DNA from: a virus
Lineage: Duplodnaviria; Caudoviricetes
Virus record (IMG/VR): IMGVR_UViG_3300028615_000096
Location: 1-56,609 of that record
Reading direction: 5' to 3' (one strand)
DNA: 56,609 nucleotides
The notes under the pieces are model-generated. The model made no database searches. It was not told the origin of the DNA and worked only from the letters and a program-made list of their open reading frames with translations. Below, one piece after another: positions 1-56,609 of the stretch (positions are counted from its first letter, which is position 1; the number at the start of each line of letters is the position of its first letter). The position numbers were made by a program, and so were the translations under genes.

Positions 1-1
1 C

Positions 2-316
2 AGCACGCTCAGTGGCGTGATGAAGGAGCTGGGCGTGGACCTCACCGAGGAGCAGGTCGAGAAGATGCTGGAGGCGCTTCCGGTGGAAGAGCCGCCGGCA
101 CCGGCCGCCACGCCCGAACCGGTGGCCAAGGCCGTCGAGACGGTCAACGAAGAGATGGCCAAGGTCATGAAGGCGGTGAGCGCGCTCACCGAGAAGGTGG
201 ACAAGGCACTGGTCCGGCCCGCAGCGCCGGCCAGCACGCCGAACGACGACGACCCGCCCAGCTCGGGTCCCGAGAACCTCGGTCACCCGTCCCGTGGCGG
301 GCGCTGGGTGCTCTGA
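2..316 (+). CDS. 3' end of head scaffold / prohead protease (XkdF-like) gene, truncated by window start
   Basis: Frame is open to the window edge. Acidic, Pro/Ala-rich coiled-coil C-terminus directly upstream of the capsid gene. Confidence 0.55.
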   Translation, partial: STLSGVMKELGVDLTEEQVEKMLEALPVEEPPAPAATPEPVAKAVETVNEEMAKVMKAVSALTEKVDKALVRPAAPASTPNDDDPPSSGPENLGHPSRGGRWVL

Positions 317-349
317 AGCTGCTCTACTGAGGAGAGGAACGGCAAAGTC

Positions 350-1282
350 ATGAAGGAAAACCGCGACATCATCCAGAAGGCTGATTTCCTCCTGGCGCAG
401 CTTGCACCGGGTGGTCTGCTTCAGCCGGCGCAGGCCGATCGGTTCATCCGGTTGGCCATCGACCGCAGCGTGCTCATCAGCCAGATGCAGCGGATCGACA
501 TGCGCAGCCCCAAGGAGCTGCGTGAGAAGATCCGCTACGGCAGCCGCGCCCTCCGGAAGGGCACGGAGGCCACGGCGTTGCCCGAGGCGCTCCGCTCCCG
601 GCCGGACACCGACAAGGTCGAGCTGGACGCCCAGCTCGTGAAGGCGGAGACGCGCCTCTCCTTCGAGGCCCTGGAGGACTCCATCGAGCGCGGCAACTTC
701 GAGCAGACGGTGCGGGACACCATGGCCGAGCGCATCAGCCTCGACCTGGAGGACCTGGCCGTCAACGGCGACACCGCCTCCGCGGACAACCTGCTGTCCA
801 CCCTGGACGGCTTCCGCAAGCAGGCCACCACCAACATCTCCCTCGCGGGCGGTGCCACGCTGAACCGCGAGATCCTGAAGGACGCGCTCAAGACGATGCC
901 GAGCGAGTTCCGCCGCGACAAGCGCTCCATGCGCTTCATCACGGCGGACGAGGCCGTCATCGACTACCAGGAGTTCCTGGGCGACCGTCAGACCATGATG
1001 GGCGATGACCACGTGAGCGGCACCACCGTGGCGCCGTTCCAGGGCATCCCCCTGATGGACGTGCCGGTCTTCCCGGTCAACCTGGGCGGCGGCACCGACG
1101 AGACGGAGATGCTGTTCACCGATCCGTCCAACATGCTGTTCGGCGTGTGGCGCAACATCCGCCTGGACACGGACCGCGACATCTCCGCGGGCGTGTTCGT
1201 CATCGTCGTCACCGCCCGCGTGGACTTCAAGTTCGCGCACGAGCCGGCGGTCGTGAAGACCACGGGAATCAAGGCGGTCTGA
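350..1282 (+). CDS. Major capsid protein (HK97-like fold)
   Basis: 310 aa; motifs GGLLQPAQADRFI, DLEDLAVNGD, GIPLMDVP, TARVDFKF typical of XkdG-like capsids; GGAG RBS; position in operon. Confidence 0.9.
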   Translation: MKENRDIIQKADFLLAQLAPGGLLQPAQADRFIRLAIDRSVLISQMQRIDMRSPKELREKIRYGSRALRKGTEATALPEALRSRPDTDKVELDAQLVKAETRLSFEALEDSIERGNFEQTVRDTMAERISLDLEDLAVNGDTASADNLLSTLDGFRKQATTNISLAGGATLNREILKDALKTMPSEFRRDKRSMRFITADEAVIDYQEFLGDRQTMMGDDHVSGTTVAPFQGIPLMDVPVFPVNLGGGTDETEMLFTDPSNMLFGVWRNIRLDTDRDISAGVFVIVVTARVDFKFAHEPAVVKTTGIKAV

Positions 1283-1318
1283 GGCCCGGCGCCCTAGCCC
1301 AACAAGGAGAGAACTGAC

Positions 1319-1642
1319 ATGCCGATCACCGTCAACAGCCTGGGCAACAGCGGCGGCCAGCCGTCCGCACCGCTTCGGGCAGTCGAACTCGACGTGGACC
1401 TCGACAACAGCTACCCCACGGGCGGCTACGACGTCACGGCAGATCTGCCGGACGGGTCCACCCTCCGATGGAGCCCCCGGGTTCAGGTCAGCGACGGCAC
1501 CACGCCGATCCTGCTGGCCCTGGTCCAGGTGGGAACCTCCATCTTCGTCCAGGCGTTCGTCGAAGCGACGGGCGCCGAGGTGGCCAACACCACCGACCTC
1601 TCCGCCTACACGGGCGTCAAGGTCGGCGGCATGGTGGAGTGA
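1319..1642 (+). CDS. Head decoration/accessory protein
   Basis: 107 aa after capsid; AAGGAG RBS; SYPTGGY and EVANTTDLS motifs. Confidence 0.6.
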   Translation: MPITVNSLGNSGGQPSAPLRAVELDVDLDNSYPTGGYDVTADLPDGSTLRWSPRVQVSDGTTPILLALVQVGTSIFVQAFVEATGAEVANTTDLSAYTGVKVGGMVE

Positions 1643-1648
1643 TCTGCC

Positions 1649-1876
1649 ATGCCCGCGGTCAAGACCAACCACTTCGAGGGTGGCCGGAACCTCACCAAGC
1701 ACGGTGACTCCGGCGCCGACCTCGCATCCATCCTCCGGTCGAGCGTGGATGACAACACGGAGCTGCGCACGCAGTTCATCGCGCTGCTCGCCAAGCTGGA
1801 CGCAGATGTCGGTGTCACGGACACGGATTATGCGGCCACCTTGACGCCGGCCGCGCTGACGCTTACCAAGGCGTAA
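1649..1876 (+). CDS. Small head-associated protein
   Basis: 75 aa in operon with a helical LLAKLDAD segment. Confidence 0.6.
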   Translation: MPAVKTNHFEGGRNLTKHGDSGADLASILRSSVDDNTELRTQFIALLAKLDADVGVTDTDYAATLTPAALTLTKA

Positions 1877-1895
1877 GAGCATCACACGGGAGCTG

Positions 1896-1924
1896 ACGCC
1901 CCGGCCTGCCGCCGGGGCGTTGGT
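1896..1924 (+). terminator. GC hairpin, possible terminator or stabiliser after head genes
   Basis: ACGCCCCGGC-ctgcc-GCCGGGGCGT 10-bp stem followed by a weak T tract. Confidence 0.4.
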
Positions 1925-1950
1925 ATCTCGGGGGAAGGTGAGAGGAATCC

Positions 1951-2475
1951 ATGGCAGAGGCAGATCTCTACGTACGGCTGGCTCCGTACAACAAGCGTCT
2001 GGGGCAGCTGGCACGCCGGTGCACGCTGGGCGGCCGCACGTTCGTGGCCGGCGAGTGGTACACGCTGCCCGCGGACTGGGCCAAGCGCCTGAACTCGATC
2101 AGACAGGACTCCGGCGCACCCATGTTCGAGGTGATGGACGGCGAGGAGTTCAACGCCACCGCGCGCCGTGAGATGGCGGCGGCGATGACGGCCGCCGGAC
2201 TCAGCGGCCTGGCCGCGCAGGGCGCCGCGGAGTTCCCCACCGTCACCAAGCAGAAGGAAGGCCCCAAGGAGAGCGCCTTCGCCGGCCTCGACAAGGCCGT
2301 GGGTGAGGTGAACATGGGTGGCCCGCCCGCGGCCGCCGTGCCCGTCGACTCCCCCGCCGCAGCGCCGCCGGCCACGTCCGTGGACGTGACCAGCGCGGAC
2401 GTGGCGCCGCCGTCCCAGCTGGACGACGGCGACGACGGTGACGGGGACGGCGATGACGGCGAGCAGCCCTACTGA
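1951..2475 (+). CDS. Hypothetical head-module protein with low-complexity acidic tail
   Basis: 174 aa; GAGG RBS; high GC3 codon bias. Confidence 0.75.
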   Translation: MAEADLYVRLAPYNKRLGQLARRCTLGGRTFVAGEWYTLPADWAKRLNSIRQDSGAPMFEVMDGEEFNATARREMAAAMTAAGLSGLAAQGAAEFPTVTKQKEGPKESAFAGLDKAVGEVNMGGPPAAAVPVDSPAAAPPATSVDVTSADVAPPSQLDDGDDGDGDGDDGEQPY

Positions 2476-4243
2476 GGCTGAGGCCGCCGCCCGCCAAGCC
2501 AACGATCCGGAACGCTGGGATCAGCTGTGGGGCAAGGAGGGCGCAGGTACGTGGCGCAAGCGCGCGCTGGCGGACGTCTACGATCGCATTTGCCACATCA
2601 TGCCCGAGGGCGCCCGCGTCGTTGACGTAGGCGGGGGCGTGGGGGCGCTGGCAGAGTTGCTCATGCAGGCCGGCTGCGCCTCCGTGGAGGTCTGGGACCA
2701 CTCGGAGACCGCCCTGGAGGTTGCGGAGCGCAACGAGGGCGTGACGGGCCGCCTGGTGGACCTGGAGGCGGTAGGAGAGCCTCTGCCCCTCATCGAGAAC
2801 GCGGACGTGGTGGTTGCCACGGAGCTGCTGGAGCACCTTTCCGCCTACGCGCGGGACACGCTGGTCACGGACATCTGCCAGGCAGAGGGCGTACACTCCG
2901 CGATCTTCTCCATCCCCAACGACTGCATGGGGCCGGACGTGGAGCCGCAGCACTCCATCCAGTGGACCGCCATGGACTTCAAGCGGTTCCTGCAGGACTA
3001 CTTCTCGGACGTCCGCATCGAGGTCTTCGGCCGCTACCAGATGGCGGTGTGCGGCGAGATGGCCAAGAAGGCGTTCACCCTCTCGGTGTGCCTGCCGGTG
3101 CGCGACGAGGAGGCGGACCTGGAGCGCGTGCTGGCGTCCTTCCGCGGCGCCGCAGACCAGATCGTGGTGGGCGTGGACCCGCGCACGGTGGACGGCACGC
3201 GGGAGATCGCGGCCAAGTACGCGGACCTGGTCTTCGAGCTGGAGGACCCGGCTCTGGAGGATCTGGATAACGCCAACCTGTACGTGGACGCGGACAAGGT
3301 GCGCCCGGACGGCGTGCACTTCAGTTGGGTCCGCAACCAGTGCATGGACCGGTGCACTGGGGACTGGATCTTCATGACGGAGGGGCACGAGTCGCTGGCG
3401 GAAGGCCAGGACCGGCTGCTCAACCTGGACGCGCTGGTGCCGGAGAACTCGCCGGTCTGCATGGTCTGGCGGTCCGGCCAGGGCCAGCGCTGGGCGTTCC
3501 CGTGGCTCTGCCGCCGGGAGGCTGGGTTCCGGTATGAGCGCAGCACGCACAACGAGCTGGTGTTCCCGCGCAAGACGCTGGTGACCAAGCTCCCGGGCGT
3601 GCGTACGGACCACTTCCGCGACCACTCGCGCTCGGAGTCCCGCGCCGCGCAGCGTCGGGCGCAGAACCGCCGCACGCTGATGGACGACTGGATGAGCAGG
3701 AAGAACGAGCAGAGCTTGTTCTACCTGGGGCAGGAGTGGCGCGGCATCGACCCCGCGCGCTCCATCGATCGCCTGCAGGCGTTCCTCGCCACCTCGAACA
3801 ACGGCTGCAACAAGTATCAAGCCCGGTTGGTGCTTGCAAAGGAGTTGTACGGCCTTGGCAAGCGGCGTGAGGCTGAAGAAGTTCTGCTTGGTTGCGCACA
3901 GGACGACTGGAGCCGCACGGAGCATTGGATCTGGCTCGGAGACATCAACTTCGAGCACGAAGACTACGCGCGCGCCTACCAGTTCTATCGTTACGCCACG
4001 ACCTCGATCGGTGACCCGCCGTTCACGGTGTGGTGGATCTCCATGGACAGCTACACGTACCTACCCGCGCAGCGCATGACGGCAGCTGCGGCCGCGGTGG
4101 GGCGCCTCGAAGAGGCTTGCCACTGGGCGGAAAAAGCGGCATCGTTGTTGCCGAGCGATACGCCCGACGCCGTACGGGCGGAAGCAGAGGCAAACGTTCG
4201 GCTTCTCCGGGAGACACTCGATGGATCAGCAGAGCCTAGTTGA
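2453..4243 (+). CDS. Class I SAM methyltransferase - GT2 glycosyltransferase - TPR fusion
   Basis: VVDVGGGVG SAM motif and ELLEHL; then LSVCLPVRDEEADLERVLAS...D.T.EIA and FSWVRNQ...CTGDWIF (GT2); helical TPR-like C-terminus. Start could be GTG 2438. Confidence 0.85.
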   Translation: MTASSPTEAEAAARQANDPERWDQLWGKEGAGTWRKRALADVYDRICHIMPEGARVVDVGGGVGALAELLMQAGCASVEVWDHSETALEVAERNEGVTGRLVDLEAVGEPLPLIENADVVVATELLEHLSAYARDTLVTDICQAEGVHSAIFSIPNDCMGPDVEPQHSIQWTAMDFKRFLQDYFSDVRIEVFGRYQMAVCGEMAKKAFTLSVCLPVRDEEADLERVLASFRGAADQIVVGVDPRTVDGTREIAAKYADLVFELEDPALEDLDNANLYVDADKVRPDGVHFSWVRNQCMDRCTGDWIFMTEGHESLAEGQDRLLNLDALVPENSPVCMVWRSGQGQRWAFPWLCRREAGFRYERSTHNELVFPRKTLVTKLPGVRTDHFRDHSRSESRAAQRRAQNRRTLMDDWMSRKNEQSLFYLGQEWRGIDPARSIDRLQAFLATSNNGCNKYQARLVLAKELYGLGKRREAEEVLLGCAQDDWSRTEHWIWLGDINFEHEDYARAYQFYRYATTSIGDPPFTVWWISMDSYTYLPAQRMTAAAAAVGRLEEACHWAEKAASLLPSDTPDAVRAEAEANVRLLRETLDGSAEPS

Positions 4244-4715
4244 AGACACGATCAAGGCCGGCGGCACCGTCACCGTCGAGGTCATCCGTGACGGGAAGTA
4301 CGGACCGGAGGTCATCCAGAAGGTGGTGGTCCCCAACCTGGTCGTGAACATCGGCAAGCGGCAGCTGCTGCGTCTGGGCTCCGGCCTCCAGTCCAAGTTC
4401 TTCGACCAGTTCCGCATCGGCACCTCGCCGGCGGCCCCCGCGGTGGGCAACAGCAACGTGCTGAGCCCGGTGGCCGGCACGCTGAACACGGCGGACAGCA
4501 AGACCTTCATCAGCATCACGACTGGCCACGAGTGGGTCATCAGCTACCCCTCCGGCGGTGGTTCGATCTCCGCCAACGGCATCGCGGAGGTGGCGCTGCT
4601 GAACGAGAACACGTCGCCCGGCGGCTCGGCGCTCATGCGCGCGCTGATCTCGCCCACGGTCAACAAGACCACGGCCGACAAGCTGAAGATCACGTACCAG
4701 CTCCGCGTGACCTGA
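4221..4715 (+). CDS. Small beta-rich structural protein (collar/fibre subunit-like)
   Basis: 164 aa; NLVVNIGK...RIGTS...IAEVALLN...VNKTTADKLKITYQL pattern seen in phage collar-fibre-like proteins. Confidence 0.7.
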   Translation: MDQQSLVEDTIKAGGTVTVEVIRDGKYGPEVIQKVVVPNLVVNIGKRQLLRLGSGLQSKFFDQFRIGTSPAAPAVGNSNVLSPVAGTLNTADSKTFISITTGHEWVISYPSGGGSISANGIAEVALLNENTSPGGSALMRALISPTVNKTTADKLKITYQLRVT

Positions 4716-4906
4716 TGGCCGGTGTCATCCGGGACAGGCTTGAGGCTGTGGACCGGGTCACGGCGACGACGACCCGGGAGCCAGAACCGATCAAGCACCC
4801 CTGCCCCAAGTGCGGCAAGGGGTCCCGGCAGCACAAGAAGAGGGGCGTGCGCATCTGCGCCGCCCGCACCTGTCGCGCCGTCTTCTCCGAGGGTACGCTG
4901 CACTGA
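4715..4906 (+). CDS. Small zinc-ribbon protein
   Basis: TGATG coupling to upstream gene; CPKC...CAARTC; 63 aa. Confidence 0.6.
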   Translation: MAGVIRDRLEAVDRVTATTTREPEPIKHPCPKCGKGSRQHKKRGVRICAARTCRAVFSEGTLH

Positions 4907-4969
4907 GGCCCGGGCGTACGCCGCCCCGTTCGGGCGCCACAGTCTTGGCGGCACTGAGCGAGGTGGACG

Positions 4970-5422
4970 ATGCTTCAGGCTATTTTGGTGGTGTTGATCG
5001 GGGCTTGGGCGGTGTTCGGCACCTCGACCCCGGAGGATGCGTTGGCGGCGCACCGCGACGGTGCGTACGTGGAGCTGGAGAGCCCCGCGGAGTTGGGGGA
5101 GCAGCTGCACGCGCAGTTGAGCGGGCCGCTGGCGGCCGGCGACCTGAACGCCTACTTCACGGTGCGCCACACGGGGCACAAGCGCGACTCCATGGGAGTG
5201 GACGTGCACGTGTGGGAGGGGGAGCCCTACACTGAGGGCGCCACCGTCGCGTGCGTGATCTACGTGGACCACGCGGTGCCCGCGCGCGATCCGCGGTTCC
5301 CGATCCACAAGCAGTTCAGCTGCCCCACAGCCGTTGCGGACCCCTGGGTGGAGCTGGAGGTGGTCTCGGTCATTGGCTCCGACGTCGGGCTGCTCATCGA
5401 CTACATGGCCATGGAGCAGTGA
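4970..5422 (+). CDS. Secreted/membrane-anchored beta-sandwich protein
   Basis: GAGG RBS; hydrophobic N-terminus MLQAILVVLIGAWAVFG; similar to the next ORF. Confidence 0.7.
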   Translation: MLQAILVVLIGAWAVFGTSTPEDALAAHRDGAYVELESPAELGEQLHAQLSGPLAAGDLNAYFTVRHTGHKRDSMGVDVHVWEGEPYTEGATVACVIYVDHAVPARDPRFPIHKQFSCPTAVADPWVELEVVSVIGSDVGLLIDYMAMEQ

Positions 5423-5425
5423 CAC

Positions 5426-6109
5426 GTGGCGATCCTCGTCCCCATTGCCAGCCGCCTGACCGGCACGTGGTCGGTCAACGGCGCTGCGTCTGCGCACGCG
5501 GCGCTGTCGGATGGTTCTGAGGCGAGCGACATCCAGACGGACGAGGTGAATACCGCGCGCCTGGTGGTGCAGATGAGCCCCGGCGCGATCTCGCAGGAGG
5601 GCGATCTCACCTACCGGGTGCGCATCGAGCACAACGGCAACCCGCAGGACAGCAGCGAGGCGACCGTCAACGTCTACCAGGGCGACCCCGATGCCGGAGG
5701 ACGCCTGGCCCTGGATCTGTTCAACGACATGGGCATCCCGCGCAACACGCAGACCGTGGAGCGCACGCTGACGCGCCCGCAGCAGCGCGCGCTCGGCAAC
5801 CTCGACGACGTGTGGCTGGAGGTGTTCATCGGCCGCAACGATGGCGGGGTGACCATCTACTGGTTCGAGTTGGAGGTGCCGGACGATCCGGTGGGCACCT
5901 GGAACTTCGACCTGAGCGCGGTACCTCTCAACACCCTGGTGTGGTTCCAGATGACCGATGGCCGGGCGCGGCAGGGGCGCCGGTTGTCCAACCTGGAGTA
6001 TGACGACGGCGCGGGCAACGCCATCGAACTGGACCAGCACAACTTCCCCAAGGACGCAGACGGCAAGCGAGAGGCATCTCGCGCTGTGATCGCCTGGGGA
6101 GCTATCTAA
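5426..6109 (+). CDS. Beta-sandwich virion accessory protein
   Basis: 227 aa in operon; shares GDL...H.G...DS...V.V..G.P motif with 4970-5422. Confidence 0.7.
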   Translation: MAILVPIASRLTGTWSVNGAASAHAALSDGSEASDIQTDEVNTARLVVQMSPGAISQEGDLTYRVRIEHNGNPQDSSEATVNVYQGDPDAGGRLALDLFNDMGIPRNTQTVERTLTRPQQRALGNLDDVWLEVFIGRNDGGVTIYWFELEVPDDPVGTWNFDLSAVPLNTLVWFQMTDGRARQGRRLSNLEYDDGAGNAIELDQHNFPKDADGKREASRAVIAWGAI

Positions 6110-6112
6110 GAT

Positions 6113-9100
6113 ATGGCGATCCCGACCGTCGAAGGCGTGGTCACCGCCAACGCCACTTCCGGCACCTCAGCCACGCCGGACATCAGCACCATCGACGGCG
6201 GCAGTGCGCCTACAGTGGGCGATCTGATCTTTGTGCACCTGTGCATCCAGGATGCCTCAGCCACCCTTGACCAGCACATTGACGCGCCGGACGGCTACCA
6301 CAATGGAGGGCACACCTACAACAACGAGGTCGACGCCATCTTCTGGAAGATCTGGGAGAGCGGCGATGACACCACACCGACGTTCTCCTGGCCGAACAGC
6401 GGTGACAATGCGATCGCGGTGTACTGCATCCGGGGTGTGGACCAGACCCGGCCCATCGCGAGGCAGTCCATCAACCGCTACGACGACTCCAACTTCGTGT
6501 GGCTCTCGGAGACCACACCCGTGGCGGACTGCCTGGCTTTGGCGTTGGCGAGCTGCGACGACAACCGATCGGGCTCTACCGCTCCGAGCGGGTGGACAGA
6601 GCAGGTTGACCAGGAAGCGGGCACTAACATCGGCCAGTGGGGCATGACGCAAGGGTTCGCGTCTGCTTCCAGCTCCACAGGTACGGCCACGATGGACATC
6701 GGCGGTGTCGGCACCGAGACCAACCAGAGCCGCATGATCATCCTCCAGCCGCCGCAGACGGCGACTCCGAAGGACATCCGCGTAGCGACGGGCTCCCTGA
6801 CTTCGCCGACGAGCACCGGCAACCAAGACATCACGGGCCTCGGATTCGACTGCAAGGCGCTCATCATCTATGGGATGCGCGTCAACTCCACGACTGTGCT
6901 CACGGATGCCGAGTACGTGCATGGCATCGGCGCCGACGACGGAGTGACAACGGCGGCGCAGCGGTGCGCGGGCGTGTGGAAGGACAACGGGGTCAGTGCG
7001 GCCACGGGCTGGAGCCGCAATGGCGAGATCATCGCCATGTACTTCGTGCCCAACACGACTTTGGGCAGTCCTGATCTGCTGGCGGCATACAGCCGCATCA
7101 CGGACGGCTTCCGGCTCAACTGGACCGCGGTAGACACGTCAGGTTGGGTGTTCAACTACATCGCCTTCGGAGGCGCCGACCTGGAAGCGGTGTGCGGAGC
7201 CGAGCAGGGTTCGACCTCGCCTGTGTCCGGTCTTCCGTGGCGCCCGGATATGGTGCACGTGTGCGGCCAGAACCTTGACAGCGATGCCGATCAGCTTCGT
7301 AACGGTGATCTTCTTGGGCTCATTACCGTGGGCTACCTCGACCCGCAGGCCGGTATGGGATGGAACGTCCCTCTCGACCTCAACACCTCCTCGGCGTTGC
7401 GCGAGAATGCGTTCTACTCCCAGGTGAACAGTGGCGCGCTGACGTACGACCTCCAGTTTGCGCAGACCACGAGCGATGGATGGAGTTGGGACGGGAGTGA
7501 TACCGACTACTTCTTCTACCTTGCGCTCAACTGGGATAACGCCACCTACTTCCCGGCACAGCTCGACATCCTACAGGCTGACACCTCCGGTACCGGAGGA
7601 CAGGATCAGGACGTGCCGCGCTTCGGAGTGGGGCAAACCTTCACCACCAAGAAGCTGGTTCACGTGGTGCTCAACGATCCGGACACCAACGTGTCTGCGG
7701 GCGACTTCGGGCATGGTGAGGGGCACGTCAAGTTCAGCTACTCCGTTGTGGACGAGGACGTGGTGGCCTTCGGCTTCGACGACTCGGCGAACGGCGCTGA
7801 GAGACGGCGTCAGCCGGACGACACGTTCTTGATGGCCACGCCGCCGGACTTGGATAGCCCGGGCAAGATCGGTGACTTCGTTGACCTGGACACCATTGAC
7901 TGGGCGACGAACAACACCACCGGCTACTTGATCGGCATGTTCACCCTGGGCTTCATCGGCCAGGAGTACGACCGCACGGCCACGGACACCATGGGGGTGG
8001 CGGACACCACGGACCGGGAAGTGAACTACTCCCGGACCGACATCGACACGGCCAGCCTCGCGGAGGCGGTCGAGCGTGTGGTGGACTACGTGCGGTCTGC
8101 CACGGACGCGGTGTCTCTGGCGGAAGTGCTGCAGGCCAGCATGACCTTCGACAGGCTGCTCACGGACGCCATCACGTTGGTGGACGTGGTCACCTACGTG
8201 TTCACCCCGGGCGCGGGCGGTGAGCTGTTCGAGCGTACGATCACGGACACCATCACGTTGGCGGAGACGATCGCGCGGAACATGGAGATGGAGCGCGAGC
8301 AGGCGGACACCATGACCCTGGCAGAAGCCGTGGCGCGGGAGCACGACGCCACGCGGCCGGTGCTGGACACCTTGTCCCTGCTCGACAGCACGCAGGCCAC
8401 CATGACTTTCGATCGCGTGCTCACTGATGTCATCACGTTGGCTGAGGCCGTGGCGCGCGTGGCGGATTACAGCCGCACCCAGACGGATGTGGCTCCGCTG
8501 GTGGAGTCCGTGCTTCGCGAGGTCGACTACTCGCGGCTCATCACCGACGTCATCACGCTGGCGGAGTTCGTCCAGGCCGGCTTCATCTTCGAGCGGGACG
8601 TCACGGACGCGATCGGCCTGGCAGACTCTGTGCAGCGGGAGGTGGACTACTCCCGCCCCATCACGGATGCGGTGACGTTGGCGGAGGTGACGGCGCGCAG
8701 CTTGGACACGTCCCGCGCGGTCACGGATGCCGTGGGCCTCACGGAGGGTGTGCTCCGGGAGGTGGACTACTCCCGCACGATCGCAGACGCCATTACACTG
8801 GTCGATACGGCGCAGGCCGGTTTCATCTTTGCGCGCACCGTGGTGGACGTCATCACGCTCGCAGAGGCGTTGGCGCGTGAGGCGGATTACAGCCGCCCCC
8901 TTGCTGACGTGGCGCCTTTGGCCGAGGCCGTGCAGCGGGAGGTGGACTACTCCCGGGCCGTGGTGGACGCCATCTCCCTTGTGGACGTGGTGCAGGCCGG
9001 CTTCATCTTCGAGCGCCTGATCGCGGACACCATCTCGTTGGTCGACGCGGTGGCGGCGGAGATGACTTTTGATCGCGTGCTCACGGACACGGTGGGCACT

Positions 9101-10498
9101 GTCGACACGGTTGCGCGGGTGGTCGACTACTCACGGGCTGTGGTGGACTTGATTGCGTTGGCGGAGGTGACGGCGCGCAGCCTGGAGGCGGAGCGCACGC
9201 TCACAGACGCGGTTGCTGTGCCGGACACCGTGCTTCGGGAGGTGGACTACAGCCGATCCGTGACCGACGCGATCAGCTTGGCGGACACGCTGCTGCGCAC
9301 CGTGGAGCTGGGCGTGCTGGTGCAGGACACCGTCACGTTGGCGGAGGTTCTGGTCCACCAGGCCAACTACTCCCGTGTGATCGGGGATCAGATTACGCTG
9401 ATCGAGGCCATCCAGACTTCGGTGGCTGGCCTCATCAGTGTGCTCATCCAAGAGACGCTGTCGCTGGCAGACACGGTGCAGCGGGAAGTCGACTACGTGC
9501 GCGCGCCCAGTGACGCGATCACGTTGGCTGACACTGCGGTGGGCGGGCTGCAGATGGACCGCAACCTGGCGGACACCGTGACACTGGTGGACACGCTGGT
9601 GCGCGAGGCCGTGTACGACCGCACGTTCCTGGACGCTCTGGGCCTGGTGGATACCACAGCGCGCGTCGTGTCCTTCGATCGGGCGGTGGCGGACACCATC
9701 ACGCTGGCGGAGACGCTGGCCCGCACGCTGCAGGCGGACCGCACCATCACGGACACCGTGGTCGTTGCGGAGTCCGTTGCACGGGAAGTGGACTACACCC
9801 GCGCGGTGGTGGACCTGATCTCCTTGCTGGACGCTACGCTCCGCAGCCTCACGGCAGAGCGCATCGTGCAGGACGCCATCACGCTGGCGGACTTGTTGGC
9901 CGCGGGCTTCATTTTTGAGCGTGACCTGGTGGACACGATCACGCTGGCAGAAACGGTGCAGCGTGAGTTGGACGCGTCCAGGACGCAGATCGATACCGCG
10001 GTGCTGCAGGAGGGCGTGCAGCGCGAGGTGAGCTACAGCCGCTCCCAGGCAGACACGGTCGGCGTCGCGGACGTGCTGCTGCGCGCGATGGAGTTCACCA
10101 CCAGCATCGTGGACTCCGTCAGCCTCCTCGACACCACTGCGCGCGCTGCCGACTACAGTCGCACCGTGGTGGACACCATCACGCTGGCGGATTTGCTGTT
10201 CCTGATCCAGGGGCTGATCGAGGTCCTGATCCAGGACAGCATCGGTCTCGCAGACAGCACCGCTCGCACAGCCACCTTCGGCCGCACCGTTGCGGACACC
10301 ATGAGCGTGGACGACACCGGGGGCATTGCGCGTGAGGTGGTGTACAGCAGGCTGTATGCTGAGACCGTGGTGGCTGTTGACATCTGCTTCCAGGAAGGTC
10401 CTCGGCTCCGCGCAACTGGTATAGACTACGATTCGGACGGCGCTCCCCTGGACGCAGTGCCCATGGAGCCGCCATTCATCATTCCGGGAGGAAGCTAG
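6113..10498 (+). CDS. Large fibre/adhesin protein: N-terminal beta domains plus about 42 tandem 19-aa repeats
   Basis: 1461 aa; residues about 617-1425 repeat D(T/A)I(T/S)LA(E/D)xVxRExDYSRxx. Confidence 0.85.
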   Translation: MAIPTVEGVVTANATSGTSATPDISTIDGGSAPTVGDLIFVHLCIQDASATLDQHIDAPDGYHNGGHTYNNEVDAIFWKIWESGDDTTPTFSWPNSGDNAIAVYCIRGVDQTRPIARQSINRYDDSNFVWLSETTPVADCLALALASCDDNRSGSTAPSGWTEQVDQEAGTNIGQWGMTQGFASASSSTGTATMDIGGVGTETNQSRMIILQPPQTATPKDIRVATGSLTSPTSTGNQDITGLGFDCKALIIYGMRVNSTTVLTDAEYVHGIGADDGVTTAAQRCAGVWKDNGVSAATGWSRNGEIIAMYFVPNTTLGSPDLLAAYSRITDGFRLNWTAVDTSGWVFNYIAFGGADLEAVCGAEQGSTSPVSGLPWRPDMVHVCGQNLDSDADQLRNGDLLGLITVGYLDPQAGMGWNVPLDLNTSSALRENAFYSQVNSGALTYDLQFAQTTSDGWSWDGSDTDYFFYLALNWDNATYFPAQLDILQADTSGTGGQDQDVPRFGVGQTFTTKKLVHVVLNDPDTNVSAGDFGHGEGHVKFSYSVVDEDVVAFGFDDSANGAERRRQPDDTFLMATPPDLDSPGKIGDFVDLDTIDWATNNTTGYLIGMFTLGFIGQEYDRTATDTMGVADTTDREVNYSRTDIDTASLAEAVERVVDYVRSATDAVSLAEVLQASMTFDRLLTDAITLVDVVTYVFTPGAGGELFERTITDTITLAETIARNMEMEREQADTMTLAEAVAREHDATRPVLDTLSLLDSTQATMTFDRVLTDVITLAEAVARVADYSRTQTDVAPLVESVLREVDYSRLITDVITLAEFVQAGFIFERDVTDAIGLADSVQREVDYSRPITDAVTLAEVTARSLDTSRAVTDAVGLTEGVLREVDYSRTIADAITLVDTAQAGFIFARTVVDVITLAEALAREADYSRPLADVAPLAEAVQREVDYSRAVVDAISLVDVVQAGFIFERLIADTISLVDAVAAEMTFDRVLTDTVGTVDTVARVVDYSRAVVDLIALAEVTARSLEAERTLTDAVAVPDTVLREVDYSRSVTDAISLADTLLRTVELGVLVQDTVTLAEVLVHQANYSRVIGDQITLIEAIQTSVAGLISVLIQETLSLADTVQREVDYVRAPSDAITLADTAVGGLQMDRNLADTVTLVDTLVREAVYDRTFLDALGLVDTTARVVSFDRAVADTITLAETLARTLQADRTITDTVVVAESVAREVDYTRAVVDLISLLDATLRSLTAERIVQDAITLADLLAAGFIFERDLVDTITLAETVQRELDASRTQIDTAVLQEGVQREVSYSRSQADTVGVADVLLRAMEFTTSIVDSVSLLDTTARAADYSRTVVDTITLADLLFLIQGLIEVLIQDSIGLADSTARTATFGRTVADTMSVDDTGGIAREVVYSRLYAETVVAVDICFQEGPRLRATGIDYDSDGAPLDAVPMEPPFIIPGGS
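7964..10385 (+). repeat. Degenerate 57-bp (19-aa) coding tandem repeat
   Basis: Recurring GACACCATCACGCTGGCGGA and GAGGTGGACTACTCCCG words at about 57-bp period. Confidence 0.9.
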
Positions 10499-11566
10499 AT
10501 GCCCAGCCTTGGACGAGGAGAAGCCAGCACCTGCGGGAACCCGAAGCTGGACATCTTCATGCGGCTGGGCGGCGCGCTGGTGGACGTCAACAGCCTGGAG
10601 TTCCAGATCTTCGAGAAGATCACCAACCCGCTGGTGCCTGTGCAGGTCTACCCGGCGGTGGGGCGCGCCGCGGTGGACATCGCCAACGACTGCCCCACCG
10701 GTCACCGTTTGGGGACTGGCCACTACGTGGCGGAGTACACCGTCCCCACGGCCGCGCCCACAGGCACCTACGAGGTGCGCTGGTTCTTCAACCTGACGGC
10801 CACCACCCCGGAGCAGGAGTTCCGGGAGGAGTTCGAGGTGCTGCCCGGGGCTGTGGCCTCCAGCGGAGGCGCCTACACCACGATCCAGGCGATGCGTGAT
10901 GAAGGGGTGCCCGCGACGGTCAGTGACGAGCGCCTCATGCGCCTCATCTTCGAGGCGTCCGACTACATCGACAAGGTCACCGGGCGCTGGTTCGAGCCGC
11001 GCACCGCCGTCTATACCTTCGACGGCTCGCAGACCGTTTCCATGTTGCTGGAGCAGCCGATCATCGCGGTCAGCTCCGTGAGCGTGGACGGCGTTGCCTT
11101 CGCCACCAGCGACATCATCGTCTACAACCGCCACATCTCGGAGGGGCTGCGGAACCCGGATGACCGCGAGAACCCCAAGGTGGAGCTGAACCAGCCGCTG
11201 GACGACGATCTGCTGTTCAAGATCGGCCTGAAGGTCTTCCCGCGCGGCCAACTCAACATCAGCATCGACGGCGTCTTCGGCTACACCGACTACGACGGGA
11301 GCGCCACGGGTGTGACTCCGGCCCTCATCGAGAACGCGTGCAAGCGCTTGGTCATCCGTGGGCTCACGCCGCTGTACGACGCGGACCCCACGGACCTGGC
11401 CTCCAGCGCGCACCGCATCACGGAGTTGCGCACGCGCGACCAGTGGATCCGCTACGGCGACCCCAACCGCTTGGGCCTGGCCGCGCCCGGGCCGTTCACC
11501 GGTGACCGGGAGATCGACAACATCTTGCTGATGTTCCGGCGGCCGCCGCTCGTGAGGGCTGTGTGA
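10499..11566 (+). CDS. Head-tail adaptor with N-terminal Ig-like domain
   Basis: YTTIQAMRDEG...ASDYIDKVTGRWF...FPRGQLNI..GVFGY...ALIENACKRLV connector pattern. Confidence 0.75.
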   Translation: MPSLGRGEASTCGNPKLDIFMRLGGALVDVNSLEFQIFEKITNPLVPVQVYPAVGRAAVDIANDCPTGHRLGTGHYVAEYTVPTAAPTGTYEVRWFFNLTATTPEQEFREEFEVLPGAVASSGGAYTTIQAMRDEGVPATVSDERLMRLIFEASDYIDKVTGRWFEPRTAVYTFDGSQTVSMLLEQPIIAVSSVSVDGVAFATSDIIVYNRHISEGLRNPDDRENPKVELNQPLDDDLLFKIGLKVFPRGQLNISIDGVFGYTDYDGSATGVTPALIENACKRLVIRGLTPLYDADPTDLASSAHRITELRTRDQWIRYGDPNRLGLAAPGPFTGDREIDNILLMFRRPPLVRAV

Positions 11567-11567
11567 G

Positions 11568-12098
11568 ATGGCACGCGGACGCCTCATCTTCCCGTTCTTG
11601 TTCGACATCGCGCAGCTGGACACACAGGCCACTGACGCAGACCCGGACGGTGCGGGACCGCTGACCAGCGGTTACGACGACGTGTTCCGCGAGCCCGTGG
11701 TGGTGCCGCCGTCCAGCGGCTCCTCGCGCGGTGTGGTGGCGCGCCAGGAGACGATCATCCGGGTGAAGGCGCAGTTCGAAGAGGGCAACTTCGAGGACCT
11801 GGAGATGATGTCCACGGGGCGCAGCCCCTCTTCGCAGATCCGCCTGTGCCTGCACTACCGCGACCTGGAGAACGCGGGTCTGGTGGAGCTGGCAACGGGC
11901 CGTCCGCTGCTCCGGATCAACGATCGTTTGGTGGCCTGCTACAACCCGCGCACCGCCGTGCTCATCGAGCAGTTTCCGGATCCGCCCGGGCTCTATTGCA
12001 CGGAGGTGCAGTCCCGCTCGTTCGGCCTCGGCCCTCACCGCAACCTGCTGCTGCTCACGTTCCAGGAGCGTGACGTCTCTGCGCGGAGCCCGGGCTGA
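11568..12098 (+). CDS. Head closure / neck protein
   Basis: 176 aa; position after adaptor; SGYDDVFREP motif. Confidence 0.6.
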   Translation: MARGRLIFPFLFDIAQLDTQATDADPDGAGPLTSGYDDVFREPVVVPPSSGSSRGVVARQETIIRVKAQFEEGNFEDLEMMSTGRSPSSQIRLCLHYRDLENAGLVELATGRPLLRINDRLVACYNPRTAVLIEQFPDPPGLYCTEVQSRSFGLGPHRNLLLLTFQERDVSARSPG

Positions 12099-12802
12099 TG
12101 GCGGGACTCAAGCAGATGCGCCTGCTGCAGCGCAGAGGCACCGCCATGCACCCCGCCAAGGGCCCGCTGAAGGTGGAGATCATCCCGGTGGGGGACTGGT
12201 CCAAAGTGGCCAGGCTCATGGCCGCTGGTGGTGCGGCCATGAAGAAGGCGATCAACAACGCGACGCGGGATGAGGCGCGGGACCTGGCCAAGCAGGTGCG
12301 TGACGGCCTGACGCAGCAGGCGCCGGGCGGCAAGCCGTTCACGCACCGCGTGCGGCCCACTACCCTGGCCTACCGCCGCATGCACGGGGCGCGCAGCCGC
12401 AAGACGCTGCTGGAGTCGCGCAGCATGCGTGACGCGATCAAGGCCAAGCAGGTGGCGCGTGGGGCCAACCCCACGTGGACCGTGGGCATCCAGCGCGGCG
12501 TGGCCGCCAACCGGCCCGGGGGCAAGGACCTGGCGGACGTCGCAGAGCGCCAGGAGCGCGGCTACGTGGTGGTGCTGCCCAAGACCAAGCTCAAGGCGTT
12601 CTTCGCGGCCATGCGCGCGGGCGGCGGTCCGCTGGGTTCTCGGCACAAAGGCAAGGGGCACGGCGTGGTGGTGGGCAACCAGATCGTGATCAGTGTCCCC
12701 GCCCGCCCGTTCTTCGGCCCCGTCTTTCGGGCCGCCAAGCGCGGCGCCCGGGAGCGGTTCCTGAAGCGCATCCGTTCGCATTTGCCCGTGGACTTCAGCT
12801 AG
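12098..12802 (+). CDS. Virion morphogenesis / neck protein (HK97 gp10-like)
   Basis: Basic 234 aa protein with ISVPARPFFGPVF C-terminal motif. Confidence 0.7.
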   Translation: MAGLKQMRLLQRRGTAMHPAKGPLKVEIIPVGDWSKVARLMAAGGAAMKKAINNATRDEARDLAKQVRDGLTQQAPGGKPFTHRVRPTTLAYRRMHGARSRKTLLESRSMRDAIKAKQVARGANPTWTVGIQRGVAANRPGGKDLADVAERQERGYVVVLPKTKLKAFFAAMRAGGGPLGSRHKGKGHGVVVGNQIVISVPARPFFGPVFRAAKRGARERFLKRIRSHLPVDFS

Positions 12803-12818
12803 ACTAGGGGTAAGCACC

Positions 12819-14810
12819 ATGGCTGCAATTCTGAAATTCGACCAGGCTGGACTTCCCGCAGGCGTGGACAACGAGGGCCGGGAGGACATCTCGTCCGTGG
12901 ACGCAGGTGGCGGCGCCGTTGCGCCCGTGGTCGTCACCGTCGTCAACCCGCCGGCCAACCTGGACACCACGGTGGTCTCCATCGAGGACGCGCCGCCCGG
13001 CGCCAACCAGCTGCTGGTGGACAACGGGGACGGCACGTACGACCTCACCTTCGATGTCGGCGTCTACGGTCCATTCCGGATCAAGCTGCTGCACACGCTG
13101 CTCACGGGCGTCACGGAGTCCGTGACCAAGATCATCAGCATTGCCAGTCCCAACCGCGGGATCCATTACCCGGCGCTGGGTGAGCGGGGCGACCCCGACG
13201 CGTCCCTCACCAATAACGGCGCCGACGTCATCGCAGCCACCGAGCGAAACCCAGGGGGTTCGGTGCGGGGGTATCACGGCTTCTACCGACGGGTCGCGGA
13301 AATCCTGGAGTCGCTGACGGCGGCGGCGGTGCAAACGGCGGCGGACACCGTCTGGTACATTGACCCCACCAACGGCGATGACGTTGCTGGTGATGGATCG
13401 CAAGGGGCGCCCCTCGCCTCGCTCGCAGAGTGGAAGACGCGACAACCCCCGTACATCCAGCACGAGATCCGGGTGAAGTGTCGACGGGATACCTATGTGA
13501 TGCCCGACGACGGGTTACTGACCGGATTCCAGTTCAAGGCGCCAGGGCGGGTAGTCGTAGAGGCTGACGAGGACTGGGATCCTTCGATACCGACTGTCTT
13601 GCAGACTGCTACCGTGGCCACGTCGAGCGGAGTCAGCGGCACGATCAGCGGCACTTGGAACGCTGACTACCGCTTGAAGACGATGGAGTGGAGCGACGGC
13701 ACCGGAGTGAAGGGCAAGACCCATCTCTTGGTTGCCCCCAACGGGGGTAATAACTGGGTTGTGATGGGGCAGGGCCTGAACGACGCCCCTGCCGTTGGTG
13801 ACACGATTCGGATCCTGGAATACGACGGCTGCGTTTTTGTGCCTCCGACAGTGTCTGGGTTCTTCGGAACCAACCCTTATGTTCTTACCGACAACAGCCT
13901 GTCTGGTCCCGCCGACCTAACGATAGGCAACACGTTCGGTATCGCGGTGCCAGATCCAATCCTGAGCTTTGTCGCTATCAAGGGGGTCCGATTCCGAAAC
14001 AACGCATCGTACGAAAACTTCCGATTCGGCCGTGGGTGTTGTTGGGTCTATGGGTGCTCGGCAGAGCGGGTCAGCAATGCTGGTTTCAGCAACTTCTTGG
14101 AATGCCTAGGCGAGGTTCAACTGGGGGTTAGCCTTGGCGACCCCTACACAAGTCCTCCGACGGGAGGTACGGGCAGCGACGAGTTTGCAGATCTAGAGGG
14201 GTGGGGCTGGCGTGAGATCGGATTCAACGTTTTGCAGCCAGTCCGGTACGAGGCGAGGGTAATCGGATACCTGGGCAATGACGCAGCACTGATCGACGCG
14301 CTTGGGGATCCCCCTCCCGGCGCTCTGGGAGGAAGCTTCGGTTTCATTACTGGGTTGTTTTCGCTGTACGGAGGGATCATTGGTCGCGTGTTTCCGAGTA
14401 CGGTTGGTGGTTACCGAATACTGCTGAGGGGCGCCTCAGCGACGCAGCGGGTGTACCTGAACGCTCCATCGGGCAACCGGTTCGCGCGCCTTCCCGGGAA
14501 CAACGGGGACTATTCAACGTTGCTGCTGAGCAACTGCGCGATCAACGGCCTAGGAGCCGATCTGAAAGGATTCGCGGCAATCCGCGAAAGCGGCAGCAAT
14601 GTCCGAACCAATGCCGGGGCGGGGCCCTCGCTGCTACTCGAAGGCGGGGCCACCTACATCATATCCGGGGACGATTTGCAGTTGAACTCAGGAGGGGATG
14701 GGACGTTTGTGGTCGATGGCGTGGCGATAGATCCCGCAGCAGTGCTGACTGGTCCCGGCACGGGGACAGTTGGGGCACGCGGATCGCGTGTAGTCCGCAC
14801 CACGACGTAG
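12819..14810 (+). CDS. Putative neck/tail fibre or spike, receptor-binding
   Basis: 663 aa; WYIDPTNGDD..GDGSQGAPLASL beta-helix entry motif; C-terminal two thirds have atypical codon use. Confidence 0.65.
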   Translation: MAAILKFDQAGLPAGVDNEGREDISSVDAGGGAVAPVVVTVVNPPANLDTTVVSIEDAPPGANQLLVDNGDGTYDLTFDVGVYGPFRIKLLHTLLTGVTESVTKIISIASPNRGIHYPALGERGDPDASLTNNGADVIAATERNPGGSVRGYHGFYRRVAEILESLTAAAVQTAADTVWYIDPTNGDDVAGDGSQGAPLASLAEWKTRQPPYIQHEIRVKCRRDTYVMPDDGLLTGFQFKAPGRVVVEADEDWDPSIPTVLQTATVATSSGVSGTISGTWNADYRLKTMEWSDGTGVKGKTHLLVAPNGGNNWVVMGQGLNDAPAVGDTIRILEYDGCVFVPPTVSGFFGTNPYVLTDNSLSGPADLTIGNTFGIAVPDPILSFVAIKGVRFRNNASYENFRFGRGCCWVYGCSAERVSNAGFSNFLECLGEVQLGVSLGDPYTSPPTGGTGSDEFADLEGWGWREIGFNVLQPVRYEARVIGYLGNDAALIDALGDPPPGALGGSFGFITGLFSLYGGIIGRVFPSTVGGYRILLRGASATQRVYLNAPSGNRFARLPGNNGDYSTLLLSNCAINGLGADLKGFAAIRESGSNVRTNAGAGPSLLLEGGATYIISGDDLQLNSGGDGTFVVDGVAIDPAAVLTGPGTGTVGARGSRVVRTTT

Positions 14811-14821
14811 GAGCGTTGTAG

Positions 14822-15889
14822 ATGGGAGCGGGGCTGACACCAGCAGGGCTTGGAGCCGCAGGGCTCGGTGGTTCAGGGCCACCGACGATCTCTGCGGTGA
14901 CGCCCGCGCTGGTGCACACCGGCGGAGGCACGCTGGTGGAGATCACCGGCACCAACTTCCGCGTGCCCGTGATCCCGCCACCGGGCGGCGGCGTAGCAGC
15001 GCCGGTGGGCCCCACAGTGCAGGTCACCTTTGGTGGCGAGGCCGCGCAGTTCGTCGGCGTCATCAACTCCACCCGCCTCATCGTCCGCGTCCCGCAGTCT
15101 CCCCTGCCTCTGACGCCCCCGGCGTACGGCGAGGGCTCGGTGGACGTGGTGGTGACCAACCTGGACCCTGACGGGCTGCCGATCGCGGGCGAGTCCGTGA
15201 CGCTGGTGGACGGGCTCACTTACGAGCGCCCGCAGCTTGCCAACGAGTCGATCGTCACCCGCGTGACGCGGCAGTTGGTTCTATGGATGCGGCAGCAGGT
15301 CCTGCCGAACGTGACCACAACGACGCACACCGACTACGACGAGGACCCCTCCGACGGGCTCAACATCACCGAGTTGGCGCAGCTGCCAGGGATCGCGCTG
15401 ATCGGCCCAGACCTGGAGGAAAACCGCTTCTTTTCGCTCAACCAGCAGCCCGTGGTGGACACGCTCACGGGGGTGCAGGTGCGCCAGGTTCCGTACACCG
15501 TGGACATGGCCTTCTCGGTGCTGGGCGTCTCCGACAACCAGCAAGAGCTGCTGAACATGATGACCGTTGTGCAGCAGTTCTTTCACCGCAACAAGTATCT
15601 ACGGCTGCTTAGAGATGCAACGGATCCGAACTCCGGCGAGGTCTCCTACGAGATGGAGGTGGTCGAGGGCGGTGACATGCGCACCTTCGGCGCCCCGAAT
15701 ACTTCGAACATCCGCACGTTCTCTGGTACGATTGTCGTGCGCGGCGTTGACCTCGAAGACATCGAGGGCTTCCCGGGCCAGCAGGTGTCCGACACGGTCG
15801 ACACCTTCCCTGCAGACGGCGATGTGAACTTGTCAACGGAGCAAATCGGTGCGAGCTTCAACGTCGGGCCCAGTCCTGGAGATTGCTGA
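14822..15889 (+). CDS. IPT/TIG-domain tail terminator-like protein
   Basis: PTISAVTP..GGTLVEITGTNF...VTFGG IPT motif; C-terminal terminator-like domain; precedes sheath. Confidence 0.75.
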   Translation: MGAGLTPAGLGAAGLGGSGPPTISAVTPALVHTGGGTLVEITGTNFRVPVIPPPGGGVAAPVGPTVQVTFGGEAAQFVGVINSTRLIVRVPQSPLPLTPPAYGEGSVDVVVTNLDPDGLPIAGESVTLVDGLTYERPQLANESIVTRVTRQLVLWMRQQVLPNVTTTTHTDYDEDPSDGLNITELAQLPGIALIGPDLEENRFFSLNQQPVVDTLTGVQVRQVPYTVDMAFSVLGVSDNQQELLNMMTVVQQFFHRNKYLRLLRDATDPNSGEVSYEMEVVEGGDMRTFGAPNTSNIRTFSGTIVVRGVDLEDIEGFPGQQVSDTVDTFPADGDVNLSTEQIGASFNVGPSPGDC

Positions 15890-16263
15890 ATGGCGCAGAC
15901 GGCGACACTGATCAACTTGAGCCCGCGTCCGCGGACGATCGTGCTGGACCACCCGGCCTTCCGGGACAAGCAGTACGGGTTCAAGCGCGTGGCCGTGCCG
16001 GCGCCCTCCACGTCTCCCAGCGGACGCTCCGGCAACGCCTTCGTGCGGCAGTCGATCCCGGGCTCCATCACCGTGCCTGGCATGGGCAAGGTCGAGGGAC
16101 TGCACCCGGCGATCAAGCACTGCGCGCAGGTGCGCACGCAGCTCGGCAGCACGCTGCGCATCGAGCTGGTCAACGTGCCGGACGTGCCGCTGGACGTGAA
16201 GCCCACAGGTGGCCGCCGCCGCGGCGGGAAGTCGGAAGCGGCTTCGAGCGAGGGAGATAGCTG

Positions 16264-16264
<1 letters not shown>
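15890..16264 (+). CDS. Hypothetical tail protein
   Basis: 124 aa, coupled on both sides (TGAATG, TGATG). Confidence 0.7.
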
Positions 16265-18534
<2,270 letters not shown>

Positions 18535-18548
18535 GGAGGAGCTGATCC

Positions 18549-19025
18549 ATGCCCGTCATCGGAGGAGTCCGCAGTTTCCACAAGAAGTTCAAGTTCCTGG
18601 TCCGTGTCGAGGACCCGGTGGCCGGGCAGCGCCTGTCCGCGGGCTTCCAGACGGTCTCCGAGCTGTCGGCGGAGGTGGCCAAGATCGAGCACTACGAGGG
18701 CGGCAACATCCGGCCCTTCAAGGAGCCCGGTCGGGTCACGTACACCGATCTCACGCTGGAGCGCGGCGCCACGAGCGACCGGCTGTTGTGGGACTGGTGG
18801 GAGCAGGTGGTCTTCGGTGCCGCCCTCCGCGGCCTCACCGGCGCGGAATACTGCCGGGACATCGAGATCCTGCAGCTGGACCGCGACGACTCGATCCTTC
18901 GCCGCTGGCTGGTCTACGGCTGCTTCCCGCAGAAGTTCATGGCGGGCGAATGGGACAACGACGCCGACGAGAACGTCATCGAGAGCGTCGTGCTCACCTA
19001 CAACTACTTCGACCTGATCCAGTAG
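18549..19025 (+). CDS. Tail tube protein (T4 gp19-like)
   Basis: AGFQTVSEL..E..YEGG...KEPG...YTDLTLERG...E.VVLTY. Confidence 0.9.
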   Translation: MPVIGGVRSFHKKFKFLVRVEDPVAGQRLSAGFQTVSELSAEVAKIEHYEGGNIRPFKEPGRVTYTDLTLERGATSDRLLWDWWEQVVFGAALRGLTGAEYCRDIEILQLDRDDSILRRWLVYGCFPQKFMAGEWDNDADENVIESVVLTYNYFDLIQ

Positions 19026-19087
19026 CCCAGGGCGTGGTAGCGTAGGCGAGCGCCGCAGCTGGCGGCGTAGAAGCGGGGAAGACGCCT

Positions 19088-19861
19088 ATGCCTGAAATCG
19101 ATGTGGAGTGCCCCTCCGGGCTTTCTGGAACCGTGCGCGGCCTGAAGGCCCGTGAGCTGAACATCCTGGGGGACCGGCGCGCTGTGCGCTCCGGGGAGGC
19201 CCTAGACCGCATCCTGCGGGCCTGCTGGACCAAGACCACCGCCCCGGGCCCCTACGACTTCAAGGACGGGGTGCCGGACTGGGATCGTGCGCTGCAGTGC
19301 GACCGGTTCTACACGCTGATGCAGATCCGCGTGGCCACGTACCCGGACGAGAAGTATGCGTTCGGCGTCGGCTGCCAGAACGGCAGCTGCGGGGAGAACT
19401 TCGACTGGGAGTTGGACCTCGACGAGCTGCCGTACAAGGACCTGCCGGAGGAGTCCAAGGCCAAGGTGCGGTCTCAGGAGTTGTTCGAGACCGACCTGCA
19501 CGGCACCAAGATCAAGTGGAAGCTCGCCACCGGCAAGGAGGAGAAGAGGGCCACTCGAAAGGTGTCCTCGCCCACCATCACCGCCGCCCTCGGACTCCGC
19601 ATCGTGGAGGTGGAAGGCGTGGCCAGGCCCTCCATCGACACCTGGCTGGAGGACCTGGAGGTGGCGGAGTGCCGTGACCTGCTGCGCGAGTTCGAGGCGG
19701 CAGACGGCGGCGTGGAGACGGAGATCGAAGTGGAGTGCCCCTACTGCCTGAGCGTGCAGAGGCTGGATCTCCCTTTTTCGGCGGAGTTCTTCGTACCCCG
19801 TACCAAGGGCAAGAAGAACTCCGCCGCGCCCAAGAAGAAGCCCCGGAAGAAGCGCCGGTAG
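19088..19861 (+). CDS. Tail assembly chaperone (G-like)
   Basis: Between tube and tape measure; two CxxC-type motifs; ends just past a slippery site. Confidence 0.8.
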   Translation: MPEIDVECPSGLSGTVRGLKARELNILGDRRAVRSGEALDRILRACWTKTTAPGPYDFKDGVPDWDRALQCDRFYTLMQIRVATYPDEKYAFGVGCQNGSCGENFDWELDLDELPYKDLPEESKAKVRSQELFETDLHGTKIKWKLATGKEEKRATRKVSSPTITAALGLRIVEVEGVARPSIDTWLEDLEVAECRDLLREFEAADGGVETEIEVECPYCLSVQRLDLPFSAEFFVPRTKGKKNSAAPKKKPRKKRR

Positions 19862-20088
19862 GCCCCTACGGCATCATCGGCGGCCTGTTCCCCCGGTTCA
19901 GCCAGGGGGACGTGCGCGAGCTATACTTCCAGCTGACGTACAAGCAGCACGGCGGCTCGGGGCTCAACTGGACTCCAGCTGACGTGGACAATTGCGAAGT
20001 CGGCGAGGTACTTTGGCAGCTGGACCGCCTGAAGAAGCAGCGCGAGCAAGAGGCGCGCGCCATCGAGAAGGCGCACCGCAAGAAGTAG
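19771..20088 (+). CDS. -1 frameshift extension of tail assembly chaperone (GT-like)
   Basis: Slippery C CCT TTT at 19771-19777; the -1 frame reads PFFGGV...HGGSGLNW to a stop at 20088. Confidence 0.75.
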
Positions 20089-20104
20089 TAGGACATCCAC
20101 CCAC

Positions 20105-22720
20105 ATGGCCCTGAACTTCGGCATCGGCTTCGTCATCCGGGCAACGGACCTTGCCTCGGGTGTCCTGCGCCGCGTGACCCGGGGGTTTGGCGCCCTGGGC
20201 GGCTCCGCGCAGCAAGCCAGCGGCGTCGTCGCGGCCGCCGTGGGTCTGATGGGCACCGGCATCGGCGCGCTCACCATCGGGCTGAAGGGCCTCCGCGCGG
20301 CCTTCGGCGCCGCCGTGGAGGCGGGCGAGTTCTCCCAAACAGTCCAATTCTTGGGAGCAATTACGGACAGAACCGGGGAGGCCCTAGGAGAGTTGCGCCA
20401 ACGTGCCGTTGACGCCTCTCTGGCCACCCAATTCAGTCCCACGGAGGCGATCCAGGGCCTCAAGCGGCTGGTCACCGGCGGCTTGAACGCGGCCAAGTCC
20501 ATGGACGCGCTGCAGTCCTCCTTGAACCTCGCAACCATCGGAAACATCTCCGTGGCCAGCGCGTCCACGGCCCTCATCACCGGCCTCAACGCCTTTGGTC
20601 GGGAGGGCCTCTCGGCTGAGCAGATCACCGACCGCTTCGCCAACATCATGGCGAAGACGAACTTCCAGGCCACGGACTTCGAAGCTGGCCTCGCCGTCGC
20701 CGCCGGCACCATGTCCGGGTTCAACCAGACCCTGGACACCACGCTGGTCTCCCTCGGCATGATGCGCAACGCCGGCTTCGTCGCGTCGCGCGCAGCCACC
20801 GCCGTGCGTGAGGCCACGCGCCGCATGGCCGGTAACCAGTCCGTGATGAACCGCCTCACGGAGATGCAGATCGAGCTGTTCGAAGAGGACGGCAAGACCA
20901 TGCGTCAGTTGCCGGACCTGATCTTCGACATCGAGAAGGCGTTCAAGAAGATGACCCCGGCTCAGGCCCAGGTCGCCAAGATGCACATCTTCGGCGCCCG
21001 CGGTGTGGCGGCCTTCAACGTCATGACGCAACAGCAGATCGAGGTCATGCAGGACGGCCAGAAGGTCATGCTGCAGGGCGCGGACGCGGTGCGTCACCTG
21101 ATGCAGACGCAGCTGGAATCCGCCGGCCAAGCGCAGAAAATCCAGGACCGCATCCTCGACACCTTCGAAGGTCAGCGGCGCCTGATCCAGGGTATCGTCC
21201 AGGGCTTCCGCACGGAGCTGGGTGAGGGCCTGGCGCGCTTCCTGAAGCCCGCGGCCAAGCTGGTGAAGGAGTTTGCCGAGGCCGTGGTGCGTGTGATCGG
21301 CGCGTTGCCGCCGCAGGTCAAGAGCGCGGCCGTGGGCCTCTTCGTGCTGGGCTCCGCCATCTTGGCTGTGGCCGGCGCCATGAGCATCTTCGCCGCCATC
21401 GCCGCCATCTCCCTGCCCTTCATGGGTGTGATTTTGCCGCTGGTGGCCGGCATCACGGTGGCCTTCGTCGCCATGCTCCACGCGGCGGTGGCGCTGGCCG
21501 CGGGCGTGGGCCTGCTGGTTGCCCGCTTCTCCAACTTCACGTCTGTGGCCCAGTTCACGGAGACGCTGAGCCGCAAGGCCGGCCTCCTCTTCGACACCCT
21601 CAAGCAGCTGTTCACGCTGGGCGGTGTGAAGCTGGAGCTGATGCAGGAGTTGAAGCGGGCGGGTAACGAGGGCGTGCTACCACTGGCCGTCAAGATCTTT
21701 GGTCTGGTGGAGCGGCTCAAGGACTTCTTTGGTGCACTGATCGGCGTGTTCAAGGGTGCAGCGAAGCACGCGCGGATGTCCGGAATCATCGACCAGCTCG
21801 GTAAGAGCTTCAGCACGGTGGCCGAGATCATCGGGTTCTTCACGGAAGAGAGCAATGACAGTTTGACTAACGTGCAGGCGTGGAAAGTCGCAGGCATGCG
21901 GGTGGGTATCACTTTGGCACGGATGGGCCTCGCGGCGCTGGAGGTGATCCTCCGGATCAAGCAGCTCTCGGACGGCTTCATGAGCGTCTTCGGGCCTGCC
22001 GTCATGATCGTGGTGGACGCGATCAACTTGCTGGTGCGCGGGCTGCTCTGGGTGGCATCGATCTTCACGGGCGGGCTGAGCAACGACGTCGACTTCCATG
22101 CGCAGCGCTGGCAGTTCTTGGGGAAGGTGCTGGGCGCCTTCGCCGCCATCAAGCTGTTCGGCGTGATCGCGGGTTTCGGCCTGGTGAAGGGCATCATCAG
22201 CAAGGTGGCGCTCACCTGGTTGCCCTTCCTGCTCGGCAAGGTGGTGGCGCTGACGCGCGGCATCGGCCTGCTGTCTCTGGTGACCAGCGCGGCCGCGCTG
22301 CCCTTCTTGGCCGTCGCCGCCGCCATTGCTGCAGTGGCCTTTGCCATCCAGCAGGTGATGCAGGCGCTGGACGACCCCAACCAGACGGTTGCGGCCAAGC
22401 TCTTTGGGCTGGGTGAGACTGAGATCGGTGGAGAGTTGGCCGGCGGTGGGCGCCGTGCTGCAGGCCGCGGCATTGGGGCGGGCCTGGAGAAGACCGAGGC
22501 AGATGGAACGGTCACGTCTGCGCGGGAAGCGGCAGCCGCGGGCGCAGGCGGCCCCAACGTGGCTGCTTTGGACGAGGACCAGCTGGGTCAGTTCATGGAG
22601 CTGCTCAGGGCCAATCAGCAGTCCGATGATCGCAGGGGCCGCGACCTGAAGAACACCCTGGAGCGCGTAGTTGCAGCACCCGCCGCCTCCGGCATCTTCG
22701 ACAACCCGGAGCCCTTCTGA
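20105..22720 (+). CDS. Tail tape measure protein
   Basis: 871 aa; [15 protein letters not shown]901-type core; Ala/Gly-rich with hydrophobic segments. Confidence 0.95.
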
Positions 22721-23379
22721 TGTCGCTGACTGAGAACGCCATGGCGCCGCGCCCGCCGCGCCTCACCATCGTCAACCTGGACAACCTCCAAACGTTGGAG
22801 GCACAGTTCAACCCGTCGAAGCTCACTGAGCAGTTTGCCGCCAACTGGACGCGCCTCAACGTACCTGGTCTGGGCTACCAGCCGTTGCAGTTCCAGAACA
22901 GCGACAACGCCAAGCTCACCTTCGAGCTGTTCCTCACCACGGCCAGCATCGAGGGGTGGGGCAGCGTGGGCGGTGGTGCGGAACAGACCCCGCCGCAGCT
23001 GGCCCGGCGCCTCCTGGCCTCGTGGACCAAGCCGCGGCAGGTGTCCAACGACATCATCGGCGGCAGCCCGCCTCCGCTGCGGGTGGTGTGGCCTCAGATC
23101 ATCTCCTTCGACTGCGTGCTGCTGCGCGTGGAGCTGGACCACAAGGCGTTCGACCTGCCTGGCAACCTGGGCATTGCGCGCTCCACCGCCCGCATCGAAC
23201 TGGAGGAGATCAGCGACGTGCAGATCACCATGGACTCCTACTTGGATGACGAGTCCCGGTGGGGCGGGTTCAGCCGCGACGTGCTGGACGCGGTGGACGC
23301 TGCGATCGATTCCGTGCGCGTGGGTGATGAATCCTCGTTGTTCTCCGGGCCCTTCATCCCGCCGGACCCCACGAGGTAA
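22720..23379 (+). CDS. Tail tube initiator / baseplate protein
   Basis: AQFNPSKL...VPGLGYQPLQF...PPPLRVVW motifs, follows tape measure. Confidence 0.75.
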   Translation: MSLTENAMAPRPPRLTIVNLDNLQTLEAQFNPSKLTEQFAANWTRLNVPGLGYQPLQFQNSDNAKLTFELFLTTASIEGWGSVGGGAEQTPPQLARRLLASWTKPRQVSNDIIGGSPPPLRVVWPQIISFDCVLLRVELDHKAFDLPGNLGIARSTARIELEEISDVQITMDSYLDDESRWGGFSRDVLDAVDAAIDSVRVGDESSLFSGPFIPPDPTR

Positions 23380-23382
23380 GCC

Positions 23383-23727
23383 ATGCCGCCGCGCCAGTAT
23401 TCACGCCACAGCTTCACCACGGGTCGCAGCAACAGCGCAGAGCAGACGTACATCGACGATCGGATCCCGTACCGCTTCCGTGCGCTCACCGACAACAAGC
23501 AGTACGCGGTTCAGGAGGGCGACAGCTTGTACGCCCTGGCCGCGCGCTACTTCTCCCCGTTGCCCCGGCCGGCGGGCCTCTGGTGGGTGCTTGCTGACTT
23601 CCAGCCGCAACCCATCCACGATCCCACCATCCAGCTCTTGCCTGGCAGCGTATTGGTCATCCCGTCAGTCCGCACCGTCACAGAGTTGATCCTTGGTGAG
23701 GAGCGGCGGGAGGATACGATCTTGTGA
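23383..23727 (+). CDS. LysM-like baseplate protein (tail X)
   Basis: YAVQEGDSLYALAARYF...WWVLADF...LVIP. Confidence 0.8.
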   Translation: MPPRQYSRHSFTTGRSNSAEQTYIDDRIPYRFRALTDNKQYAVQEGDSLYALAARYFSPLPRPAGLWWVLADFQPQPIHDPTIQLLPGSVLVIPSVRTVTELILGEERREDTIL

Positions 23728-25100
23728 GCGACGTCCGCACGCCGATCTTCTACGTCCAGCGCGTGGACAAGGGCAAGACCGCGCGTCTGGACCTGACCAA
23801 CCGCGTCACCGCGTTCGAGTACACGGACAGTGAGCGCAAGCCGGACATGCTGCGCTTGACGGTGGACAACCACGACCTCAGCAACTGGGACGACCCCGTG
23901 TGGGAGCGCGGCACCATCTTGGAGATCCGCTGGGGCTACCCGGACCGGCTGACTCCGGCGCGCCGCGTGGTCATCAAGAGCGTGAAGGGCTTCACGCAGC
24001 TCGAAATCGAAGCCCGTGGGCTGGAGGTCGTGGCGGGCGCGGAGCACAAGAGCCGCGTGTTCCGCAACATGACGCGCGCACAGGTGGTCGACCAGCTTGC
24101 GCGGGAGATCGGTTTCGACAGAGACCAGGACCTCCACATCGAGAACACGGAGAAGGTGTACGAGGAGATCGTACAGGCCCGGCTTACGGACGCGCAGTTC
24201 ATCAGCCGGCTGGCGCACCGCCAAGGCTTCGTCTGGTACGTGGACATCGACGGCTTCCACTGGCACCGGCGCGATCTCAACCAGAAGCCCAACCGCGTGT
24301 TCACCTGGTACAACGTGCCGCGCGGGCTGCCCGGAGAGATCCTCAACTTGAGGATCGAGAACGACGTCACGCGCAAGCCCGGCAGGGTGAAGTCCAGGGG
24401 CTACAACCCGGACGAGAAGGCTCCCGTAGGCGGAGAGGCCACAGACGGCACGGACCCGGAGCAAAAGACCCTCTCGCAGGGCCTGGCCCTCATCGACGCC
24501 AAGACGTTGGAGTTCAACCGCGTGCGTGCCAGCGGGGTGGGCACGGACGGTGAGGTGAAGACGCGCCTGTGCACGGAGGAGACGAACGAGGGGTGTCAGG
24601 AAGACGCACAAGCCAGCCACCGGCGCTTTCAGGAAGTCGCTGTGAAGCTCGTCGGTGACGTGGTGGGCGATCCTCTGCTGCTGGCCAAGACCGTGTTCGA
24701 GTTGCAGAACGCAGGCAAGCGCATCAGCCAGCGCTACTACATTTCCGAGCTGGTACACCGGCTGGACAGCGGCACCGTGTTCGTGTGCAGTCTGCGCGCG
24801 GTCAGCGACGGGTGGGGCGGGCGCAACACGAACAGTAAGGTTGCGCAGGGTCTCGTGCTACTGGAGCCGTTGCAGAAGAAGGAGGGCAAGAAGAACACCG
24901 AACCCACTGATGAAGAGAAGGCGGCACAGGCCAGCTTGCCAGACCGGGGCGCGCCGTTGGATGCTGTGGCCAAGGTGAACGCAGATACCCTGGAGTTCGA
25001 CACCGTGTGGGTGGACGGCCAGGGCCGGCGCGATCCTACTGCGAACCAGAGCGTGCCCCAGCCGCTCGCGAGCCTCCCGGAAGACGTAGGTAACTCGTGA
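23724..25100 (+). CDS. Baseplate hub (late control protein D-like)
   Basis: DMLRLTVDN, WGYP, TDAQFISRLA, GDPLL..K motifs. Confidence 0.85.
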   Translation: MSDVRTPIFYVQRVDKGKTARLDLTNRVTAFEYTDSERKPDMLRLTVDNHDLSNWDDPVWERGTILEIRWGYPDRLTPARRVVIKSVKGFTQLEIEARGLEVVAGAEHKSRVFRNMTRAQVVDQLAREIGFDRDQDLHIENTEKVYEEIVQARLTDAQFISRLAHRQGFVWYVDIDGFHWHRRDLNQKPNRVFTWYNVPRGLPGEILNLRIENDVTRKPGRVKSRGYNPDEKAPVGGEATDGTDPEQKTLSQGLALIDAKTLEFNRVRASGVGTDGEVKTRLCTEETNEGCQEDAQASHRRFQEVAVKLVGDVVGDPLLLAKTVFELQNAGKRISQRYYISELVHRLDSGTVFVCSLRAVSDGWGGRNTNSKVAQGLVLLEPLQKKEGKKNTEPTDEEKAAQASLPDRGAPLDAVAKVNADTLEFDTVWVDGQGRRDPTANQSVPQPLASLPEDVGNS

Positions 25101-25738
25101 CAGCCAGCCCGGAACAGACCCCAGACCCGCAGTTCCTAGCCCTTTACGAGGGGCGTGTGCTGGACAACGCAGACCCCAAGGGACAGGGCCGCATCCGCGC
25201 GATCATTCCCGGGATCTTCGAGGAGGACAGCCCGTGGATGTACCCCATCGGCTCGCCCGGCGGGGGTCAGACGGAGCTGGGGTTCTTCTTCCCGCCCCGC
25301 GTGGGCGCCAACGTGGCCGTCTTCTTCAAGGGTGGCGACACGGACTACCCACGCTACCTCATCGGCACCTGGGCCTACCCCAGCGGAGTCACGGACATCC
25401 CCCGCTTCGCTCGCTTCGACCCACAGGACGACACCACGCCGATCACGGACGAGGAGCGCTACCTGGTCAACGGCATCGAGACGGAGCGCTGGCAGATCAT
25501 CATGGACAACCGGGACGGCAGGCAGAGCCTGATCATCCGGGACAAGAACGGGCTGCCCGACCCCAACAACGAAGGCGGGTTCATCCGGGACGAGATCGAG
25601 ATCGACGGGGCCAACCGTGGAATCCGGATCCAGGCCGTGGCAGGCTTGTCCATCAAGTGCGTGGGCTCGATCAGCATCGACGCCCCTAACATCCGCATCA
25701 ACGGACGCCGTGTAGAGAACTCGTCGAGGACCATTTGA
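25097..25738 (+). CDS. Baseplate spike (gpV / gp5 OB-fold)
   Basis: DNADPKGQGRIR...GFFFPPRVGANVAVFF.GGD..YP. Confidence 0.9.
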   Translation: MTASPEQTPDPQFLALYEGRVLDNADPKGQGRIRAIIPGIFEEDSPWMYPIGSPGGGQTELGFFFPPRVGANVAVFFKGGDTDYPRYLIGTWAYPSGVTDIPRFARFDPQDDTTPITDEERYLVNGIETERWQIIMDNRDGRQSLIIRDKNGLPDPNNEGGFIRDEIEIDGANRGIRIQAVAGLSIKCVGSISIDAPNIRINGRRVENSSRTI

Positions 25739-26475
25739 CCCTGCCTGCCGTAGAGACGCTGTGCGATGCCCTGGACCTGGCGGTCCAGGACCTGTGCATC
25801 ACATTGCCGGGCGGGACCAGCGTGTGCGCCACGCCGGAGCTGCAGACGCCCAACCTCTTCGGACTCGCCAAGACCGGTCTTGGCCAGGCGAACGCGGCGC
25901 TGGCGCCCTTCCAGCCGGTCTTCGACATCATCGAGACCATCAACGCAGTGCTGGACTGCATTCAGGCCATCCCGGACGCCATCGCGTCGGTGCCTCCAGA
26001 TCCCACCGGTTTGGTGGAGTGTGTGCCCAACCTGATCGAGAAGGTGCAGGCGCTGCTGAAGTACATCCCGCAGTTGGCCGTGCCTCAGCTGATCAAGGAC
26101 ATCTTGGGCGCCATCATCGCGCTGCTGCAGGGCATCGTGCAGGAGCTGGCGGCCATTCAGCAGCTGGAGCAGCAAATCCTGGCGGCGAGCGAGTTGGCGG
26201 AGCAGGCGCCCGGACTCTTGGCTGCGCTGGACTGCGCGGGCACCTCCCTCGACAACCAGATCGGCAACCTGGCGCGTGCGATCGGCAGCTTCAACATCCT
26301 GATCGACCTGTTGAACCTGCTGGGCGGCCTGGTAGGGCTCCCGGAGATCCCCTCCTTCGACGGCGGCCTGGGTGACGCCATCCAGCCGGCCATCGACGTG
26401 CTGAACGACGTTATCGATGTGCTGAAGCAACTACGGGACCTCATTCCGGGGTCCGACAACATTCCAGGACTCTGA
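25735..26475 (+). CDS. Helical baseplate-associated protein
   Basis: 246 aa of amphipathic helices; overlaps the spike stop codon. Confidence 0.7.
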   Translation: MTLPAVETLCDALDLAVQDLCITLPGGTSVCATPELQTPNLFGLAKTGLGQANAALAPFQPVFDIIETINAVLDCIQAIPDAIASVPPDPTGLVECVPNLIEKVQALLKYIPQLAVPQLIKDILGAIIALLQGIVQELAAIQQLEQQILAASELAEQAPGLLAALDCAGTSLDNQIGNLARAIGSFNILIDLLNLLGGLVGLPEIPSFDGGLGDAIQPAIDVLNDVIDVLKQLRDLIPGSDNIPGL

Positions 26476-26476
26476 T

Positions 26477-26923
26477 ATGGCAGACGAAGAAGCGGGGAAG
26501 ACAGAGATCGAGGGCATCGACGCGCCCAAAGAACTGCGCCTCGCGCGGTCGCGCGCGCAGGTGAACTACTTCTGGGCCAAGACCATGTACGACGCCGTGG
26601 GGCGTTGCCGCGGGCTGCTCGACAAGCAGTTCGAGGAGTTGGGCGAGGCGGAGTTCGAGGGCAAGTGCACGGCGGAGCAGGCGGAGTACGCGCGCGAACA
26701 CTTGCGCAAGGCTGCGGACAGGTTCGAGGAGCTGGCCGCGGATTTGAAGGAGAAGGCCGAGCTGATGAACAAGCAGCTGGAGGCTGTGGGCCGCCTTCAC
26801 GTTGCCATGGACAAGTTGTCCGAGCTGAGCAACGGCGGCGATCCCATGGGCGGTCTGGCCGCTTTGGCGCAGCGCATCGCTGCCGCGCAGCAACAGCAGG
26901 ACGGCGAGCAGCCTCCCAGCTAG
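26477..26923 (+). CDS. Hypothetical coiled-coil protein
   Basis: 148 aa, Glu/Lys/Ala-rich, in operon. Confidence 0.7.
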   Translation: MADEEAGKTEIEGIDAPKELRLARSRAQVNYFWAKTMYDAVGRCRGLLDKQFEELGEAEFEGKCTAEQAEYAREHLRKAADRFEELAADLKEKAELMNKQLEAVGRLHVAMDKLSELSNGGDPMGGLAALAQRIAAAQQQQDGEQPPS

Positions 26924-26931
26924 TTCGCTTC

Positions 26932-26960
26932 TTGAGGGGCCAGGGCAGGTGCGATAGGCT
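26932..26960 (+). promoter_or_regulatory. Possible sigma70-like internal promoter
   Basis: TTGAGG-17 nt-TAGGCT in one of the few intergenic gaps. Confidence 0.3.
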
Positions 26961-26995
26961 GTAGGCGCTGCGTTTCTGTGCGGCGGTGACCTACA

Positions 26996-28045
26996 ATGGC
27001 GCTACTGTTCTTCGACCCCCTCGATCATTACGCCTCCAACACGGATCTGACGCGTGGCGGCTGGGGTGGCACCGAGACCCCGTCTACGAGCGGCGGGCGG
27101 TTCGGCGGCGGGCACATCCCCATGAGCGGGACCGGTACCGCCAGCATCAACTTCTCCGGATCTGGCACCACGTACTATCTGGCGTTTGCGTTCCGGCAGG
27201 ACACCACCCCCGGATCCACTGCCAGCAACGCGCAGATGGTGGCGTTCAGGCAGAGCAGTGGCGCCAACCTGATTTGCGAGGTACGCAAGACCGCCGCCTT
27301 GGGCTTCAACATCGAGAACGCGACCGGCTCCCAGGTCTTTGCGGGCGCAGCCGGCGCGTACCAGCTCAACACCTGGCACTGGGTCGAGGTGCGCCTGCTT
27401 GTGGACGGCGCCGCCGGACAACTCGAAATCCGTGTGGACGGCGTCCAGGTGGTCAACCTGACCAACCAGGACTTCGACGACGGTGCTGGCGACCTGGACC
27501 AGATCGAGTTTCAGAACGGAACCAACTCCGGCAACTCGCGTATCGACGACGTGGTGGTGTGGGATGGGTCTGCGGAGACGGACAGCCCGTTCGTGAACAA
27601 CTTCCTCGGTGACATGCGGCTCATCGCTGATGTGCCGGATGCGACGACGCAGGAGCAGTGGACGCGCGTGGGTGGCGGAGCGGCCAACCACGAGGCTGTG
27701 GACGACGCGCTGCCTGGCGCGAACGACGGAGACACCACGCACGTTGATGGCGGCGTCGGCGTCGTGTCTGACATCTACAGCTTCCCGGACCTGCCCGGTC
27801 CGGTGAATGCGATCCACGCGGTCGGCAGCATGGTCGAGTTGAAGAAGTCCGACGCCGGTGCTGTGGCGCAGAACGTCAACACCAAGATCACTAGCGGTGT
27901 AGCGCAGGCAACGTCCCCCAACTACACGCTGACCACGGACTACACCATGTTCCGCCACGTGGCGTACCATGATCCGAACACTTCCGCGGACTGGCTCAAG
28001 GCTGCTGCAGACGCGGTGGAGCTAGAGCTGGCTGCAGAGATCTAG
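26996..28045 (+). CDS. Concanavalin/LamG-like lectin virion protein
   Basis: MALLFFDPLDHY start; NTWHWVEVR...LEIRVDGVQV...IDDVVVWD. Confidence 0.75.
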   Translation: MALLFFDPLDHYASNTDLTRGGWGGTETPSTSGGRFGGGHIPMSGTGTASINFSGSGTTYYLAFAFRQDTTPGSTASNAQMVAFRQSSGANLICEVRKTAALGFNIENATGSQVFAGAAGAYQLNTWHWVEVRLLVDGAAGQLEIRVDGVQVVNLTNQDFDDGAGDLDQIEFQNGTNSGNSRIDDVVVWDGSAETDSPFVNNFLGDMRLIADVPDATTQEQWTRVGGGAANHEAVDDALPGANDGDTTHVDGGVGVVSDIYSFPDLPGPVNAIHAVGSMVELKKSDAGAVAQNVNTKITSGVAQATSPNYTLTTDYTMFRHVAYHDPNTSADWLKAAADAVELELAAEI

Positions 28046-28058
28046 GCGGGGGTGACTT

Positions 28059-29471
28059 GTGGCCGAACCCCGCGGGACGCGTGTTTCGAGGGTCACGCTA
28101 GCTGACGCTGAGGCGCACCCACGTACCACGCGCGGTGCCCGCGTAGTCATCGCAGATCAGGCGTCCACGCCTATTGCTACGCGCTCCACCCGCGTCGTCT
28201 TCGTTCAGTTGGCGCCCGTGGTGCAGACGCGCTGGGTGCACCACAACCCGGCCAATTCGTACACGGATACCTTCTACTCAGTCCGCAAGTGCTCTCTCTG
28301 GGTGGTCACCGGAGAGGGTGGTGAGATCCAGACAACAGGCAGCACCCCGTCTTCGTTCACGAAGCGCAACACGGGCCTTGCGAACGACATTCTCAGCTCC
28401 GCGGTGTCCGGGGCCAACCCGCTGCACATCTTCTGCGGCGCCACTAGCGGGCGCTGGTTCCGCAGCCTGAACGGCGGACTGTCTTGGTCCAGTGGCACTT
28501 GGGGTGCAGGCTTTGCCGGTGCCATGCGCGGCGCTGTCTGGGCACCACAAGCCGGAGAGGGCCTGCACGTTGGCGACAGCGGGGAAGTGCAGTCGGCCGC
28601 TGACCTCTTGTTCTACACGCAGCAGCGCACGGCTACTGGTCAGAACCTGAACGCAGTGGACGCGGACGGTGTTGGTGGGCTGGTCGCCGTTGGCGATCTC
28701 GGGTCCTTGTACACGGCGCTGGAGGCCGATCTCACTACGTGGACGCTGCGCTCCTTGCCCGGCAGCCTCACGGACAACCTCACCGGCGTGGCCTACGCTG
28801 CTGCCTTGGACCGCTACGTGGTGGTTGGCGAAGGTGGTGTGGTTCTGACGTCCGACGACAAGGGGCTCACTTGGGATCTGCGGTCCCTGCCCGACGCGGT
28901 CACCACAGACCTTCACGACGTGCGTTGGTCTGCGTCTGCCTTCCAGTTCATTGCCGTGGGCGCCATGGGCGGCATCTACGTGTCCTTCGACGGCATCACC
29001 TGGGTGAAGGAAGAGCCAGACAACCTCTACCTCGGCACCTTCTACGGCTGCGGCATCGACGACACCAACCTCAACGCCATCATCGTGGGCTCGTCTGGCG
29101 AGATTCAGGTTGCCCCGCTGACCGTGCCTGCCGCGCCCACCGTTTCGAACTTCGACCCCCAGATCTCCATCCTCACCCCCACCCTGGGCGCGGGTGTGGG
29201 CACGTCGCGCTGGGACACGTTGCAGTTCGACGTGGTGAGCCAGATTGGCCTGATCACCGTGCTGAAGGTGGAGCTTGTACGATCGTCCGGGCTGGTGGAC
29301 CTGGTTTACGACCAGGCGTCTGGGTTCACCGACGAGTACGCGCTGGGGTCTGGTGTATCCAACATCTCAATGGGTAAGCATCTGGTTGTAGGCCGCCGCG
29401 AGGGGTGGCCGGAGACGCCCGTGCACCTGCGTCTCACGATTGAAGGTCCTTCACCGGCGGTGCTGGCATGA
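28059..29471 (+). CDS. Beta-propeller (BNR/Ycf48-like) fibre protein
   Basis: SLNGGLSW, SDDKGLTW, SFDGITW Asp-box repeats; AVG..G.I blades; C-terminal Ig-like domain. Confidence 0.8.
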   Translation: MAEPRGTRVSRVTLADAEAHPRTTRGARVVIADQASTPIATRSTRVVFVQLAPVVQTRWVHHNPANSYTDTFYSVRKCSLWVVTGEGGEIQTTGSTPSSFTKRNTGLANDILSSAVSGANPLHIFCGATSGRWFRSLNGGLSWSSGTWGAGFAGAMRGAVWAPQAGEGLHVGDSGEVQSAADLLFYTQQRTATGQNLNAVDADGVGGLVAVGDLGSLYTALEADLTTWTLRSLPGSLTDNLTGVAYAAALDRYVVVGEGGVVLTSDDKGLTWDLRSLPDAVTTDLHDVRWSASAFQFIAVGAMGGIYVSFDGITWVKEEPDNLYLGTFYGCGIDDTNLNAIIVGSSGEIQVAPLTVPAAPTVSNFDPQISILTPTLGAGVGTSRWDTLQFDVVSQIGLITVLKVELVRSSGLVDLVYDQASGFTDEYALGSGVSNISMGKHLVVGRREGWPETPVHLRLTIEGPSPAVLA

Positions 29472-31828
29472 GCTTCGTGGTCTCCGTTGAGCGCCTCACG
29501 ATCACGCTGGCAGACACAGTGGCGTCTGCAACCGCCAACCTGACGCAGGGACAGTCCGTCTCGGATTGTTTCCCGATCGCCAGTTGGGATGCGGACAGTA
29601 GCGCCACCAACTACGACGACACGCAGGTCATGATCGAGTTCTTGACCGGGCCCGACCGCGTGCAGGTGTCCCGGGGCGGCACCTCGGGACAGGTGGTTGT
29701 GGAAGTGGCCGTGGTGGAGGTGGACCCACTGCTCGTACAGGTGGAGACCAACACTGGATCCATGCCGCCGTTCACGATCGGCTTCAACAGCAGTGTGCCG
29801 ATCAACACCGCGTTGTACTTCAGCAGGGCGTTCGGCCTGCACTACAGCAAGGGCACAGGCAGTGGGCTGCCTCGCAACTTCCTGACGCGCCTGGAACTCA
29901 GCGACATCAACGTCGACATCGGCACGAACGTGGACCGCGGCTCTGCGTCCACAGGCACGATCGACTTCATCAACTACGTCATCGCCGACATCGACGGCAA
30001 CCAGTTCAACACGCAGCAGTTCTCCATCTCCTTGGCGTCTAGTGCTGGGTCCGGGCAGGACACTCTGACCACAGCGGTGGACGAGGCGGTTTCTGCGCTG
30101 TTCGGCTCGTGCACCAATGCGTCCACCAGCACAGATCCGCAAGAATCATCCTTGGAGTTGGAACTTGTCGGAGGTTCATCCGGCGCAAGGACGCAGGTGG
30201 AGGTGCGGCGTAACGCCGTTGCTGTGGCTGCGGAGATCCGCGGCGCTGTGGTGACGTTCTTGGACGGCACCTCGGTGCAGCAGATCAACCAGACGATTCC
30301 TTCCAGCTCAGCCAGCGCAGGCTTTGCCATGTCCTCGGTGAACCTTGCACTGGCGGCTGGTAGCACGCCCATTCAACCGGGTAGCCGCATCCAGGAGAAC
30401 ATCGGCGCCGGGGGCGGCTACGGACGTACGCGCCTCAACACAGCTACGACGGGCACCGTCTCCGTAGGCACTGCACTGACTGCTGCGATCGACTGGCAGG
30501 CGGAGGTCATCGCGTTCGCCTCCGGGCAGACGTTCGAGCGTACCATCACGGACACCATCGGGTTGGCGGACAGTCCGCCTGTGGCGGAGATGACCTTTGA
30601 CCGCGTGCTGCAAGACACCATCGCGGCCGTGGACGTGGTCACGCGTTGGGTCTCCTACGTCCGTAGCGTCACGGACAGCGTCACGGTTACAGACCGTGCC
30701 GGCCTGGGCGCCCCCGTCTTCGTGCGCAATGTGCAGCCTGCCGCGGGCACAACTATCCCGCGCTGGCAGGTGGTGGAGTTCGACGTGGCCAGCGCAGGCA
30801 ATCTCACGCTGCTCGCCATCGACTCCGTGCTGCCCTCTGGCTTGCTGGAGCCGGTCTACGCTGACGGATCCGGGTTCACGTCTGCGTTCGCCATCGGTTC
30901 CTCGGCCCTCGCACAGAACTTCGGCAACGACGCTGGGCTTCACGTGGCAGTTGCGCGCCGAGAGGGCTGGGGTGCGTCTCCCATTCGACTGCGGATCACA
31001 GCACAGGCTGGCGGAATTGCTCCGCAGGTCTTCGAGGTCGTGATTGCGGACACCGTGGGTCTGGCGGACACGGTGTCCGGCGTCATCGATGTGCCGCAGG
31101 ACCCCACTTCGATCATTGCTGCTTCCGACCAGTTGGCCTGGCACCGCTGGGACATGGGCATCACACACGCCACTCCGCCCGAAGTGGAGCAGTGGGATGA
31201 CCAAACGCTGGACGCCTACCCGTTGGACGTGGTCGAGGACTTCCGTTACCCGGATCTCGTCGGATCCGGTGGGTTGAACAACCACGGCTACCTCACGTTC
31301 GACAAGTCTCTCCAGGCACATATTGCGCTGCCTGGTACCGGGATCATGCCGACGCCGATGGAGCCGCACATCTATCTGGTTTACCGCTGGCAGGCTGTAC
31401 CGCTCAGCGGCAACCACTACATGGTGTCGATCGGCCAGGGCAACTTGTTCCCACCCAACGACAACGTGTTGGCCATGGTCGCGACGGCCACCGGGTGGTT
31501 CCACATCATCCGCACGGGCAGTGGGTTCTTCTTCATGACCCCGTCGATCACACACGACACCAACTGGCACCTTGCCGAGCTGTGGTATGACGGTGCGAAT
31601 TTGAACTTCCGGCAGGACAACGGCAGCGTCACTTCCGTGGCAGCCAACGGCACGTTCAACGTGAGCCTGCAGAGCGCCTACATCATCGGTTCTTCCGACC
31701 CCAACGGCGGCAGTTCCACTGCGGCTTACGACGTTGGAGAGTGCTTCTCCACGGCGCAGCAGGTCAGCGGGCCGAACCACACCGCGCTCATCGCCTATCT
31801 CAACGGCTACTGGAACGGGGGCTGGTAG
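29468..31828 (+). CDS. Multidomain tail fibre/adhesin with C-terminal LamG-like domain
   Basis: 786 aa; contains copies of the 19-aa repeat, an Ig-like domain shared with the previous ORF, and a DTNWHLAELWYDG lectin-like end. Confidence 0.75.
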   Translation: MSFVVSVERLTITLADTVASATANLTQGQSVSDCFPIASWDADSSATNYDDTQVMIEFLTGPDRVQVSRGGTSGQVVVEVAVVEVDPLLVQVETNTGSMPPFTIGFNSSVPINTALYFSRAFGLHYSKGTGSGLPRNFLTRLELSDINVDIGTNVDRGSASTGTIDFINYVIADIDGNQFNTQQFSISLASSAGSGQDTLTTAVDEAVSALFGSCTNASTSTDPQESSLELELVGGSSGARTQVEVRRNAVAVAAEIRGAVVTFLDGTSVQQINQTIPSSSASAGFAMSSVNLALAAGSTPIQPGSRIQENIGAGGGYGRTRLNTATTGTVSVGTALTAAIDWQAEVIAFASGQTFERTITDTIGLADSPPVAEMTFDRVLQDTIAAVDVVTRWVSYVRSVTDSVTVTDRAGLGAPVFVRNVQPAAGTTIPRWQVVEFDVASAGNLTLLAIDSVLPSGLLEPVYADGSGFTSAFAIGSSALAQNFGNDAGLHVAVARREGWGASPIRLRITAQAGGIAPQVFEVVIADTVGLADTVSGVIDVPQDPTSIIAASDQLAWHRWDMGITHATPPEVEQWDDQTLDAYPLDVVEDFRYPDLVGSGGLNNHGYLTFDKSLQAHIALPGTGIMPTPMEPHIYLVYRWQAVPLSGNHYMVSIGQGNLFPPNDNVLAMVATATGWFHIIRTGSGFFFMTPSITHDTNWHLAELWYDGANLNFRQDNGSVTSVAANGTFNVSLQSAYIIGSSDPNGGSSTAAYDVGECFSTAQQVSGPNHTALIAYLNGYWNGGW

Positions 31829-31851
31829 GCTGGTAGCTTGGAGGTAACGCG

Positions 31852-32397
31852 ATGCCGATCGACGTCTCATGGCCTCTTCTGGCCGACCCTCCCACGCCGC
31901 CGTTGCCCTTGTCGCCGCCGCCGGACCCCGGCACGGATGCCACCTCTGGTGGTGCTCTAGGCAGCGGGCTCAACAACTACATCGGCACCGGCGTCATCCG
32001 CCCCTTCCAGCGAGACCAGAAGCAGGACTACGCCAACGCAGCTGGCATCCCCATCCTAAACACCTCGGTGGGGCAGATTCTGGGCACCATGAGCGACAGT
32101 CCGATCGCGAGCGGGGAGCTGCCTTGGCGCCCGGAGTTCGGTTCCACGCTCTACCTCCTGCGTAACCGGCTCAACAACGTCGCGCTCGCCGACATCGCGC
32201 GCAAGTACGTGGTCGAGGCGCTGGCCCGCTGGGAGCCCCGCATCCGGGTGCGCGCGGTGAAGATCCAACGCCTGGAGGCGCAGGCCGGCAGCGGCCGCAA
32301 CGTCCTTTTCATCCGTATCACCTACGATATTCTCAGCGAGAACTCTGCCAGCAACGAGGTGGTGGTCTCCGGCCTCGAAACTGCAGTAGCCGTGTAG
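31852..32397 (+). CDS. Baseplate wedge gpW / gp25-like
   Basis: GELPWRPEFGS...EALARWEPRIRV. Confidence 0.9.
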   Translation: MPIDVSWPLLADPPTPPLPLSPPPDPGTDATSGGALGSGLNNYIGTGVIRPFQRDQKQDYANAAGIPILNTSVGQILGTMSDSPIASGELPWRPEFGSTLYLLRNRLNNVALADIARKYVVEALARWEPRIRVRAVKIQRLEAQAGSGRNVLFIRITYDILSENSASNEVVVSGLETAVAV

Positions 32398-32424
32398 TAG
32401 TCTGAGCCCGGGTTTCTGCACGCG

Positions 32425-33918
32425 ATGGCTCTGCTCGGCGCAAATCTGGACTACACGGACAAGGACTTCGACAGTCTTCGTCTACGGTTGTTCAACCTTA
32501 TCGAAGGTGCGTTCCCGGAGTGGACGGAGCAGAACGTTGCCAACTTCGGCAACATCATTGTAGAGCTGTTTGCGTTTGTCGGTGATGTTCTGGGCTTCTA
32601 CCAGGACAACCAGGCGAACGAGAGCCGCATCACCACGGCACAGCTCCGCCGCTCGCTGCTGGCCCTGTCCAAGCTGGTGGGCTTCGAGGCCAAGGGGCAG
32701 ACGGCTGCCACGGTGGACCTGCAGGTGGTGCTGAGCGCGGTGCCGGTGGGCGACGTCACGTTCGAGGTCGGCGACCTCTTCCGCACGCAGGAGGTCACCA
32801 ACCCGGTGATCTTCCAGAACCTGATCCAGGTGGTCATTCCCGGCGGTACGGATCCGCCCGTGGCTACGCTGGCGTTGGAGAACAGCAGCGGCGCGTCCGA
32901 GGCCCACACCTCCACAGGCAAGCCCAACCAGGAGTTCACGCTGCAGAGCACGCCATTCTTGGAGGGCTCCCTCTCGATCGTGGCCAGCGACGGTCTGTAC
33001 ACGGTCCAGGACAGTCTGCTGGACTCCACGGCCACGGACCGCCACACCACGGTCACCGTGGACGAGAACGACCGGGCGCGTGTGCGCTTCGGCAACGGCG
33101 TCAATGGCAAGATCCCGGAGGGCACGATCACGTTCACCTACAAGGTAGGTGGGGGGATCACCGGCAACGTGCTGCCCAACACGATCGTGCGCGCCACCAA
33201 GTCCTACGTGGACTCCTTCGCCAACCCCGTGGTGGCCACGGTGACGAACCCGGAGGCGGCCAGCGGCGGCGCGGAGCGGCAGAGCGTGGAGTCCATCCGC
33301 GAAGAGGCGCCCCGTGCCACGCGCGTGGTGAACCGGACGGTGGCCCGGGAGGACTACGAGATCAACGCCCTGCGCGTGGCCGGCGTGGCGCGCGCGGTGA
33401 TGCTCACCAGCAATGAGCGCGAAGGCATCGCGGAGAATCAGGGTCAGTTGGTGATCGTGCCGGAAGGTGGAGGCGCTCCCAGCACGACGCTCAAGAACGC
33501 CGTGTCCACGCTCATCGACACGGAGTACCCCACCACGCTCACGTTCATCTACGAGGTCATCGACCCCACGTACCTGACCGTGAACGTGCAGGCCACGGTC
33601 TTCCTCACCTCGTCCGCCGTCGCCTCTGTGGTGGACGCTGCGATCCGCGCAAACCTGACAGCCTTCTTCGCGTTGCGTGATGCAGACGGATCGCTCAACG
33701 AGAACATCGACTTCGGCTACAACCTGGACGGGGAGCTGCCGCAGTCGAGTGTCTTCAACGTGGTGCGTGACACCACGGGTGTGCGGAAGGTCGGCGCCGG
33801 CCCGGCGGACTTCTTGCTCAACGGGCAGACCACGGATGTGGAGCTGGAGCCCTACGAGTTCCCGACGCTGGGCACGATCACGCTCATCAACGGCGACACG
33901 GGGAGCCCGCTTGTATGA
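32425..33918 (+). CDS. Baseplate J / gp6-like wedge protein
   Basis: LDYTDKDFDSLR, FGNGVNGKIP, NPEAASGGAERQS, RTVAREDYE. Confidence 0.92.
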   Translation: MALLGANLDYTDKDFDSLRLRLFNLIEGAFPEWTEQNVANFGNIIVELFAFVGDVLGFYQDNQANESRITTAQLRRSLLALSKLVGFEAKGQTAATVDLQVVLSAVPVGDVTFEVGDLFRTQEVTNPVIFQNLIQVVIPGGTDPPVATLALENSSGASEAHTSTGKPNQEFTLQSTPFLEGSLSIVASDGLYTVQDSLLDSTATDRHTTVTVDENDRARVRFGNGVNGKIPEGTITFTYKVGGGITGNVLPNTIVRATKSYVDSFANPVVATVTNPEAASGGAERQSVESIREEAPRATRVVNRTVAREDYEINALRVAGVARAVMLTSNEREGIAENQGQLVIVPEGGGAPSTTLKNAVSTLIDTEYPTTLTFIYEVIDPTYLTVNVQATVFLTSSAVASVVDAAIRANLTAFFALRDADGSLNENIDFGYNLDGELPQSSVFNVVRDTTGVRKVGAGPADFLLNGQTTDVELEPYEFPTLGTITLINGDTGSPLV

Positions 33919-35045
33919 GCCCTCCCGTAGAGAACCCCTCCTTCGAGGAGGCGGGCGCCACTCTCGGCTCTGCGGCTGATTGGTCCACGTCGGTTGTCTC
34001 CTCCGAGGAGGTGTTCGCCGACTACGGACTGAACCAGCAAGCCTTCTCGCCGGACACCGCCAGCGTGGAGACCTTCGAAGAGGGGTGGTTTGGCCCCGTC
34101 GACTCGGAGGTGGACAACGTGGGCCCGGAGATGTCTGCGCGCACCTCTGAGGCCCTGGGCTACGCAGATCGTCTGATCGTGGAGCTGAACGGCGTGGTGG
34201 TCTCCACCACGGAGTCCGTATCCATCCCCCAGCAGCTCTTCGTGTCCGCGTTCCTCTACCCGGCCGTGGTGGACCTGGAGTTCCGCATCTTCGGGCCGGG
34301 TACCGCGCCGGATGACACGGAGCGGTACGAGTCGGATTGGGGTGTGGTGGACGCTACGCGCCTGGCGCGGCTGTGGCCGGTTGGGTCGCCCCCGGACTAC
34401 CAGTTCACCTTGTCACCCGGCCTGGAGGAGGCCGACTACGACACGTCCGACGCGGACCCCGGCACGCCAGAGACCTTCGCGGTTGGCTGGGGTGAGGTAC
34501 TCACCACGCTCGACCCCATCACCGGTCCGCAGCTTGCGCTTTACGACGGTGCTACCGAAGACCATGAGACGTTCGAGACTGGGTGGGGCCAGGAAGCCGC
34601 CCCGTCGTACACGGACGCTGCGTACGGCAGTGGCAAGGGGGACCCGGCACCCACCGTCACGTTCGAACCCTTCGAGGATGCGAACGAGGAGGTCTGGCCT
34701 TCCGTTGAGGTGCTTGGCACGGATGCGCCCACCGACGTGCTCACGACTGCTGACCTCTCCGATCCGCTTGTGGGGAACACGCCGATCGAGGTGGGGTACG
34801 CAGATCCGGTGACGTTCGAAGCCATCTCTGATGGTGCTGTGCTTCCGACACCGCTGACGTACGACACGGAGTGGTTGGCCTCACAGACAGGCATCGGCAC
34901 GCCGGACCCCAAGTTCTTCTACCTCTACGCGAACCAGAACGACTATCCCGGCACCCGCGTGGATATCACAGCGGGGCCGGTCGGGCGGTTCCAGATCACG
35001 TTCAATCCCGCGCGGTTCTGGACTCGCGTGCTGAACCTTCTATAG
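33915..35045 (+). CDS. Acidic baseplate/fibre-attachment protein
   Basis: 376 aa; repeated ETFE.GW motifs; overlaps baseplate J stop. Confidence 0.7.
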   Translation: MSPPVENPSFEEAGATLGSAADWSTSVVSSEEVFADYGLNQQAFSPDTASVETFEEGWFGPVDSEVDNVGPEMSARTSEALGYADRLIVELNGVVVSTTESVSIPQQLFVSAFLYPAVVDLEFRIFGPGTAPDDTERYESDWGVVDATRLARLWPVGSPPDYQFTLSPGLEEADYDTSDADPGTPETFAVGWGEVLTTLDPITGPQLALYDGATEDHETFETGWGQEAAPSYTDAAYGSGKGDPAPTVTFEPFEDANEEVWPSVEVLGTDAPTDVLTTADLSDPLVGNTPIEVGYADPVTFEAISDGAVLPTPLTYDTEWLASQTGIGTPDPKFFYLYANQNDYPGTRVDITAGPVGRFQITFNPARFWTRVLNLL

Positions 35046-35054
35046 GGAGTAGCC

Positions 35055-35786
35055 ATGGCACAAGCAGACTGGAGTGCACTTTCGGACAACGCTGCAGCCA
35101 CTGTGCTGGACAACGGTGTGACGTCCGGTACCGACAAGCCGGCAGGCGGCGGCACGCATGTTTACGGTTTCCGCAGCTTGGAAGCGACCGACAGCGTGGT
35201 CGGCTACTTCACGGGCCAGGCCGGCTTCGTACCCACCACCAAGGGCGGCTCGATCCGCGGCGCCATCAAGCGCGGCCCGTCGTCCGGTCCCACCGGGTTC
35301 GCGCCCTTCTTCTTCATCGGACTGCAGGGCACCTCGATCGGGGACGTGGCGTACATCCTGGGACTCTCGGACGCAGACCCGTACCACATCGTGCTCCGCA
35401 AGGGCACGCTGGACACGGGCGTGGCGGACGGTCCCGTGGACCCGGACGGATCGGACAACGTGCTCATGCGCTCCACGGAAGCGTTCTCCGACGCGGAGTG
35501 GTTGCACCTGCGCATGGACATGATCGTGCAGGGCACGGGCGACGTGGTGCTGCAGATCTTCCAGAACGACCTGGACGCGAACGACGTCGCGGCACCCAGC
35601 TGGGTGGTGGTGCCCGGCATGGAAGGCCCGCAGGCCCCCTCCATCGACGGTTTCGTGGACGACTCTCTGGGCATCAACACAGGCAGCGTGCCCCTCACCG
35701 CGGGGCGCATGGGCTACGGCATGCGTTCGCAGGTCGTGGGCGCCACCTCCTTCGTCGACCACCTTCAGTGCGCCCGCCAGCTGTGA
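35055..35786 (+). CDS. Beta-sandwich (ConA-like) structural protein
   Basis: 243 aa; GGGAG RBS; WLHLRMDMIV strand pattern. Confidence 0.7.
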   Translation: MAQADWSALSDNAAATVLDNGVTSGTDKPAGGGTHVYGFRSLEATDSVVGYFTGQAGFVPTTKGGSIRGAIKRGPSSGPTGFAPFFFIGLQGTSIGDVAYILGLSDADPYHIVLRKGTLDTGVADGPVDPDGSDNVLMRSTEAFSDAEWLHLRMDMIVQGTGDVVLQIFQNDLDANDVAAPSWVVVPGMEGPQAPSIDGFVDDSLGINTGSVPLTAGRMGYGMRSQVVGATSFVDHLQCARQL

Positions 35787-35789
35787 GTC

Positions 35790-36185
35790 ATGTCCAGTCC
35801 CTTTGCGCTCAACAGAGGTATCACCCAGCAGCGCATCGCTTCGGCGAGCGCGCCTGACGGGTCGTACCTTTTCGAGCTTGGGGACAGCAGCAACGGTGAC
35901 GCGAGGTTGGCCGCGGGGGACTACCACGAGGTCGACCAGGACATCGTCATCCCACCGGAGATCTATCTGATCCGACCCACCGTGAAGCTGCGGTTGCGGG
36001 ATGACCTTCCAGCAGGGCGCTCCTGGTTGCTGCGCGCCTTCTTGAACGGCACTGAGGTCTACGCCAGGACCTTCACCATCAAGCCGCCCACCAGTAGGAC
36101 GCTCACCGACATCGCGATCCCGCTCAACGACGCCAACGGCGCACCGAGCACGGACAACATCGCCTTCCGCCTGGAGCTTGCCTGA
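35790..36185 (+). CDS. Hypothetical structural protein
   Basis: 131 aa, beta-rich, in operon. Confidence 0.65.
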   Translation: MSSPFALNRGITQQRIASASAPDGSYLFELGDSSNGDARLAAGDYHEVDQDIVIPPEIYLIRPTVKLRLRDDLPAGRSWLLRAFLNGTEVYARTFTIKPPTSRTLTDIAIPLNDANGAPSTDNIAFRLELA

Positions 36186-38113
36186 TGGCGTTGGTCAAGC
36201 TGCCTAGCGTCCAAGTCGACGCGGTCAATCCAGACAGCCTCGACGCTACCCGGGGCACCATCTTGTCCACGATCGGCCAGCCCTTTGTGCTGGCAGACGC
36301 ACAGACGCTGATCGTGGACGTGGACGGCGGCGGCGGGCAGGTCATCGCCTTCAATGCCGTCGACTTCGCCAACATCGCGCTGGCGTCGGCGGACGAGGTG
36401 GTGAACGTCATCACCAACGCGCTGACCGGGGCGTTCGCGACCAACGAGTCCGGGCAGATCCGGATCACCACGGACACCTATGGCACCACGGGGTCCGTGG
36501 AGGTCACCGGCGGTACGGCCGCGGCTGCCTTTGGCTTCCCCGGTGGTGCGCAGGCGGGCACGGACGCCACCCCGCAGTACACGCTGATCAACCGCATCCC
36601 GGAGCCGGGAGAGATCGAGGTCCCGCAGTCCTCGGGCATCCAGATCGACATCTACGAGTACGGCGGTGGCGGTGGTGGTGTCCCGGTGACCCTCATCGAG
36701 GTCACGGTGGAGGGCGTGCTGGCCTACGACGGGGATGGTGGCGGCTTCCAAGCGGGCTTCACCGGAACGGTCACAGCGGGCCTCAGCACGGGCCTCACGC
36801 GCATCGTCATCAACCCGGACACCGACTTCACCAGCAAGCAGGTGGTCGATGTCGACGTGGACATTGACGGCGGCGCCTACACGGAGAGCTACAGCTTCAC
36901 CGCGCAGGACACGGAGGCGCCGCAGATCTCTGCTGTGGATGCGCGCAGCAAGACCGTGGTGCGCGTCACCTACGCGGAGCCGGTCAAGCAGACCTCGGCC
37001 TCTGACGCAGATGACGCGCTGAACCCGGCCAACTACGCCCTCCTGCGCCAGTCCGTGCCTGCCGTGAACGTGGTGCCCGTGTCTGTGGCGGCCGTGGACG
37101 CCTCCACGGTGGACGTGACCGTGGACGTCGAGATGACCTTCGGTGCTCCCTACCGGATCACGATCGGCAACGTGGCGGACCTGGAGGGCAATCCGTTTGT
37201 GGCGCCCGCCAACTACGTGGACTTCATCGCGTTTATCCCCGACTTCCCGGCCGGACGACGCTTCCGCCTCATCGAGTTCATCCCGCTGATCAATCGCGAG
37301 GAGGACGTGTCTGGTGAGCTGCACCTGACGATCGCGATCTTCCAAGAAGTCACCAACCTCATCCTCTGCGAGATCGATGAGTGGACCAACATCATCGATC
37401 CGGACCTGGCGCCGGAAGCGTTCGTGGACGCCATGCTCGCGGACATGGGCAACCCCTTCGGCCGCTTCGACCTGGAGGAGGTGGACAAGCGCCGCCTGCT
37501 GCGCAACCTGATCAGCTTCTACCAGCTGAAGGGTACGGAGCGCGGGATCATCAACGCCATCCGGTTCTTCCTGGGCATCGAGGTGGCGATCGACATCTTC
37601 AACGGGGAGGGGTGGGAGCTGACGGACACCCCCAACCGGGTGGCAGGCCCGGGCACCACGGGAAGCTCACCCTCCTTCGAGTCCGGCATCGCAGAGGTGA
37701 TCGATCTGCAGGAGACCCTGATCGTGGAGCTGAACGGCGTGGTGGTCTCCACCTCGACGTCCGGTTCTTCGGAGGGTGAGGTTGGCGACGAGCTGAATGA
37801 CGCGGATGGCACGCTGGGCGTTCCTCCTGCGATCTTGGGGCCGAGCCCGGCGGGCCTCTACAGCTTCTGCATCCTCTCGCCTGTTGACCTCACGTTGGAA
37901 CAGGCCGAGAGCATCGTGTTCCTCGCCAACTACCTCAAGCCTGCACACACCCACCTTGTGTGCATTGTTCAACCCAATGAACCAACCTTCGACACCAGTG
38001 GACTTGGTGTTGAAGTCGTTTCAGTCACCGGTCCCGCTTTCGACCATGTTGAGCTAGGCTTCTCGGAGCTTGGCGGTGGTGCTGGGCAGCCGGGCACCTG
38101 GATTCTCCACTAG
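36185..38113 (+). CDS. Baseplate wedge tail protein I-like with N-terminal Ig-like domains
   Basis: IDPDLAP..FVDAMLADMG, YQLKGT.RGI.NAIRFFLG, YLKPAHT. Confidence 0.85.
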   Translation: MALVKLPSVQVDAVNPDSLDATRGTILSTIGQPFVLADAQTLIVDVDGGGGQVIAFNAVDFANIALASADEVVNVITNALTGAFATNESGQIRITTDTYGTTGSVEVTGGTAAAAFGFPGGAQAGTDATPQYTLINRIPEPGEIEVPQSSGIQIDIYEYGGGGGGVPVTLIEVTVEGVLAYDGDGGGFQAGFTGTVTAGLSTGLTRIVINPDTDFTSKQVVDVDVDIDGGAYTESYSFTAQDTEAPQISAVDARSKTVVRVTYAEPVKQTSASDADDALNPANYALLRQSVPAVNVVPVSVAAVDASTVDVTVDVEMTFGAPYRITIGNVADLEGNPFVAPANYVDFIAFIPDFPAGRRFRLIEFIPLINREEDVSGELHLTIAIFQEVTNLILCEIDEWTNIIDPDLAPEAFVDAMLADMGNPFGRFDLEEVDKRRLLRNLISFYQLKGTERGIINAIRFFLGIEVAIDIFNGEGWELTDTPNRVAGPGTTGSSPSFESGIAEVIDLQETLIVELNGVVVSTSTSGSSEGEVGDELNDADGTLGVPPAILGPSPAGLYSFCILSPVDLTLEQAESIVFLANYLKPAHTHLVCIVQPNEPTFDTSGLGVEVVSVTGPAFDHVELGFSELGGGAGQPGTWILH

Positions 38114-38141
38114 CCTCGGGTGTACGCTCGGGAGGAACGCC

Positions 38142-40121
38142 ATGAATCGCAAGGACTTCTTTTTCAGGCAGAAGGTGACCGAGGCCGAGCTGGACGCGGC
38201 CTTCGACGACGTCGAGCAGGCATTCAAGGCGTTCGTGCAGGGCTTCAACTACGTTGGAGTTGCCCTGGGCGCGGATGTGACCGAGGCGGCGGTGCCCAAC
38301 CTGACGGTGGACGCCAGCGGCCCGGCCATCATCTATGACCAGACGCAGGAGCGGATCGGGTGGACCACCACCCAGAACGTGAACGTGGCTGTGGACGAGA
38401 ACGGGGTGTCCACGGCGGTGGCGGCGGCGCCCAACGAGAAGTGGGTCAGCATCTTCGCCAAGTTCAAGCGGGACCTGCAGGACCCTCGCGTGGACGGCAA
38501 CAGTGACACGGTCTTCCACGAGCGCAACGAGAGCTTCGAGATCAACGTGGCGCAAGGCGCGGAAGCGCCCATTGGCACCGCCACCCGTCCGGGCCTACGC
38601 GGGGACCAGATTCTGCTCGCGGACGTGCTGCTCACCTTCGGACAGACCACGGTGCTCAACGCTGACATCAGCACCACGCGCACGGAGGTCATCTACGACC
38701 TGACCGGCAGCCCGCTGGCGATTCAGGAGAAGGGCCTGCAGGCCGTGCTGCAGGCCATGGTGGACCAGATCAACCTGATCTCCACCACTGGTGCTCTGCT
38801 GGGCGCCACGCAGACCTTCACCGGGGACAACACGTTCGACGGTGAGATCATCCGCGACGCTGCGCGCGATCCGGAGGACGACTGGCTGCGTAGTGAGGCG
38901 CCCGGAGCGACGAGCGATGCGGTTCTGCTCGGACGCTTTCGCGTCGACACCGCGCCCGACCGCTGGTGCCGCCTGTACTACACAGGGGCGACTCTTGGCG
39001 GCGGCTTCATGATGACCTTCAACTGCCGCTACGACGTGGGCGCCACTCCGGGGCAGGAGTGGATCATCGACGACGTCGGTGAGCTGGTCACGCGTGTCAT
39101 CATGGGCGAGGACGGCTTCAAGATTCAGGGCTTCGACACCACGCCGGCCAGCCCCTTCGCCAACGCGGACTGGACTGACGCGACTCAGACCGCGTCTGGC
39201 ATCGATGTCGACCCCTCGGACTTCGAAGCTACCATGCAGAACATCGGCTTCGTGTTCACCGCCACGGACGCCACGCTGCCTATCGTGAACTCGACGCAGT
39301 TCCCGGATGCGCATCCCGGGGAGCCTGCCAACTTCTACAAGCTGCTGTTCCGGGCAGCTACTGACTCTGGGCACGGCGACGTCCGCTTGTTCGCTACGCA
39401 GACCGGCTTTGCGATCACCGTCAACGCGTTCTGGGACCCCACTGCTGGCGCGTCTGGTGAGTGGGCCGCAGACGTGGCTCACGCCACGGACAACCCCGCG
39501 CTATTCGTCAACTTCTCCACCACGTCCGCCCCCAACGCGGCGATCTCTGTTCTCATCCAGGCCGACACGTCTGTGGCGTGGACCACCTTCGACAACTTCG
39601 GCTTCAACGTTGCCGGCATGGGCGACATGCAGATCGCGGGGAACTACAACTACGCTTCTTCTCGCCTCAACACGATCAAGGAGCTGAGTGCTTGGAAGGG
39701 GGCGAACGCCGACCCTGTGAACCTGTGGACCGGTGCCGGCGGGCAGCCGGGGCTCGACGGCGAGATCATCGCCACGGCAGCGAGCGCGGTATGGGTGGTG
39801 CCCCTCAACCTTCCCGCAGGCAACACGCTGACGCGCGTGGAAGCGTTGGTGAGCGCGGCGGGCGCCTCTGCGATGTTCCTGGCCGTGTACGAAGTCGCCG
39901 GGCACGACTACGGCGGCACGCCTGCGACCCCCACCCGGACGCAGCTGGGCATCCTCGACTCGACCGGTGGGGCGGGCCTTGACGTGCTGTCCACCGGCTC
40001 GTTCAGTAACACCGCGGATCCGGACAAGGCGTACATCGCGGTCATCGGCTCCGGGCAGGCGTCCGACAAGATCTACGGCGTGCGTATGTGGTTCACCGAC
40101 AACGGAATGAACAACCGGTGA
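38142..40121 (+). CDS. Main tail fibre protein
   Basis: GGAGG RBS before ATG 38142; MNRKDFFFRQKVTEAELD baseplate anchor; follows gpI-like gene. Confidence 0.75.
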   Translation: MNRKDFFFRQKVTEAELDAAFDDVEQAFKAFVQGFNYVGVALGADVTEAAVPNLTVDASGPAIIYDQTQERIGWTTTQNVNVAVDENGVSTAVAAAPNEKWVSIFAKFKRDLQDPRVDGNSDTVFHERNESFEINVAQGAEAPIGTATRPGLRGDQILLADVLLTFGQTTVLNADISTTRTEVIYDLTGSPLAIQEKGLQAVLQAMVDQINLISTTGALLGATQTFTGDNTFDGEIIRDAARDPEDDWLRSEAPGATSDAVLLGRFRVDTAPDRWCRLYYTGATLGGGFMMTFNCRYDVGATPGQEWIIDDVGELVTRVIMGEDGFKIQGFDTTPASPFANADWTDATQTASGIDVDPSDFEATMQNIGFVFTATDATLPIVNSTQFPDAHPGEPANFYKLLFRAATDSGHGDVRLFATQTGFAITVNAFWDPTAGASGEWAADVAHATDNPALFVNFSTTSAPNAAISVLIQADTSVAWTTFDNFGFNVAGMGDMQIAGNYNYASSRLNTIKELSAWKGANADPVNLWTGAGGQPGLDGEIIATAASAVWVVPLNLPAGNTLTRVEALVSAAGASAMFLAVYEVAGHDYGGTPATPTRTQLGILDSTGGAGLDVLSTGSFSNTADPDKAYIAVIGSGQASDKIYGVRMWFTDNGMNNR

Positions 40122-40132
40122 GGTAGATCACG

Positions 40133-40414
40133 GTGGACTTCCTGGACTACGTGCAACAAGCCGGGCCTTTTACGGCCCCGCTGTGCGTGGCTATGATCTT
40201 CGCCATCCGGTGGTTGCTGAAGGACCGCGAGCGCCTACTCGGCCTATTGACCGAGGCGAACAACGATCGCATGTCTCTGCGAGAGAAGAGGGCAGAGGAC
40301 TTGGAACGGGCGGCCAACGAGTACCGCAACCACGGCGAGGCCATGAGCAGCTCGTTGCGGGATTGGCAGACTACCGCCGACGCCGTGCTGCAGCGCGTAC
40401 CGGGAGCAAAATGA
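40133..40414 (+). CDS. Single-TM holin-like protein
   Basis: 93 aa; one TM helix then coiled coil; GAGG RBS. Confidence 0.5.
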   Translation: MDFLDYVQQAGPFTAPLCVAMIFAIRWLLKDRERLLGLLTEANNDRMSLREKRAEDLERAANEYRNHGEAMSSSLRDWQTTADAVLQRVPGAK

Positions 40415-40647
40415 AGTTGCTGGACGCCATCCTGCATATCTTCCGGCCAACGGTGCCGCAGGTGCCGCCGGAGCTGCTGGAGCGTGAAGCCGAGGCGGAA
40501 CGTAAGGCCGCCAACGGTTTCAAGGAGCTTCAGCAGTCGCGCGCCTCCTACGACAAGCGTGCGGACAAGGGCCTGACTACGATCAACGACGATTTGGACG
40601 AGCAGGACCGGTTGATGCAGGAGGCTCTCGGTGGCGGACGATCCTAG
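40411..40647 (+). CDS. Small helical protein
   Basis: ATGA overlap with upstream stop; MKLLDAILHIFRP...; 78 aa. Confidence 0.6.
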   Translation: MKLLDAILHIFRPTVPQVPPELLEREAEAERKAANGFKELQQSRASYDKRADKGLTTINDDLDEQDRLMQEALGGGRS

Positions 40648-41344
40648 TGGCAAGGAGAAGTTGAAGGAGACCCTGATGGGGATGGAGTCTCCTGTGCGTC
40701 AGTCTGAGCGTCCCCCTCCTGATCCCCCACCGGCAGAGTCCACGGTGGACAGCACCAAGCTCTTGGAGGCTTGGCAGCTGAACGTCTCCACCATGCGCAG
40801 CCTCATCGAGCACTTGGACGCGGCACAGCTTGACAACGCACAGACCCGCTCCGACAACAAGACGACGCGGTGGCTCACGCTGAGCGCTGCCGCAGTGGTC
40901 GTCGTCATCGGCGCCGTCGTGCTGTGGCGCGTAGAGACCGCGTCTCAGAGCGTGGGTGTGCTGACAGCTGCTGCACAGGCCGCGGACGCGGAGCTGGACA
41001 CCGTGCGGGATCAGCTGAGTGCGGTGCTCACGGCGGTGCAGGCCACCAACGAGGCCGAGTTGGAGGAAGAGCTGGCTGCAGCCGTGTCCGATGCTGACGC
41101 GCACCCTCCCCTGGAGGCACCTGCGCCCAAGGTGGCCGCGATCAAGGCGCGCGTAGAGGCGCAGGTGGCGTCCATCCAGGCCGAGAAGAAGATGGCCGAG
41201 TCCGCACCCACCGCACCGGAAAAGAAGACCCGGCTGGAGAGGGTGCGGCGTAAGGCCAAGGCACTCAAAGCGAAGGCGGCGAAGATGCCGGTGCCGCTGG
41301 ACGGCGGTGAAGACAGCCCGCTGCGCGCGCTGGACGACTTCTGA
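40631..41344 (+). CDS. Single-TM coiled-coil membrane protein
   Basis: WLTLSAAAVVVVIGAVVLWR TM segment; GGAGG RBS. Confidence 0.7.
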   Translation: MADDPSGKEKLKETLMGMESPVRQSERPPPDPPPAESTVDSTKLLEAWQLNVSTMRSLIEHLDAAQLDNAQTRSDNKTTRWLTLSAAAVVVVIGAVVLWRVETASQSVGVLTAAAQAADAELDTVRDQLSAVLTAVQATNEAELEEELAAAVSDADAHPPLEAPAPKVAAIKARVEAQVASIQAEKKMAESAPTAPEKKTRLERVRRKAKALKAKAAKMPVPLDGGEDSPLRALDDF

Positions 41345-42478
41345 TCACCACTCCCCGTCGCGCACCGTGTCCGTGCTGGCCAGGAGCACCGGATAGCCCT
41401 CCGCCGGGCTGTCGTCCTGCTGCCCCTCGAAGCCGTGCTCCTTGTCCTTCTGGCCCACGGTCTTCACGTTGGTGAGCGTCTCGCTGGCCGGCACGTCACC
41501 CGCTCCACCGTCGCTCACCTGGTAGTACGGGCCGTTGTAGTCCCCGGCGCCCAGAGGGCTGGCCGGCGCCTCCTCGCCCGTGATCTTCTTCCAGAGCGTG
41601 GCGTCCACCATGTGGATGAAGAGGCGGCCGGCCCCGGAAGCGTCCCAGGTGTCGATGCCGTGCGGGTCCGGGTAGATCTTCTGGACCATCTCGCCGCCCG
41701 CGCCCAAGCCCATCTGCGCACCCTTGTGCACCAGGCTCTTGCGCTGCGGCTGCATGCCAGCGGAGCGCATCACACCTGCCGTGGGCGCCGCGCTGCTGTA
41801 CACGCTGTTGATCGCCGCTCCGATCATGGCGTCCCCGTCGTGCACTTCGCCCATGCCCTGCAGGTGGAACACACCGCCCTCGATCGGATCGGACGCGCTC
41901 TGTCCGCGCGGGCCGCTGCGCTGCTTCTTGAGGAACTTGTCCGTCGCCGGCACCACCAGTAGCTGGAGGCCGCCGAACTTCTCCTCCCCGGAGACCTGCC
42001 CCTCGACCGTGTAGCCCTTGCCCATGGCGGTGGCGACGAACTGGCGGATCTTCCCTTCGCCCGTGTTGAAGCCGTCGAGCCAGGGCTGGGGCGGCGCCAC
42101 CATGTAGTCCTGGCGCGGGTTCTTGCTGTCGCTCTCATCCGCCGGCGCCAGTTCCGGCGACCAGGGCTTGCCGCTGACGGCGTTGATCTTGCCCGCCGCC
42201 ACCTTCACCGCGCACGGGAAGCGGTAGTTCCGGGTGAAGCCCAGCCACAGAGCCTCCCGCTCGTACATGGGCAGGAAGATCCCGCCGTGCTTCACCCACT
42301 CACCCGGGACCTTGTCCCGGTAGTCATCTACCCGCTTCACGGGGAACACGCCCACGGAAGGCGGCAGGGCGTGCGTCTTGCCGTCCTCGGGCAACCGCAC
42401 CGTGCGGTGGAGCGTCACGGTGAAGCTCCCCTTGGGGTGCTTGAAGATCACGTTGCCGTTCTGCGCTTCGATTTCCAT
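41345..42478 (-). CDS. Conserved uncharacterised protein (RTxRxPxDG...QPWLDG family)
   Basis: RTVRLPEDGKTHALPP, FLPMYEREALW, QPWLDGF, GYTVEGQV.G.E..GGLQ, MGLGAGG.M.Q.IY.D motifs of a family I recall from bacteria and fungi. GAGG RBS before ATG 42478. Confidence 0.85.
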   Translation of the reverse strand: MEIEAQNGNVIFKHPKGSFTVTLHRTVRLPEDGKTHALPPSVGVFPVKRVDDYRDKVPGEWVKHGGIFLPMYEREALWLGFTRNYRFPCAVKVAAGKINAVSGKPWSPELAPADESDSKNPRQDYMVAPPQPWLDGFNTGEGKIRQFVATAMGKGYTVEGQVSGEEKFGGLQLLVVPATDKFLKKQRSGPRGQSASDPIEGGVFHLQGMGEVHDGDAMIGAAINSVYSSAAPTAGVMRSAGMQPQRKSLVHKGAQMGLGAGGEMVQKIYPDPHGIDTWDASGAGRLFIHMVDATLWKKITGEEAPASPLGAGDYNGPYYQVSDGGAGDVPASETLTNVKTVGQKDKEHGFEGQQDDSPAEGYPVLLASTDTVRDGEW

Positions 42479-42486
42479 GCCCAGCC

Positions 42487-42690
42487 TCACCATTCTCCGT
42501 CACGGACGGTCTTGCGTGCCTTGCCTAGCACGCGTTGCATTTGATCCGGCAGCGGGCTGATTCCCGCCGCCGCGTTCAGGATGGCCAAGCACCATGCGTG
42601 GCGGGTCATGCCGCAGGCTTCAGCAGCTGCCTCCCAGGCATCCGCTTCGATCTCGCGTGGCTTCACTGTCACGTTGGTGCGATCCGTCAT
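42487..42690 (-). CDS. Small ribbon-helix-helix-like regulator
   Basis: 67 aa: N-terminal strand (TNVTVK) then WEAAAEACGMTRHAW..AIL helices; leaderless start after a promoter with a palindrome. Confidence 0.65.
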   Translation of the reverse strand: MTDRTNVTVKPREIEADAWEAAAEACGMTRHAWCLAILNAAAGISPLPDQMQRVLGKARKTVRDGEW

Positions 42691-42696
42691 GCTGCC

Positions 42697-42724
42697 ATGG
42701 TAACCATATATGGTTACCCGTCAA
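42697..42724 (-). promoter_or_regulatory. Leftward sigma70-like promoter containing a 20-bp perfect palindrome (operator)
   Basis: Minus strand TTGACG-16 nt-TACCAT-6 nt-ATG; palindrome GGTAACCATATATGGTTACC at 42699-42718. Confidence 0.7.
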
Positions 42725-42732
42725 CTACTCTC

Positions 42733-42761
42733 TTGACACCCGCTGGCGGCGTGCCTACCTT
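42733..42761 (+). promoter_or_regulatory. Rightward sigma70-like promoter for the tRNA-like RNA cluster
   Basis: TTGACA-17 nt-TACCTT. Confidence 0.75.
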
Positions 42762-42769
42762 CAGGTCAT

Positions 42770-42860
42770 GCAGTTGGATTGACCGCCGCGGCTTGAAGCC
42801 GCGCTCCCGCAAGGGGCAAGTCAACACCCGCGCGCCGCAAGGCCCTGCGCGGGCTACTGC
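42770..42860 (+). ncRNA. Structured leader RNA
   Basis: TTGAC/GTCAA stem enclosing CGCGGC-ttgaa-GCCGCG and a GCAA-tetraloop hairpin; second arm CCCGCGC/GCGCGGG with GCAA loop. Confidence 0.55.
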
Positions 42861-42865
42861 TTTCA

Positions 42866-42943
42866 GTGCCAGAGGCCCAATCGGACGGGCGGCCGGACTA
42901 ATCACCCGGACGGCTGCGGGTTCGAACCCCGCCTGGCGCACCA
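42866..42943 (+). tRNA. Atypical tRNA-like RNA (9-nt loop ACTAATCAC; nominal AAT)
   Basis: Acceptor GTGCCAG/CTGGCGC+ACCA, D arm, T arm GCGGG-TTCGAAC-CCCGC; irregular anticodon arm. Confidence 0.7.
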
Positions 42944-43058
42944 CTGCGTGGAGTCCCGGAAGCGGCAGGACCGGGGAGGGGCGTTGCTTCCCCTCTGGCT
43001 GGGGTTGTGAGCGCTCAGAAGTCCAGCACGGGTTCGAATCCCGCGCGCGCAGTGACCA
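42942..43058 (+). ncRNA. Oversized tRNA-like RNA
   Basis: CACTGCGTG/CGCGCAGTG+ACCA, long D-like arm, GAGGGG/CCCCTC arm with 8-nt loop, long extra arm, GGTTCGAATCC T loop. Confidence 0.65.
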
Positions 43059-43060
43059 AT

Positions 43061-43146
43061 GGAGACGTAGCTCAGTTGGCAGAGCACCGGTGAAGCGCCG
43101 CGCGCCGATCCGGAGGTCGGAGGTTCAAGTCCTCCCGTCTCCCCCA
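43061..43146 (+). tRNA. tRNA-like RNA with 17-19-nt anticodon loop, no assignable anticodon
   Basis: Perfect GGAGACG/CGTCTCC+CCCA, canonical D and T arms; CCGG-tgaagcgccgcgcgccgat-CCGG. Confidence 0.8.
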
Positions 43147-43185
43147 TGCACCTGGTCTGCTCCGAAAGGGGCGGGGGTGCGCCAA

Positions 43186-43267
43186 GCAGGGGTAGCTCAG
43201 TTGGTTAGAGCGCCGTGGTTGATCACCACCACGGAGGTCGGAGGTTCGAGTCCTGCCCCCTGCGCCA
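43186..43267 (+). tRNA. tRNA-like RNA with 7-bp anticodon stem and 8-nt loop
   Basis: GCAGGGG/CCCCTGC+GCCA, canonical D arm; CCGTGGT-tgatcacc-ACCACGG. Confidence 0.8.
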
Positions 43268-43268
43268 T

Positions 43269-43610
43269 TTACTCCGTCAGGTCCGGCGGTGCTTCGTGAA
43301 CCCCGCTCGCTGGCTCCTGCTTCTCTGCGGTGCCCTCTTCGAGCAACTTCACATTCCACAGCGGGATCGGGGTGTAGACCCTGATCTGCCAGCCGCCGGG
43401 CTCGTAGTTGTCCTGCCCCAGCATGGGCTCGTAGTCGACCTCCAGAATGACGTCGCCGTATTGCCGTGCCTCTTCGAGGTCACGAGCCAGGTAAGTGCAG
43501 CGCGCCACTGGCTTGCCGGTGATCGGACTGCGTCCCCGATCGCCGTGGAGCGCGCCCTGCTTCTGGATGCGTTCCCACGCCTCGCGCGTGGTGCCGTGGT
43601 ACCAGACCAC
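43269..43610 (-). CDS. Small ADP-ribosyltransferase-fold protein (Tpt1/KptA-like NAD-binding lobe)
   Basis: WYHGT....ERI...G, TYLA.D...A..YG.VILEV, W....PIP motifs. Confidence 0.65.
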   Translation of the reverse strand: MVWYHGTTREAWERIQKQGALHGDRGRSPITGKPVARCTYLARDLEEARQYGDVILEVDYEPMLGQDNYEPGGWQIRVYTPIPLWNVKLLEEGTAEKQEPASGVHEAPPDLTE

Positions 43611-44051
43611 TCAGCTGGCCTCCCGCAGCTCGTGCACCGCCGGCATGCCGGCCAGGTGGTACGCGCCCGCCTCTTCGACGGTGACGCGCATCTCACCCTC
43701 GCACAGCGGGCACAGGCTGATGGGCTCTCCATTGTAGGAGACGCCGTGCGTGTGCTGGACGGCGGGGCAGCGCACCGTGCGGCCCGCGCGCGCCAGCTCC
43801 GCAGCAGAGGTGAAGCTCAGGGTGCGCGGCAGGTCCACGCCGCGGTCTTCCATGGACCAGTCGTAGTGGGCCTCGTCCCACGTGTACTCGTTCTCGGCCT
43901 CCGCATCCGCGACTGCTGCAGGCAGGTCGTGGTGGAGATCTTGCAGCGTGCGCGCCGCCTGGCCGCCCTTGAAGCCGTTGGCCTTGTGCGGCTTGCAGGC
44001 CAGGCAGCCTGCCCGGCGGTTCTTGGGCCGCCCTCGTTTGTGGTTTGCCAT
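43611..44051 (-). CDS. Hypothetical protein with two CxxC motifs
   Basis: 146 aa; MANHKRGRPKNRRAGCLACKPHK; CPLC; abuts the ART-like gene. Confidence 0.6.
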   Translation of the reverse strand: MANHKRGRPKNRRAGCLACKPHKANGFKGGQAARTLQDLHHDLPAAVADAEAENEYTWDEAHYDWSMEDRGVDLPRTLSFTSAAELARAGRTVRCPAVQHTHGVSYNGEPISLCPLCEGEMRVTVEEAGAYHLAGMPAVHELREAS

Positions 44052-44065
44052 CGTAGGAGGACCTT

Positions 44066-44386
44066 GTGCAGAAGCTCTACATCGTAGTCAGGAACGACAT
44101 CAAGCCGGGGCTCATGGTAGCCCAATCTTGCCACGCGCTCCGCGCCTTTGTGGAGGAGCACCCGGACGTGGACAAAGAGTGGTTCGCCACCTCGAACAAC
44201 ATCGTCTGCCTGGAGGTTGCGAACGAGGTGGAGTTGCAGGCCCTCGTCGATCGCGTCGCCGGTGCCGACGTGGAGGTGAGCACCTTCACGGAGCCGGACC
44301 TGGACGATCAGATGACGGCCGCCGCCTTTGGGCCGCGCGCGGCCGCGCTGCTGTCCAACCTGCCCCTGGCGTTGCGCGTCGCCTAG
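44066..44386 (+). CDS. pth2: Peptidyl-tRNA hydrolase, Pth2 family
   Basis: KLYIVVR.DI.PG..VAQSCHA...W...IVCLEV...FTEPDL...TAAAFGP...L.L; AGGAGG RBS. Confidence 0.88.
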   Translation: MQKLYIVVRNDIKPGLMVAQSCHALRAFVEEHPDVDKEWFATSNNIVCLEVANEVELQALVDRVAGADVEVSTFTEPDLDDQMTAAAFGPRAAALLSNLPLALRVA

Positions 44387-45318
44387 TCCGTGGGCTCCCA
44401 CGTCAGCGTGGTGGTCACGTTGCACATGGGGGCATCTAGCGGCTGCAGCACGCCGAACTGGATGCGCAGGTAGGGCTCCAGGCTGGTCTCCCAGTCCGCA
44501 CACTGCACTGTGAGATCGGCCACGGTGTAGGTGGTGCCCACCCGAGGGCCCCAGAACACGCAGTGGTTGTGGCCGCCCACGGGGAACAGGTCCCCGCCCT
44601 CGCACAGCACCGCGTCACACTGCACGCGCAGCTCTGAGACGTGTGCCGTGGTCACCAGGCGGACGTGCGCCGGCCCGCGGTTGGTCCGGTCCACCGTGTT
44701 CATCCGGAGGAAGTCGCGATCCTCCTCCGTGTCGAGGGTGTGCTCGAAGACCATCTCCCCGCTGTCGCCATGCAGCGCGTCCAGGTTGAGCGGCGTGCTG
44801 TTGGTGTCTCCACCCGCACCCACCTCGTAGGCGTCCTCCTCACACGTGTCCGCGTCGTAGGGCCCCGGGTCTGGTTCAGGCTCCGGGTCTGGGTCCGGGT
44901 CCGGGTCTGGTTCAGGCTCCGGCTCCGGTTCAGGCTCCGGCTCCGGGTCTGGTTCAGGGTCCTGGGCCGCCGGGTCCTGGGCCGCCGGGTCCTGCGTGCT
45001 GGCGTCCTGCGGCTCCTCGACAGGCTGGGGCGCCGGAGGCGGCGGTGTGGTGGGCTGCGGGCCTGGGGCGGGCTGTGGCGCCGGCTGGGCGGGCTCCTGG
45101 GCGTCCTGCGGCTCTGGGGCGGCTGAGGGCGGCGGTGCGGCCCCTCCAGCAGTCCCTTCCGGCTCCTGCCAGGCCGGCGGCGGCGCCTGCAGCGGGCCGG
45201 TACTGGTCGGTGCCGCGCCGGTGGCGGAGGCGCCCGGGACGGGTTCCGTTACGGTTGTGGGAGGCTGCGACTCAAAACCACACCCCGCCGCGAAAAGGAT
45301 TGCAACCCATACACGCAT
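44383..45318 (-). CDS. Lipoprotein with Pro/Glu/Asp linker and Cys-rich C-terminal domain
   Basis: Lipobox-like MRVWVAILFAAG-C; (PE/PD)n tract; CEEDAYE motif. Confidence 0.8.
   Translation of the reverse strand: MRVWVAILFAAGCGFESQPPTTVTEPVPGASATGAAPTSTGPLQAPPPAWQEPEGTAGGAAPPPSAAPEPQDAQEPAQPAPQPAPGPQPTTPPPPAPQPVEEPQDASTQDPAAQDPAAQDPEPDPEPEPEPEPEPEPDPDPDPDPEPEPDPGPYDADTCEEDAYEVGAGGDTNSTPLNLDALHGDSGEMVFEHTLDTEEDRDFLRMNTVDRTNRGPAHVRLVTTAHVSELRVQCDAVLCEGGDLFPVGGHNHCVFWGPRVGTTYTVADLTVQCADWETSLEPYLRIQFGVLQPLDAPMCNVTTTLTWEPTD
44867..44995 (-). repeat. Hexamer (PE/PD) and 15-bp (QDPAA) coding repeats
   Basis: GGCTCC/GGGTCC/GGTTCA hexamers and tandem GGGTCCTGGGCCGCC. Confidence 0.85.
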
Positions 45319-45680
45319 GCACTAATTGTGTGCACTTGTGCGAGGTTGTGCAAAGCTGCGCATTTGCACAGGTGATACATGGTCAGATTCGGGGGATGTG
45401 GTGGTGCGCGTGCTCGCGCCACCGTGGGAACGCGGGGCAGTGCGCGCGCGCCGGGCGCCGCGCCGGCAGCGGGGGCGGGGTAGACCCGCTTCCGCGGGTT
45501 CACGTCCAGCACGACCTCGTTGCTGGCTGCCGAGTGGTAGGGGGCGATGTGGATGACCACCGCCGGCTGGAACTGGTTGCCCCGCCGCAAGCACTCCCCG
45601 GTCGGACAGCTGCAGTACCCGCAGTCGCCCCCGATGTAGACCGCCGTGCCGTCGTAGCTGTTGGGAACCACCGCGATCAT
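45249..45680 (-). CDS. Possible Cys-rich hypothetical protein
   Basis: ATGA coupling with upstream stop; MIAVVPNSYDG...CGYCSC..GEC; its 3' end overlaps the lipoprotein start, so uncertain. Confidence 0.4.
   Translation of the reverse strand: MIAVVPNSYDGTAVYIGGDCGYCSCPTGECLRRGNQFQPAVVIHIAPYHSAASNEVVLDVNPRKRVYPAPAAGAAPGARALPRVPTVARARAPPHPPNLTMYHLCKCAALHNLAQVHTISACVYGLQSFSRRGVVLSRSLPQP
45347..45370. promoter_or_regulatory. Inverted repeat upstream of the lipoprotein gene
   Basis: TGTGCAAA-8 nt-TTTGCACA in an AT-richer patch with extra TGTGC words. Confidence 0.45.
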
Positions 45681-46327
45681 GCTTTGCGGAACAGCTGCTG
45701 CGCGTGCCACTGCACGCTGTCGGCCTGGGAGTTCGCAAGCCACGCCTCGTGGTGGCTGTGGTCCCGATCCTTGTCGGGCTCCGAGAACTCCCCGAGCAGT
45801 GCGTGCAGCATCTCGTGGATGACCGGCTCGCCGCGCAGCATCAGGTCGTCGATGATGTCCTTGCTGCAGAGGACCACGGCGGCTGGGATGCCAGCGCCCA
45901 CCGGAGCGCCTGTGTACGCCAGGTACGCGGCTGCGGTCTGGATCGAGGGGAAGGGGCTGGCAAGGAAGACGGCTTCCGGCACGAAGCGCACCACCACGTG
46001 GTGAAGCACGCTCACGTTGCTGTTGATCTGCTTTGCCCAGCTGCTGCCCGCAGCCCACACGGCGGCTGCGCAGGTGTGCGCGATCAGCTCTTCGGCTTTC
46101 GTGCGCGCCGGCGAGGCGCCGACCTTGTTGATGCCCGGCGCGGTTGTGTCGCTGAACACCACATCGATCGTGTACGGCCCGCGCTTCATCGTGTAGCGCG
46201 TGCCGTCCGGGATGGTGGGGCGGCGCCCCAGCCACAGCAGCCACAAGGGCAGCGCGATGAGCAGCATCGCAGTGGGCACCAGGAAGATGACCCACTGCCA
46301 CCAGGTGAGATCGGAAAGCTCCAGCAT
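45677..46327 (-). CDS. Membrane-anchored zincin-like metallopeptidase
   Basis: N-terminal TM; VIHEMLHALL...DH motif. Confidence 0.7.
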   Translation of the reverse strand: MLELSDLTWWQWVIFLVPTAMLLIALPLWLLWLGRRPTIPDGTRYTMKRGPYTIDVVFSDTTAPGINKVGASPARTKAEELIAHTCAAAVWAAGSSWAKQINSNVSVLHHVVVRFVPEAVFLASPFPSIQTAAAYLAYTGAPVGAGIPAAVVLCSKDIIDDLMLRGEPVIHEMLHALLGEFSEPDKDRDHSHHEAWLANSQADSVQWHAQQLFRKA

Positions 46328-46980
46328 CAGGTGCCTACCTTTTCTTCCGTGACGTCTCCGGTCCGCCCGTCAACCCAGACGAACTCGCCCTCAGCGCCTA
46401 CGGGGAAGTGATCGCGGCACTGCACGCAGAACGTAGCACCGTAGAAGCCCGGGTCCTTCGCGTAAGTCTCCGCGATTGCCTGGGACATCTTGGTGGTGGT
46501 CTTGCACTTCTCGTGGAAGTAGACCGTGCGCACGGGCCGCACGAAGCCGCTCCTGCGCTCGTCCTCCGTGAGCACCCAGTAGGAGCTGTACTGGCCGGTG
46601 GCTGGGTTGAGCGCGCCTGGCGCGCCTGTGTCCAGGTAGCGCGCGTCCACACCGTCCGTGCCCGTCACGCCCAGGCCCGCCGTGTTGATGGGCTGCGCTG
46701 CGCCGGGGCACTCCCCAATCTTGCAGCCACAGAACCAGCACGTGTCCCCGTTGTCCGCGGCCGAGCAGACATGAACGCGCGCGCACTTCTCCACCGGGTG
46801 CTTCATGGCCTCTTCGACGCACGCCTCGCACAGCAGGTGCCGGAAGAACGGCCAGGGTGCGGGCTCCCTGAACGCGGCCGCGACCTTGGGCTGACACTCC
46901 GCGCAGAAGCCGATCTCGCGGTAGGTCAGCACGTGGCCTTCACGGATCAACTCAGGGATAGACTTCTCATCTTCGGCCAT
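46327..46980 (-). CDS. Cys-rich zinc-binding phage protein
   Basis: GGAGG RBS before ATG 46980; several CxxC; GFVRPVR..Y.H..C...T.M...IAETYA.DP.FYG.TFC..C domain. Confidence 0.75.
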   Translation of the reverse strand: MAEDEKSIPELIREGHVLTYREIGFCAECQPKVAAAFREPAPWPFFRHLLCEACVEEAMKHPVEKCARVHVCSAADNGDTCWFCGCKIGECPGAAQPINTAGLGVTGTDGVDARYLDTGAPGALNPATGQYSSYWVLTEDERRSGFVRPVRTVYFHEKCKTTTKMSQAIAETYAKDPGFYGATFCVQCRDHFPVGAEGEFVWVDGRTGDVTEEKVGT

Positions 46981-47120
46981 GAGAACCTCCCGAAGGAGCC
47001 CCGACACTACCTGTCCTGTCGGCTCGGGGCCACACCGATGCTTGCCGCTTCGTTCGTCCAAGGGGGGAATGGACGGTTTTCGCTGCCCAGGGGGGATGGG
47101 CGCGGATAGCGGCCGGACTC

Positions 47121-47873
47121 TTATGCTACGCGCTGACCAGACAGACCCTCCACGATCTCGCTCGGCAGCTTACCCGTCCGCATGAAGTGGTCCAGGTGCT
47201 GCATGTCCAGCGTGCCAGGATCGGTCTTGGCACGCTTGATGTTCAGGTGGCCGATGGCGCCGCGGAAGCTCTGCCAGTCGATGACGCCGGGCTCCGTGCA
47301 CACGTTGGCTTCGTACGTCTCGATGTTGTCCACCATGAGGCGGTTGAGCGCGCAAAGGGTGGCCACCTGTGCGGGGTAGAACCCGTAGAGGTTCCGCTTC
47401 TTGCCGTGGATCTTCGCCGTGTAGAACGGACGGGGGCCCAGGTCGAGCTTGTGGGCGCGCGGCTTCTTCCACTTCCTGGGGTTGAGGATCTTGCGCTGGC
47501 CCTGGTTCACCACCTCGACGCCCCAGCTGGTCTTGTTGGCCGCGCCCGCGTCTGCGGTGTCCACCTTGATGGGGTCGCAGAACTGGAAGAGGCTGCCCAG
47601 CGGGGTGATAGCGAACTCCACGCCCAACTTCCGGTTGTTGAGGACGCGGAACATGGTCTCCACCGCGTTCTCGCTGCCCGTCCAGTGGATGACGCCGTGG
47701 ATGATCGGCACCCGGCGCGGCTTGTTGTAGCCGGTGCCGATCTTGAACTCCATGCCGTGCTCCCAGCGCCAGTCGTCGCCAGCGCGCACTGCGCCGAACA
47801 CAGGGATGGGGTGTCCGGTGATCGGGTGGTTCAGTGGGATGATCTTCCCGTCGAGTAGTACGCCGTCCGCCAT
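47121..47873 (-). CDS. Endolysin, N-acetylmuramoyl-L-alanine amidase (Amidase_2)
   Basis: VIHWTG, N.TSWGVEVVN, AQVATL, IGH....AKTDPG zinc-amidase motifs. Confidence 0.88.
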   Translation of the reverse strand: MADGVLLDGKIIPLNHPITGHPIPVFGAVRAGDDWRWEHGMEFKIGTGYNKPRRVPIIHGVIHWTGSENAVETMFRVLNNRKLGVEFAITPLGSLFQFCDPIKVDTADAGAANKTSWGVEVVNQGQRKILNPRKWKKPRAHKLDLGPRPFYTAKIHGKKRNLYGFYPAQVATLCALNRLMVDNIETYEANVCTEPGVIDWQSFRGAIGHLNIKRAKTDPGTLDMQHLDHFMRTGKLPSEIVEGLSGQRVA

Positions 47874-47988
47874 GGGCTTCCCCTATGTCTTGTGCAGGTG
47901 TCCGCAACCGTAGGCACCTAATGTAGTCGGAAGTGGGCTTTTCGTAAAACAGCCGACGTGCAAGACTTCCACACCGAGGAGGAGTGCC

Positions 47989-48369
47989 ATGGAGGATGTT
48001 CTCGCACACTGGCCATTCGTGGCTGCGTCTCTGATCTTCGCCATGTTCGGACAAGTGGTAAAGGGCACGTTGTTCACCAGGGACAACATCCTGAAGTACA
48101 AGGGAAATGGGCCCGCGTGGCTGGGAGAGCTACTCTGGTGGGGTCGAAAGACCATGCCTGTGCACCCAGTCGTGGCCGGCATTCTGCTGGGTTTTGTGCC
48201 TGGCATGCCCGTGGGCCCTGGTGTGGATGCGGGTGCTGCGACGGTCTTGTACTTTGGTGCCGCAGGGATGGCGTCCACCTGGGCCTTCGCGTTGCTACGG
48301 CAGTTGGCGAAGCGGCAGGGTATCGAGCTGGATATTCCGCGCCAGACAGATCCGCCGCCTCCCAATTAG
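47989..48369 (+). CDS. Holin-like multi-TM protein
   Basis: 126 aa with about 3 hydrophobic helices; GAGGAG RBS; divergent from the endolysin. Confidence 0.6.
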   Translation: MEDVLAHWPFVAASLIFAMFGQVVKGTLFTRDNILKYKGNGPAWLGELLWWGRKTMPVHPVVAGILLGFVPGMPVGPGVDAGAATVLYFGAAGMASTWAFALLRQLAKRQGIELDIPRQTDPPPPN

Positions 48370-48378
48370 GAGGCTCAC

Positions 48379-48723
48379 GTGAAAAAAGCCTGGCTCTGGG
48401 TCAAGAAGCACATCACGTCAATCCTCGGCGTGATCGTTGCCGCCTTGGTAGGTTGGCTCGCGTGGGGCTCCATGAAGCGCCGGACGGGCAAGCTGAAGGA
48501 CGAGGTCGCGCTTGCCAAGGCAGAGCGTGACCTGAAGGCCCTCAACGTGCGCCGCGATACCGCGGTGGAACGCATGGGGGAGAAGGCGGCGGACGCCCGC
48601 GCGCTGAAGTCAGAGCTGCGCGACACCAAGAAGAAGATCGTGGAGATCCGCGAGCGCAAGCCCATCGTGGAAACGCTCACAGACGACGAGCTGGACAAGC
48701 GCTTGGAGAAGCTGGGGTACTGA
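48379..48723 (+). CDS. Inner-membrane spanin-like protein
   Basis: N-terminal TM followed by a charged coiled coil. Confidence 0.55.
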   Translation: MKKAWLWVKKHITSILGVIVAALVGWLAWGSMKRRTGKLKDEVALAKAERDLKALNVRRDTAVERMGEKAADARALKSELRDTKKKIVEIRERKPIVETLTDDELDKRLEKLGY

Positions 48724-48920
48724 TGGCGCTGCCGCAACAACCAACACCTCTGATTCCGGAGTGCGATGAGCTTCGGGTGGACGTTCTTGTCAAGGACGGC
48801 CACAAGGAGCCCGGCACGCGCCGCTTCTTCCGCGATGGTGTTGAGGTCTTCAACTACACCACGGAAGAAGCACTGCAGCTCCTGCGCGAGGGGTGGACGG
48901 TGCGGGAGGAGCCTGCGTGA
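48723..48920 (+). CDS. Small hypothetical protein
   Basis: 65 aa, coupled at both ends. Confidence 0.55.
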   Translation: MALPQQPTPLIPECDELRVDVLVKDGHKEPGTRRFFRDGVEVFNYTTEEALQLLREGWTVREEPA

Positions 48921-49372
48921 AGGTCATCGCTACGATCCTGTGCCTGGCGCTCATGCCCACGCCCGTGTGGGCGACTGAACCGGCGGGTGCGGAAGCTGCC
49001 GCAGCGGAGGAAGCTCCGCGCCGCAAGGTCATGGAGGTCGACGGCCAGCGCGGCGTGTGGTTCCGCGACGACGTGGTCGAGAAGATCATGAAGGACAAGG
49101 AGCTGCTGCTGGAGCATGAGAAGGCGCTCAAGCAGGCAGAGGCTGCGATCGTGGCGCAGGAGGAAGTCGAGAAGGCTTGCCGTGCAGCCCTCGGGTACTC
49201 GCAGGAGTCCGAGGAGCTGGCCAGGACGAACCTGGAGACGGCACTACGGCGCGCGAGGGAGGCCGAAGAGGACCGGGATGGGGTCTTGGCGGGGAAGCCT
49301 GCGGTCTGGTTGGGTGTTGGGCTACTGGCCTCCCTCGCGCTTGCCGTGGTGGTGGACAAGATTCAGGAGTGA
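48917..49372 (+). CDS. Exported coiled-coil protein with C-terminal TM (spanin-like)
   Basis: GGAGGAG RBS; signal peptide MKVIATILCLALM..VWA; C-terminal hydrophobic helix. Confidence 0.6.
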   Translation: MKVIATILCLALMPTPVWATEPAGAEAAAAEEAPRRKVMEVDGQRGVWFRDDVVEKIMKDKELLLEHEKALKQAEAAIVAQEEVEKACRAALGYSQESEELARTNLETALRRAREAEEDRDGVLAGKPAVWLGVGLLASLALAVVVDKIQE

Positions 49373-49374
49373 TC

Positions 49375-49887
49375 ATGTCGAAGCTGATCGTGCATCTGTT
49401 CACGCTCCCGTTCATGCCGGTGAGCTATCTCTACGTGCTGGGCGCGTGCCTCATCGGGCTGGCGCACAAGGTCTCGTTCACGGACTGGGTGCTGACCGCG
49501 CAGTGGCGCCCGTGGTTTGCCGAGCGCTGGCGCTACTCGACCACGGTGGGCCTGGGCATCATCTACCAGCCGGACAGCCGCACCAACACGCGCATCGTCA
49601 ACCACGAACATGTGCACGTGCGCCAGCACCAGGACGAGATGCTCCGGGCGCTGTTGATCGGCCTGGGCGTGTACGCCGCCACCGGTTCCTGGATCACGGG
49701 GCTGTGCATCTGGCTGCTGGGCGGCGCGTTCCGCCTCACCAACTTCATCACCGCCGGACTCCGCTTCGGCTGGGCCAACGTCTACCGGGACAGCGAGCAC
49801 GAGCGCAGCGCCTACGCGCAGACGGATCTGTGGACCGGTGGGAAGTCCTGGAGCGACTTCCGCGACGGGGCGAGAAATAGTTCTTGA
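49375..49887 (+). CDS. Membrane protein with HExxH motif
   Basis: AGGAG RBS; IVNHEHVHVRQ and E.SAYA; several TM helices. Confidence 0.7.
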   Translation: MSKLIVHLFTLPFMPVSYLYVLGACLIGLAHKVSFTDWVLTAQWRPWFAERWRYSTTVGLGIIYQPDSRTNTRIVNHEHVHVRQHQDEMLRALLIGLGVYAATGSWITGLCIWLLGGAFRLTNFITAGLRFGWANVYRDSEHERSAYAQTDLWTGGKSWSDFRDGARNSS

Positions 49888-49966
49888 CATCCTCGGCGCA
49901 AGCACTCAGCTTGCGATCTGTGGACGCGCTCTATACAGCGCAGGTGACACCTGCTTCCACACCCAT

Positions 49967-50049
49967 CCGGGTGAGGGGAACGGTATCCCAAGCCGGCTGT
50001 AAACCGGTGCGTTCGCGCAGTGCTGGTTCGAATCCAGCCACCCGGACCA
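49967..50049 (+). tRNA. tRNA-Tyr(GTA)
   Basis: Loop CT-GTA-AA; long variable arm; CCGGGTG/CACCCGG+ACCA. Confidence 0.88.
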
Positions 50050-50105
50050 AGACGATGAGAACGCTCAGCCACAGCGAGAGCTTTATCAGCCTGGTTTTTG
50101 ACCAT

Positions 50106-50181
50106 GGCCTGGTAGCTCAGTCGGTAGAGCGGCTGCCTGAAGAGCAGCGCGTCGGCGGTTCGAGTCCGTCCCAGGCCACCA
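50106..50181 (+). tRNA. tRNA-Phe(GAA)
   Basis: Loop CT-GAA-GA; full cloverleaf with CCA. Confidence 0.92.
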
Positions 50182-50191
50182 TGGATACGTG

Positions 50192-50296
50192 CGTGGCGAT
50201 CGGGATGGAGCGCAAGCAGGCGACCTGGAATACCAGGGAGCGTGCCATGCGGGCTGGCTGAGACACCAGGGACGCGCTCCATACATACCCGCCACG
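50192..50296 (+). ncRNA. Structured inter-tRNA RNA 1
   Basis: CGTGGCG/CGCCACG and ATGGAGCGC/GCGCTCCAT stems enclosing two CTGG/CCAG hairpins. Confidence 0.65.
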
Positions 50297-50307
50297 TTGG
50301 TGAGCAT

Positions 50308-50350
50308 TGCAGGGTAGCCAAGCGGTAAGGCGCAGGCTAAGTTAACCTGC
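50308..50350 (+). pseudogene. 5' half remnant of tRNA-Asn
   Basis: TGCAGGG-TA-D arm-GCAGG-ctaagttaa-CCTGC, then the HNH ATG; no T arm. Confidence 0.7.
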
Positions 50351-50737
50351 ATGCGCAACGGACCCTACGAGATGGTACTCGTGCCGGAGGGCTACCCCGG
50401 TAAGCGGTACAGAGGCAGGTACTGCTACGAGCACCACTTGGTGTGGTGGCAGAACACAGGACGCCTCGTACGTCCTGGCTACTTGTTGCACCACAAGAAC
50501 GAGAATAAGCGCGACAACCGCTTCAGCAATCTAGAGGAGATCACCAGAGCAAAACACACTTCGCAGCACGCCTCTGAACGCGCACCTGATCTGATTCAAG
50601 TCTCGTGTGGTTGGTGCTCCAAACCGATGGAGCTGAAGCCGCACGTCTACAAGGAACGCATGAAGAGCAAGCCCCACGGACTGCTGTTTTGCAGTCGTAG
50701 CTGCGGCGCGAAGCACCAACATTCCGAGGTAGCATAA
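50351..50737 (+). CDS. HNH homing endonuclease with C-terminal zinc finger
   Basis: EHHLVW...HHKNENKRDNRFSNL...H; CGWC...FCSRSC. Confidence 0.9.
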   Translation: MRNGPYEMVLVPEGYPGKRYRGRYCYEHHLVWWQNTGRLVRPGYLLHHKNENKRDNRFSNLEEITRAKHTSQHASERAPDLIQVSCGWCSKPMELKPHVYKERMKSKPHGLLFCSRSCGAKHQHSEVA

Positions 50738-50795
50738 CCGGCAATGCACCTGATTGTTACTCAGGGCTATGGGGGTTCGAAGCCCTCCCTCGGAG
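50723..50795 (+). tRNA. tRNA-Asn(GTT)
   Basis: Loop TT-GTT-AC; TCCGAGG/CCTCGGA. Confidence 0.88.
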
Positions 50796-50828
50796 CCGGA
50801 CTAAAGCAAAAGCCACGTAGCAGCCAAC

Positions 50829-50903
50829 GCTCCTGCGCCGATCGGACGGCAGCCGGTGTTCTAAGCCGGTGATTTCCAGGTTCGAGTCCTGGCGGGAGCG
50901 CCA
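50829..50903 (+). tRNA. tRNA-Arg(TCT)
   Basis: Loop GT-TCT-AA; irregular D arm; CCA. Confidence 0.8.
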
Positions 50904-50905
50904 AC

Positions 50906-50981
50906 GGGTTCGTAGCTCAACAGGCAGAGCACCCGGCTCTTACCCGGGTTGTTGTGGGTTCGAAGCCCACCGGACCCACCA
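50906..50981 (+). tRNA. tRNA-Lys(CTT)
   Basis: Loop CT-CTT-AC; CCA. Confidence 0.92.
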
Positions 50982-51075
50982 CTTTTAGCGAAACCGAGAC
51001 CCCACTAAAACAATCGCTACAACAGATCGGACAATGCAAAGGAGGAGAGACAAACGCAGGTGCTGCACCCATCGA

Positions 51076-51148
51076 GGGGGTGGCACCCGACTGGACGGGC
51101 CCCGGGCTTTTACCCCGGATTGAGTGGGTTCGAGCCCCACCGCCCCCA
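51076..51148 (+). tRNA. tRNA-Lys(TTT)
   Basis: Loop CT-TTT-AC; atypical positions 8-9. Confidence 0.8.
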
Positions 51149-51153
51149 CTGCT

Positions 51154-51243
51154 GGAAGGACGGCGAAGTATTGGAGAGTCGCGCGCGCCTGCTAAGCGCG
51201 TGGTCACGCAAGTGGCCTGTGGGTTCGATCCCCACTCCTTCCG
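51154..51243 (+). tRNA. tRNA-Ser(GCT)
   Basis: Loop CT-GCT-AA; long variable arm; G73. Confidence 0.9.
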
Positions 51244-51300
51244 CCGCGGCCTAGGTCGCAACGTTCTCTGACAACCGAATACGTTGCCAAGTACACACGG

Positions 51301-51438
51301 GGAGCCGTGGGCACAGCGGGTAGCCGCGCGCTATGCGAAAGCGCGGGTCCGGGTGGTCACGGCCTCCGTAAGGCCACCGTGGGCGCCACGGTCCTGGCGT
51401 GACTGCTAGGACGTCTGTGCCGGTCACGGTGGCCTCCA
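51301..51438 (+). ncRNA. Structured inter-tRNA RNA 2
   Basis: CCGTG/CACGG and GGCACAG/CTGTGCC closing stems around a multibranch loop. Confidence 0.65.
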
Positions 51439-51440
51439 AT

Positions 51441-51513
51441 AGGTCAGTAGCTCAGCTGGAAGAGCAGCAGATTCCAAACCTGCGTGTCGGGGGTTCGAAT
51501 CCCTCCTGGCCTG
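51441..51513 (+). tRNA. tRNA-Trp(CCA)
   Basis: Loop TT-CCA-AA. Confidence 0.92.
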
Positions 51514-51572
51514 CCGGCGGCCAAGCGGCATGGAAGCCCTATGGTGAGGGGTAGCGCCCTCACACGCCTTAT

Positions 51573-51646
51573 GAGGCGCAGTCCGATCGGCTAGGAAGCG
51601 GTCTGCAAAACCGCTGTGGCGGGTTCGATTCCCGCGCGCCTCTCCA
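51573..51646 (+). tRNA. tRNA-Cys(GCA)
   Basis: Loop CT-GCA-AA; U73; CCA. Confidence 0.9.
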
Positions 51647-51648
51647 AC

Positions 51649-51724
51649 GCCCTCGAAGCACAACTGGAAGTGCTCCCGGTTTGTACCCGGGCGGCTGCAG
51701 GTTCGAATCCTGTCGGGGGCTCCA
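51649..51724 (+). tRNA. tRNA-Thr(TGT)
   Basis: Loop TT-TGT-AC; CCA. Confidence 0.9.
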
Positions 51725-51725
51725 C

Positions 51726-51797
51726 GGGGATGTGGCCAAATGGGAAGGCACCTGCCTTGCAAGCAGACGATTGCGGGTTCGAATCCCGCCATCTCCA
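51726..51797 (+). tRNA. tRNA-Ala(TGC)
   Basis: Loop CT-TGC-AA; G3-U70. Confidence 0.9.
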
Positions 51798-51814
51798 CCC
51801 GGGTAGAGTCGGGC

Positions 51815-51962
51815 ACGCCAGCAAGAGGGCTGGCGTTGGTCGGCTCGTGCTGCGCACCCACGTAAGCCGCAGCGCCTGTTCCAGAGTTTGGGTGCACCAG
51901 CCCTTCAGGCTGGCCAGCAGTCAGGCTCGCAGCACTTGGTGCCGGAGCGCAGCGGAGCGACC
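51815..51962 (+). ncRNA. Structured inter-tRNA RNA 3
   Basis: ACGCCAGC/GCTGGCGT hairpin, then GGTCG-GCTC-GCTGCGC / GCGCAGC-GAGC-GACC closing stem with inner GCACCCA/TGGGTGC and CCAGCC/GGCTGG arms. Confidence 0.6.
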
Positions 51963-51996
51963 CTTCGATCTGTGACGCAGTAGGTGCTGCACCTAT

Positions 51997-52068
51997 GCCC
52001 GGTTAGCTCAGAGGCAGAGCACCGCTTTTACACGGCGGGGGACGGGGTTTCGAAATCCTCACCGGGTA
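51997..52068 (+). tRNA. tRNA-Val(TAC)
   Basis: Loop TT-TAC-AC. Confidence 0.9.
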
Positions 52069-52142
52069 CCGACGCGTTGGCGCGCGCGTTCCTCTGCTGC
52101 TCACGCGGCTTGGAGAAGGGGCCACCATACCTCGCGCCACTC

Positions 52143-52215
52143 GGGGGCATAGCTCAGTCGGGAGAGCGTCTGCATGGCATGCAGAAGGTCGCGGGTTCGA
52201 TTCCCGCTGCTTCCA
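52143..52215 (+). tRNA. tRNA-Ala(GGC)
   Basis: Loop AT-GGC-AT; G3-U70. Confidence 0.92.
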
Positions 52216-52217
52216 CC

Positions 52218-52319
52218 GCGCACCTGTAGTCGTAGCGCTCACGGTGTTGCACCATTCACGGTGCGGGACGCAGGAAGCCCTGCGGGCGAGCTAGGCGTCG
52301 TCCGCGGCTACAGGGGCGC
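52218..52319 (+). ncRNA. Structured RNA directly upstream of the HNH gene
   Basis: GCGC-CCTGTAGTCG / CGGCTACAGG-GCGC closing stem; inner GCACC/GGTGC and CGCAGG/CCTGCG hairpins. Confidence 0.65.
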
Positions 52320-52343
52320 AACTACTTCGAAAGGAGGTGCCCC

Positions 52344-52880
52344 ATGACGGCACGGACTCTGGTGTTGGATCAGGGGTACCAACCCCATCGAATAGTCAGC
52401 TGGCGGCGAGCCGTGACCATGCTGTTCGCCGGCAAGGTAGAGGTGGTCGAGGAGTACGACGAGGAGATCAGATCGGTCACCATCTCCATCAAGATGCCCG
52501 CCGTCGTGCGGCTCATCAGGAAGGCGACCGGCCGGCCGCCCAAGGTCCGCTTCAGCCGGATCAACATCATGGCGCGGGACAACTTCCGCTGCCAATACTG
52601 CGGCAAGCGCGGGACGCGCGGGGAGCTGAACCTGGACCACGTGCTGCCGCGGGCACAGGGAGGCACTAGCCGGTGGGAGAACATCGCCACCAGCTGCATC
52701 CCCTGCAACACCCAGAAGGGAAACAGAACGCCCGAGCAGGCGGGCATGAAGCTGCGGAAGCAGCCCAGACGCCCGCACAGCTTGCCGGAGCTGACGATCC
52801 GGTTGGAGTACGGAGACAGCATCCCGGATGCCTGGGCCTCGTACTGCTACTGGAACCTCTCCATCGAGGAGGGGAGCTGA
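52344..52880 (+). CDS. HNH endonuclease (McrA-like) with PLMP-like N-terminus
   Basis: AAGGAGG RBS; RDNFRCQYCG...LDHVLPR..GG...WENI..SC..CN..KG; N-terminal LVLD.GY.P...SW.RA..ML..GKVEVV. Confidence 0.92.
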   Translation: MTARTLVLDQGYQPHRIVSWRRAVTMLFAGKVEVVEEYDEEIRSVTISIKMPAVVRLIRKATGRPPKVRFSRINIMARDNFRCQYCGKRGTRGELNLDHVLPRAQGGTSRWENIATSCIPCNTQKGNRTPEQAGMKLRKQPRRPHSLPELTIRLEYGDSIPDAWASYCYWNLSIEEGS

Positions 52881-52884
52881 CAAG

Positions 52885-52911
52885 GAGGTGCGGCTCTTCG
52901 GAGCCCACCTC
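52885..52911 (+). other. Hairpin with UUCG tetraloop after the HNH stop
   Basis: GAGGTG-c-GGCTC-ttcg-GAGCC-CACCTC. Confidence 0.6.
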
Positions 52912-52915
52912 GACT

Positions 52916-52986
52916 GCGCGTATGGCCGAGAGGCAAGGCACCAGGCTTCCACCCTGGACACGCGGGTTCGAGTCCCGCTGCGCGCT
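52916..52986 (+). tRNA. tRNA-Gly(TCC)
   Basis: Loop CT-TCC-AC; U73. Confidence 0.9.
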
Positions 52987-52989
52987 CTA

Positions 52990-53206
52990 ATCCGGAGACG
53001 CGGGTTCGAATCCCGTCATCTTGGCGCTGTAAGTCGCCCCCAGATCAGATCGTAAGTCGTCCATGCCAACATCCACCCCAGGGGCCCCTGGGGACTCAGG
53101 ACGCCGCAAGGCGGAGTGCCGAAAGGCCACCGGGATACGGCTGCGCAAGACGTCGATCAGGGCGTTAGCACATGCCTGGGTGTAGCTCAGAGGTAGAGCA
53201 CCGGAT
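52990..53206 (+). ncRNA. Circularly permuted tRNA-like RNA (T arm first, D arm last)
   Basis: ATCCGG-agac-T arm-CATCTTGGCG ... TGCCTGGGTG-ta-D arm-a-CCGGAT; the halves pair with each other. Confidence 0.8.
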
Positions 53207-53209
53207 GTC

Positions 53210-53285
53210 GCGGTAGTAGCTCAGCTGGAAGAGTGCCTGCTTGCCAAGCAGGAGGCCATGGGTTCGAGACCCATCTACCGCACCA
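53210..53285 (+). tRNA. tRNA-Gly(GCC)
   Basis: Loop TT-GCC-AA; CCA. Confidence 0.92.
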
Positions 53286-53347
53286 GGGTGTGCCCGCATC
53301 CTGTTCAAGTCCCCGGTGGCCGGGTGCAAGTCCACCGGGGAAACCAA

Positions 53348-53424
53348 TGGCCCGTAGCTCAGTCAGTCAGAGCGCCCGCCTGATAAGCGGGAGGTCGTGG
53401 GGGCAGAACCCGCCGGGCCAACCA
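53348..53424 (+). tRNA. tRNA-Ile(GAT)
   Basis: Loop CT-GAT-AA; atypical T loop GGCAGAA; CCA. Confidence 0.85.
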
Positions 53425-53425
53425 A

Positions 53426-53500
53426 GGACGCGTAACTCAGAGGAAGAGTGCTGCCTCGACAAGGCAGAAGCCGCAGGTTCAAATCCCGCCGCGTCCACCA
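53426..53500 (+). tRNA. tRNA-Val(GAC)
   Basis: Loop TC-GAC-AA; CCA. Confidence 0.88.
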
Positions 53501-53501
53501 T

Positions 53502-53576
53502 GGGGATGTAGCTCAGTGGAAGAGTACCCGTCTCATAAGCGGGCTGGCGTGGGTTCGATTCCCACCATCCCTACCA
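53502..53576 (+). tRNA. tRNA with CAT anticodon (elongator Met or Ile2)
   Basis: Loop CT-CAT-AA; CCA. Confidence 0.88.
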
Positions 53577-53578
53577 AC

Positions 53579-53655
53579 GTCGCGTTCTTCTAGCAGGCCA
53601 AGGATCTCGGGCCCTCAACCCGAAGACACGGGTTCAAATCCCGTACGCGACACCA
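53579..53655 (+). tRNA. tRNA-Glu(CTC)
   Basis: Loop CC-CTC-AA; CCA. Confidence 0.88.
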
Positions 53656-53657
53656 AT

Positions 53658-53733
53658 GCAGCGGTCGTCTAGCGGCCAGGATGCCGGGCTTTCAATCCGG
53701 TCGACGCGGGTTCGAATCCCGTCCGCTGCACCA
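53658..53733 (+). tRNA. tRNA-Glu(TTC)
   Basis: Loop CT-TTC-AA; CCA. Confidence 0.9.
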
Positions 53734-53739
53734 ACTCAT

Positions 53740-53817
53740 GCCTCCGCGGTCCAGCCAGGAGTGACCGTCCGCCTGTCACGCGGGAGAACGTCGGTTCGAA
53801 TCCGATCGGGGGCGCCA
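53740..53817 (+). tRNA. tRNA-Asp(GTC)
   Basis: Loop CT-GTC-AC; G73; CCA. Confidence 0.9.
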
Positions 53818-53896
53818 AGCACGCAGGGGACTCATGGGCGCTAGAGCGGCCGGGCCCCCTCGCCCGCTCAACAGCGTCGGTGTCCTGCGTGCTTTT
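53818..53896 (+). ncRNA. Long irregular hairpin RNA
   Basis: AGCACGCAGG/CCTGCGTGCT, GCGCT/AGCGT and GAGCGG/CCGCTC stacked stems with internal loops. Confidence 0.6.
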
Positions 53897-53972
53897 GCCC
53901 GGGTAGCTCAGTGGAAGAGCATCGGTCTACGAAGCCGAGTTGTCGGGGGTTCGAATCCCTCTCCGGGTGCCA
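53897..53972 (+). tRNA. tRNA-Arg(ACG)
   Basis: Loop CT-ACG-AA; CCA. Confidence 0.92.
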
Positions 53973-53973
53973 T

Positions 53974-54044
53974 TGGGGCATCGTCTAACGGCAGGACAGC
54001 GTCTTCTGGTGGCGCTTATCGGGGTTCGAATCCCTGTGCCCCAG
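53974..54044 (+). tRNA. tRNA-Gln(CTG)
   Basis: Loop TT-CTG-GT; U1-A72. Confidence 0.9.
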
Positions 54045-54046
54045 CC

Positions 54047-54181
54047 GGTGTGTGGAGGGTATCTTGCTGCGATCCGGGGAGTTGGCACGCTCCGCCGGGG
54101 TAGTCACGGTTGAAAGTTGCCCGTACTTGTTTGAAAGCAAGCAAGGTTAGGTCAGCCTAGGCAGGGGGCGTTCCACACACC
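54047..54181 (+). ncRNA. Structured inter-tRNA RNA 4
   Basis: GGTGTGTGGA/TCCACACACC perfect 10-bp closing stem around about four hairpins. Confidence 0.7.
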
Positions 54182-54184
54182 TTT

Positions 54185-54260
54185 GATCGCGTAGCTCAGT
54201 CGGAAGAGCATCGGTCTCCGAAGCCGAAGGTCGTGGGTTCGACCCCCACCGCGATCGCCA
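54185..54260 (+). tRNA. tRNA-Arg(CCG)
   Basis: Loop CT-CCG-AA; CCA. Confidence 0.92.
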
Positions 54261-54547
54261 CGCCGTAGAGCAAGTGTCGTTCAACTGGTGGCGCAGGAAG
54301 GCAGGGGACGCCCTGTTGGATCGCGTCGGCAATTGCGGGGCACGCAGTAGGGAAGCTGGATCTGCCACCACGACTGCACGCGATGCAGAGCCCGCACAGT
54401 GTGTGGCGTGGGACCTCGGGTCGCGCGTTTGCAGGGCTTGTAGCTGCGCGCGGAAGTGGTCAAGCCGCGAAGGTGGAACTGCTGGTGGAAAAGCTCGCTG
54501 CTGTGGGTCAGCAGAGGATGCAGGTGGGAATCCTGCCGGCGTGAACA
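54259..54547 (+). ncRNA. Large tRNA-shaped RNA with about 235-nt structured insert
   Basis: CACGCCG/CGGCGTG acceptor, TA, D arm GAGC/GTTC, T-like arm GCAGG-tgggaat-CCTGC, tail AACA. Confidence 0.7.
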
Positions 54548-54549
54548 AT

Positions 54550-54622
54550 GCCTGTGAAGCTCAAGTGGCCGAGCACCCGTTTCGTACTCGGGAGGTAGTG
54601 GGTTCGACTCCCATCGCAGGCC
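54550..54622 (+). tRNA. tRNA-Thr(CGT)
   Basis: Loop TT-CGT-AC. Confidence 0.88.
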
Positions 54623-54626
54623 CCGA

Positions 54627-54655
54627 TTGACAGCGCTCTAGGATAGACGTAGTTT
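54627..54655 (+). promoter_or_regulatory. Sigma70-like promoter in front of the HNH gene
   Basis: TTGACA-17 nt-TAGTTT. Confidence 0.65.
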
Positions 54656-54664
54656 TGTGGCTCC

Positions 54665-55042
54665 TTGCCCTACAAAGACCCAGAAGCGCGTAGAGCTTAC
54701 CAACGGAATCGGAACCGTAAGCGGCGCGAGGAGTGGTTGGCAGCTAACGGACCCTGCGCTGTGTGCGGGTCCTGGGAGAAGCTGGAAGTCGATCACGTTG
54801 ATCCGGCAACGAAACTGAACCACAGAGTTTGGTCGTGGAGCGCAGTGCGCATGAAAGCGGAGCTAGCGAAGTGCCAGGTGCTGTGCCGCGTGCACCACAA
54901 GGCAAAAACCACGGCTGACCGGTTCAGCAGAGTGCAGCACGGGACGCGTCACATGTACGAGCGCTACAGGTGCAGGTGCTCGAAGTGTTGCGCTGCCAAG
55001 GCGGCACACAACGCGCTTCGTGATGAGCGCGGCTATAGATAA
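54665..55042 (+). CDS. HNH endonuclease
   Basis: CAVCGS.EKLEVDHVDP.TK...ELAKCQVLCRVHH..KT; HGT..MY...CRC..C. Confidence 0.88.
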   Translation: MPYKDPEARRAYQRNRNRKRREEWLAANGPCAVCGSWEKLEVDHVDPATKLNHRVWSWSAVRMKAELAKCQVLCRVHHKAKTTADRFSRVQHGTRHMYERYRCRCSKCCAAKAAHNALRDERGYR

Positions 55043-55046
55043 TCAA

Positions 55047-55121
55047 CGGGGTGTGGCGCAGTGGAAGCGCGCCGGTTCGGGGAACCGGAGGTCGTGGGTT
55101 CGAGTCCCACTACCCCGACCA
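55047..55121 (+). tRNA. tRNA-Pro(GGG)
   Basis: Loop TC-GGG-GA; C1-G72; CCA. Confidence 0.9.
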
Positions 55122-55126
55122 TCAAT

Positions 55127-55201
55127 GCCCATGTAGCTCAGTGGCAGAGCACACCCCCGGTAAGGGTGCGGTCGTGAGTTCGACTCTCACTGTGGGCTCC
55201 A
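55127..55201 (+). tRNA. tRNA-Thr(GGT)
   Basis: Loop CC-GGT-AA; CCA. Confidence 0.9.
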
Positions 55202-55406
55202 CGTCCCTGCTTCACCTGCGGCAGGTAGAACTGGCGGTCTGGAGGGAGGTCTGCACCAAGCGTGCAGGGCTGCCAAAGGAAAGCGGGCTCCATGCTCCCA
55301 CGGGCCGGCGGTGGGCGTAGCGAGTGGGTCCAATGAGGAAGTCTGTGCAGCATGCCCGTAGCGGCTACGCGGGTTGCACGGGGTTGCTCAGGGCCAGCCG
55401 GATTAT
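55202..55406 (+). ncRNA. Possible structured inter-tRNA RNA 5
   Basis: TGGCGGTC/GGCTGCCA arm with CTGCAC/GTGCAG, CCCAC/GTGGG and GTGCAGC/GTTGCAC arms; no convincing ORF. Confidence 0.45.
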
Positions 55407-55481
55407 GCTCCCGATGCCGATAGGATAGGCACCCACCTCCTAAGTGGGCTGCAGCAGGTTCGAGTCCTGCCGGGAGCGCCA
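55407..55481 (+). tRNA. tRNA-Arg(CCT)
   Basis: Loop CT-CCT-AA; CCA. Confidence 0.88.
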
Positions 55482-55757
55482 CACTTCCAGCGCCGCCGCA
55501 TAACCGCCCAGCCGGTAGGCGGCCGCAACATCTGCCGGGATCCGCCGCGGGTGCATGTCCAACTCGAACCACATGCCGTCGCACCACACGCTGTTGTGCG
55601 CGTCCTGACAAGGCCCCGTCCTCCACACCTCGATGAGTCCCTTGCAGAACTTGCACCAGAAGTGGCCGGCCTTGGTGTCCGCGTCGTACTGCGGTACCTG
55701 CACCTGCGTGTCCGCGTACGCCTTGCAGCAGGGGCACACCGCGTCTTCCATGCTCAT
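55440..55757 (-). CDS. Small zinc-ribbon protein antisense to the array
   Basis: CPCC...CKFC; strong GC3 bias on the minus strand; fills the 290-nt gap between tRNAs. Confidence 0.65.
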   Translation of the reverse strand: MSMEDAVCPCCKAYADTQVQVPQYDADTKAGHFWCKFCKGLIEVWRTGPCQDAHNSVWCDGMWFELDMHPRRIPADVAAAYRLGGYAAALEVWRSRQDSNLLQPT

Positions 55758-55774
55758 GTATTACCAGATCACCT

Positions 55775-55848
55775 TGGGGTATCGTCCAAAGGCAGGACCT
55801 GGAGTTTTGGCCTCCAAGATCGGGGTTCGATTCCCTGTGCCCCAACCA
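55775..55848 (+). tRNA. tRNA-Gln(TTG)
   Basis: Loop TT-TTG-GC; CCA. Confidence 0.9.
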
Positions 55849-55892
55849 ACTTCGTACTTGACAACGTGTCCGGTTCCTCTCACGTTAGGCGC

Positions 55893-55978
55893 TGCGGGGA
55901 TAGAGCAACGGCCGCTCGTAGGGCTCATAACCCTATGCCTCAACGGTTAGGCTGGTTCGACTCCAGCTCCCGCAACCA
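55893..55978 (+). tRNA. Initiator-type tRNA-Met(CAT) with enlarged variable region
   Basis: TAGGG-CTCATAA-CCCTA with three G-C pairs; about 15-nt variable region; CCA. Confidence 0.8.
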
Positions 55979-56066
55979 AGAGTTAGTCAGATGTTCTGCT
56001 TCATCCCGACGCCAACCAAGCCTGCACGTGCTGCTTCCAGCACGCGTGCAGGCGTGTGCGTTTCCT

Positions 56067-56138
56067 CGGGGTGTAAGTCAGCGGCAGACGGCTCCGTTCG
56101 GGGCGGAGAGGTCGTGGGTTCGAGTCCCACCACCCCGA
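56067..56138 (+). tRNA. tRNA-Pro(CGG)
   Basis: Loop TT-CGG-GG. Confidence 0.9.
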
Positions 56139-56236
56139 CTACTTCCCATCGTTCCTCGCTCCTCCTGTTGATCTAGCGCTACGCACCGTAGTGCCGGTTC
56201 GCCGGTGTGTGTAGCGCGGAACCAGCAGAAGCTCTT

Positions 56237-56312
56237 GGTGCCTGAACGCGAATGGTGAGCGGCGCGGTTGTGGTCCGCGTGGAAGCGGGGTCAGTACCCG
56301 TCAGGCACCCCA
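56237..56312 (+). tRNA. tRNA-His(GTG)
   Basis: Loop TT-GTG-GT; G-1:C73; atypical T loop; CCA. Confidence 0.85.
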
Positions 56313-56313
56313 A

Positions 56314-56389
56314 GGCTGTGTATCCCAACGGCAGAGGACGCCGGCTAAGAACCGGTCCAGTGTGGGTTCGAATCCCTCCGCAGCCACCA
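56314..56389 (+). tRNA. tRNA-Leu(AAG), short variable loop
   Basis: GCCGG-CT-AAG-AA-CCGGT; CCA. Confidence 0.85.
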
Positions 56390-56390
56390 T

Positions 56391-56469
56391 GGTCGTGTAG
56401 CCCAACTTGGCAGGAGGCGTCTGGCTCAGAACCAGAACAGTGTGGGTTCGAATCCCTCCACGACCACCA
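56391..56469 (+). tRNA. tRNA-Leu(CAG), short variable loop
   Basis: Loop CT-CAG-AA; CCA. Confidence 0.9.
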
Positions 56470-56510
56470 TGTAGCCCAATAGGTTGACTTTGTAGCAAAT
56501 AGGTAGATAC

Positions 56511-56588
56511 GCTCCTGTGGCCCAACGAGGCAGAGGCGTTCGGTTCAAAACCGAAATGTTGAAGGTTCGAATCCTTCCGGGAGCACCA
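56511..56588 (+). tRNA. tRNA-Leu(CAA), short variable loop
   Basis: Loop TT-CAA-AA; CCA. Confidence 0.9.
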
Positions 56589-56609
56589 ACATGGCTGGGT
56601 CGCGGGAAT

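Follow-up and report, generated by a model that had tools for sequence, protein, structure and literature searches.

A putative accessory-fibre cassette with a 20-residue repeat array and a co-occurring predicted beta-sandwich protein in an uncultured myovirus

Introduction

The shafts of adenovirus and reovirus fibres are triple beta-spirals, in which trimeric chains of short repeats turn their hydrophobic residues inward, the number of repeats determines the length, and a receptor-binding head is carried. The repeats of this fold are about 15 aa long and have a conserved Gly/Pro turn. In chaperone-usher pili, the fold of a small beta-sandwich subunit is completed by an amphipathic strand in which every other residue is hydrophobic. 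This strand comes from the N terminus of the neighbouring subunit, and these pili lack a separate core chain with multiple repeats. No virus is known to have a ruler-and-subunit filament, in which a repeat chain sets the length of a filament clad with small subunits.

The head fibre protein gp8.5 of phage phi29 forms, according to its structural description (PMC6542822), a homotrimer that projects from the head with a stem of short sequence repeats. In the same description, the 280-aa protein has a helix-turn-helix supercoil stem and is anchored by an N-terminal base, which is completed by beta-strands of the capsid protein (PMC6542822). The latter feature is a precedent for strand complementation in the anchoring of head fibres. 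The flagellotropic myovirus 7-7-1 bears long flexible head fibres of 88–114 nm that make the first contact with the host, and the fibre protein is stated to be unknown (PMC12796354).

Here, we describe a cassette found in a stretch of 56,609 nt (hereafter the window), which is a fragment from an uncultured high-GC myovirus.

Results

Organization of the cassette

The cassette consists of a methyltransferase-glycosyltransferase-TPR enzyme, a 164-aa protein (g164), a Zn-ribbon ORF, and a 1461-aa repeat protein (Table 1). The 1461-aa and 164-aa ORFs proposed in an earlier note on this DNA are both real. The cassette is portable, and its slot is bounded by the genes for the capsid protein and the head-tail adaptor. 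The major capsid gene is the upstream landmark of this variable slot. The gene order of capsid, enzyme, g164, repeat protein, and adaptor is kept in four relatives (L004–L007), including the adaptor gene directly 3' of the repeat gene. The whole cassette is absent from the closest relatives, and it is missing in five relatives whose capsid proteins are 46–78% identical, indicating that it is dispensable.

Table 1. Positions of the cassette genes and related features in the window
Feature	Position	Strand	Remarks
Major capsid protein	350..1282	+	Pfam Phage_capsid E 1.9e-12; PHROG 1623 E 4.3e-86
Methyltransferase + family-2 glycosyltransferase + TPR enzyme, 601 aa	2438..4243	+	First cassette gene
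g164, conserved predicted beta-sandwich protein, 164 aa	4221..4715	+	Putative partner of the repeat array
Zn-ribbon ORF, 63 aa (C-P-x-C ... C-x-x-x-C)	4715..4906	+	Translation without stop
150-aa ORF (g150)	4970..5422	+	Paralogue of the N-terminal 150 aa of g227
227-aa ORF (g227)	5426..6109	+	Positional counterpart in relatives
Repeat protein, whole ORF, 1461 aa	6113..10498	+	
Repeat protein, N-terminal non-repetitive part, aa 1–613	6113..7951	+	Putative distal head
Forty 20-aa repeat units, aa 614–1425	7952..10387	+	Putative stalk
Repeat protein, C-terminal remnant, aa 1426–1461 plus stop	10388..10498	+	
Head-tail adaptor, 355 aa	10499..11566	+	PHROG 442 E 8.8e-16; downstream boundary of the cassette
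Canonical tape measure gene	20105–22720		14 PHROG matches, 10 of them tape-measure families, best E 4.8e-38
3–4 units of the same repeat in a 786-aa baseplate-module protein (29468–31828)	30488..30694	+	

The enzyme matches Methyltransf_23/25/11 (aa 39–148), Glycos_transf_2 (aa 216–324), and, weakly, TPR (aa 465–521) in Pfam, as well as the beta-1,4-glycosyltransferase family PHROG 13126 (aa 221–575). The 3' end of its gene overlaps the start of g164 by 23 nt, and an enzyme with 46–56% identity is encoded directly upstream of g164 in 25 of the 29 g164-centred loci. L038 is uninformative in this respect, since the sequence upstream of g164 is missing. Three loci (L013, L029, and L033) possess g164 and the repeat protein without the enzyme, which makes the tie between g164 and the repeats tighter than that between the enzyme and the repeats.

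The start of the Zn-ribbon ORF overlaps the stop codon of g164. Its YacG-like Zn-ribbon match is weak and below the cut-off (E 0.0038), and in L022, L028, and L034 the interval from g164 to the repeat gene also contains small ORFs with the same Cys pattern. The paralogy of g150 and g227 is seen in BLASTP (25% identity over 156 columns, E 2e-8); g150 has no match in Pfam, PHROG, or NCBIfam. Weak similarity (E 0.005) relates g227 to a 236-aa ORF at the same position in L004, and tblastn gives a match in L026 (38% identity, E 5e-7).

Repeat array

The repeat protein is composed of a 612-aa non-repetitive N-terminal part followed by 40 units, counted by anchoring on the D-x-h-x-h-x-[DE] motif. The C-terminal periodic region of about 810 aa described earlier was recovered far beyond shuffled sequences, but its period is 20 aa rather than 19 aa (spacing of exactly 20 aa in 35 of 39 intervals; lag-19 identity only 0.043), and it has 40 units rather than about 42. 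Identities within the C-terminal part are 0.291, 0.290, and 0.291 at lags of 20, 40, and 60, respectively. The lag-20 identity of 0.308 compares with a mean of 0.118 and a maximum of 0.138 in 1000 shuffles, for which the best lag between 5 and 60 was taken. Periodicity is absent from the N-terminal 630 aa, where the best lag gives an identity of 0.095. The core motif of the unit is R-x-h-x-D-x-[IV]-x-L-x-[DE], and the previously noticed D-x-I-x-L-x-D/E pattern holds with Asp at position 12 (38/40), Ile or Val at position 14 (30/40), Leu at position 16 (33/40), and Asp or Glu at position 18 in all units. No corresponding repeat was found at the DNA level by Tandem Repeats Finder in positions 3000–12000, which gave only a 46-bp array at 5086–5131.

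The translation of the 786-aa baseplate-module protein also reads R-x-h-x-D-x-h-x-h-x-D units, four of which are scored by the unit HMM. These units match aa 951–1018 of the repeat protein (E 8.2e-12).

Neither the 1461-aa protein nor its homologue P0002 has a Pfam family at E ≤ 0.01, and the former thus has no curated repeat family (LRR, RTX, YD/RHS, choline-binding, or others); the PDB search gave no sequence match for the repeats. The repeat profile retrieves 8778 clusters, and the 20-aa period is also present in homologues of the repeat protein. By these searches, the repeat makes up a large family without a Pfam or PDB counterpart. In the family-wide pattern (1454 units from 133 of 151 proteins, with D12 and D18 belonging to the unit-picking rule), Arg is found at position 8 in 67% of the units and positions 10, 14, 16, and 20 are hydrophobic in 66–83%. 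Ser, Thr, and Ala dominate the odd positions, at which Ser and Thr together account for 40–66%. Pro is at most 5% everywhere, and Gly is at most 8% except for 21% at position 15. The repeat number varies widely, from about 5 to 55 in the family (motif counts of 8 to 54 among full-size proteins and about 5 in minimal forms), as expected of a length-setting element.

AlphaFold2 (AF2) prediction of a monomer of 19 units with an alignment gave neither secondary structure nor a fold (pLDDT 29.6). For the window repeats, the hydropathy spectrum has its maximum at a period of 3.33, not at 2, and in each of the 18 proteins tested the local hydrophobic moment is larger at 100 than at 180 degrees. These values suggest that a unit of mixed strand plus short helix is possible.

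Head and C-terminal end of the repeat protein

The N-terminal part is 49–54% identical in six homologues (P0001–P0006) and 34% identical in P0007, and has no match in Pfam, PHROG, or NCBIfam to back the adhesin-like character given to it in the earlier note. A sub-part around aa 220–383 recurs in other proteins. The domains flanking the repeats are mostly unrelated among family members, leaving the repeats as the sole element common to all these proteins. Ten of 40 sampled members have a Pfam domain linked to carbohydrates, namely Laminin_G_3 in seven (N-terminal in six) and CBM96, Beta_helix, and an arabinofuranosidase domain in one each. The heads of family members are often lectin-like.

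The C-terminal remnant corresponds to the first half of a domain of about 80 aa conserved in relatives. In the alignment, the window protein stops at a conserved S-G-G, without about 40 aa present in seven relatives, and the adaptor gene begins right after the truncated ORF. The presumed anchor domain of the window protein is thus short of its last part of about 40 aa. In the minimal forms, the C-terminal domain is retained and encoded immediately upstream of the adaptor gene. Contig G001 encodes the same head and repeats followed by a Tail_P2_I baseplate domain (23.5 bits against a cut-off of 20.6). From these two observations, we infer that the N-terminal head is distal and the C-terminal end is on the virion side. 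The baseplate protein of G001 also speaks against tying the repeats to a head or neck filament, as had been proposed. The order of a 612-aa N-terminal part, 40 units of 20 aa, and a short C-terminal domain corresponds to the layout of phage fibre proteins, in which a long repetitive shaft is flanked by distinct terminal domains.

Predicted structure, conservation, and codon usage of g164

A total of 378 homologues of g164 were found at E ≤ 1e-3, the best 120 of the 378 being 58–74% identical, and the PHROG matches are 5417 and 4176. No homologue of g164 or of the repeat protein was found among cultured phage records. The AF2 model of g164 (pLDDT 85.8, pTM 0.81) has nine strands and two short helices. 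The upstream ORF is therefore beta-rich as described earlier, but it is not adjacent to the repeat gene, since three ORFs (63, 150, and 227 aa) lie between them. By itself, g164 is predicted to be a closed, complete beta-sandwich with no hint of a missing strand; the predicted model leaves room for an added edge strand. Similar folds occur as modules in tail, baseplate, and fibre proteins of phages (9h4p_BD, Z 11.6; BFVD "tail fiber" proteins), among them small tail or neck proteins and the N-terminal halves of proteins annotated as tail fibres. Two N-x-[ST] triplets, N130-T131-S132 and N148-K149-T150, are nearly invariant in position. At the level of sequence identity, g164 is better conserved than the capsid protein, being 52–68% identical where the capsid protein is 25–28% and the adaptor 34–40% identical.

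The codon usage of g164 ranks third or fourth of 19 genes in the window (fourth under three of four codon reference sets), beside the capsid, sheath, and tube genes. A low copy number, which would speak against the earlier proposal, is thus not obvious. In relatives, with the capsid gene of each locus as the reference, the CAI of g164 is higher than that of the enzyme gene in all 10 loci compared and higher than that of the repeat gene in all 6, and it is below that of the adaptor gene in 2 of 8. L004 is uninformative with sheath and tube as the reference, as g164 ranks 18th of 20 and the capsid gene is not near the top. The capsid-like codon usage is kept in L022, L028, and L034, whose repeat proteins have few units. 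Codon usage, as a proxy only, suggests abundant production of g164 but not of the repeat protein.

Joint distribution of g164 and the repeats

Among the 26 g164-centred loci with room downstream, a repeat ORF was detected in 23 by tblastn. Two of the others (L028 and L034) are minimal forms with few repeats and the C-terminal domain, and the remaining one (L016) carries repeat ORFs at other sites of its contig. The repeats are also absent from seven contigs without g164, and no contig among those examined has repeats without g164. Every contig examined has either both or neither, a distribution partly expected for genes of one mobile cassette, with many of the loci mutually related. The link still holds in G001 and G002, where the two genes are tens of kb apart. 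Since joint presence and absence also holds for repeat proteins that are otherwise unrelated and for genes that are far apart, the functional link between g164 and the repeat array appears to be real. The earlier suggestion that g164 works with the repeats is consistent with this link, whereas its donor-strand mechanism is unsupported by the g164 model, which is closed alone. No fused g164-repeat protein was found, which is weak evidence.

Discussion

Tentatively, we explain the cassette as encoding an accessory fibre, with g164 as a partner dedicated to its repeat array. The cassette would be a portable accessory-fibre cassette in the variable capsid-adaptor slot, and we infer the location of the fibre on the virion from gene position only. 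The 1461-aa protein would be a modular fibre with a distal 612-aa N-terminal head and a stalk of forty 20-aa units, followed in relatives by the C-terminal domain of about 80 aa on the virion side. Each unit would have one conserved face (R, hydrophobic, D, hydrophobic, hydrophobic, D/E) and another rich in Ser and Thr, and the unit number would set the scale of stalk length. The stalk may be a homo-oligomer, probably a trimer like other phage fibres. As an abundant partner, g164 would recognise, and presumably touch, the repeat unit, and may serve either as an assembly factor or, stoichiometrically, as an accessory subunit. The enzyme probably modifies g164 or the repeat protein.

Alternatively, the stalk could be a self-sufficient homotrimer, with g164 being an independent abundant virion protein (for instance, a decoration or a knob on the collar) that has no tie to the repeats beyond the common cassette. 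A modular head-stalk-anchor architecture with lectin-type heads is typical of phage fibres, the fold of g164 is like those of tail fibre N-terminal halves and small tail or neck proteins, and genes of one cassette are co-inherited whether or not their products touch. However, the link survives both the separation in G001 and G002 and the exchange of everything except the repeats, no examined contig has the repeats without g164, and a capsid-binding decoration should diverge with the capsid protein, which g164 does not. We therefore regard this alternative as rather unlikely.

The earlier note proposed that each repeat is a donor strand completing one small subunit. The array would then be largely extended with one g164 per 20-aa unit, and a filament clad in g164 and tipped by the head would owe its length to the unit number. 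The strict joint distribution across unrelated architectures and separate loci is in favour of such a filament, as are the conservation of g164 above the capsid and adaptor proteins (expected if g164 reads the conserved face of the repeat), the codon usage of the two genes, the range of unit numbers, and the lack of an AF2 fold for the repeat monomer alone. By our arithmetic, 20 extended residues span about 68 Å, which leaves room for a 164-aa domain. Nevertheless, the g164 model is a complete closed beta-sandwich, its type of fold is an ordinary module inside tail and baseplate proteins, and the capsid-like codon usage in the three loci with few units misfits a simple demand of one g164 per repeat. 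With the lack of viral precedent mentioned above, such a donor-strand ruler seems improbable. That g164 polymerises on the array in some manner, at one or a few copies per unit, is unlikely as well. If true, the repeat protein would be a template, a two-component fibre outside the tail would be as long as the number of template units dictates, and this template-and-cladding pair would be reused on the heads, necks, and baseplates of many uncultured phages.

The cassette might instead be centred on modification, with the Ser/Thr-rich face of the repeats or g164 as the enzyme substrate. It would produce a heavily glycosylated surface fibre, and g164 would be an acceptor or specificity factor. 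The enzyme gene adjoins and overlaps g164, Ser and Thr are abundant at odd positions family-wide, and the N-x-[ST] triplets of g164 are nearly invariant; TPR modules commonly hold extended peptide substrates. The three loci that have g164 and the repeat protein without the enzyme stand against this idea, which is compatible with the accessory fibre explanation and, as a modification-centred reading, seems improbable.

Finally, a monomeric solenoid, in which every chain would build a stalk by itself without oligomerising and each 20 aa would make up a coil or a hairpin, agrees with regular 20-aa units conserved on one face and with the solenoids and hairpin stacks of about 20 residues per unit known in other proteins, but is very improbable, because AF2, which usually folds regular solenoids, gave no structure, all but one of the positions are poor in Gly and Pro, so that tight turns could be placed at few sites, and no Pfam repeat family is matched.

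Comparison with known systems

In the accessory fibre explanation, the stalk and the adenovirus and reovirus shafts are alike in being made of short repeats with conserved hydrophobic positions. The triple beta-spiral repeat pattern itself does not fit the 20-aa period and the low contents of Pro and Gly, the latter exceeding 8% only at position 15. Chaperone-usher pili differ in that g164 is modelled as a complete fold, and no chaperone or usher homologue was found in the window. A "second tape measure" analogy had been drawn because one long protein would set the length of a polymer of small subunits, as tape measures do. In contrast, the window already has a canonical tape measure gene, and the repeat protein has no match in PHROG, tape-measure families included, bears a large globular head, and is encoded outside the tail module.

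The gene of phi29 gp8.5 is likewise just downstream of the major capsid gene, and its stem and the putative stalk are both made of short repeats. There is no sequence relationship between gp8.5 and the repeats in hhalign (probability 0.14%, 21 aligned columns). The window protein differs from gp8.5 in having a variable head at the N terminus and a conserved end at the C terminus, and gp8.5 is without a g164-like partner gene. The head filament of phiCbK is grouped with the capsid fibres of phage 7-7-1 for comparison. Cultured phage records contain no homologue that would indicate use of this repeat family by either phage; in 7-7-1, one would look for a fibre gene of this sort, close to the head genes and coding for a long repeat stalk.

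Periodicity of the repeat protein and its family

Autocorrelation gives no periodicity in the first 630 aa of the repeat protein (best lag identity 0.095), while the remainder shows identities of 0.291, 0.290, and 0.291 at lags of 20, 40, and 60. Within the repeat region, the identity is 0.308 at lag 20 but drops to 0.043 and 0.041 at the neighbouring lags of 19 and 21, and 1000 shuffles gave a best-lag identity of 0.118 on average and 0.138 at most. The repeat region and motif described in the earlier note are retained, but its period of 19 aa and its count of about 42 units are replaced by a period of 20 aa and 40 units. The units, anchored on the acidic motif, span aa 614-1425 with spacings of 20 aa (35 times), 22 aa (twice), 21 aa (once), and 27 aa (once). 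Even positions are conserved, namely R2 (27/40), V/L4, Y/F6 (29/40), R8 (36/40), V/I/L10, D12 (38/40), I/V14, L16 (33/40), D/E18 (40/40), and V/L20; column entropy averages 1.56 bits over the even positions and 2.39 bits over the odd ones. No tandem repeat is found in the DNA of the region, which indicates that the units are of old origin and are kept up as protein sequence.

The 612-aa head is common to seven homologues (34-54% identity, 1220-2092 aa long), six of which differ mainly in the repeat part. An eighth, weaker match (P0008) covers only 21% of the head. The period of 20 also holds in relatives, whose units were counted by motif since a unit HMM from the window's repeats is too composition-biased for counting. 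A repeats-only profile matched 8778 representatives of 50% identity clusters at E<=1e-3, 4401 at 1e-10, and 919 at 1e-30, and the best 150 of the 8778 are 571-4608 aa long. In the family-wide pattern (1454 in-register units from 133 of 151 proteins), R8 occurs in 67% of the units and positions 10, 14, 16, and 20 are hydrophobic in 66-83%. Odd positions are mainly Ser, Thr, and Ala, positions 3-7 vary most, Pro is at most 5% at every position, and Gly is low except for 21% at position 15.

The unit composition and the two-residue alternation speak for an extended, beta-type unit in which one face is conserved. The picture is not a clean one, however. In the hydropathy spectrum of the window repeats, the peak lies at a period of 3.33 (power 234), compared with a power of 4.6 at period 2, and all 18 proteins tested have a larger local hydrophobic moment at 100 than at 180 degrees.

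Pfam domains found in 40 sampled family members are Laminin_G_3 in seven (N-terminal in six), and CBM96, Beta_helix, and an arabinofuranosidase catalytic domain in one each; 30 of the 40 have nothing above threshold. These carbohydrate-linked domains suggest that the 20-aa repeat is often the stalk of such heads, and the family, judged from sequence, appears to provide lectin-headed surface proteins of uncultured phages with their stalk. Pfam repeat families do not match the repeat protein, and PDB sequence searches with whole-protein and repeat profiles gave chance-level matches only (designed helical repeats, E 0.022-0.24). An ESM Atlas search returned unnamed viral clusters only, all below 0.9. 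Cultured phage records contain no match for the repeat protein, g164, or a low-GC repeat region, single-sequence searches of viral contigs with four family members and with the window protein matched no contig, and none of the papers listed by a literature search for a 20-residue fibre repeat was relevant.

Three side observations concern repeat-bearing proteins. The window protein ends with a conserved S-G-G, and the final ~40 aa of the C-terminal domain, present in seven relatives, are absent from it (window 10388-10498 versus L011, L019, L025, L026, L028, L032, and L034); the truncation may weaken anchoring, or half of the domain may suffice. The 786-aa baseplate-module protein carries three to four units of the 20-aa repeat (aa ~352-412 and 528-550) and has no counterpart in three related contigs. 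In L014 and L015, a 700-aa repeat protein adjoining g164 (10258-12369 in L014) has a hydrophobic C-terminal stretch resembling a transmembrane anchor, a feature not expected in a virion fibre.

Cassette, cargo slot, and polarity of the repeat protein

Positions of the cassette, the cargo slot, and other features in the window
Feature	Position	Strand	Remark
Major capsid protein	350-1282		First gene in order, followed by three small ORFs
Capsid-adaptor slot	1283-10498
Methyltransferase + GT2 glycosyltransferase + TPR protein (enzyme), 601 aa	2438-4243
g164, 164 aa	4221-4715	+
Zn-ribbon ORF, 63 aa	4715-4906		Directly after g164
First paralogous ORF, 150 aa	4970-5422		Precedes repeat protein
Second paralogous ORF, 227 aa	5426-6109		Precedes repeat protein
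Repeat protein, 1461 aa	6113-10498	+
Head-tail adaptor	10499-11566		Directly after repeat protein
Neck protein			After adaptor
663-aa ORF	12819-14810		Between neck and sheath genes
Sheath	16264-18534
Tube
Tape measure	20105-22720
Baseplate genes
786-aa protein	29468-31828		Baseplate module
642-aa ORF	36185-38113		3' of baseplate genes

The 56.6-kb IMG/VR virus contig is ~54% complete, and its ordinary sheath, tube, and tape measure set indicates a myovirus with its own tail ruler. Four related loci (L004-L007; L005 and L007 have identical numbers) conserve the order enzyme-g164-repeat protein-adaptor, three of them with the capsid gene upstream. In the five closest contigs (44-54% identity to the window adaptor, 46-78% to the capsid protein, and 58-59% to the sheath in the three loci reaching it), the capsid-adaptor interval contains other genes or is almost empty, and the enzyme, g164, and the repeats are all absent. 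The interval is thus a slot whose cargo varies, and phages can do without the cassette.

The slot is hypervariable: L052 and L054 carry nothing extra, and the unrelated gene sets of other close relatives include 515-528-aa and 659-aa ORFs (L051, L053) and two Gly-rich paralogues (L055). The Zn-ribbon ORF begins on the g164 stop codon, and L022, L028, and L034 have one or two ORFs of similar Cys pattern in the stretch from g164 to the repeat gene. The 150-aa ORF is a paralogue of the N-terminal 150 aa of the 227-aa ORF (E 2e-8, 25% identity); no family matches either ORF, and the adaptor gene begins on the base immediately after the repeat protein gene. Promoter and terminator scans of positions 1-12000 gave nothing above shuffles. 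Farther downstream, the 663-aa ORF (codon adaptation 0.35, GC3 0.72, by far the lowest of 19 genes) has no family match and may be a recent acquisition. The 642-aa ORF has a short match (aa 31-126) to the sheath-related PHROG 15814 (E 5.4e-14) and looks like a second protein with a sheath-like domain.

The related contig G001 gives a clue to polarity. Its protein has a head and repeats like those of the window protein, interrupted by a DUF5050-type insert and followed by a Tail_P2_I baseplate domain (23.5 bits, cut-off 20.6), and its gene follows a J-like wedge gene, 3' of the tape measure gene. From this domain order, the anchored end in G001 is probably the C-terminus. In head-proximal cassettes, the C-terminal ~80 aa next to the adaptor gene are conserved and the N-terminus is variable. 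These two observations lead us to read the N-terminal head as distal. Solely from gene position, we infer a head or neck location in the window phage.

We tentatively propose, as a reading with a fair amount still against it, that the cassette encodes an accessory fibre with an oligomeric repeat stalk, together with a dedicated g164 partner and a modifying enzyme. The repeat array would form the stalk, its length following the unit number; g164 would be a dedicated, probably abundant partner acting on the repeat unit; and the enzyme would modify either g164 or the repeat protein.

Joint presence of g164 and the repeats

The association between g164 and the repeats, which makes g164 an obligate-looking partner in genome comparison, is the main new result. 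Through g164 alone, 29 viral loci were reached, including four pairs with identical numbers and four contigs seen before; three end too soon past g164 to judge, and 26 were assessed. In 23 of the 26, a downstream ORF matches the repeat region (tblastn). Two others (L028, L034) have 186-251-aa proteins with few repeats and the conserved C-terminal domain immediately before the adaptor gene; in the remaining locus, L016, repeat ORFs lie in another part of the 452-kb contig. G001 has its enzyme and g164 genes placed between neck and sheath genes, with the repeats ~20 kb away in the baseplate protein. Conversely, seven contigs without g164 (the five closest relatives and two that match the head weakly, two being 98% or more complete) also lack the repeats, and no discordant contig with g164 or repeats alone was seen. 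That repeats never occur without g164 applies to ~40 contigs, in which those carrying either gene were reached via g164, the N-terminal head, or the adaptor, never via the repeats, and the seven contigs with neither gene were all found through the adaptor or the head.

The non-repeat parts of the g164-linked proteins fall into many unrelated groups. The 612-aa head occurs in five; the C-terminal domain occurs in these five, L019, and the short forms; and the remaining parts are unique. The repeats are therefore the only element common to all g164-linked proteins. Identity to the window across the loci is 52-68% for g164, 46-56% for the enzyme, 34-40% for the adaptor, and 25-28% for the capsid protein. 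It should be noted that the cassette genes are co-inherited and that many of the loci are related. A trimeric stalk that forms by itself, g164 being an unrelated passenger, is unlikely.

Structure and predicted abundance of g164

We found 378 homologues of g164 at E<=1e-3, the best 120 of which are 58-74% identical and 157-203 aa long. Neither Pfam nor NCBIfam has a family for the protein; among the PHROGs, it matches 5417 (unknown function) and, over the N-terminal half, 4176 ('tail fiber protein'). Its AF2 model (41-row alignment) is a confident closed beta-sandwich (pLDDT 85.8, pTM 0.81). The best solved match is aa 380-508 of chain BD (953 aa) in the Haloferax virus HFTV1 tail (Z 11.6, rmsd 2.9 over 128 residues), followed by small phage baseplate, fibre-adaptor, and neck proteins (Z 5.6-8.0, borderline by the tool's rating). 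In addition, 54 predicted viral structures match at E<=0.001, including annotated ~300-aa tail fibre proteins. The model and these matches point to a self-contained fold of the type used in phage tail and fibre assemblies. The modelled fold shows no sign of a missing strand and would be compatible with edge-strand addition. Matches to PRMT beta-barrels (Z 3.4-4.3) were set aside as noise. In representative prokaryote genomes, none of eight pattern matches for g164 was confirmed, and no fused form was found among 2951 candidates, which is weak evidence.

The codon adaptation index of g164 in the window is 0.72-0.78, ranking third or fourth of 19 genes (fourth under three of four reference sets) and grouping with the capsid, sheath, and tube genes; the values are 0.60-0.61 for the enzyme and 0.56-0.58 for the repeat protein. 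With each locus's own capsid gene as the reference in ten relatives, the index of g164 exceeds that of the enzyme in 10/10, of the repeat gene in 6/6, and of the adaptor in 6/8, and its GC3 is within 0.03 of the capsid gene's in 8/10. In L004 with full ORFs, the index failed to set high-copy genes apart; with the sheath and tube genes as the reference, g164 came 18th of 20. By this codon-usage proxy only, the data suggest that g164 is abundant.

A looser reading is that g164 clads the repeat array, which we regard as rather unlikely. An uncontrolled complex prediction of g164 with five repeat units scored 0.00 in two runs, the mark being 0.32, and carries no weight either way on binding. The stricter version in the earlier note, in which extended repeats each bind one g164 and complete it by donating a strand, fits the g164-repeat linkage, the conservation and the abundance proxy of g164, and the failure of the repeat monomer to fold. 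However, g164 is modelled as closed, and it looks equally highly expressed in phages with few units, leaving this version improbable.

A reading of the cassette centred on modification seems just as hard to credit. The enzyme is absent from three loci having g164 and repeats (L013, L029, L033), and L038 has no sequence upstream of g164. As a separate observation, an 880-980-aa ORF with period-9 sequence repeats (identity 0.21-0.27) occupies the enzyme's place immediately 5' of g164 in L029 (7032-9965) and L033 (7306-9948). A monomeric solenoid of repeats is very improbable; the AF2 monomer of 19 units (10-row alignment) has a pLDDT of 29.6 and gives no usable model.

Comparison with known systems

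Returning to the accessory fibre, the phi29 head fibre gp8.5 is among its closest functional analogues. According to PMC6542822, the gp8.5 gene follows the capsid gene, and the protein has a trimeric stem of short repeats whose base is completed by donated strands. A relationship of gp8.5 to the repeats was considered and rejected, there being no profile similarity. The triple beta-spiral shafts of adenovirus and reovirus are also functional analogues, but their repeat length and Gly/Pro turn are not found here. Tape measure proteins and chaperone-usher pili illustrate the ruler idea by analogy and are not regarded as relatives.

According to PMC12796354, the capsid fibres of phage 7-7-1 are still without an assigned protein, and we found no homology link between this phage and the repeat family. 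The cassette is a candidate class for head or capsid fibres with unidentified genes in some cultured phages (PMC12796354).

Should g164 clad or template the stalk, the cassette would represent a new way to build and measure a viral filament; should g164 act in assembly instead, a new fibre fold would have its dedicated chaperone. The cassette would be a portable host-recognition module in both cases. Only a correct cladding or ruler model would make the finding categorically new. What is new in comparison with known systems is a widespread stalk repeat without a curated model or solved structure, together with its obligate-looking small partner. Unusual for a phage fibre is the three-part link of a stalk repeat, a highly conserved, probably abundant small protein, and a protein-modifying enzyme.

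Follow-up and report, generated by a model that had tools for sequence, protein, structure and literature searches.

What occupies the gaps of a densely packed phage tRNA array, and could it act as RNA? The window analysed here (the whole 56,609-nucleotide stretch of Caudoviricetes DNA from IMG/VR record IMGVR_UViG_3300028615_000096) raises this question at positions 49967-56588, where an initial annotation had proposed that one transcript delivers 35 or more tRNAs together with a panel of different structured RNAs. That observation is partly confirmed, and the interpretation placed on it is partly supported. Specifically, the array is mostly familiar architecture plus a few real puzzles, and the contents of its gaps are a mixture of endonuclease genes and folded leaders, a small antisense gene, missed tRNAs, tRNA derivatives and seven folds.

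A dense tRNA operon with overlooked members

The same-strand tRNA array at 49967-56588 (plus strand) is real. ARAGORN called 32 tRNAs within it, and three more were recognized when Rfam and R1, our own tRNA model built for the array, were scored alongside that program. The first is a tRNA-Ile(GAU) with an odd T-loop (53348-53421, plus strand), which was missed by ARAGORN and reaches 56.4 bits with both Rfam and R1. The second, tRNA-Arg(UCU) (50829-50903, plus strand), lies inside a supposed spacer and was overlooked by whole-window scans (31.9 bits with Rfam tRNA, where the cut-off is 29; R1 46.4 bits). The third, also inside a supposed spacer, is a tRNA-His(GUG) (56238-56312, plus strand) in which G-1 faces C73, CCA is encoded and the T-loop is odd; R1 gives it 43.6 bits, ARAGORN finds it under relaxed settings only (score 96.9), and Rfam reports only tRNA-Sec, at 18.8 bits. 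The resulting 35 complete genes cover all 20 amino acids, and thus the proposed count holds.

In 25 of the 35 tRNAs, CCA is present at the 3′ end as called or close to it. Packing elsewhere in the array is tight, with tRNAs 1-6 nt apart, and the array probably continues beyond the contig end. A degenerate tRNA-like remnant (54461-54547, plus strand) was detected by R1 (15.7 bits, E 0.0032) and by ARAGORN under relaxed settings only. Several stretches first taken for spacers are tRNAs or tRNA derivatives.

Coding genes in the gaps

Four genes lie inside the array, namely three HNH homing-endonuclease genes on the plus strand and one ORF on the minus strand. GC3 gives a coding signal for all four of these reading frames and for none of the structured spacers. 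HNH gene 1 (50351-50737, 128 aa; Pfam HNH_3 E 1.9e-10; GC3 0.72) has its stop codon within tRNA-Asn, and lies inside spacer 50182-50722, whose fold z-score is -3.1. HNH gene 2 (52344-52880, 178 aa; Pfam HNH_5 E 8.6e-15, HNH E 1.2e-13; GC3 0.89) is contained in the flagged spacer 52218-52915. A strong Shine-Dalgarno sequence, AAGGAGGTG, stands upstream of this gene and downstream of a leader fold at 52218-52319, and a hairpin (52885-52911) follows the stop codon. Thus, the claim that eight spacers hold no credible ORF is wrong for two of them. HNH gene 3 (54665-55042, 125 aa; phrog_4234 E 5.9e-40) has 51% identical relatives that adjoin the tRNA cluster in Bixzunavirus phages, including Lukilu. 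The minus-strand ORF (55440-55757) encodes a Cys-rich protein of 105 aa with GC3 0.89 and no family in Pfam or PHROG, and its final codons overlap tRNA-Arg(CCU) in antisense.

Seven structured elements

Fold stability is expressed throughout as a z-score against dinucleotide shuffles, with the calculation repeated for each element. A z-score below -3.7 was obtained for 5 of 21 spacers (six with the spacer bearing HNH gene 2) compared with 2 of 135 random windows from the same contig (Fisher p = 0.0005). We recognize seven elements of 79-197 nt, each with a z-score between -3.2 and -5.3, which exceeds in strength a set of 12 genuine tRNAs (mean -1.72). In all seven, the more negative value belongs to the sense strand (sign test p 0.016).

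Two of the elements are ORF-free spacers with several hairpins. Spacer A (51246-51440, plus strand; z -4.35, on repetition -4.10 versus -3.16 for the minus strand) comprises three hairpins in a row rather than one closed unit and holds no ORF of coding GC3, and spacer B (51800-51996, plus strand; z -3.73, then -4.23 versus -2.01) adopts a four-hairpin fold whose closure is weak. More compact are spacer C (53818-53896, plus strand; z -4.91, then -5.30 versus -3.55), where a single irregular hairpin of about 30 bp fills the whole gap and is followed by TTTT, and spacer D (54047-54184, plus strand; z -4.41, then -3.96 versus -3.43), where an 11-bp stem closes a branched interior, TTT follows, and ten G-U pairs form on the plus strand and none on the minus strand. 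The leader of HNH gene 2 (52218-52319, plus strand; z -3.93 versus -2.45) is a closed multi-stem fold that begins directly 3′ of tRNA-Ala(GGC). The remaining two are spacer E (55979-56066, plus strand; z -4.11, then -3.62 versus -2.13), with its main hairpin at 56020-56053, and a structured leader preceding tRNA-His (56140-56237, plus strand; z -3.34, then -3.22 versus -1.93).

Of the eight spacers originally described as ORF-free closed folds, A, B, C and D are indeed ORF-free with z-scores far below those of shuffles, whereas two carry the genes noted above and two are at chance level (52988-53209, z -1.2; 54261-54549, z -1.5, the latter containing the degenerate tRNA-like stretch). End-to-end closure applies to C and D, and the HNH gene 2 leader is a closed fold, but A is not one closed unit and B is closed only weakly. 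The reported proximity to tRNAs likewise applies to a subset of gaps: the folds at 52218, 53818 and 54047 start no more than 1 nt from the 3′ end of a tRNA, and two of them (53818 and 54047) stop 3 nt short of the next tRNA.

Evidence of covariation comes from two haplotypes of element E only. In a second haplotype from the same source run, 11 positions of this element are changed (12.5% divergence) and all pairs of the main hairpin are kept, with one T-A pair replaced by C-G through a double change and one A-T pair by G-T; the chance probability of such retention is approximately 0.05. That the element diverges and yet keeps its hairpin suggests that its shape matters and its sequence does not. 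None of the seven folds matched an Rfam family, even with lax thresholds, and Rfam searches of the array found neither GOLLD nor ROOL. The folds share no sequence with each other. The array sequence is present in one DNA run only, and a search for an RNA run containing it found none.

A permuted tRNA-like gene

Spacer 52988-53209, which lacks significant folding as a whole, contains the two halves of a tRNA-like gene in reversed order. The 3′ half, from the third anticodon base to the discriminator (52988-53024, plus strand), starts 1-2 nt past the end of tRNA-Gly(UCC) and matches Rfam tRNA as a 5′-truncated hit (24.3 bits, model 35-71) and R1 at model positions 36-76 (17.9 bits). The intervening linker of 151 nt (53025-53175, plus strand), which closes the acceptor end, has an unexceptional z-score of -0.86. 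The 5′ half (53176-53209, plus strand; R1 model positions 1-35, 16.3 bits) supplies the acceptor strand, D-arm, anticodon stem and four loop bases, and its last base directly precedes tRNA-Gly(GCC). When rejoined, the halves score 113.8 in ARAGORN, where the 32 called tRNAs range from 101.6 to 122.0.

We regard it as an even call whether this gene is a functionless relic of rearrangement; otherwise it would be a YrlA-type tRNA mimic or a permuted tRNA that works. A relic would fit the G at position 33, the T-T mismatch at acceptor pair 2-71, the missing CCA, the plain linker, and the T at position 20, where arginine tRNAs usually have A20. Furthermore, an ordinary tRNA-Arg(UCU) is already present at 50829-50903. 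Against decay, only 4 of 992 mismatched half pairs reach its 6/7 acceptor and 5/5 anticodon-stem pairing, and none of the 992 has five Watson-Crick pairs. The halves also abut both neighbouring tRNAs, the model is split exactly at 35/36, the rejoined score falls inside the range of called tRNAs, and the same arrangement occurs in a second assembly.

The order of parts (variable region, T-arm, acceptor stem-loop, D-arm) is that outlined for YrlA-type Y RNAs (RF02553; PMC4201824), and the Mycobacterium smegmatis YrlA, with a 7-bp acceptor stem, is reported to be cleaved by RNase P and to have CCA added (Chen et al. 2014, PMC4201824). However, the phage gene lacks a Ro60-binding motif at its 5′ end, gives no RF02553 match, retains both parts of the anticodon loop and has its insert of 151 nt in the position of the YrlA stem-loop, and the available 56.6 kb contain no TROVE gene. 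Algal and archaeal permuted tRNA genes likewise place the 3′ half upstream on the same strand and rebuild a full cloverleaf (Soma 2014, PMC3978253). The 34 known examples have BHB motifs for a splicing endonuclease, linkers of 1-74 bp and junctions at 20/21, 37/38, 50/51 or 59/60 (PMC3978253). In contrast, the gene described here has a 35/36 junction, a 151-nt linker and ends set by flanking tRNAs, and it sits in a phage of bacteria. To our knowledge, bacteria have no such splicing endonuclease.

Possible roles of the folds

We lean towards viewing the locus as a T4-like, plus-strand phage tRNA operon that HNH genes have invaded three times. On this view its folds work in cis on the precursor RNA and may persist as by-product RNAs. 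Free-standing homing-endonuclease genes would have entered the operon on three occasions, and the seven folds, by pairing within themselves, would leave neighbouring tRNAs free to fold correctly. The folds may also provide double-stranded entry sites or exonuclease blocks on the precursor RNA, those with a T run behind them could be partial terminators that set tRNA dosage, and those beside nuclease genes could control access to start codons. RNase P and 3′-end enzymes might release folds as small by-product RNAs in the manner of T4 species I and II; because a subset of the folds directly adjoins tRNA ends, tRNA-releasing enzymes would be expected to liberate these folds as well. The T4 precedent supports the joint release initially proposed, but a single 35-tRNA transcript is uncertain because of the minus-strand gene at 55440-55757 and the hairpins followed by T runs.

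Some observations weigh against a cis role. The sense-strand bias and flush ends are equally compatible with free trans-acting RNAs, and seven folds without shared sequence are not an obvious expectation of a single mechanism. Because tRNAs elsewhere in the array are only 1-6 nt apart, spacers are dispensable for processing and a cis role is not forced. A terminator scan picked up none of the seven, whose T runs are just 3-4 long. The collections searched yielded no homologous array and none that could be aligned.

It is rather unlikely that the folds are neutral debris, whether decayed tRNA and endonuclease leftovers or GC-rich palindromes at the DNA level. Fragments of tRNAs do occur at 52988-53209 and 54461-54547, other gaps are unstructured (54261-54460, 55202-55406, 50982-51075), and on their minus strands the folds still reach z-scores of -1.9 to -3.6. 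Moreover, no capsid-level relative carries a tRNA array, which makes this one either young or mobile. Yet all seven folds, A included, are noise under the tRNA model (R1 ≤ 9.7 bits), and tblastn with the array's HNH proteins found no remnant in the spacers (best spacer hits E ~0.1 or weaker). Stability above that of true tRNAs, the stronger sense strand in every case and the hairpin preserved through a compensatory change also weigh against debris.

Still less probable is a panel of free trans-acting ncRNAs, cut out by tRNA processing and directed against host defences. Seven distinct, very stable sense-strand folds flush with tRNA ends would suit this proposal, as would the Escherichia coli 3′ETS-leuZ, a tRNA-transcript spacer that pairs with RyhB (PMC6191717), and the GOLLD RNA inside a mycobacterial tRNA cluster (PMC6582537). 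However, the folds belong to no Rfam family and have no relatives in phages, IMG/VR or metagenome scans, target complementarity does not exceed chance, no neighbouring gene is defence-related, and element E has kept only its hairpin between co-occurring haplotypes. Nothing ties any element to defence, and therefore the suggested counter-defence arsenal is speculation.

Finally, although several folds start exactly at a tRNA 3′ end, self-cleaving theta or HDV-like ribozymes that trim tRNAs are very improbable and largely refuted as an identity. A permissive HDV-like scan yielded 9 starts when the catalytic C was required; substituting A, G or T for it gave 9, 9 and 12, and shuffling the array gave 5-14. 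None of the sites lay 5 nt or less from the 3′ end of a tRNA, and no Rfam ribozyme family matched.

Comparison with known systems

Theta ribozymes are likewise folded RNAs at phage tRNA 3′ ends, and are reported at such sites in many gut phages (PMC10879173). The phage examined here comes from marine sediment, its HDV-like topologies do not exceed controls, and most of its tRNAs have CCA at the called 3′ end or close to it, compared with 4.5% of theta-associated tRNAs in that account (PMC10879173). A non-tRNA piece of a tRNA transcript with its own role is also exemplified by 3′ETS-leuZ, which base-pairs with the sRNAs RyhB and RybB (PMC6191717), whereas no target was predicted for the present folds beyond chance complementarity.

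Other parallels are offered by long arrays described in bacteria and phages, in which the tRNAs are accompanied by HNH genes, either inside the array or beside it, by pseudo-tRNAs and in some cases by a large ncRNA (PMC6582537, PMC8421152). The mycobacterial ‘32 tRNA cluster’ with GOLLD, the cyanobacterial L-arrays and Bixzunavirus are, at least as outlined there, horizontally moving array units with HNH genes. Our array has no GOLLD or ROOL match and no alignable counterpart in the collections searched, but HNH gene 3 resembles the tRNA-abutting HNH genes of Bixzunavirus (51% identity).

A further comparison is with T4. The present array, which is known from DNA alone and has no sequence similarity to that of T4, has 35 tRNAs rather than 8, three HNH genes rather than one GIY-YIG gene (segB), and seven unrelated folds. 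Nevertheless, both combine a same-strand tRNA cluster with free-standing homing-endonuclease genes and non-tRNA folds, which here are predicted. In T4 one transcript is reported to yield eight tRNAs, the species I and II RNAs and the segB mRNA, and the segB start has been proposed to be masked by a hairpin (PMC2330249).

An ordinary locus with more content than its annotation

Large phage tRNA arrays are commonly annotated as tRNAs separated by empty gaps. The plus-strand array at 49967-56588 is an ordinary kind of locus, and it is richer than its annotation: default methods missed three tRNAs, three genes for putatively mobile nucleases, one gene on the antisense strand and a tRNA-like gene that is laid out back to front. 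A minority of the gaps hold folds whose stability is far above chance on the transcribed strand. These seven sense-strand folds are real and unexplained, and the one permuted tRNA-like gene (52988-53209) is striking. The initial annotation regarded the spacer RNAs as a candidate RNA-based arsenal for counter-defence, a reading that is unsupported.

The array is carried by an uncultured tailed phage whose 56,609-base contig, the whole of the window, encodes a capsid, a tape measure, a baseplate and an amidase-like lysis gene. The GC content of the contig is approximately 64% and its completeness, as estimated by CheckV, approximately 54%. The stretch was found in one public run only, a DNA-based marine sediment metagenome that is probably the source of the contig. 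The last 21 bases (56589-56609) carry a pattern of a tRNA end plus the start of a next tRNA, as is also seen at 50712-50733, and the array probably extends beyond the contig end. A separate tRNA trio and an adjoining 113-aa ORF lie 7 kb upstream of the array, at 42866-43267 and 43269-43610 (-); one tRNA of the trio is called as Ile with the rare anticodon AAT, and the ORF has a weak PARP-like match (E 0.0018).

The tRNAs of the array

The proposal that the array holds 35 or more tRNAs was borne out, with a count of 35 that covers all 20 amino acids. ARAGORN identified 32 of these within 49967-56588, all on the plus strand, and the same 32 score 36-70 bits in Rfam or, if they have a long arm, match the clan. 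Three additional tRNAs (Ile-GAU, Arg-UCU and a predicted His-GUG) complete the set. The first, at 53348-53421, was added by the Rfam tRNA family RF00005 at 56.4 bits and reads Ile-GAU. The second, at 50829-50900, scored 31.9 bits when short blocks and lax filters were used, which is above the RF00005 gathering score of 29 bits, and its anticodon loop (GUUCUAA) is normal and therefore identifies it as Arg-UCU. The third, at 56238-56312, matches only tRNA-Sec in Rfam (18.8 bits) and has a non-canonical T-loop. The ARAGORN drawing and the sequence give it a full cloverleaf, and we accepted it as a predicted tRNA-His because its anticodon is GUG, its G-1 faces C73 and it ends in CCA. When scored with R1, a covariance model trained on 26 of the array's class-I tRNAs, two sequences from outside the training set, Arg-UCU and 56238-56312, gave 46.4 and 43.6 bits, respectively. 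The T-loops of Ile-GAU (GGCAGAA) and His-GUG (GTCAGTA) are both non-canonical, which is why these tRNAs were missed by ARAGORN or Rfam. Candidates called by relaxed ARAGORN at 51304-51375, 51909-52004 and 55338-55408 failed re-examination, which included scoring with R1.

Two other parts of the array have unusual characteristics. The 86-nt tRNA at 55893-55978 (39.7 bits in Rfam) combines a CAU anticodon with a variable arm that is long and an acceptor stem that is irregular, which is atypical of tRNAs of the Met or Ile2 type. The 62-nt gap at 53286-53347 contains a 9-bp hairpin with a T-loop-like loop (z -2.0), terminates with AAACCA right before the next tRNA, and resembles an acceptor minihelix.

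Protein-coding genes between the tRNAs

Coding regions were distinguished from non-coding regions by GC3 periodicity, for which sure genes give values of 0.81-0.89. Three plus-strand genes were assigned as HNH on the basis of profile matches above curated cut-offs (PF13392, PF14279, PF01844; phrog_4234). These are HNH1 at 50351-50737 (Pfam 40.6 bits versus a cut-off of 24.8), HNH2 at 52344-52880 (Pfam 54.9 bits versus 27.5) and HNH3 at 54665-55042 (phrog_4234, E 5.9e-40), and relatives of HNH3 adjoin a tRNA cluster in Bixzunavirus phages. A homing endonuclease, in the functional sense, cuts a cognate site that is without the gene, and gene conversion then follows. Given their free-standing position within the tRNA array, the three HNH genes are candidate homing endonucleases. 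Since HNH1 and HNH2 occupy spacers named earlier by their positions at 50192 and 52218, the statement that the spacers contain no credible ORF was wrong for these two.

On the opposite strand, a 105-aa Cys-rich ORF at 55440-55757 (-) has a GC3 value of 0.89 and a ribosome-binding site. Its product matches no Pfam or PHROG family, the C-terminal part of its reading frame runs antisense to the T-arm of tRNA-Arg(CCU), and its transcription would oppose the tRNA operon.

Stably folded spacers

We compared the folding of 21 spacers, ranging from 41 to 698 nt, with that of dinucleotide shuffles, and used as controls 135 windows (80, 140 or 195 nt long) drawn at random from other parts of the contig. 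A z value below -3.7 was reached by five of the 21 spacers (six when the HNH2-bearing spacer is counted) versus two of the 135 control windows (Fisher p = 0.0005). Once trimmed to non-coding, non-tRNA parts, seven plus-strand elements reach z values of -3.2 to -5.3 (51246-51440, 51800-51996, 52218-52319, 53818-53896, 54047-54184, 55979-56066 and 56140-56237); the mean for true tRNAs (n = 12) is -1.72. Two other spacers that the initial annotation had singled out, namely 52988-53209 (z -1.2) and 54261-54549 (z -1.5), are not significant against dinucleotide shuffles.

In all seven elements the z value is more negative on the sense strand (sign test, only p = 0.016), a bias that favours RNA-level folds over symmetric DNA palindromes. 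T runs can be read at the ends of two folds, TTTT for 53818-53896 and TTT for 54047-54184, and an intrinsic-terminator consensus scan, which permits only loops of 3-8, flags none of the seven. The presence of GOLLD, ROOL or another Rfam ncRNA in the array found no backing at gathering score: the whole-array Rfam search passed tRNA alone, no Rfam family was detected in the folds with blocks of 108-865 bases and the laxest filters, and the best non-tRNA matches in the spacers, from small blocks and lax filters, gave 13-18 bits versus cut-offs of 36-126. By our permissive descriptor (a nested double pseudoknot made for this analysis, distinct from the published theta descriptor), the folds are not HDV-like ribozymes: it found nine sites with the catalytic C versus 9, 9 and 12 in C-replaced controls, and no start site lay 5 nt or less from the 3' end of a tRNA; this control is of the type used in the theta-ribozyme paper (PMC10879173). 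The folds are also not tRNA-like, as they score at most 9.7 bits with R1, under the antisense-tRNA noise of 13.2 bits. They do not form a repeat family, having no copies elsewhere in the contig, and when compared with one another they share no mutual similarity. Comparison with the HNH proteins of the array likewise led us to reject the spacers as decayed HNH paralogues.

Natural variation offers another view of one of these elements. Logan's independent contigs from the same run yielded a second haplotype over 55375-56315, which differs by 13 substitutions and one deletion, all in the two spacers that flank tRNA(CAU) at 55893-55978, and is identical in the tRNAs, the ORF and 56140-56237. Local divergence reaches approximately 12.5% in 55979-56066, and the clustered changes could mark a tract of local recombination or a spot that is hypervariable. 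Within the main hairpin, 56020-56053, a T-A pair becomes C-G and an A-T pair becomes G-T with zero pairs broken, and the hairpin energy shifts from -25.0 kcal/mol to -28.0 kcal/mol. The outer helix, in contrast to the hairpin, loses two pairs. Under random placement of these changes, a compensatory change without a break arose in 4.8% of 20,000 trials. The haplotype covariation is weak but real support for a single hairpin, 56020-56053. Should the folds serve in processing or in setting dosage, they would account for the way in which a phage tunes 35 tRNAs encoded in a single operon.

Relatives of the phage and its array

No homologous array was found among phages, in IMG/VR or in metagenome scans. 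Searches of 50,697 phage records with megablast and blastn returned nothing beyond pieces the size of a tRNA and a single HNH gene, and in IMG/VR no relatives were reached via the upstream gene, an array-internal ORF, or a 28-base or 21-base exact pattern. The capsid gene (350-1282) has relatives on 12 IMG/VR contigs (L001-L012) at 66-78% identity. There are zero tRNA matches in the five longest of these contigs, and two complete capsid-relative genomes, with 47% and 70% GC, carry 0 and 1 tRNA by ARAGORN. The 35-tRNA array is therefore lineage-specific or recently acquired. Metagenome scans found 12 loci with the capsid, at up to 78% over full-length matches, and none with the array-internal ORF.

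The gene directly before the array (49375-49887) is located downstream of spanin-like and amidase-like lysis genes and belongs to a widespread phage family with 74 homologues, the closest among 5.8 billion proteins being 55% identical. Its product has invariant H77, E78 and H81 residues that form an HExxH-like motif. Loci with this gene carry 0-3 tRNAs each in the 22 of 31 that were scanned, which are those with E 1e-9 or better and leave out the nine weakest. Given that no homologous array was found and that the one public run with the stretch is DNA, co-transcription, processing and function of the array RNAs are matters that we can only infer.

A permuted tRNA-like gene

The spacer at 52988-53209 contains both halves of a tRNA in reverse order, separated by a 151-nt linker. 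The 3' half (52988-53024) gives an Rfam match that is cut off at its 5' end (model 35-71, 24.3 bits) and spans R1 positions 36-76, and the 5' half (53176-53209) spans R1 positions 1-35. Although the search-block ends for both halves were chosen by the analyst, they coincide with the neighbouring tRNA boundaries, as tRNA-Gly(UCC) ends at 52986 (Rfam) or 52987 (ARAGORN) and tRNA-Gly(GCC) begins at 53210.

When the halves are rejoined in silico, ARAGORN with default settings calls Arg-UCU with a score of 113.8, compared with 101.6-122.0 for tRNAs of the array. The call remains if C52987 is added, which gives a loop of eight bases. Among 17 spacers joined in this way, only 52988-53209 produced a call, and none of 4000 random joins did; chimeras of unrelated tRNA halves passed in 85 of 756 cases. 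The stem complementarity is equalled by 4 of 992 mismatched pairs of halves, and five Watson-Crick anticodon-stem pairs occur in 0 of 992. A contig from a second assembler, probably made from the same reads, covers the region with zero differences.

Several features argue against a decoding role, including G33, an acceptor stem with a T-T mismatch, the lack of an encoded CCA and of A20 (a nucleotide counted by tRNA-Arg identity rules), and the presence of a normal tRNA Arg-UCU elsewhere in the array. No RtcB was found on the contig, which is approximately 54% complete, and no RNA-repair gene was found among the neighbouring ORFs. We consider it quite improbable that this 222-nt unit of a bacteriophage works as a circularly permuted tRNA gene.

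If it did, maturation of the flanking tRNA-Gly species, by 3'-end cleavage upstream and RNase P downstream, would set the ends of the unit and leave its 5'-phosphate and 3'-hydroxyl face to face within the anticodon loop. These ends could be joined by an RNA ligase of the Rnl type, from either phage or host, and the linker would then be excised by RNase P together with 3' trimming at the 7-bp acceptor stem. The product might be a tRNA that reads AGA or, with C52987 retained, a codon of four bases. Otherwise, it might look like a tRNA but carry a nick, and keep anticodon nucleases or repair enzymes occupied. The operon, with its seven released folded RNAs, would then serve as a factory for non-standard RNAs besides tRNAs.

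Comparison with YrlA RNAs and known permuted tRNA genes

In the YrlA study (PMC4201824), the tRNA-like domain is ordered as V, T-arm, acceptor stem-loop and D-arm, and the Mycobacterium smegmatis RNA is cleaved by RNase P and receives CCA. The unit at 52988-53209 has the same domain order as YrlA (RF02553), but the GNCGAAN0-1G motif that binds Ro60 near the 5' end is absent. GNCGAAG was not seen by eye in 52988-53030, and GNCGAANG occurs within the unit only at 53118, inside the linker, with 51 occurrences in the window versus 42 expected, as would arise by chance. No rsr gene (Ro60, TROVE; PF05731) was matched in the 56.6-kb contig, estimated to be 54% complete. RF02553 has no match at 52988-53209 (cut-off 69 bits), and what weak matches it has, none above 25.4 bits, are confined to the ordinary tRNAs next to the unit. 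The unit resembles the tRNA-like domain of YrlA in its apparent layout, and is not a YrlA member.

Among the matches listed in the permuted-tRNA literature, titles and abstracts hold no description of a permuted tRNA gene from a phage. Permuted tRNA genes are known from algae and archaea, with junctions at 20/21, 37/38, 50/51 and 59/60 and with BHB motifs (PMC3978253). Like these genes, the phage unit has its 3' half encoded ahead of its 5' half, and its rejoined form is called as a tRNA by ARAGORN at default; unlike them, it has its junction at 35/36 and its termini abut complete tRNAs. Were the unit processed, the biology of permuted or split tRNAs or, alternatively, a Y-RNA-like tRNA mimicry that dispenses with the Ro60 handle would reach into phage tRNA operons, and would also be tied to the contest between phage and host over tRNA cleavage and repair.

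What the first reader, a model, noticed from the sequence alone, without database searches (positions are those of the whole stretch)
54259..54547. 290-nt RNA with tRNA acceptor, D and T arms and a large domain in place of the anticodon arm
Seen: perfect 7-bp CACGCCG/CGGCGTG, canonical TA linker, D stem GAGC/GTTC, T-like arm GCAGG-TGGGAAT-CCTGC and an AACA tail. Between them lie about 235 nt of stems (GGTGGC/GCCACC, CTGCA/TGCAG, CGCGG/CCGCG, CTGCTG/CAGCAG). Known: tmRNA has this overall plan but with G3-U70, no D stem and a tag ORF; none is evident here, and I see no group I intron core. Inference: the structural complement of the permuted RNA, i.e. a tRNA elbow used as a chassis for a large RNA domain.
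Basis: partly seen in the sequence, partly recalled or inferred. Interest (0 to 1): 0.8.

Follow-up and report, generated by a model that had tools for sequence, protein, structure and literature searches.

The report
Proline-tRNA frame carrying 213-base insert
A phage tRNA cluster holds a 286-base RNA gene that is a complete proline-type tRNA cloverleaf with a 213-base structured domain inserted in its D-loop, and it matches no known RNA family.

Summary
The element fills the gap between tRNA-Arg(ccg) and tRNA-Thr(cgt). A tRNA frame at the gap's ends arises in 9 of 200,000 dinucleotide shuffles, and in 1 of 200,000 with an anticodon-type arm in register.

The interpretation needs correcting. 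An anticodon-like arm is present (54498-54514). In a diverged soil-metagenome relative both of its strands changed while 5 bp and a 7-nt loop were kept. The best frame is a full cloverleaf with D stem 54268-71/54493-96, G26 and a 5-nt variable loop. 24 of 30 checked positions (22 conserved core positions plus proline identity elements) are canonical, with a reciprocal swap at the elbow (C19-G56). The 213-nt insert (54279-54491) sits in the D-loop. With the insert removed in silico, ARAGORN calls tRNA-Pro(ggg).

Rfam finds no tmRNA, group I, GOLLD, ROOL or YrlA match, even at E<=10 on the insert alone.

Best reading: a tRNA-derived frame that gives tRNA-type processing and stability to a retained RNA domain of unknown activity. 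Rivals: a D-loop intron, or a decaying tRNA gene. Evidence is thin, with one relative and no expression data.

The parts
54185..54260 (+). Upstream tRNA-Arg(ccg). The body ends at 54257, and the encoded CCA at 54258-60 overlaps the candidate's first two bases.
   Evidence: Rfam tRNA 69.4 bits; ARAGORN; sequence
54259..54265 (+). Acceptor 5' strand CACGCCG (pos 1-7). C1-G72 is proline-type.
   Evidence: 7 Watson-Crick pairs with 54537-43; no X2 change
54266..54267 (+). U8 A9 connector
54268..54271 (+). D-stem 5' strand GAGC (pos 10-13)
   Evidence: Pairs with 54493-96 (4 Watson-Crick pairs) or with 54279-82 (3 Watson-Crick pairs + G.U)
54272..54278 (+). 5' part of the D-loop: A14, A15 ... U18, C19 in canonical numbering. 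U18/C19 are proposed partners of G55/G56.
   Evidence: the numbering is my inference from the standard tRNA scheme
54279..54491 (+). 213-nt insert (pos 21-233). No Rfam family, no paralog in the window, not coding.
   Evidence: Rfam; no paralog; no codon periodicity in X2 changes
54279..54282 (+).
54289..54328 (+). Insert hairpin. Lower stem 54289-94/54323-28 and upper stem 54300-06/54311-17.
   Evidence: Predicted in the free and both constrained folds. X2 upper stem: A-U to U-A at 54303/54314 and G.U to G-C at 54316. X2 lower stem: two changes keep pairs (54326, 54327) and one breaks the terminal pair (54323).
54472..54495 (+). Two tandem 12-nt units GGTGGAA-type, resembling the T-arm 5' strand plus loop. 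This is the best-conserved part of the insert.
   Evidence: repeat families D1, D2. The stretch 54458-54498 shows no X2 difference, and X3 holds 54469-54526 with 1 difference.
54492..54492 (+). A21
54493..54496 (+). Distal D-stem 3' strand GCTC (pos 235-238)
   Evidence: Only all-Watson-Crick partner of GAGC among 220 four-mers. The constrained fold is -127.2 against -125.4 kcal/mol for the local D stem.
54497..54497 (+). G26
54498..54514 (+). Anticodon-like arm: 5 bp plus the 7-nt loop GTGGGTC (U33, GGG, U37)
   Evidence: In X2 both strands changed while 5 bp and a 7-nt loop are kept, with 3 pairs changed on both sides (worked out by hand). In register with the T arm.
54515..54519 (+). Variable loop AGGAT (A44, G45, G46, A47, U48)
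54520..54536 (+). T arm GCAGG-TGGGAAT-CCTGC. U54, R57 and A58 are kept; positions 55-56 are GG.
   Evidence: unique among the array's T-loops. X2 has G57 to A, still a purine.
54537..54543 (+). Acceptor 3' strand CGGCGTG
54544..54544 (+). Discriminator A73. No CCA is encoded.
54545..54549 (+). 5-nt spacer before tRNA-Thr, variable in X2 (one substitution, one deletion)
54550..54622 (+). Downstream tRNA-Thr(cgt)

Best explanation
This is a real RNA gene derived from a proline-type tRNA. It is transcribed with the phage's tRNA array (inferred).

Its two ends and its 3' third fold into a normal class-I tRNA body:
- a 7-bp acceptor stem with C1-G72 and A73
- a 4-bp D stem
- a 5-bp anticodon-type arm
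- a 5-nt variable loop
- a 5-bp T arm

A 213-nt structured domain is inserted in the variable pocket of the D-loop, next to the elbow. The elbow contact is rewired (C19-G56, U18.G55).

Proposed mechanism, all steps inferred:
1. The tRNA body makes the transcript a substrate for tRNA processing. RNase P would cut at 54258/54259, and the 3' end would be trimmed at or just after A54544, perhaps with CCA addition.
2. The body protects the RNA from decay.
3. The inserted domain stays in the mature ~286-nt RNA and is the working part.

The molecule is not an ordinary decoder. Its T-loop lacks U55-C56, position 37 is U, and the anticodon loop differs between relatives. The activity of the domain is unknown. 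My best guess is that it binds a host or phage factor that recognises tRNA.
For: - Exact fit in the inter-tRNA gap, with a frame that shuffles almost never give: 9 and 1 of 200,000.
- Only 1 of 13 gaps in this array, and 0 of 25 gaps in two other phage arrays, fit the architecture.
- With the insert removed in silico, ARAGORN at default settings calls tRNA-Pro(ggg).
- C1-G72, A73, G35 and G36 are proline determinants (PMC9976931, passages). The array's two ordinary tRNA-Pro genes share C1-G72 and A73.
- 24 of 30 checked positions (22 conserved core positions plus 8 proline identity checks) are canonical. The failures are a reciprocal 18/19-55/56 swap and U37, which fails two checks.
- The distal D-stem partner is the single all-Watson-Crick four-mer of 220, at the canonical place.
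- A relative in a soil metagenome (X2) has the same gene order, tRNA-Arg - element - tRNA-Thr.
- In X2 there are 19 events over 190 covered nt but 0 in the 36 frame-stem nt (3.6 expected, P=0.027). The neighbouring tRNA-Thr diverges as much, 9 of 72.
- One insert pair changed on both sides, and the anticodon-like arm was rebuilt with pairing kept.
- X2 changes show no codon periodicity.
- No known family matches.
- No promoter-like or terminator-like site lies on the + strand near it.
Against: - No expression, end-mapping or probing data. No RNA run is listed.
- Only one diverged relative is available. It consists of two short contigs at about 3x depth that cover pos 1-103 and 200-286. A third run holds just 58 nt. 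Pos 104-199 have no comparative data.
- Pattern scans of viral, metagenome and genome collections gave no further homolog. BLAST searches of phage and plasmid records and of five related virus records matched nothing on the element.
- The whole-molecule fold z-score is modest (-2.18). The unconstrained MFE does not draw the anticodon-like hairpin, and the constrained folds cost 6.6-8.4 kcal/mol.
- The X2 changes are clustered: 10 in 33 nt, plus a 17-nt hairpin swap. That could reflect recombination patches rather than selection on pairs.
- Two D-stem partners exist, and X2 does not distinguish them.
- Ten junction pairs with U or C at -1 and G at omega would give a valid tRNA, so splicing is not excluded.
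Confidence: 0.5

Rival explanations
1. It is a tRNA-Pro-like gene interrupted by a self-splicing intron (group I-like or an unknown kind) in the D-loop. The insert is removed, and the product is a ~72-80-nt tRNA.
For: - Ten junction pairs with U or C at -1 and G at omega give an ARAGORN-valid tRNA-Pro(ggg), for example D-loops of 8-11 nt.
- The insert size of about 210 nt is in the range of small group I introns (recalled).
- By eye, a J3/4-P4-like motif (AAT-TGCGGG at 54331-39) and a P3-P8-like helix order can be drawn.
- Free-standing HNH genes lie in the array.
Against: - No group I match at E<=10 on 501 nt, on 6.7 kb or on the insert alone.
- The helix-order threading is no better than chance: 87 of 100 shuffles thread, 23 of 100 give as many threadings, and 60 of 100 give as many pairs.
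- Known bacterial tRNA group I introns lie in the anticodon loop, and tmRNA ones in the T-loop (preprint 10.1101/2020.01.27.920355, text part 1 read).
- I found no convincing P1/IGS by hand.
- The would-be product has G55 G56 and U37, its anticodon differs in X2, and a canonical tRNA-Pro(ggg) already exists at 55047.
Confidence: 0.12
2. It is a dead tRNA gene. A tRNA-Pro copy was disrupted by an insertion or by local duplication debris, is now decaying, and has no function of its own beyond being spacer in the array.
For: - Universally conserved T-loop and position-37 residues are lost.
- The anticodon loop is not conserved between relatives.
- The element is very rare in the collections.
- T-arm-like 12-nt tandem units in the insert look like duplication debris.
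- A second proline (ggg) tRNA makes this copy redundant.
Against: - All 21 frame base pairs are intact: 20 are Watson-Crick with the distal D stem.
- The frame stems carry 0 X2 changes against 3.6 expected.
- Changes at 18/19 and 55/56 are reciprocal rather than random.
- There is a compensatory pair in the insert hairpin, and the anticodon-like arm was rebuilt with pairing kept.
- The element is as conserved as the neighbouring functional tRNA-Thr.
Confidence: 0.15
3. It is a divergent phage tmRNA. The tRNA-like ends would be charged and the internal part would serve as a tag template in trans-translation.
For: - The overall plan is shared: tRNA-like ends and a large middle part.
- Some phages with large tRNA sets carry tmRNA genes (recalled).
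- At ARAGORN thresholds lowered to 70-80% a 'permuted tmRNA' call appears.
Against: - Position 3-70 is C-G, not G.U.
- The RNA has a D stem and an anticodon-type arm, which tmRNA lacks.
- No tmRNA family in Rfam matches, and ARAGORN at default settings makes no call.
- The low-threshold call reaches beyond the searched stretch and spans both neighbouring tRNAs.
- No tag-like frame is present. The only in-frame stops are at pos 90-92 and 183-185, and the peptide ending is untypical.
Confidence: 0.02

Closest known systems
tmRNA (SsrA)
   Same: The 5' and 3' ends form a tRNA-like acceptor/T-arm module around a large internal RNA. Like tmRNA, it would probably be processed by tRNA enzymes (inferred).
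   Different: - No G3.U70 pair.
- It has a D stem, an anticodon-type arm and a variable loop.
- No tag frame.
- No model match.
Bacterial tRNA genes with group I introns (anticodon loop) and tmRNA genes with T-loop introns
   Same: A tRNA gene is interrupted by about 200 nt of structured RNA, and removing the interruption restores a tRNA.
   Different: - The site is the D-loop or hinge, not the anticodon loop or T-loop (text).
- No catalytic-core match.
- The frame is not a canonical decoder.
GOLLD and ROOL RNAs of phages
   Same: They are large structured phage RNAs of unknown function, found near tRNA islands. tRNAs are sometimes covalently embedded in the GOLLD linker (10.1101/2024.12.08.627333, passages).
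   Different: - The topology is inverse: here the tRNA is outside and the domain is inside.
- The size is 286 nt, against more than 500-800 nt.
- No Rfam match.
Engineered 'tRNA scaffold' for recombinant RNA expression
   Same: A tRNA body serves as a processing and stability frame for a foreign RNA domain. I saw only the search listing and the start of the abstract for PMC3753655; the design details are recalled.
   Different: The engineered scaffold replaces the anticodon stem-loop (recalled). Here the anticodon-type arm is kept and the D-loop carries the domain. This one is natural and conserved in a relative.
YrlA / bacterial Y RNA-like RNAs; T4 'species 1 and 2' stable RNAs
   Same: These are non-decoding RNAs with tRNA-like modules. 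The T4 RNAs are encoded within a phage tRNA cluster and matured by tRNA-processing enzymes. All of this is recalled, not from a call.
   Different: - In YrlA the ends form the Ro-binding stem and the tRNA-like part is internal.
- The Rfam YrlA model gives no match on the candidate.
- I could not compare the T4 RNAs, because no sequence is held.

Membership tests
tmRNA | G3.U70 alanine identity pair in the acceptor stem | tested here: not met
   Position 3-70 is C-G (54261/54541)
tmRNA | Recognised by tmRNA covariance models or ARAGORN | tested here: not met
   No match at gathering or at E<=10. ARAGORN at default settings makes no call. Only at 70-80% thresholds does a call appear, and it runs off the stretch.
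tmRNA | No D stem and no anticodon arm; a long helix P2 takes their place | tested here: not met
   A D stem and a local anticodon-type hairpin are present, and the hairpin is supported by X2
tmRNA | Internal tag reading frame ending in a stop | tested here: inconclusive
   Stops occur only in one frame, at pos 90-92 and 183-185. The frame between them has no typical tag ending.
Group I intron in a tRNA gene | Catalytic core recognised by a group I covariance model | tested here: not met
   No Intron_gpI match at E<=10 in three searches, including the insert alone. The bacterial-tRNA-specific model of the preprint is not available here.
Group I intron in a tRNA gene | Insertion in the anticodon loop (tRNA) or T-loop (tmRNA) | tested here: not met
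   The insert lies between the D-stem strands or at the D/anticodon hinge. Known sites are taken from the preprint text.
Group I intron in a tRNA gene | U (rarely C) at -1 and G at omega, with exons that join into a valid tRNA | tested here: inconclusive
   Ten junction pairs satisfy this and are called tRNA-Pro by ARAGORN. However, 73 of 168 arbitrary junctions are also called tRNA.
Group I intron in a tRNA gene | P3-P4-P6-P7-P3'-P8-P7' pseudoknotted core | tested here: inconclusive
   Threadings exist (105) but are no better than shuffles: 87 of 100 shuffles thread, and 23 of 100 give as many threadings
Group I intron in a tRNA gene | Self-splicing | not testable with these tools
   Needs an in vitro splicing assay
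Canonical elongator tRNA (RF00005) | Detected by tRNA models in the native sequence | tested here: not met
   Neither Rfam nor ARAGORN makes a call on 54259-54547, also in ARAGORN's intron mode on the + strand
Canonical elongator tRNA (RF00005) | 7/4/5/5-bp cloverleaf with canonical connectors | tested here: met
   With the insert left out, ARAGORN at default settings calls tRNA-Pro(ggg).
Canonical elongator tRNA (RF00005) | Conserved tertiary-core nucleotides (U8-A14, R15-Y48, 10-25-45, 13-22-46, 26-44, A21, U54-A58, G53-C61) | tested here: met
   All of these are present. 24 of 30 checked positions are canonical overall.
Canonical elongator tRNA (RF00005) | G18 G19 in the D-loop and U55 C56 in the T-loop | tested here: not met
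   The candidate has U18 C19 and G55 G56. All 34 correctly parsed tRNAs of the window have TTC[G/A]A.
Canonical elongator tRNA (RF00005) | Anticodon loop with U33 and purine 37, and an anticodon conserved among orthologs | tested here: not met
   U33 is present but position 37 is U. In X2 the loop has a different middle triplet.
GOLLD / ROOL | Match to the Rfam models; length above 500 nt | tested here: not met
   No match. The element is 286 nt.
YrlA (Y RNA-like) | Match to RF02553; the ends form a Ro-binding stem and the tRNA-like module is internal | tested here: not met
   No match on the candidate. Its ends form an acceptor stem.

The most novel reading that the evidence does not exclude
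This is a new class of phage RNA: an 'elbow-decorated' tRNA. An intact, possibly CCA-tailed and proline-chargeable tRNA body (C1-G72, A73) has its D-loop replaced by a 213-nt domain. That domain carries two tandem T-loop-like GGUGGAA units next to a rewired C19-G56 elbow.

The RNA would present a genuine acceptor end and a fast-evolving anticodon-type hairpin to tRNA-recognising machinery such as a synthetase, RNase P, anticodon nucleases of host defence, or the ribosome. The bulky domain would block normal decoding. The RNA would therefore act as a decoy, sponge or sensor during infection rather than as an adaptor.
Probability: 0.2. Interest if true: 0.85.

Novelty: new variant of a known kind. 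Interest (0 to 1): 0.6.

Why it matters
tRNA-like RNAs that are not adaptors, such as tmRNA, Y RNA-like RNAs and viral tRNA-like ends, have each revealed a new way of using the tRNA shape. I did not find a natural tRNA body that keeps all four arms and its tertiary core while carrying a 213-nt domain in its D-loop. Six searches of the held paper library and Rfam 15 showed nothing like it.

If the domain is retained, this would be a natural counterpart of the engineered tRNA scaffold. It would also be a small, tractable relative, in concept, of the large phage RNAs that cluster with tRNA islands (GOLLD, ROOL), whose functions are unknown.

If the domain is spliced out, this would be the first bacterial or phage tRNA intron outside the anticodon loop.

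Either way it shows that 'empty' gaps in phage tRNA arrays can hide RNA genes that tRNA finders miss.

Tried and rejected
Homolog searches that gave nothing useful:
- Exact-pattern scans of viral contigs with four probes found 0 hits.
- The metagenome scan gave 1 hit, L045. It lies in a low-GC stretch that reads like an ordinary protein-coding gene, with no tRNA near the match, so it is a chance match.
- Two genome scans gave 0 and 3 hits. The 3 hits (L046-L048) are 31-40-nt matches in regions with long open frames, in unrelated bacteria with no tRNA nearby, so they are chance matches.
- blastn against phages matched only the flanking tRNAs. blastn against plasmids gave no match.
- Phage relatives found by sheath protein (15 loci) did not help. 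Five whole records had no DNA match. Of the three I fetched and scanned with ARAGORN, G001 and G003 have 0 tRNAs and G004 has 1, so they cannot hold an ortholog in an array.
- The HNH neighbour gave only hits of 36% identity or less.

Other negative or uninformative results:
- No RNA holder is listed among sequencing runs, so nothing can be said on expression. Parts of the element without X2 cover (54362-54457) carry no information.
- The window holds no paralog of the insert.
- Protein coding is rejected. X2 changes show no codon periodicity (4/7/5, 7/5/4, 5/4/7), and the indels shift the frame.
- An alternative acceptor 5' strand at 54322-28 is compatible with three X2 transitions. Its partners are G or U, so any transition keeps pairing, and this is not informative.
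- The group I threading I saw by eye is rejected as evidence.
- Flanking ORFs gave no context. Of 19 ORFs tested in Pfam, 17 had no family and 2 were HNH.
- Supplements of papers were not consulted. The covariance model in the supplement of the preprint read could bear on the intron rival.
Full report
**Setting**

The window is a 56.6-kb IMG/VR virus record, about 54% complete by CheckV's estimate. GC content is about 65%. It is a myovirus with a tail sheath, tape measure and baseplate. By its only full holder, it comes from a marine sediment metagenome.

From 49.9 kb to its end the window is a dense + strand tRNA array. ARAGORN finds 35 tRNA genes in the window, 32 of them in this array. Rfam finds 33 at the gathering threshold, including one that ARAGORN misses. 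Three HNH endonuclease genes are interspersed.

The finding fills the whole space between tRNA-Arg(ccg) and tRNA-Thr(cgt). tRNA-Arg has its body at 54185-54257 and an encoded CCA at 54258-60. tRNA-Thr starts at 54550.

**Observation**

The unconstrained MFE keeps the acceptor closure, the local D hairpin and the T arm. Its energy is only modestly better than shuffles: -133.8 kcal/mol, z -2.18, with 6 of 200 shuffles folding as well.

A bare descriptor (7-bp closure, abutting 5-bp/7-nt hairpin, D stem) is not rare. It occurs 5 times on the + strand and 0 times on the - strand, against 0-5 in ten shuffles. By itself the pattern proves nothing.

What is rare is the pattern sitting at the two ends of a gap between tRNAs. 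That happens in 9 of 200,000 dinucleotide shuffles of the gap. With a second 5-bp/7-nt hairpin 4-5 nt before the T arm it happens in 1 of 200,000.

Among 13 gaps of 110-900 nt in this window only this one fits. None of 25 gaps in the arrays of two other tRNA-rich phages fits.

**A relative**

Only the probable source sample holds the whole stretch. Laying contigs of two other runs showed a diverged relative in a soil metagenome, X2.
- One contig covers 54211-54361 with 11 differences.
- Another covers 54458-54621 with 16 differences and 5 gaps.
- The gene order tRNA-Arg - element - tRNA-Thr is therefore shared.
- A third run, X3, holds 54469-54526 with 1 difference.

These are short contigs at low depth, and 54362-54457 is not covered.

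**What the differences say**

- In the insert hairpin 54300-06/54311-17, the pair 54303/54314 changed on both sides (A-U to U-A), and 54316 turned a G.U into G-C.
- In the lower stem 54289-94/54323-28, two changes keep pairs and one breaks the terminal pair.
- The stretch 54498-54514 carries five substitutions, two 1-nt deletions and a 2-nt insertion. Worked out by hand, both strands of a local hairpin changed so that 5 bp and a 7-nt loop remain, with three pairs changed on both sides.
- That supports a local anticodon-type arm.
- The T-loop change is G57 to A, which keeps a purine.
- Over the 190 covered nt there are 19 events, but none in the 36 nt of acceptor, D and T stems (3.6 expected, P=0.027).
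- The neighbouring real tRNA-Thr differs at 9 of 72 positions, so the element is at least as conserved as a functional tRNA.
- The changes show no codon periodicity.

**The frame**

Of the 220 four-mers in the insert, only four pair fully with it, and only one by Watson-Crick pairs alone. That one is GCTC at 54493-96, which lies exactly one nucleotide (G26) before the anticodon-type stem. The constrained fold with this distal D stem is slightly better than with the local one (-127.2 against -125.4 kcal/mol).

With the distal D stem, the frame is a standard class-I cloverleaf. In canonical numbering, 24 of 30 checked positions fit (22 conserved core positions plus 8 proline identity checks), including:
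- U8-A14, R15-Y48, G10-C25-G45 and C13-G22-G46
- G26-A44, A21, U33, G53-C61 and U54-A58, and a purine at 57

The exceptions are U37, which fails two of the 30 checks (purine 37 and G37), and a reciprocal swap at the elbow. Positions 18/19 are U,C and positions 55/56 are G,G, which allows C19-G56 instead of G19-C56. The numbering and the swap are my reading, not a tool's.

All 34 tRNAs of the window that my simple parser registered correctly have TTC[G/A]A in the T-loop.

The insert is then 54279-54491 (213 nt), in the variable pocket of the D-loop next to the elbow. X2 has no change in either D-stem option, so the choice between them rests on statistics only.

**Identity**

With the insert removed in silico, ARAGORN at default settings calls tRNA-Pro(ggg). 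C1-G72, A73, G35 and G36 are bacterial proline determinants (PMC9976931, passages). The two ordinary tRNA-Pro genes of the array share C1-G72 and A73.

But G37 is missing, the array already has a canonical tRNA-Pro(ggg) at 55047, and in X2 the loop has a different middle triplet. The frame looks proline-derived, but it does not look like a conserved decoder.

**Known families**

Rfam 15 gives nothing on the element at gathering thresholds. It also gives nothing at E<=10 on 501 nt, at E<=5 on the 6.7-kb array, or at E<=10 on the insert alone. That covers tmRNA, group I, RNase P, GOLLD, ROOL and YrlA.

ARAGORN finds no tRNA or tmRNA there at default settings. In intron mode it finds none on the + strand. 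At 70-80% thresholds it gives only a call that runs off the stretch, plus a reverse-strand artefact.

**The intron rival**

Ten junction pairs with U or C at -1 and G at omega would give a valid tRNA, so the simple splice-site rule does not exclude an intron. However:
- Known bacterial tRNA group I introns sit in the anticodon loop (preprint).
- No core is detected.
- The group-I-like helix order I could draw by eye is worthless as evidence. 87 of 100 shuffles thread as well, 23 of 100 give as many threadings, and 60 of 100 give as many pairs.

**The insert**

Beyond the first hairpin, the predicted helices of the insert have no comparative support. Its best-conserved part (54458-54498, unchanged in X2; 54469-54526 held by X3 with 1 difference) contains two tandem 12-nt GGTGGAA-type units. 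These resemble the T-arm 5' strand plus loop.

Each unit has a five-letter motif that fits the T-loop pattern as I recall it (U, two free positions, a purine, A). That is a lead, not a result.

No paralog of the insert exists in the window. No promoter-like or terminator-like site lies on the + strand nearby.

**Verdict**

The element is very probably a real, structured, tRNA-derived RNA gene that tRNA finders and Rfam miss.

The most likely working model is a tRNA frame that gives RNase P and 3'-end processing and stability to a retained 213-nt domain placed at the elbow. The domain's own activity is unknown.

All mechanistic steps are inferred. The comparative basis is one fragmentary relative.

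Searches of the held literature showed no description of such an arrangement in bacteria or phages.

Noticed in passing
window 54047-54184: The 138-nt gap between tRNA-Gln(ctg) and tRNA-Arg(ccg) folds into a multi-branched structure closed by an 11-bp stem. With dinucleotide shuffles z is -3.75 and 0 of 200 fold as well; with mononucleotide shuffles z is -6.0. No Rfam family matches.
   Followed up: partly
window 51246-51440, 51800-51996, 53818-53896: Three further gaps in the array without a called tRNA fold much better than mononucleotide shuffles (z -5.1, -3.65 and -4.5). They may hold other unannotated RNAs.
   Followed up: no
window 53348-53421: Rfam calls a tRNA here (56.4 bits) but ARAGORN does not. 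Its anticodon loop reads CTGATAA (GAT, Ile). By my reading its T-loop is GGCAGAA, which would make it a second gene in the array with a non-canonical T-loop.
   Followed up: partly
window 42866-42943, 43061-43146, 56314-56389: These tRNA genes have A at position 34: Ile(aat) and two Leu(aag). Such anticodons are unusual for bacteria as far as I recall. The X2 relative's hairpin loop also has A at the corresponding place.
   Followed up: no
window 49967-50049: tRNA-Tyr starts with C and closes C1-G72. I recall that as the archaeal/eukaryal tyrosine type, yet the gene is 83 nt long, like the bacterial long-arm type.
   Followed up: no
window 54258-54260: The encoded CCA of tRNA-Arg(ccg) overlaps the first two bases of the candidate's acceptor stem. 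The two RNAs therefore cannot both keep these bases after a single RNase P cut, and one 3' end would need repair.
   Followed up: no
window 50351-50737, 52344-52880, 54665-55042: Three free-standing HNH endonuclease genes are interspersed in the tRNA array (Pfam HNH_3; HNH_5/HNH; phrog_4234).
   Followed up: partly
G001, G003, G004 (loci L027-L044): The closest long relatives by sheath protein (best-segment identity 66%, 58% and 53% for the three fetched records) carry 0, 0 and 1 tRNA genes. The 35-gene tRNA set (32 of them in the main array) is therefore a recent acquisition of this lineage.
   Followed up: partly
window 40600-49900: None of 17 long ORFs tested on either strand has a Pfam family. 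The AT skew turns negative at 42-48 kb, which suggests minus-strand genes of unknown function just upstream of the array.
   Followed up: no
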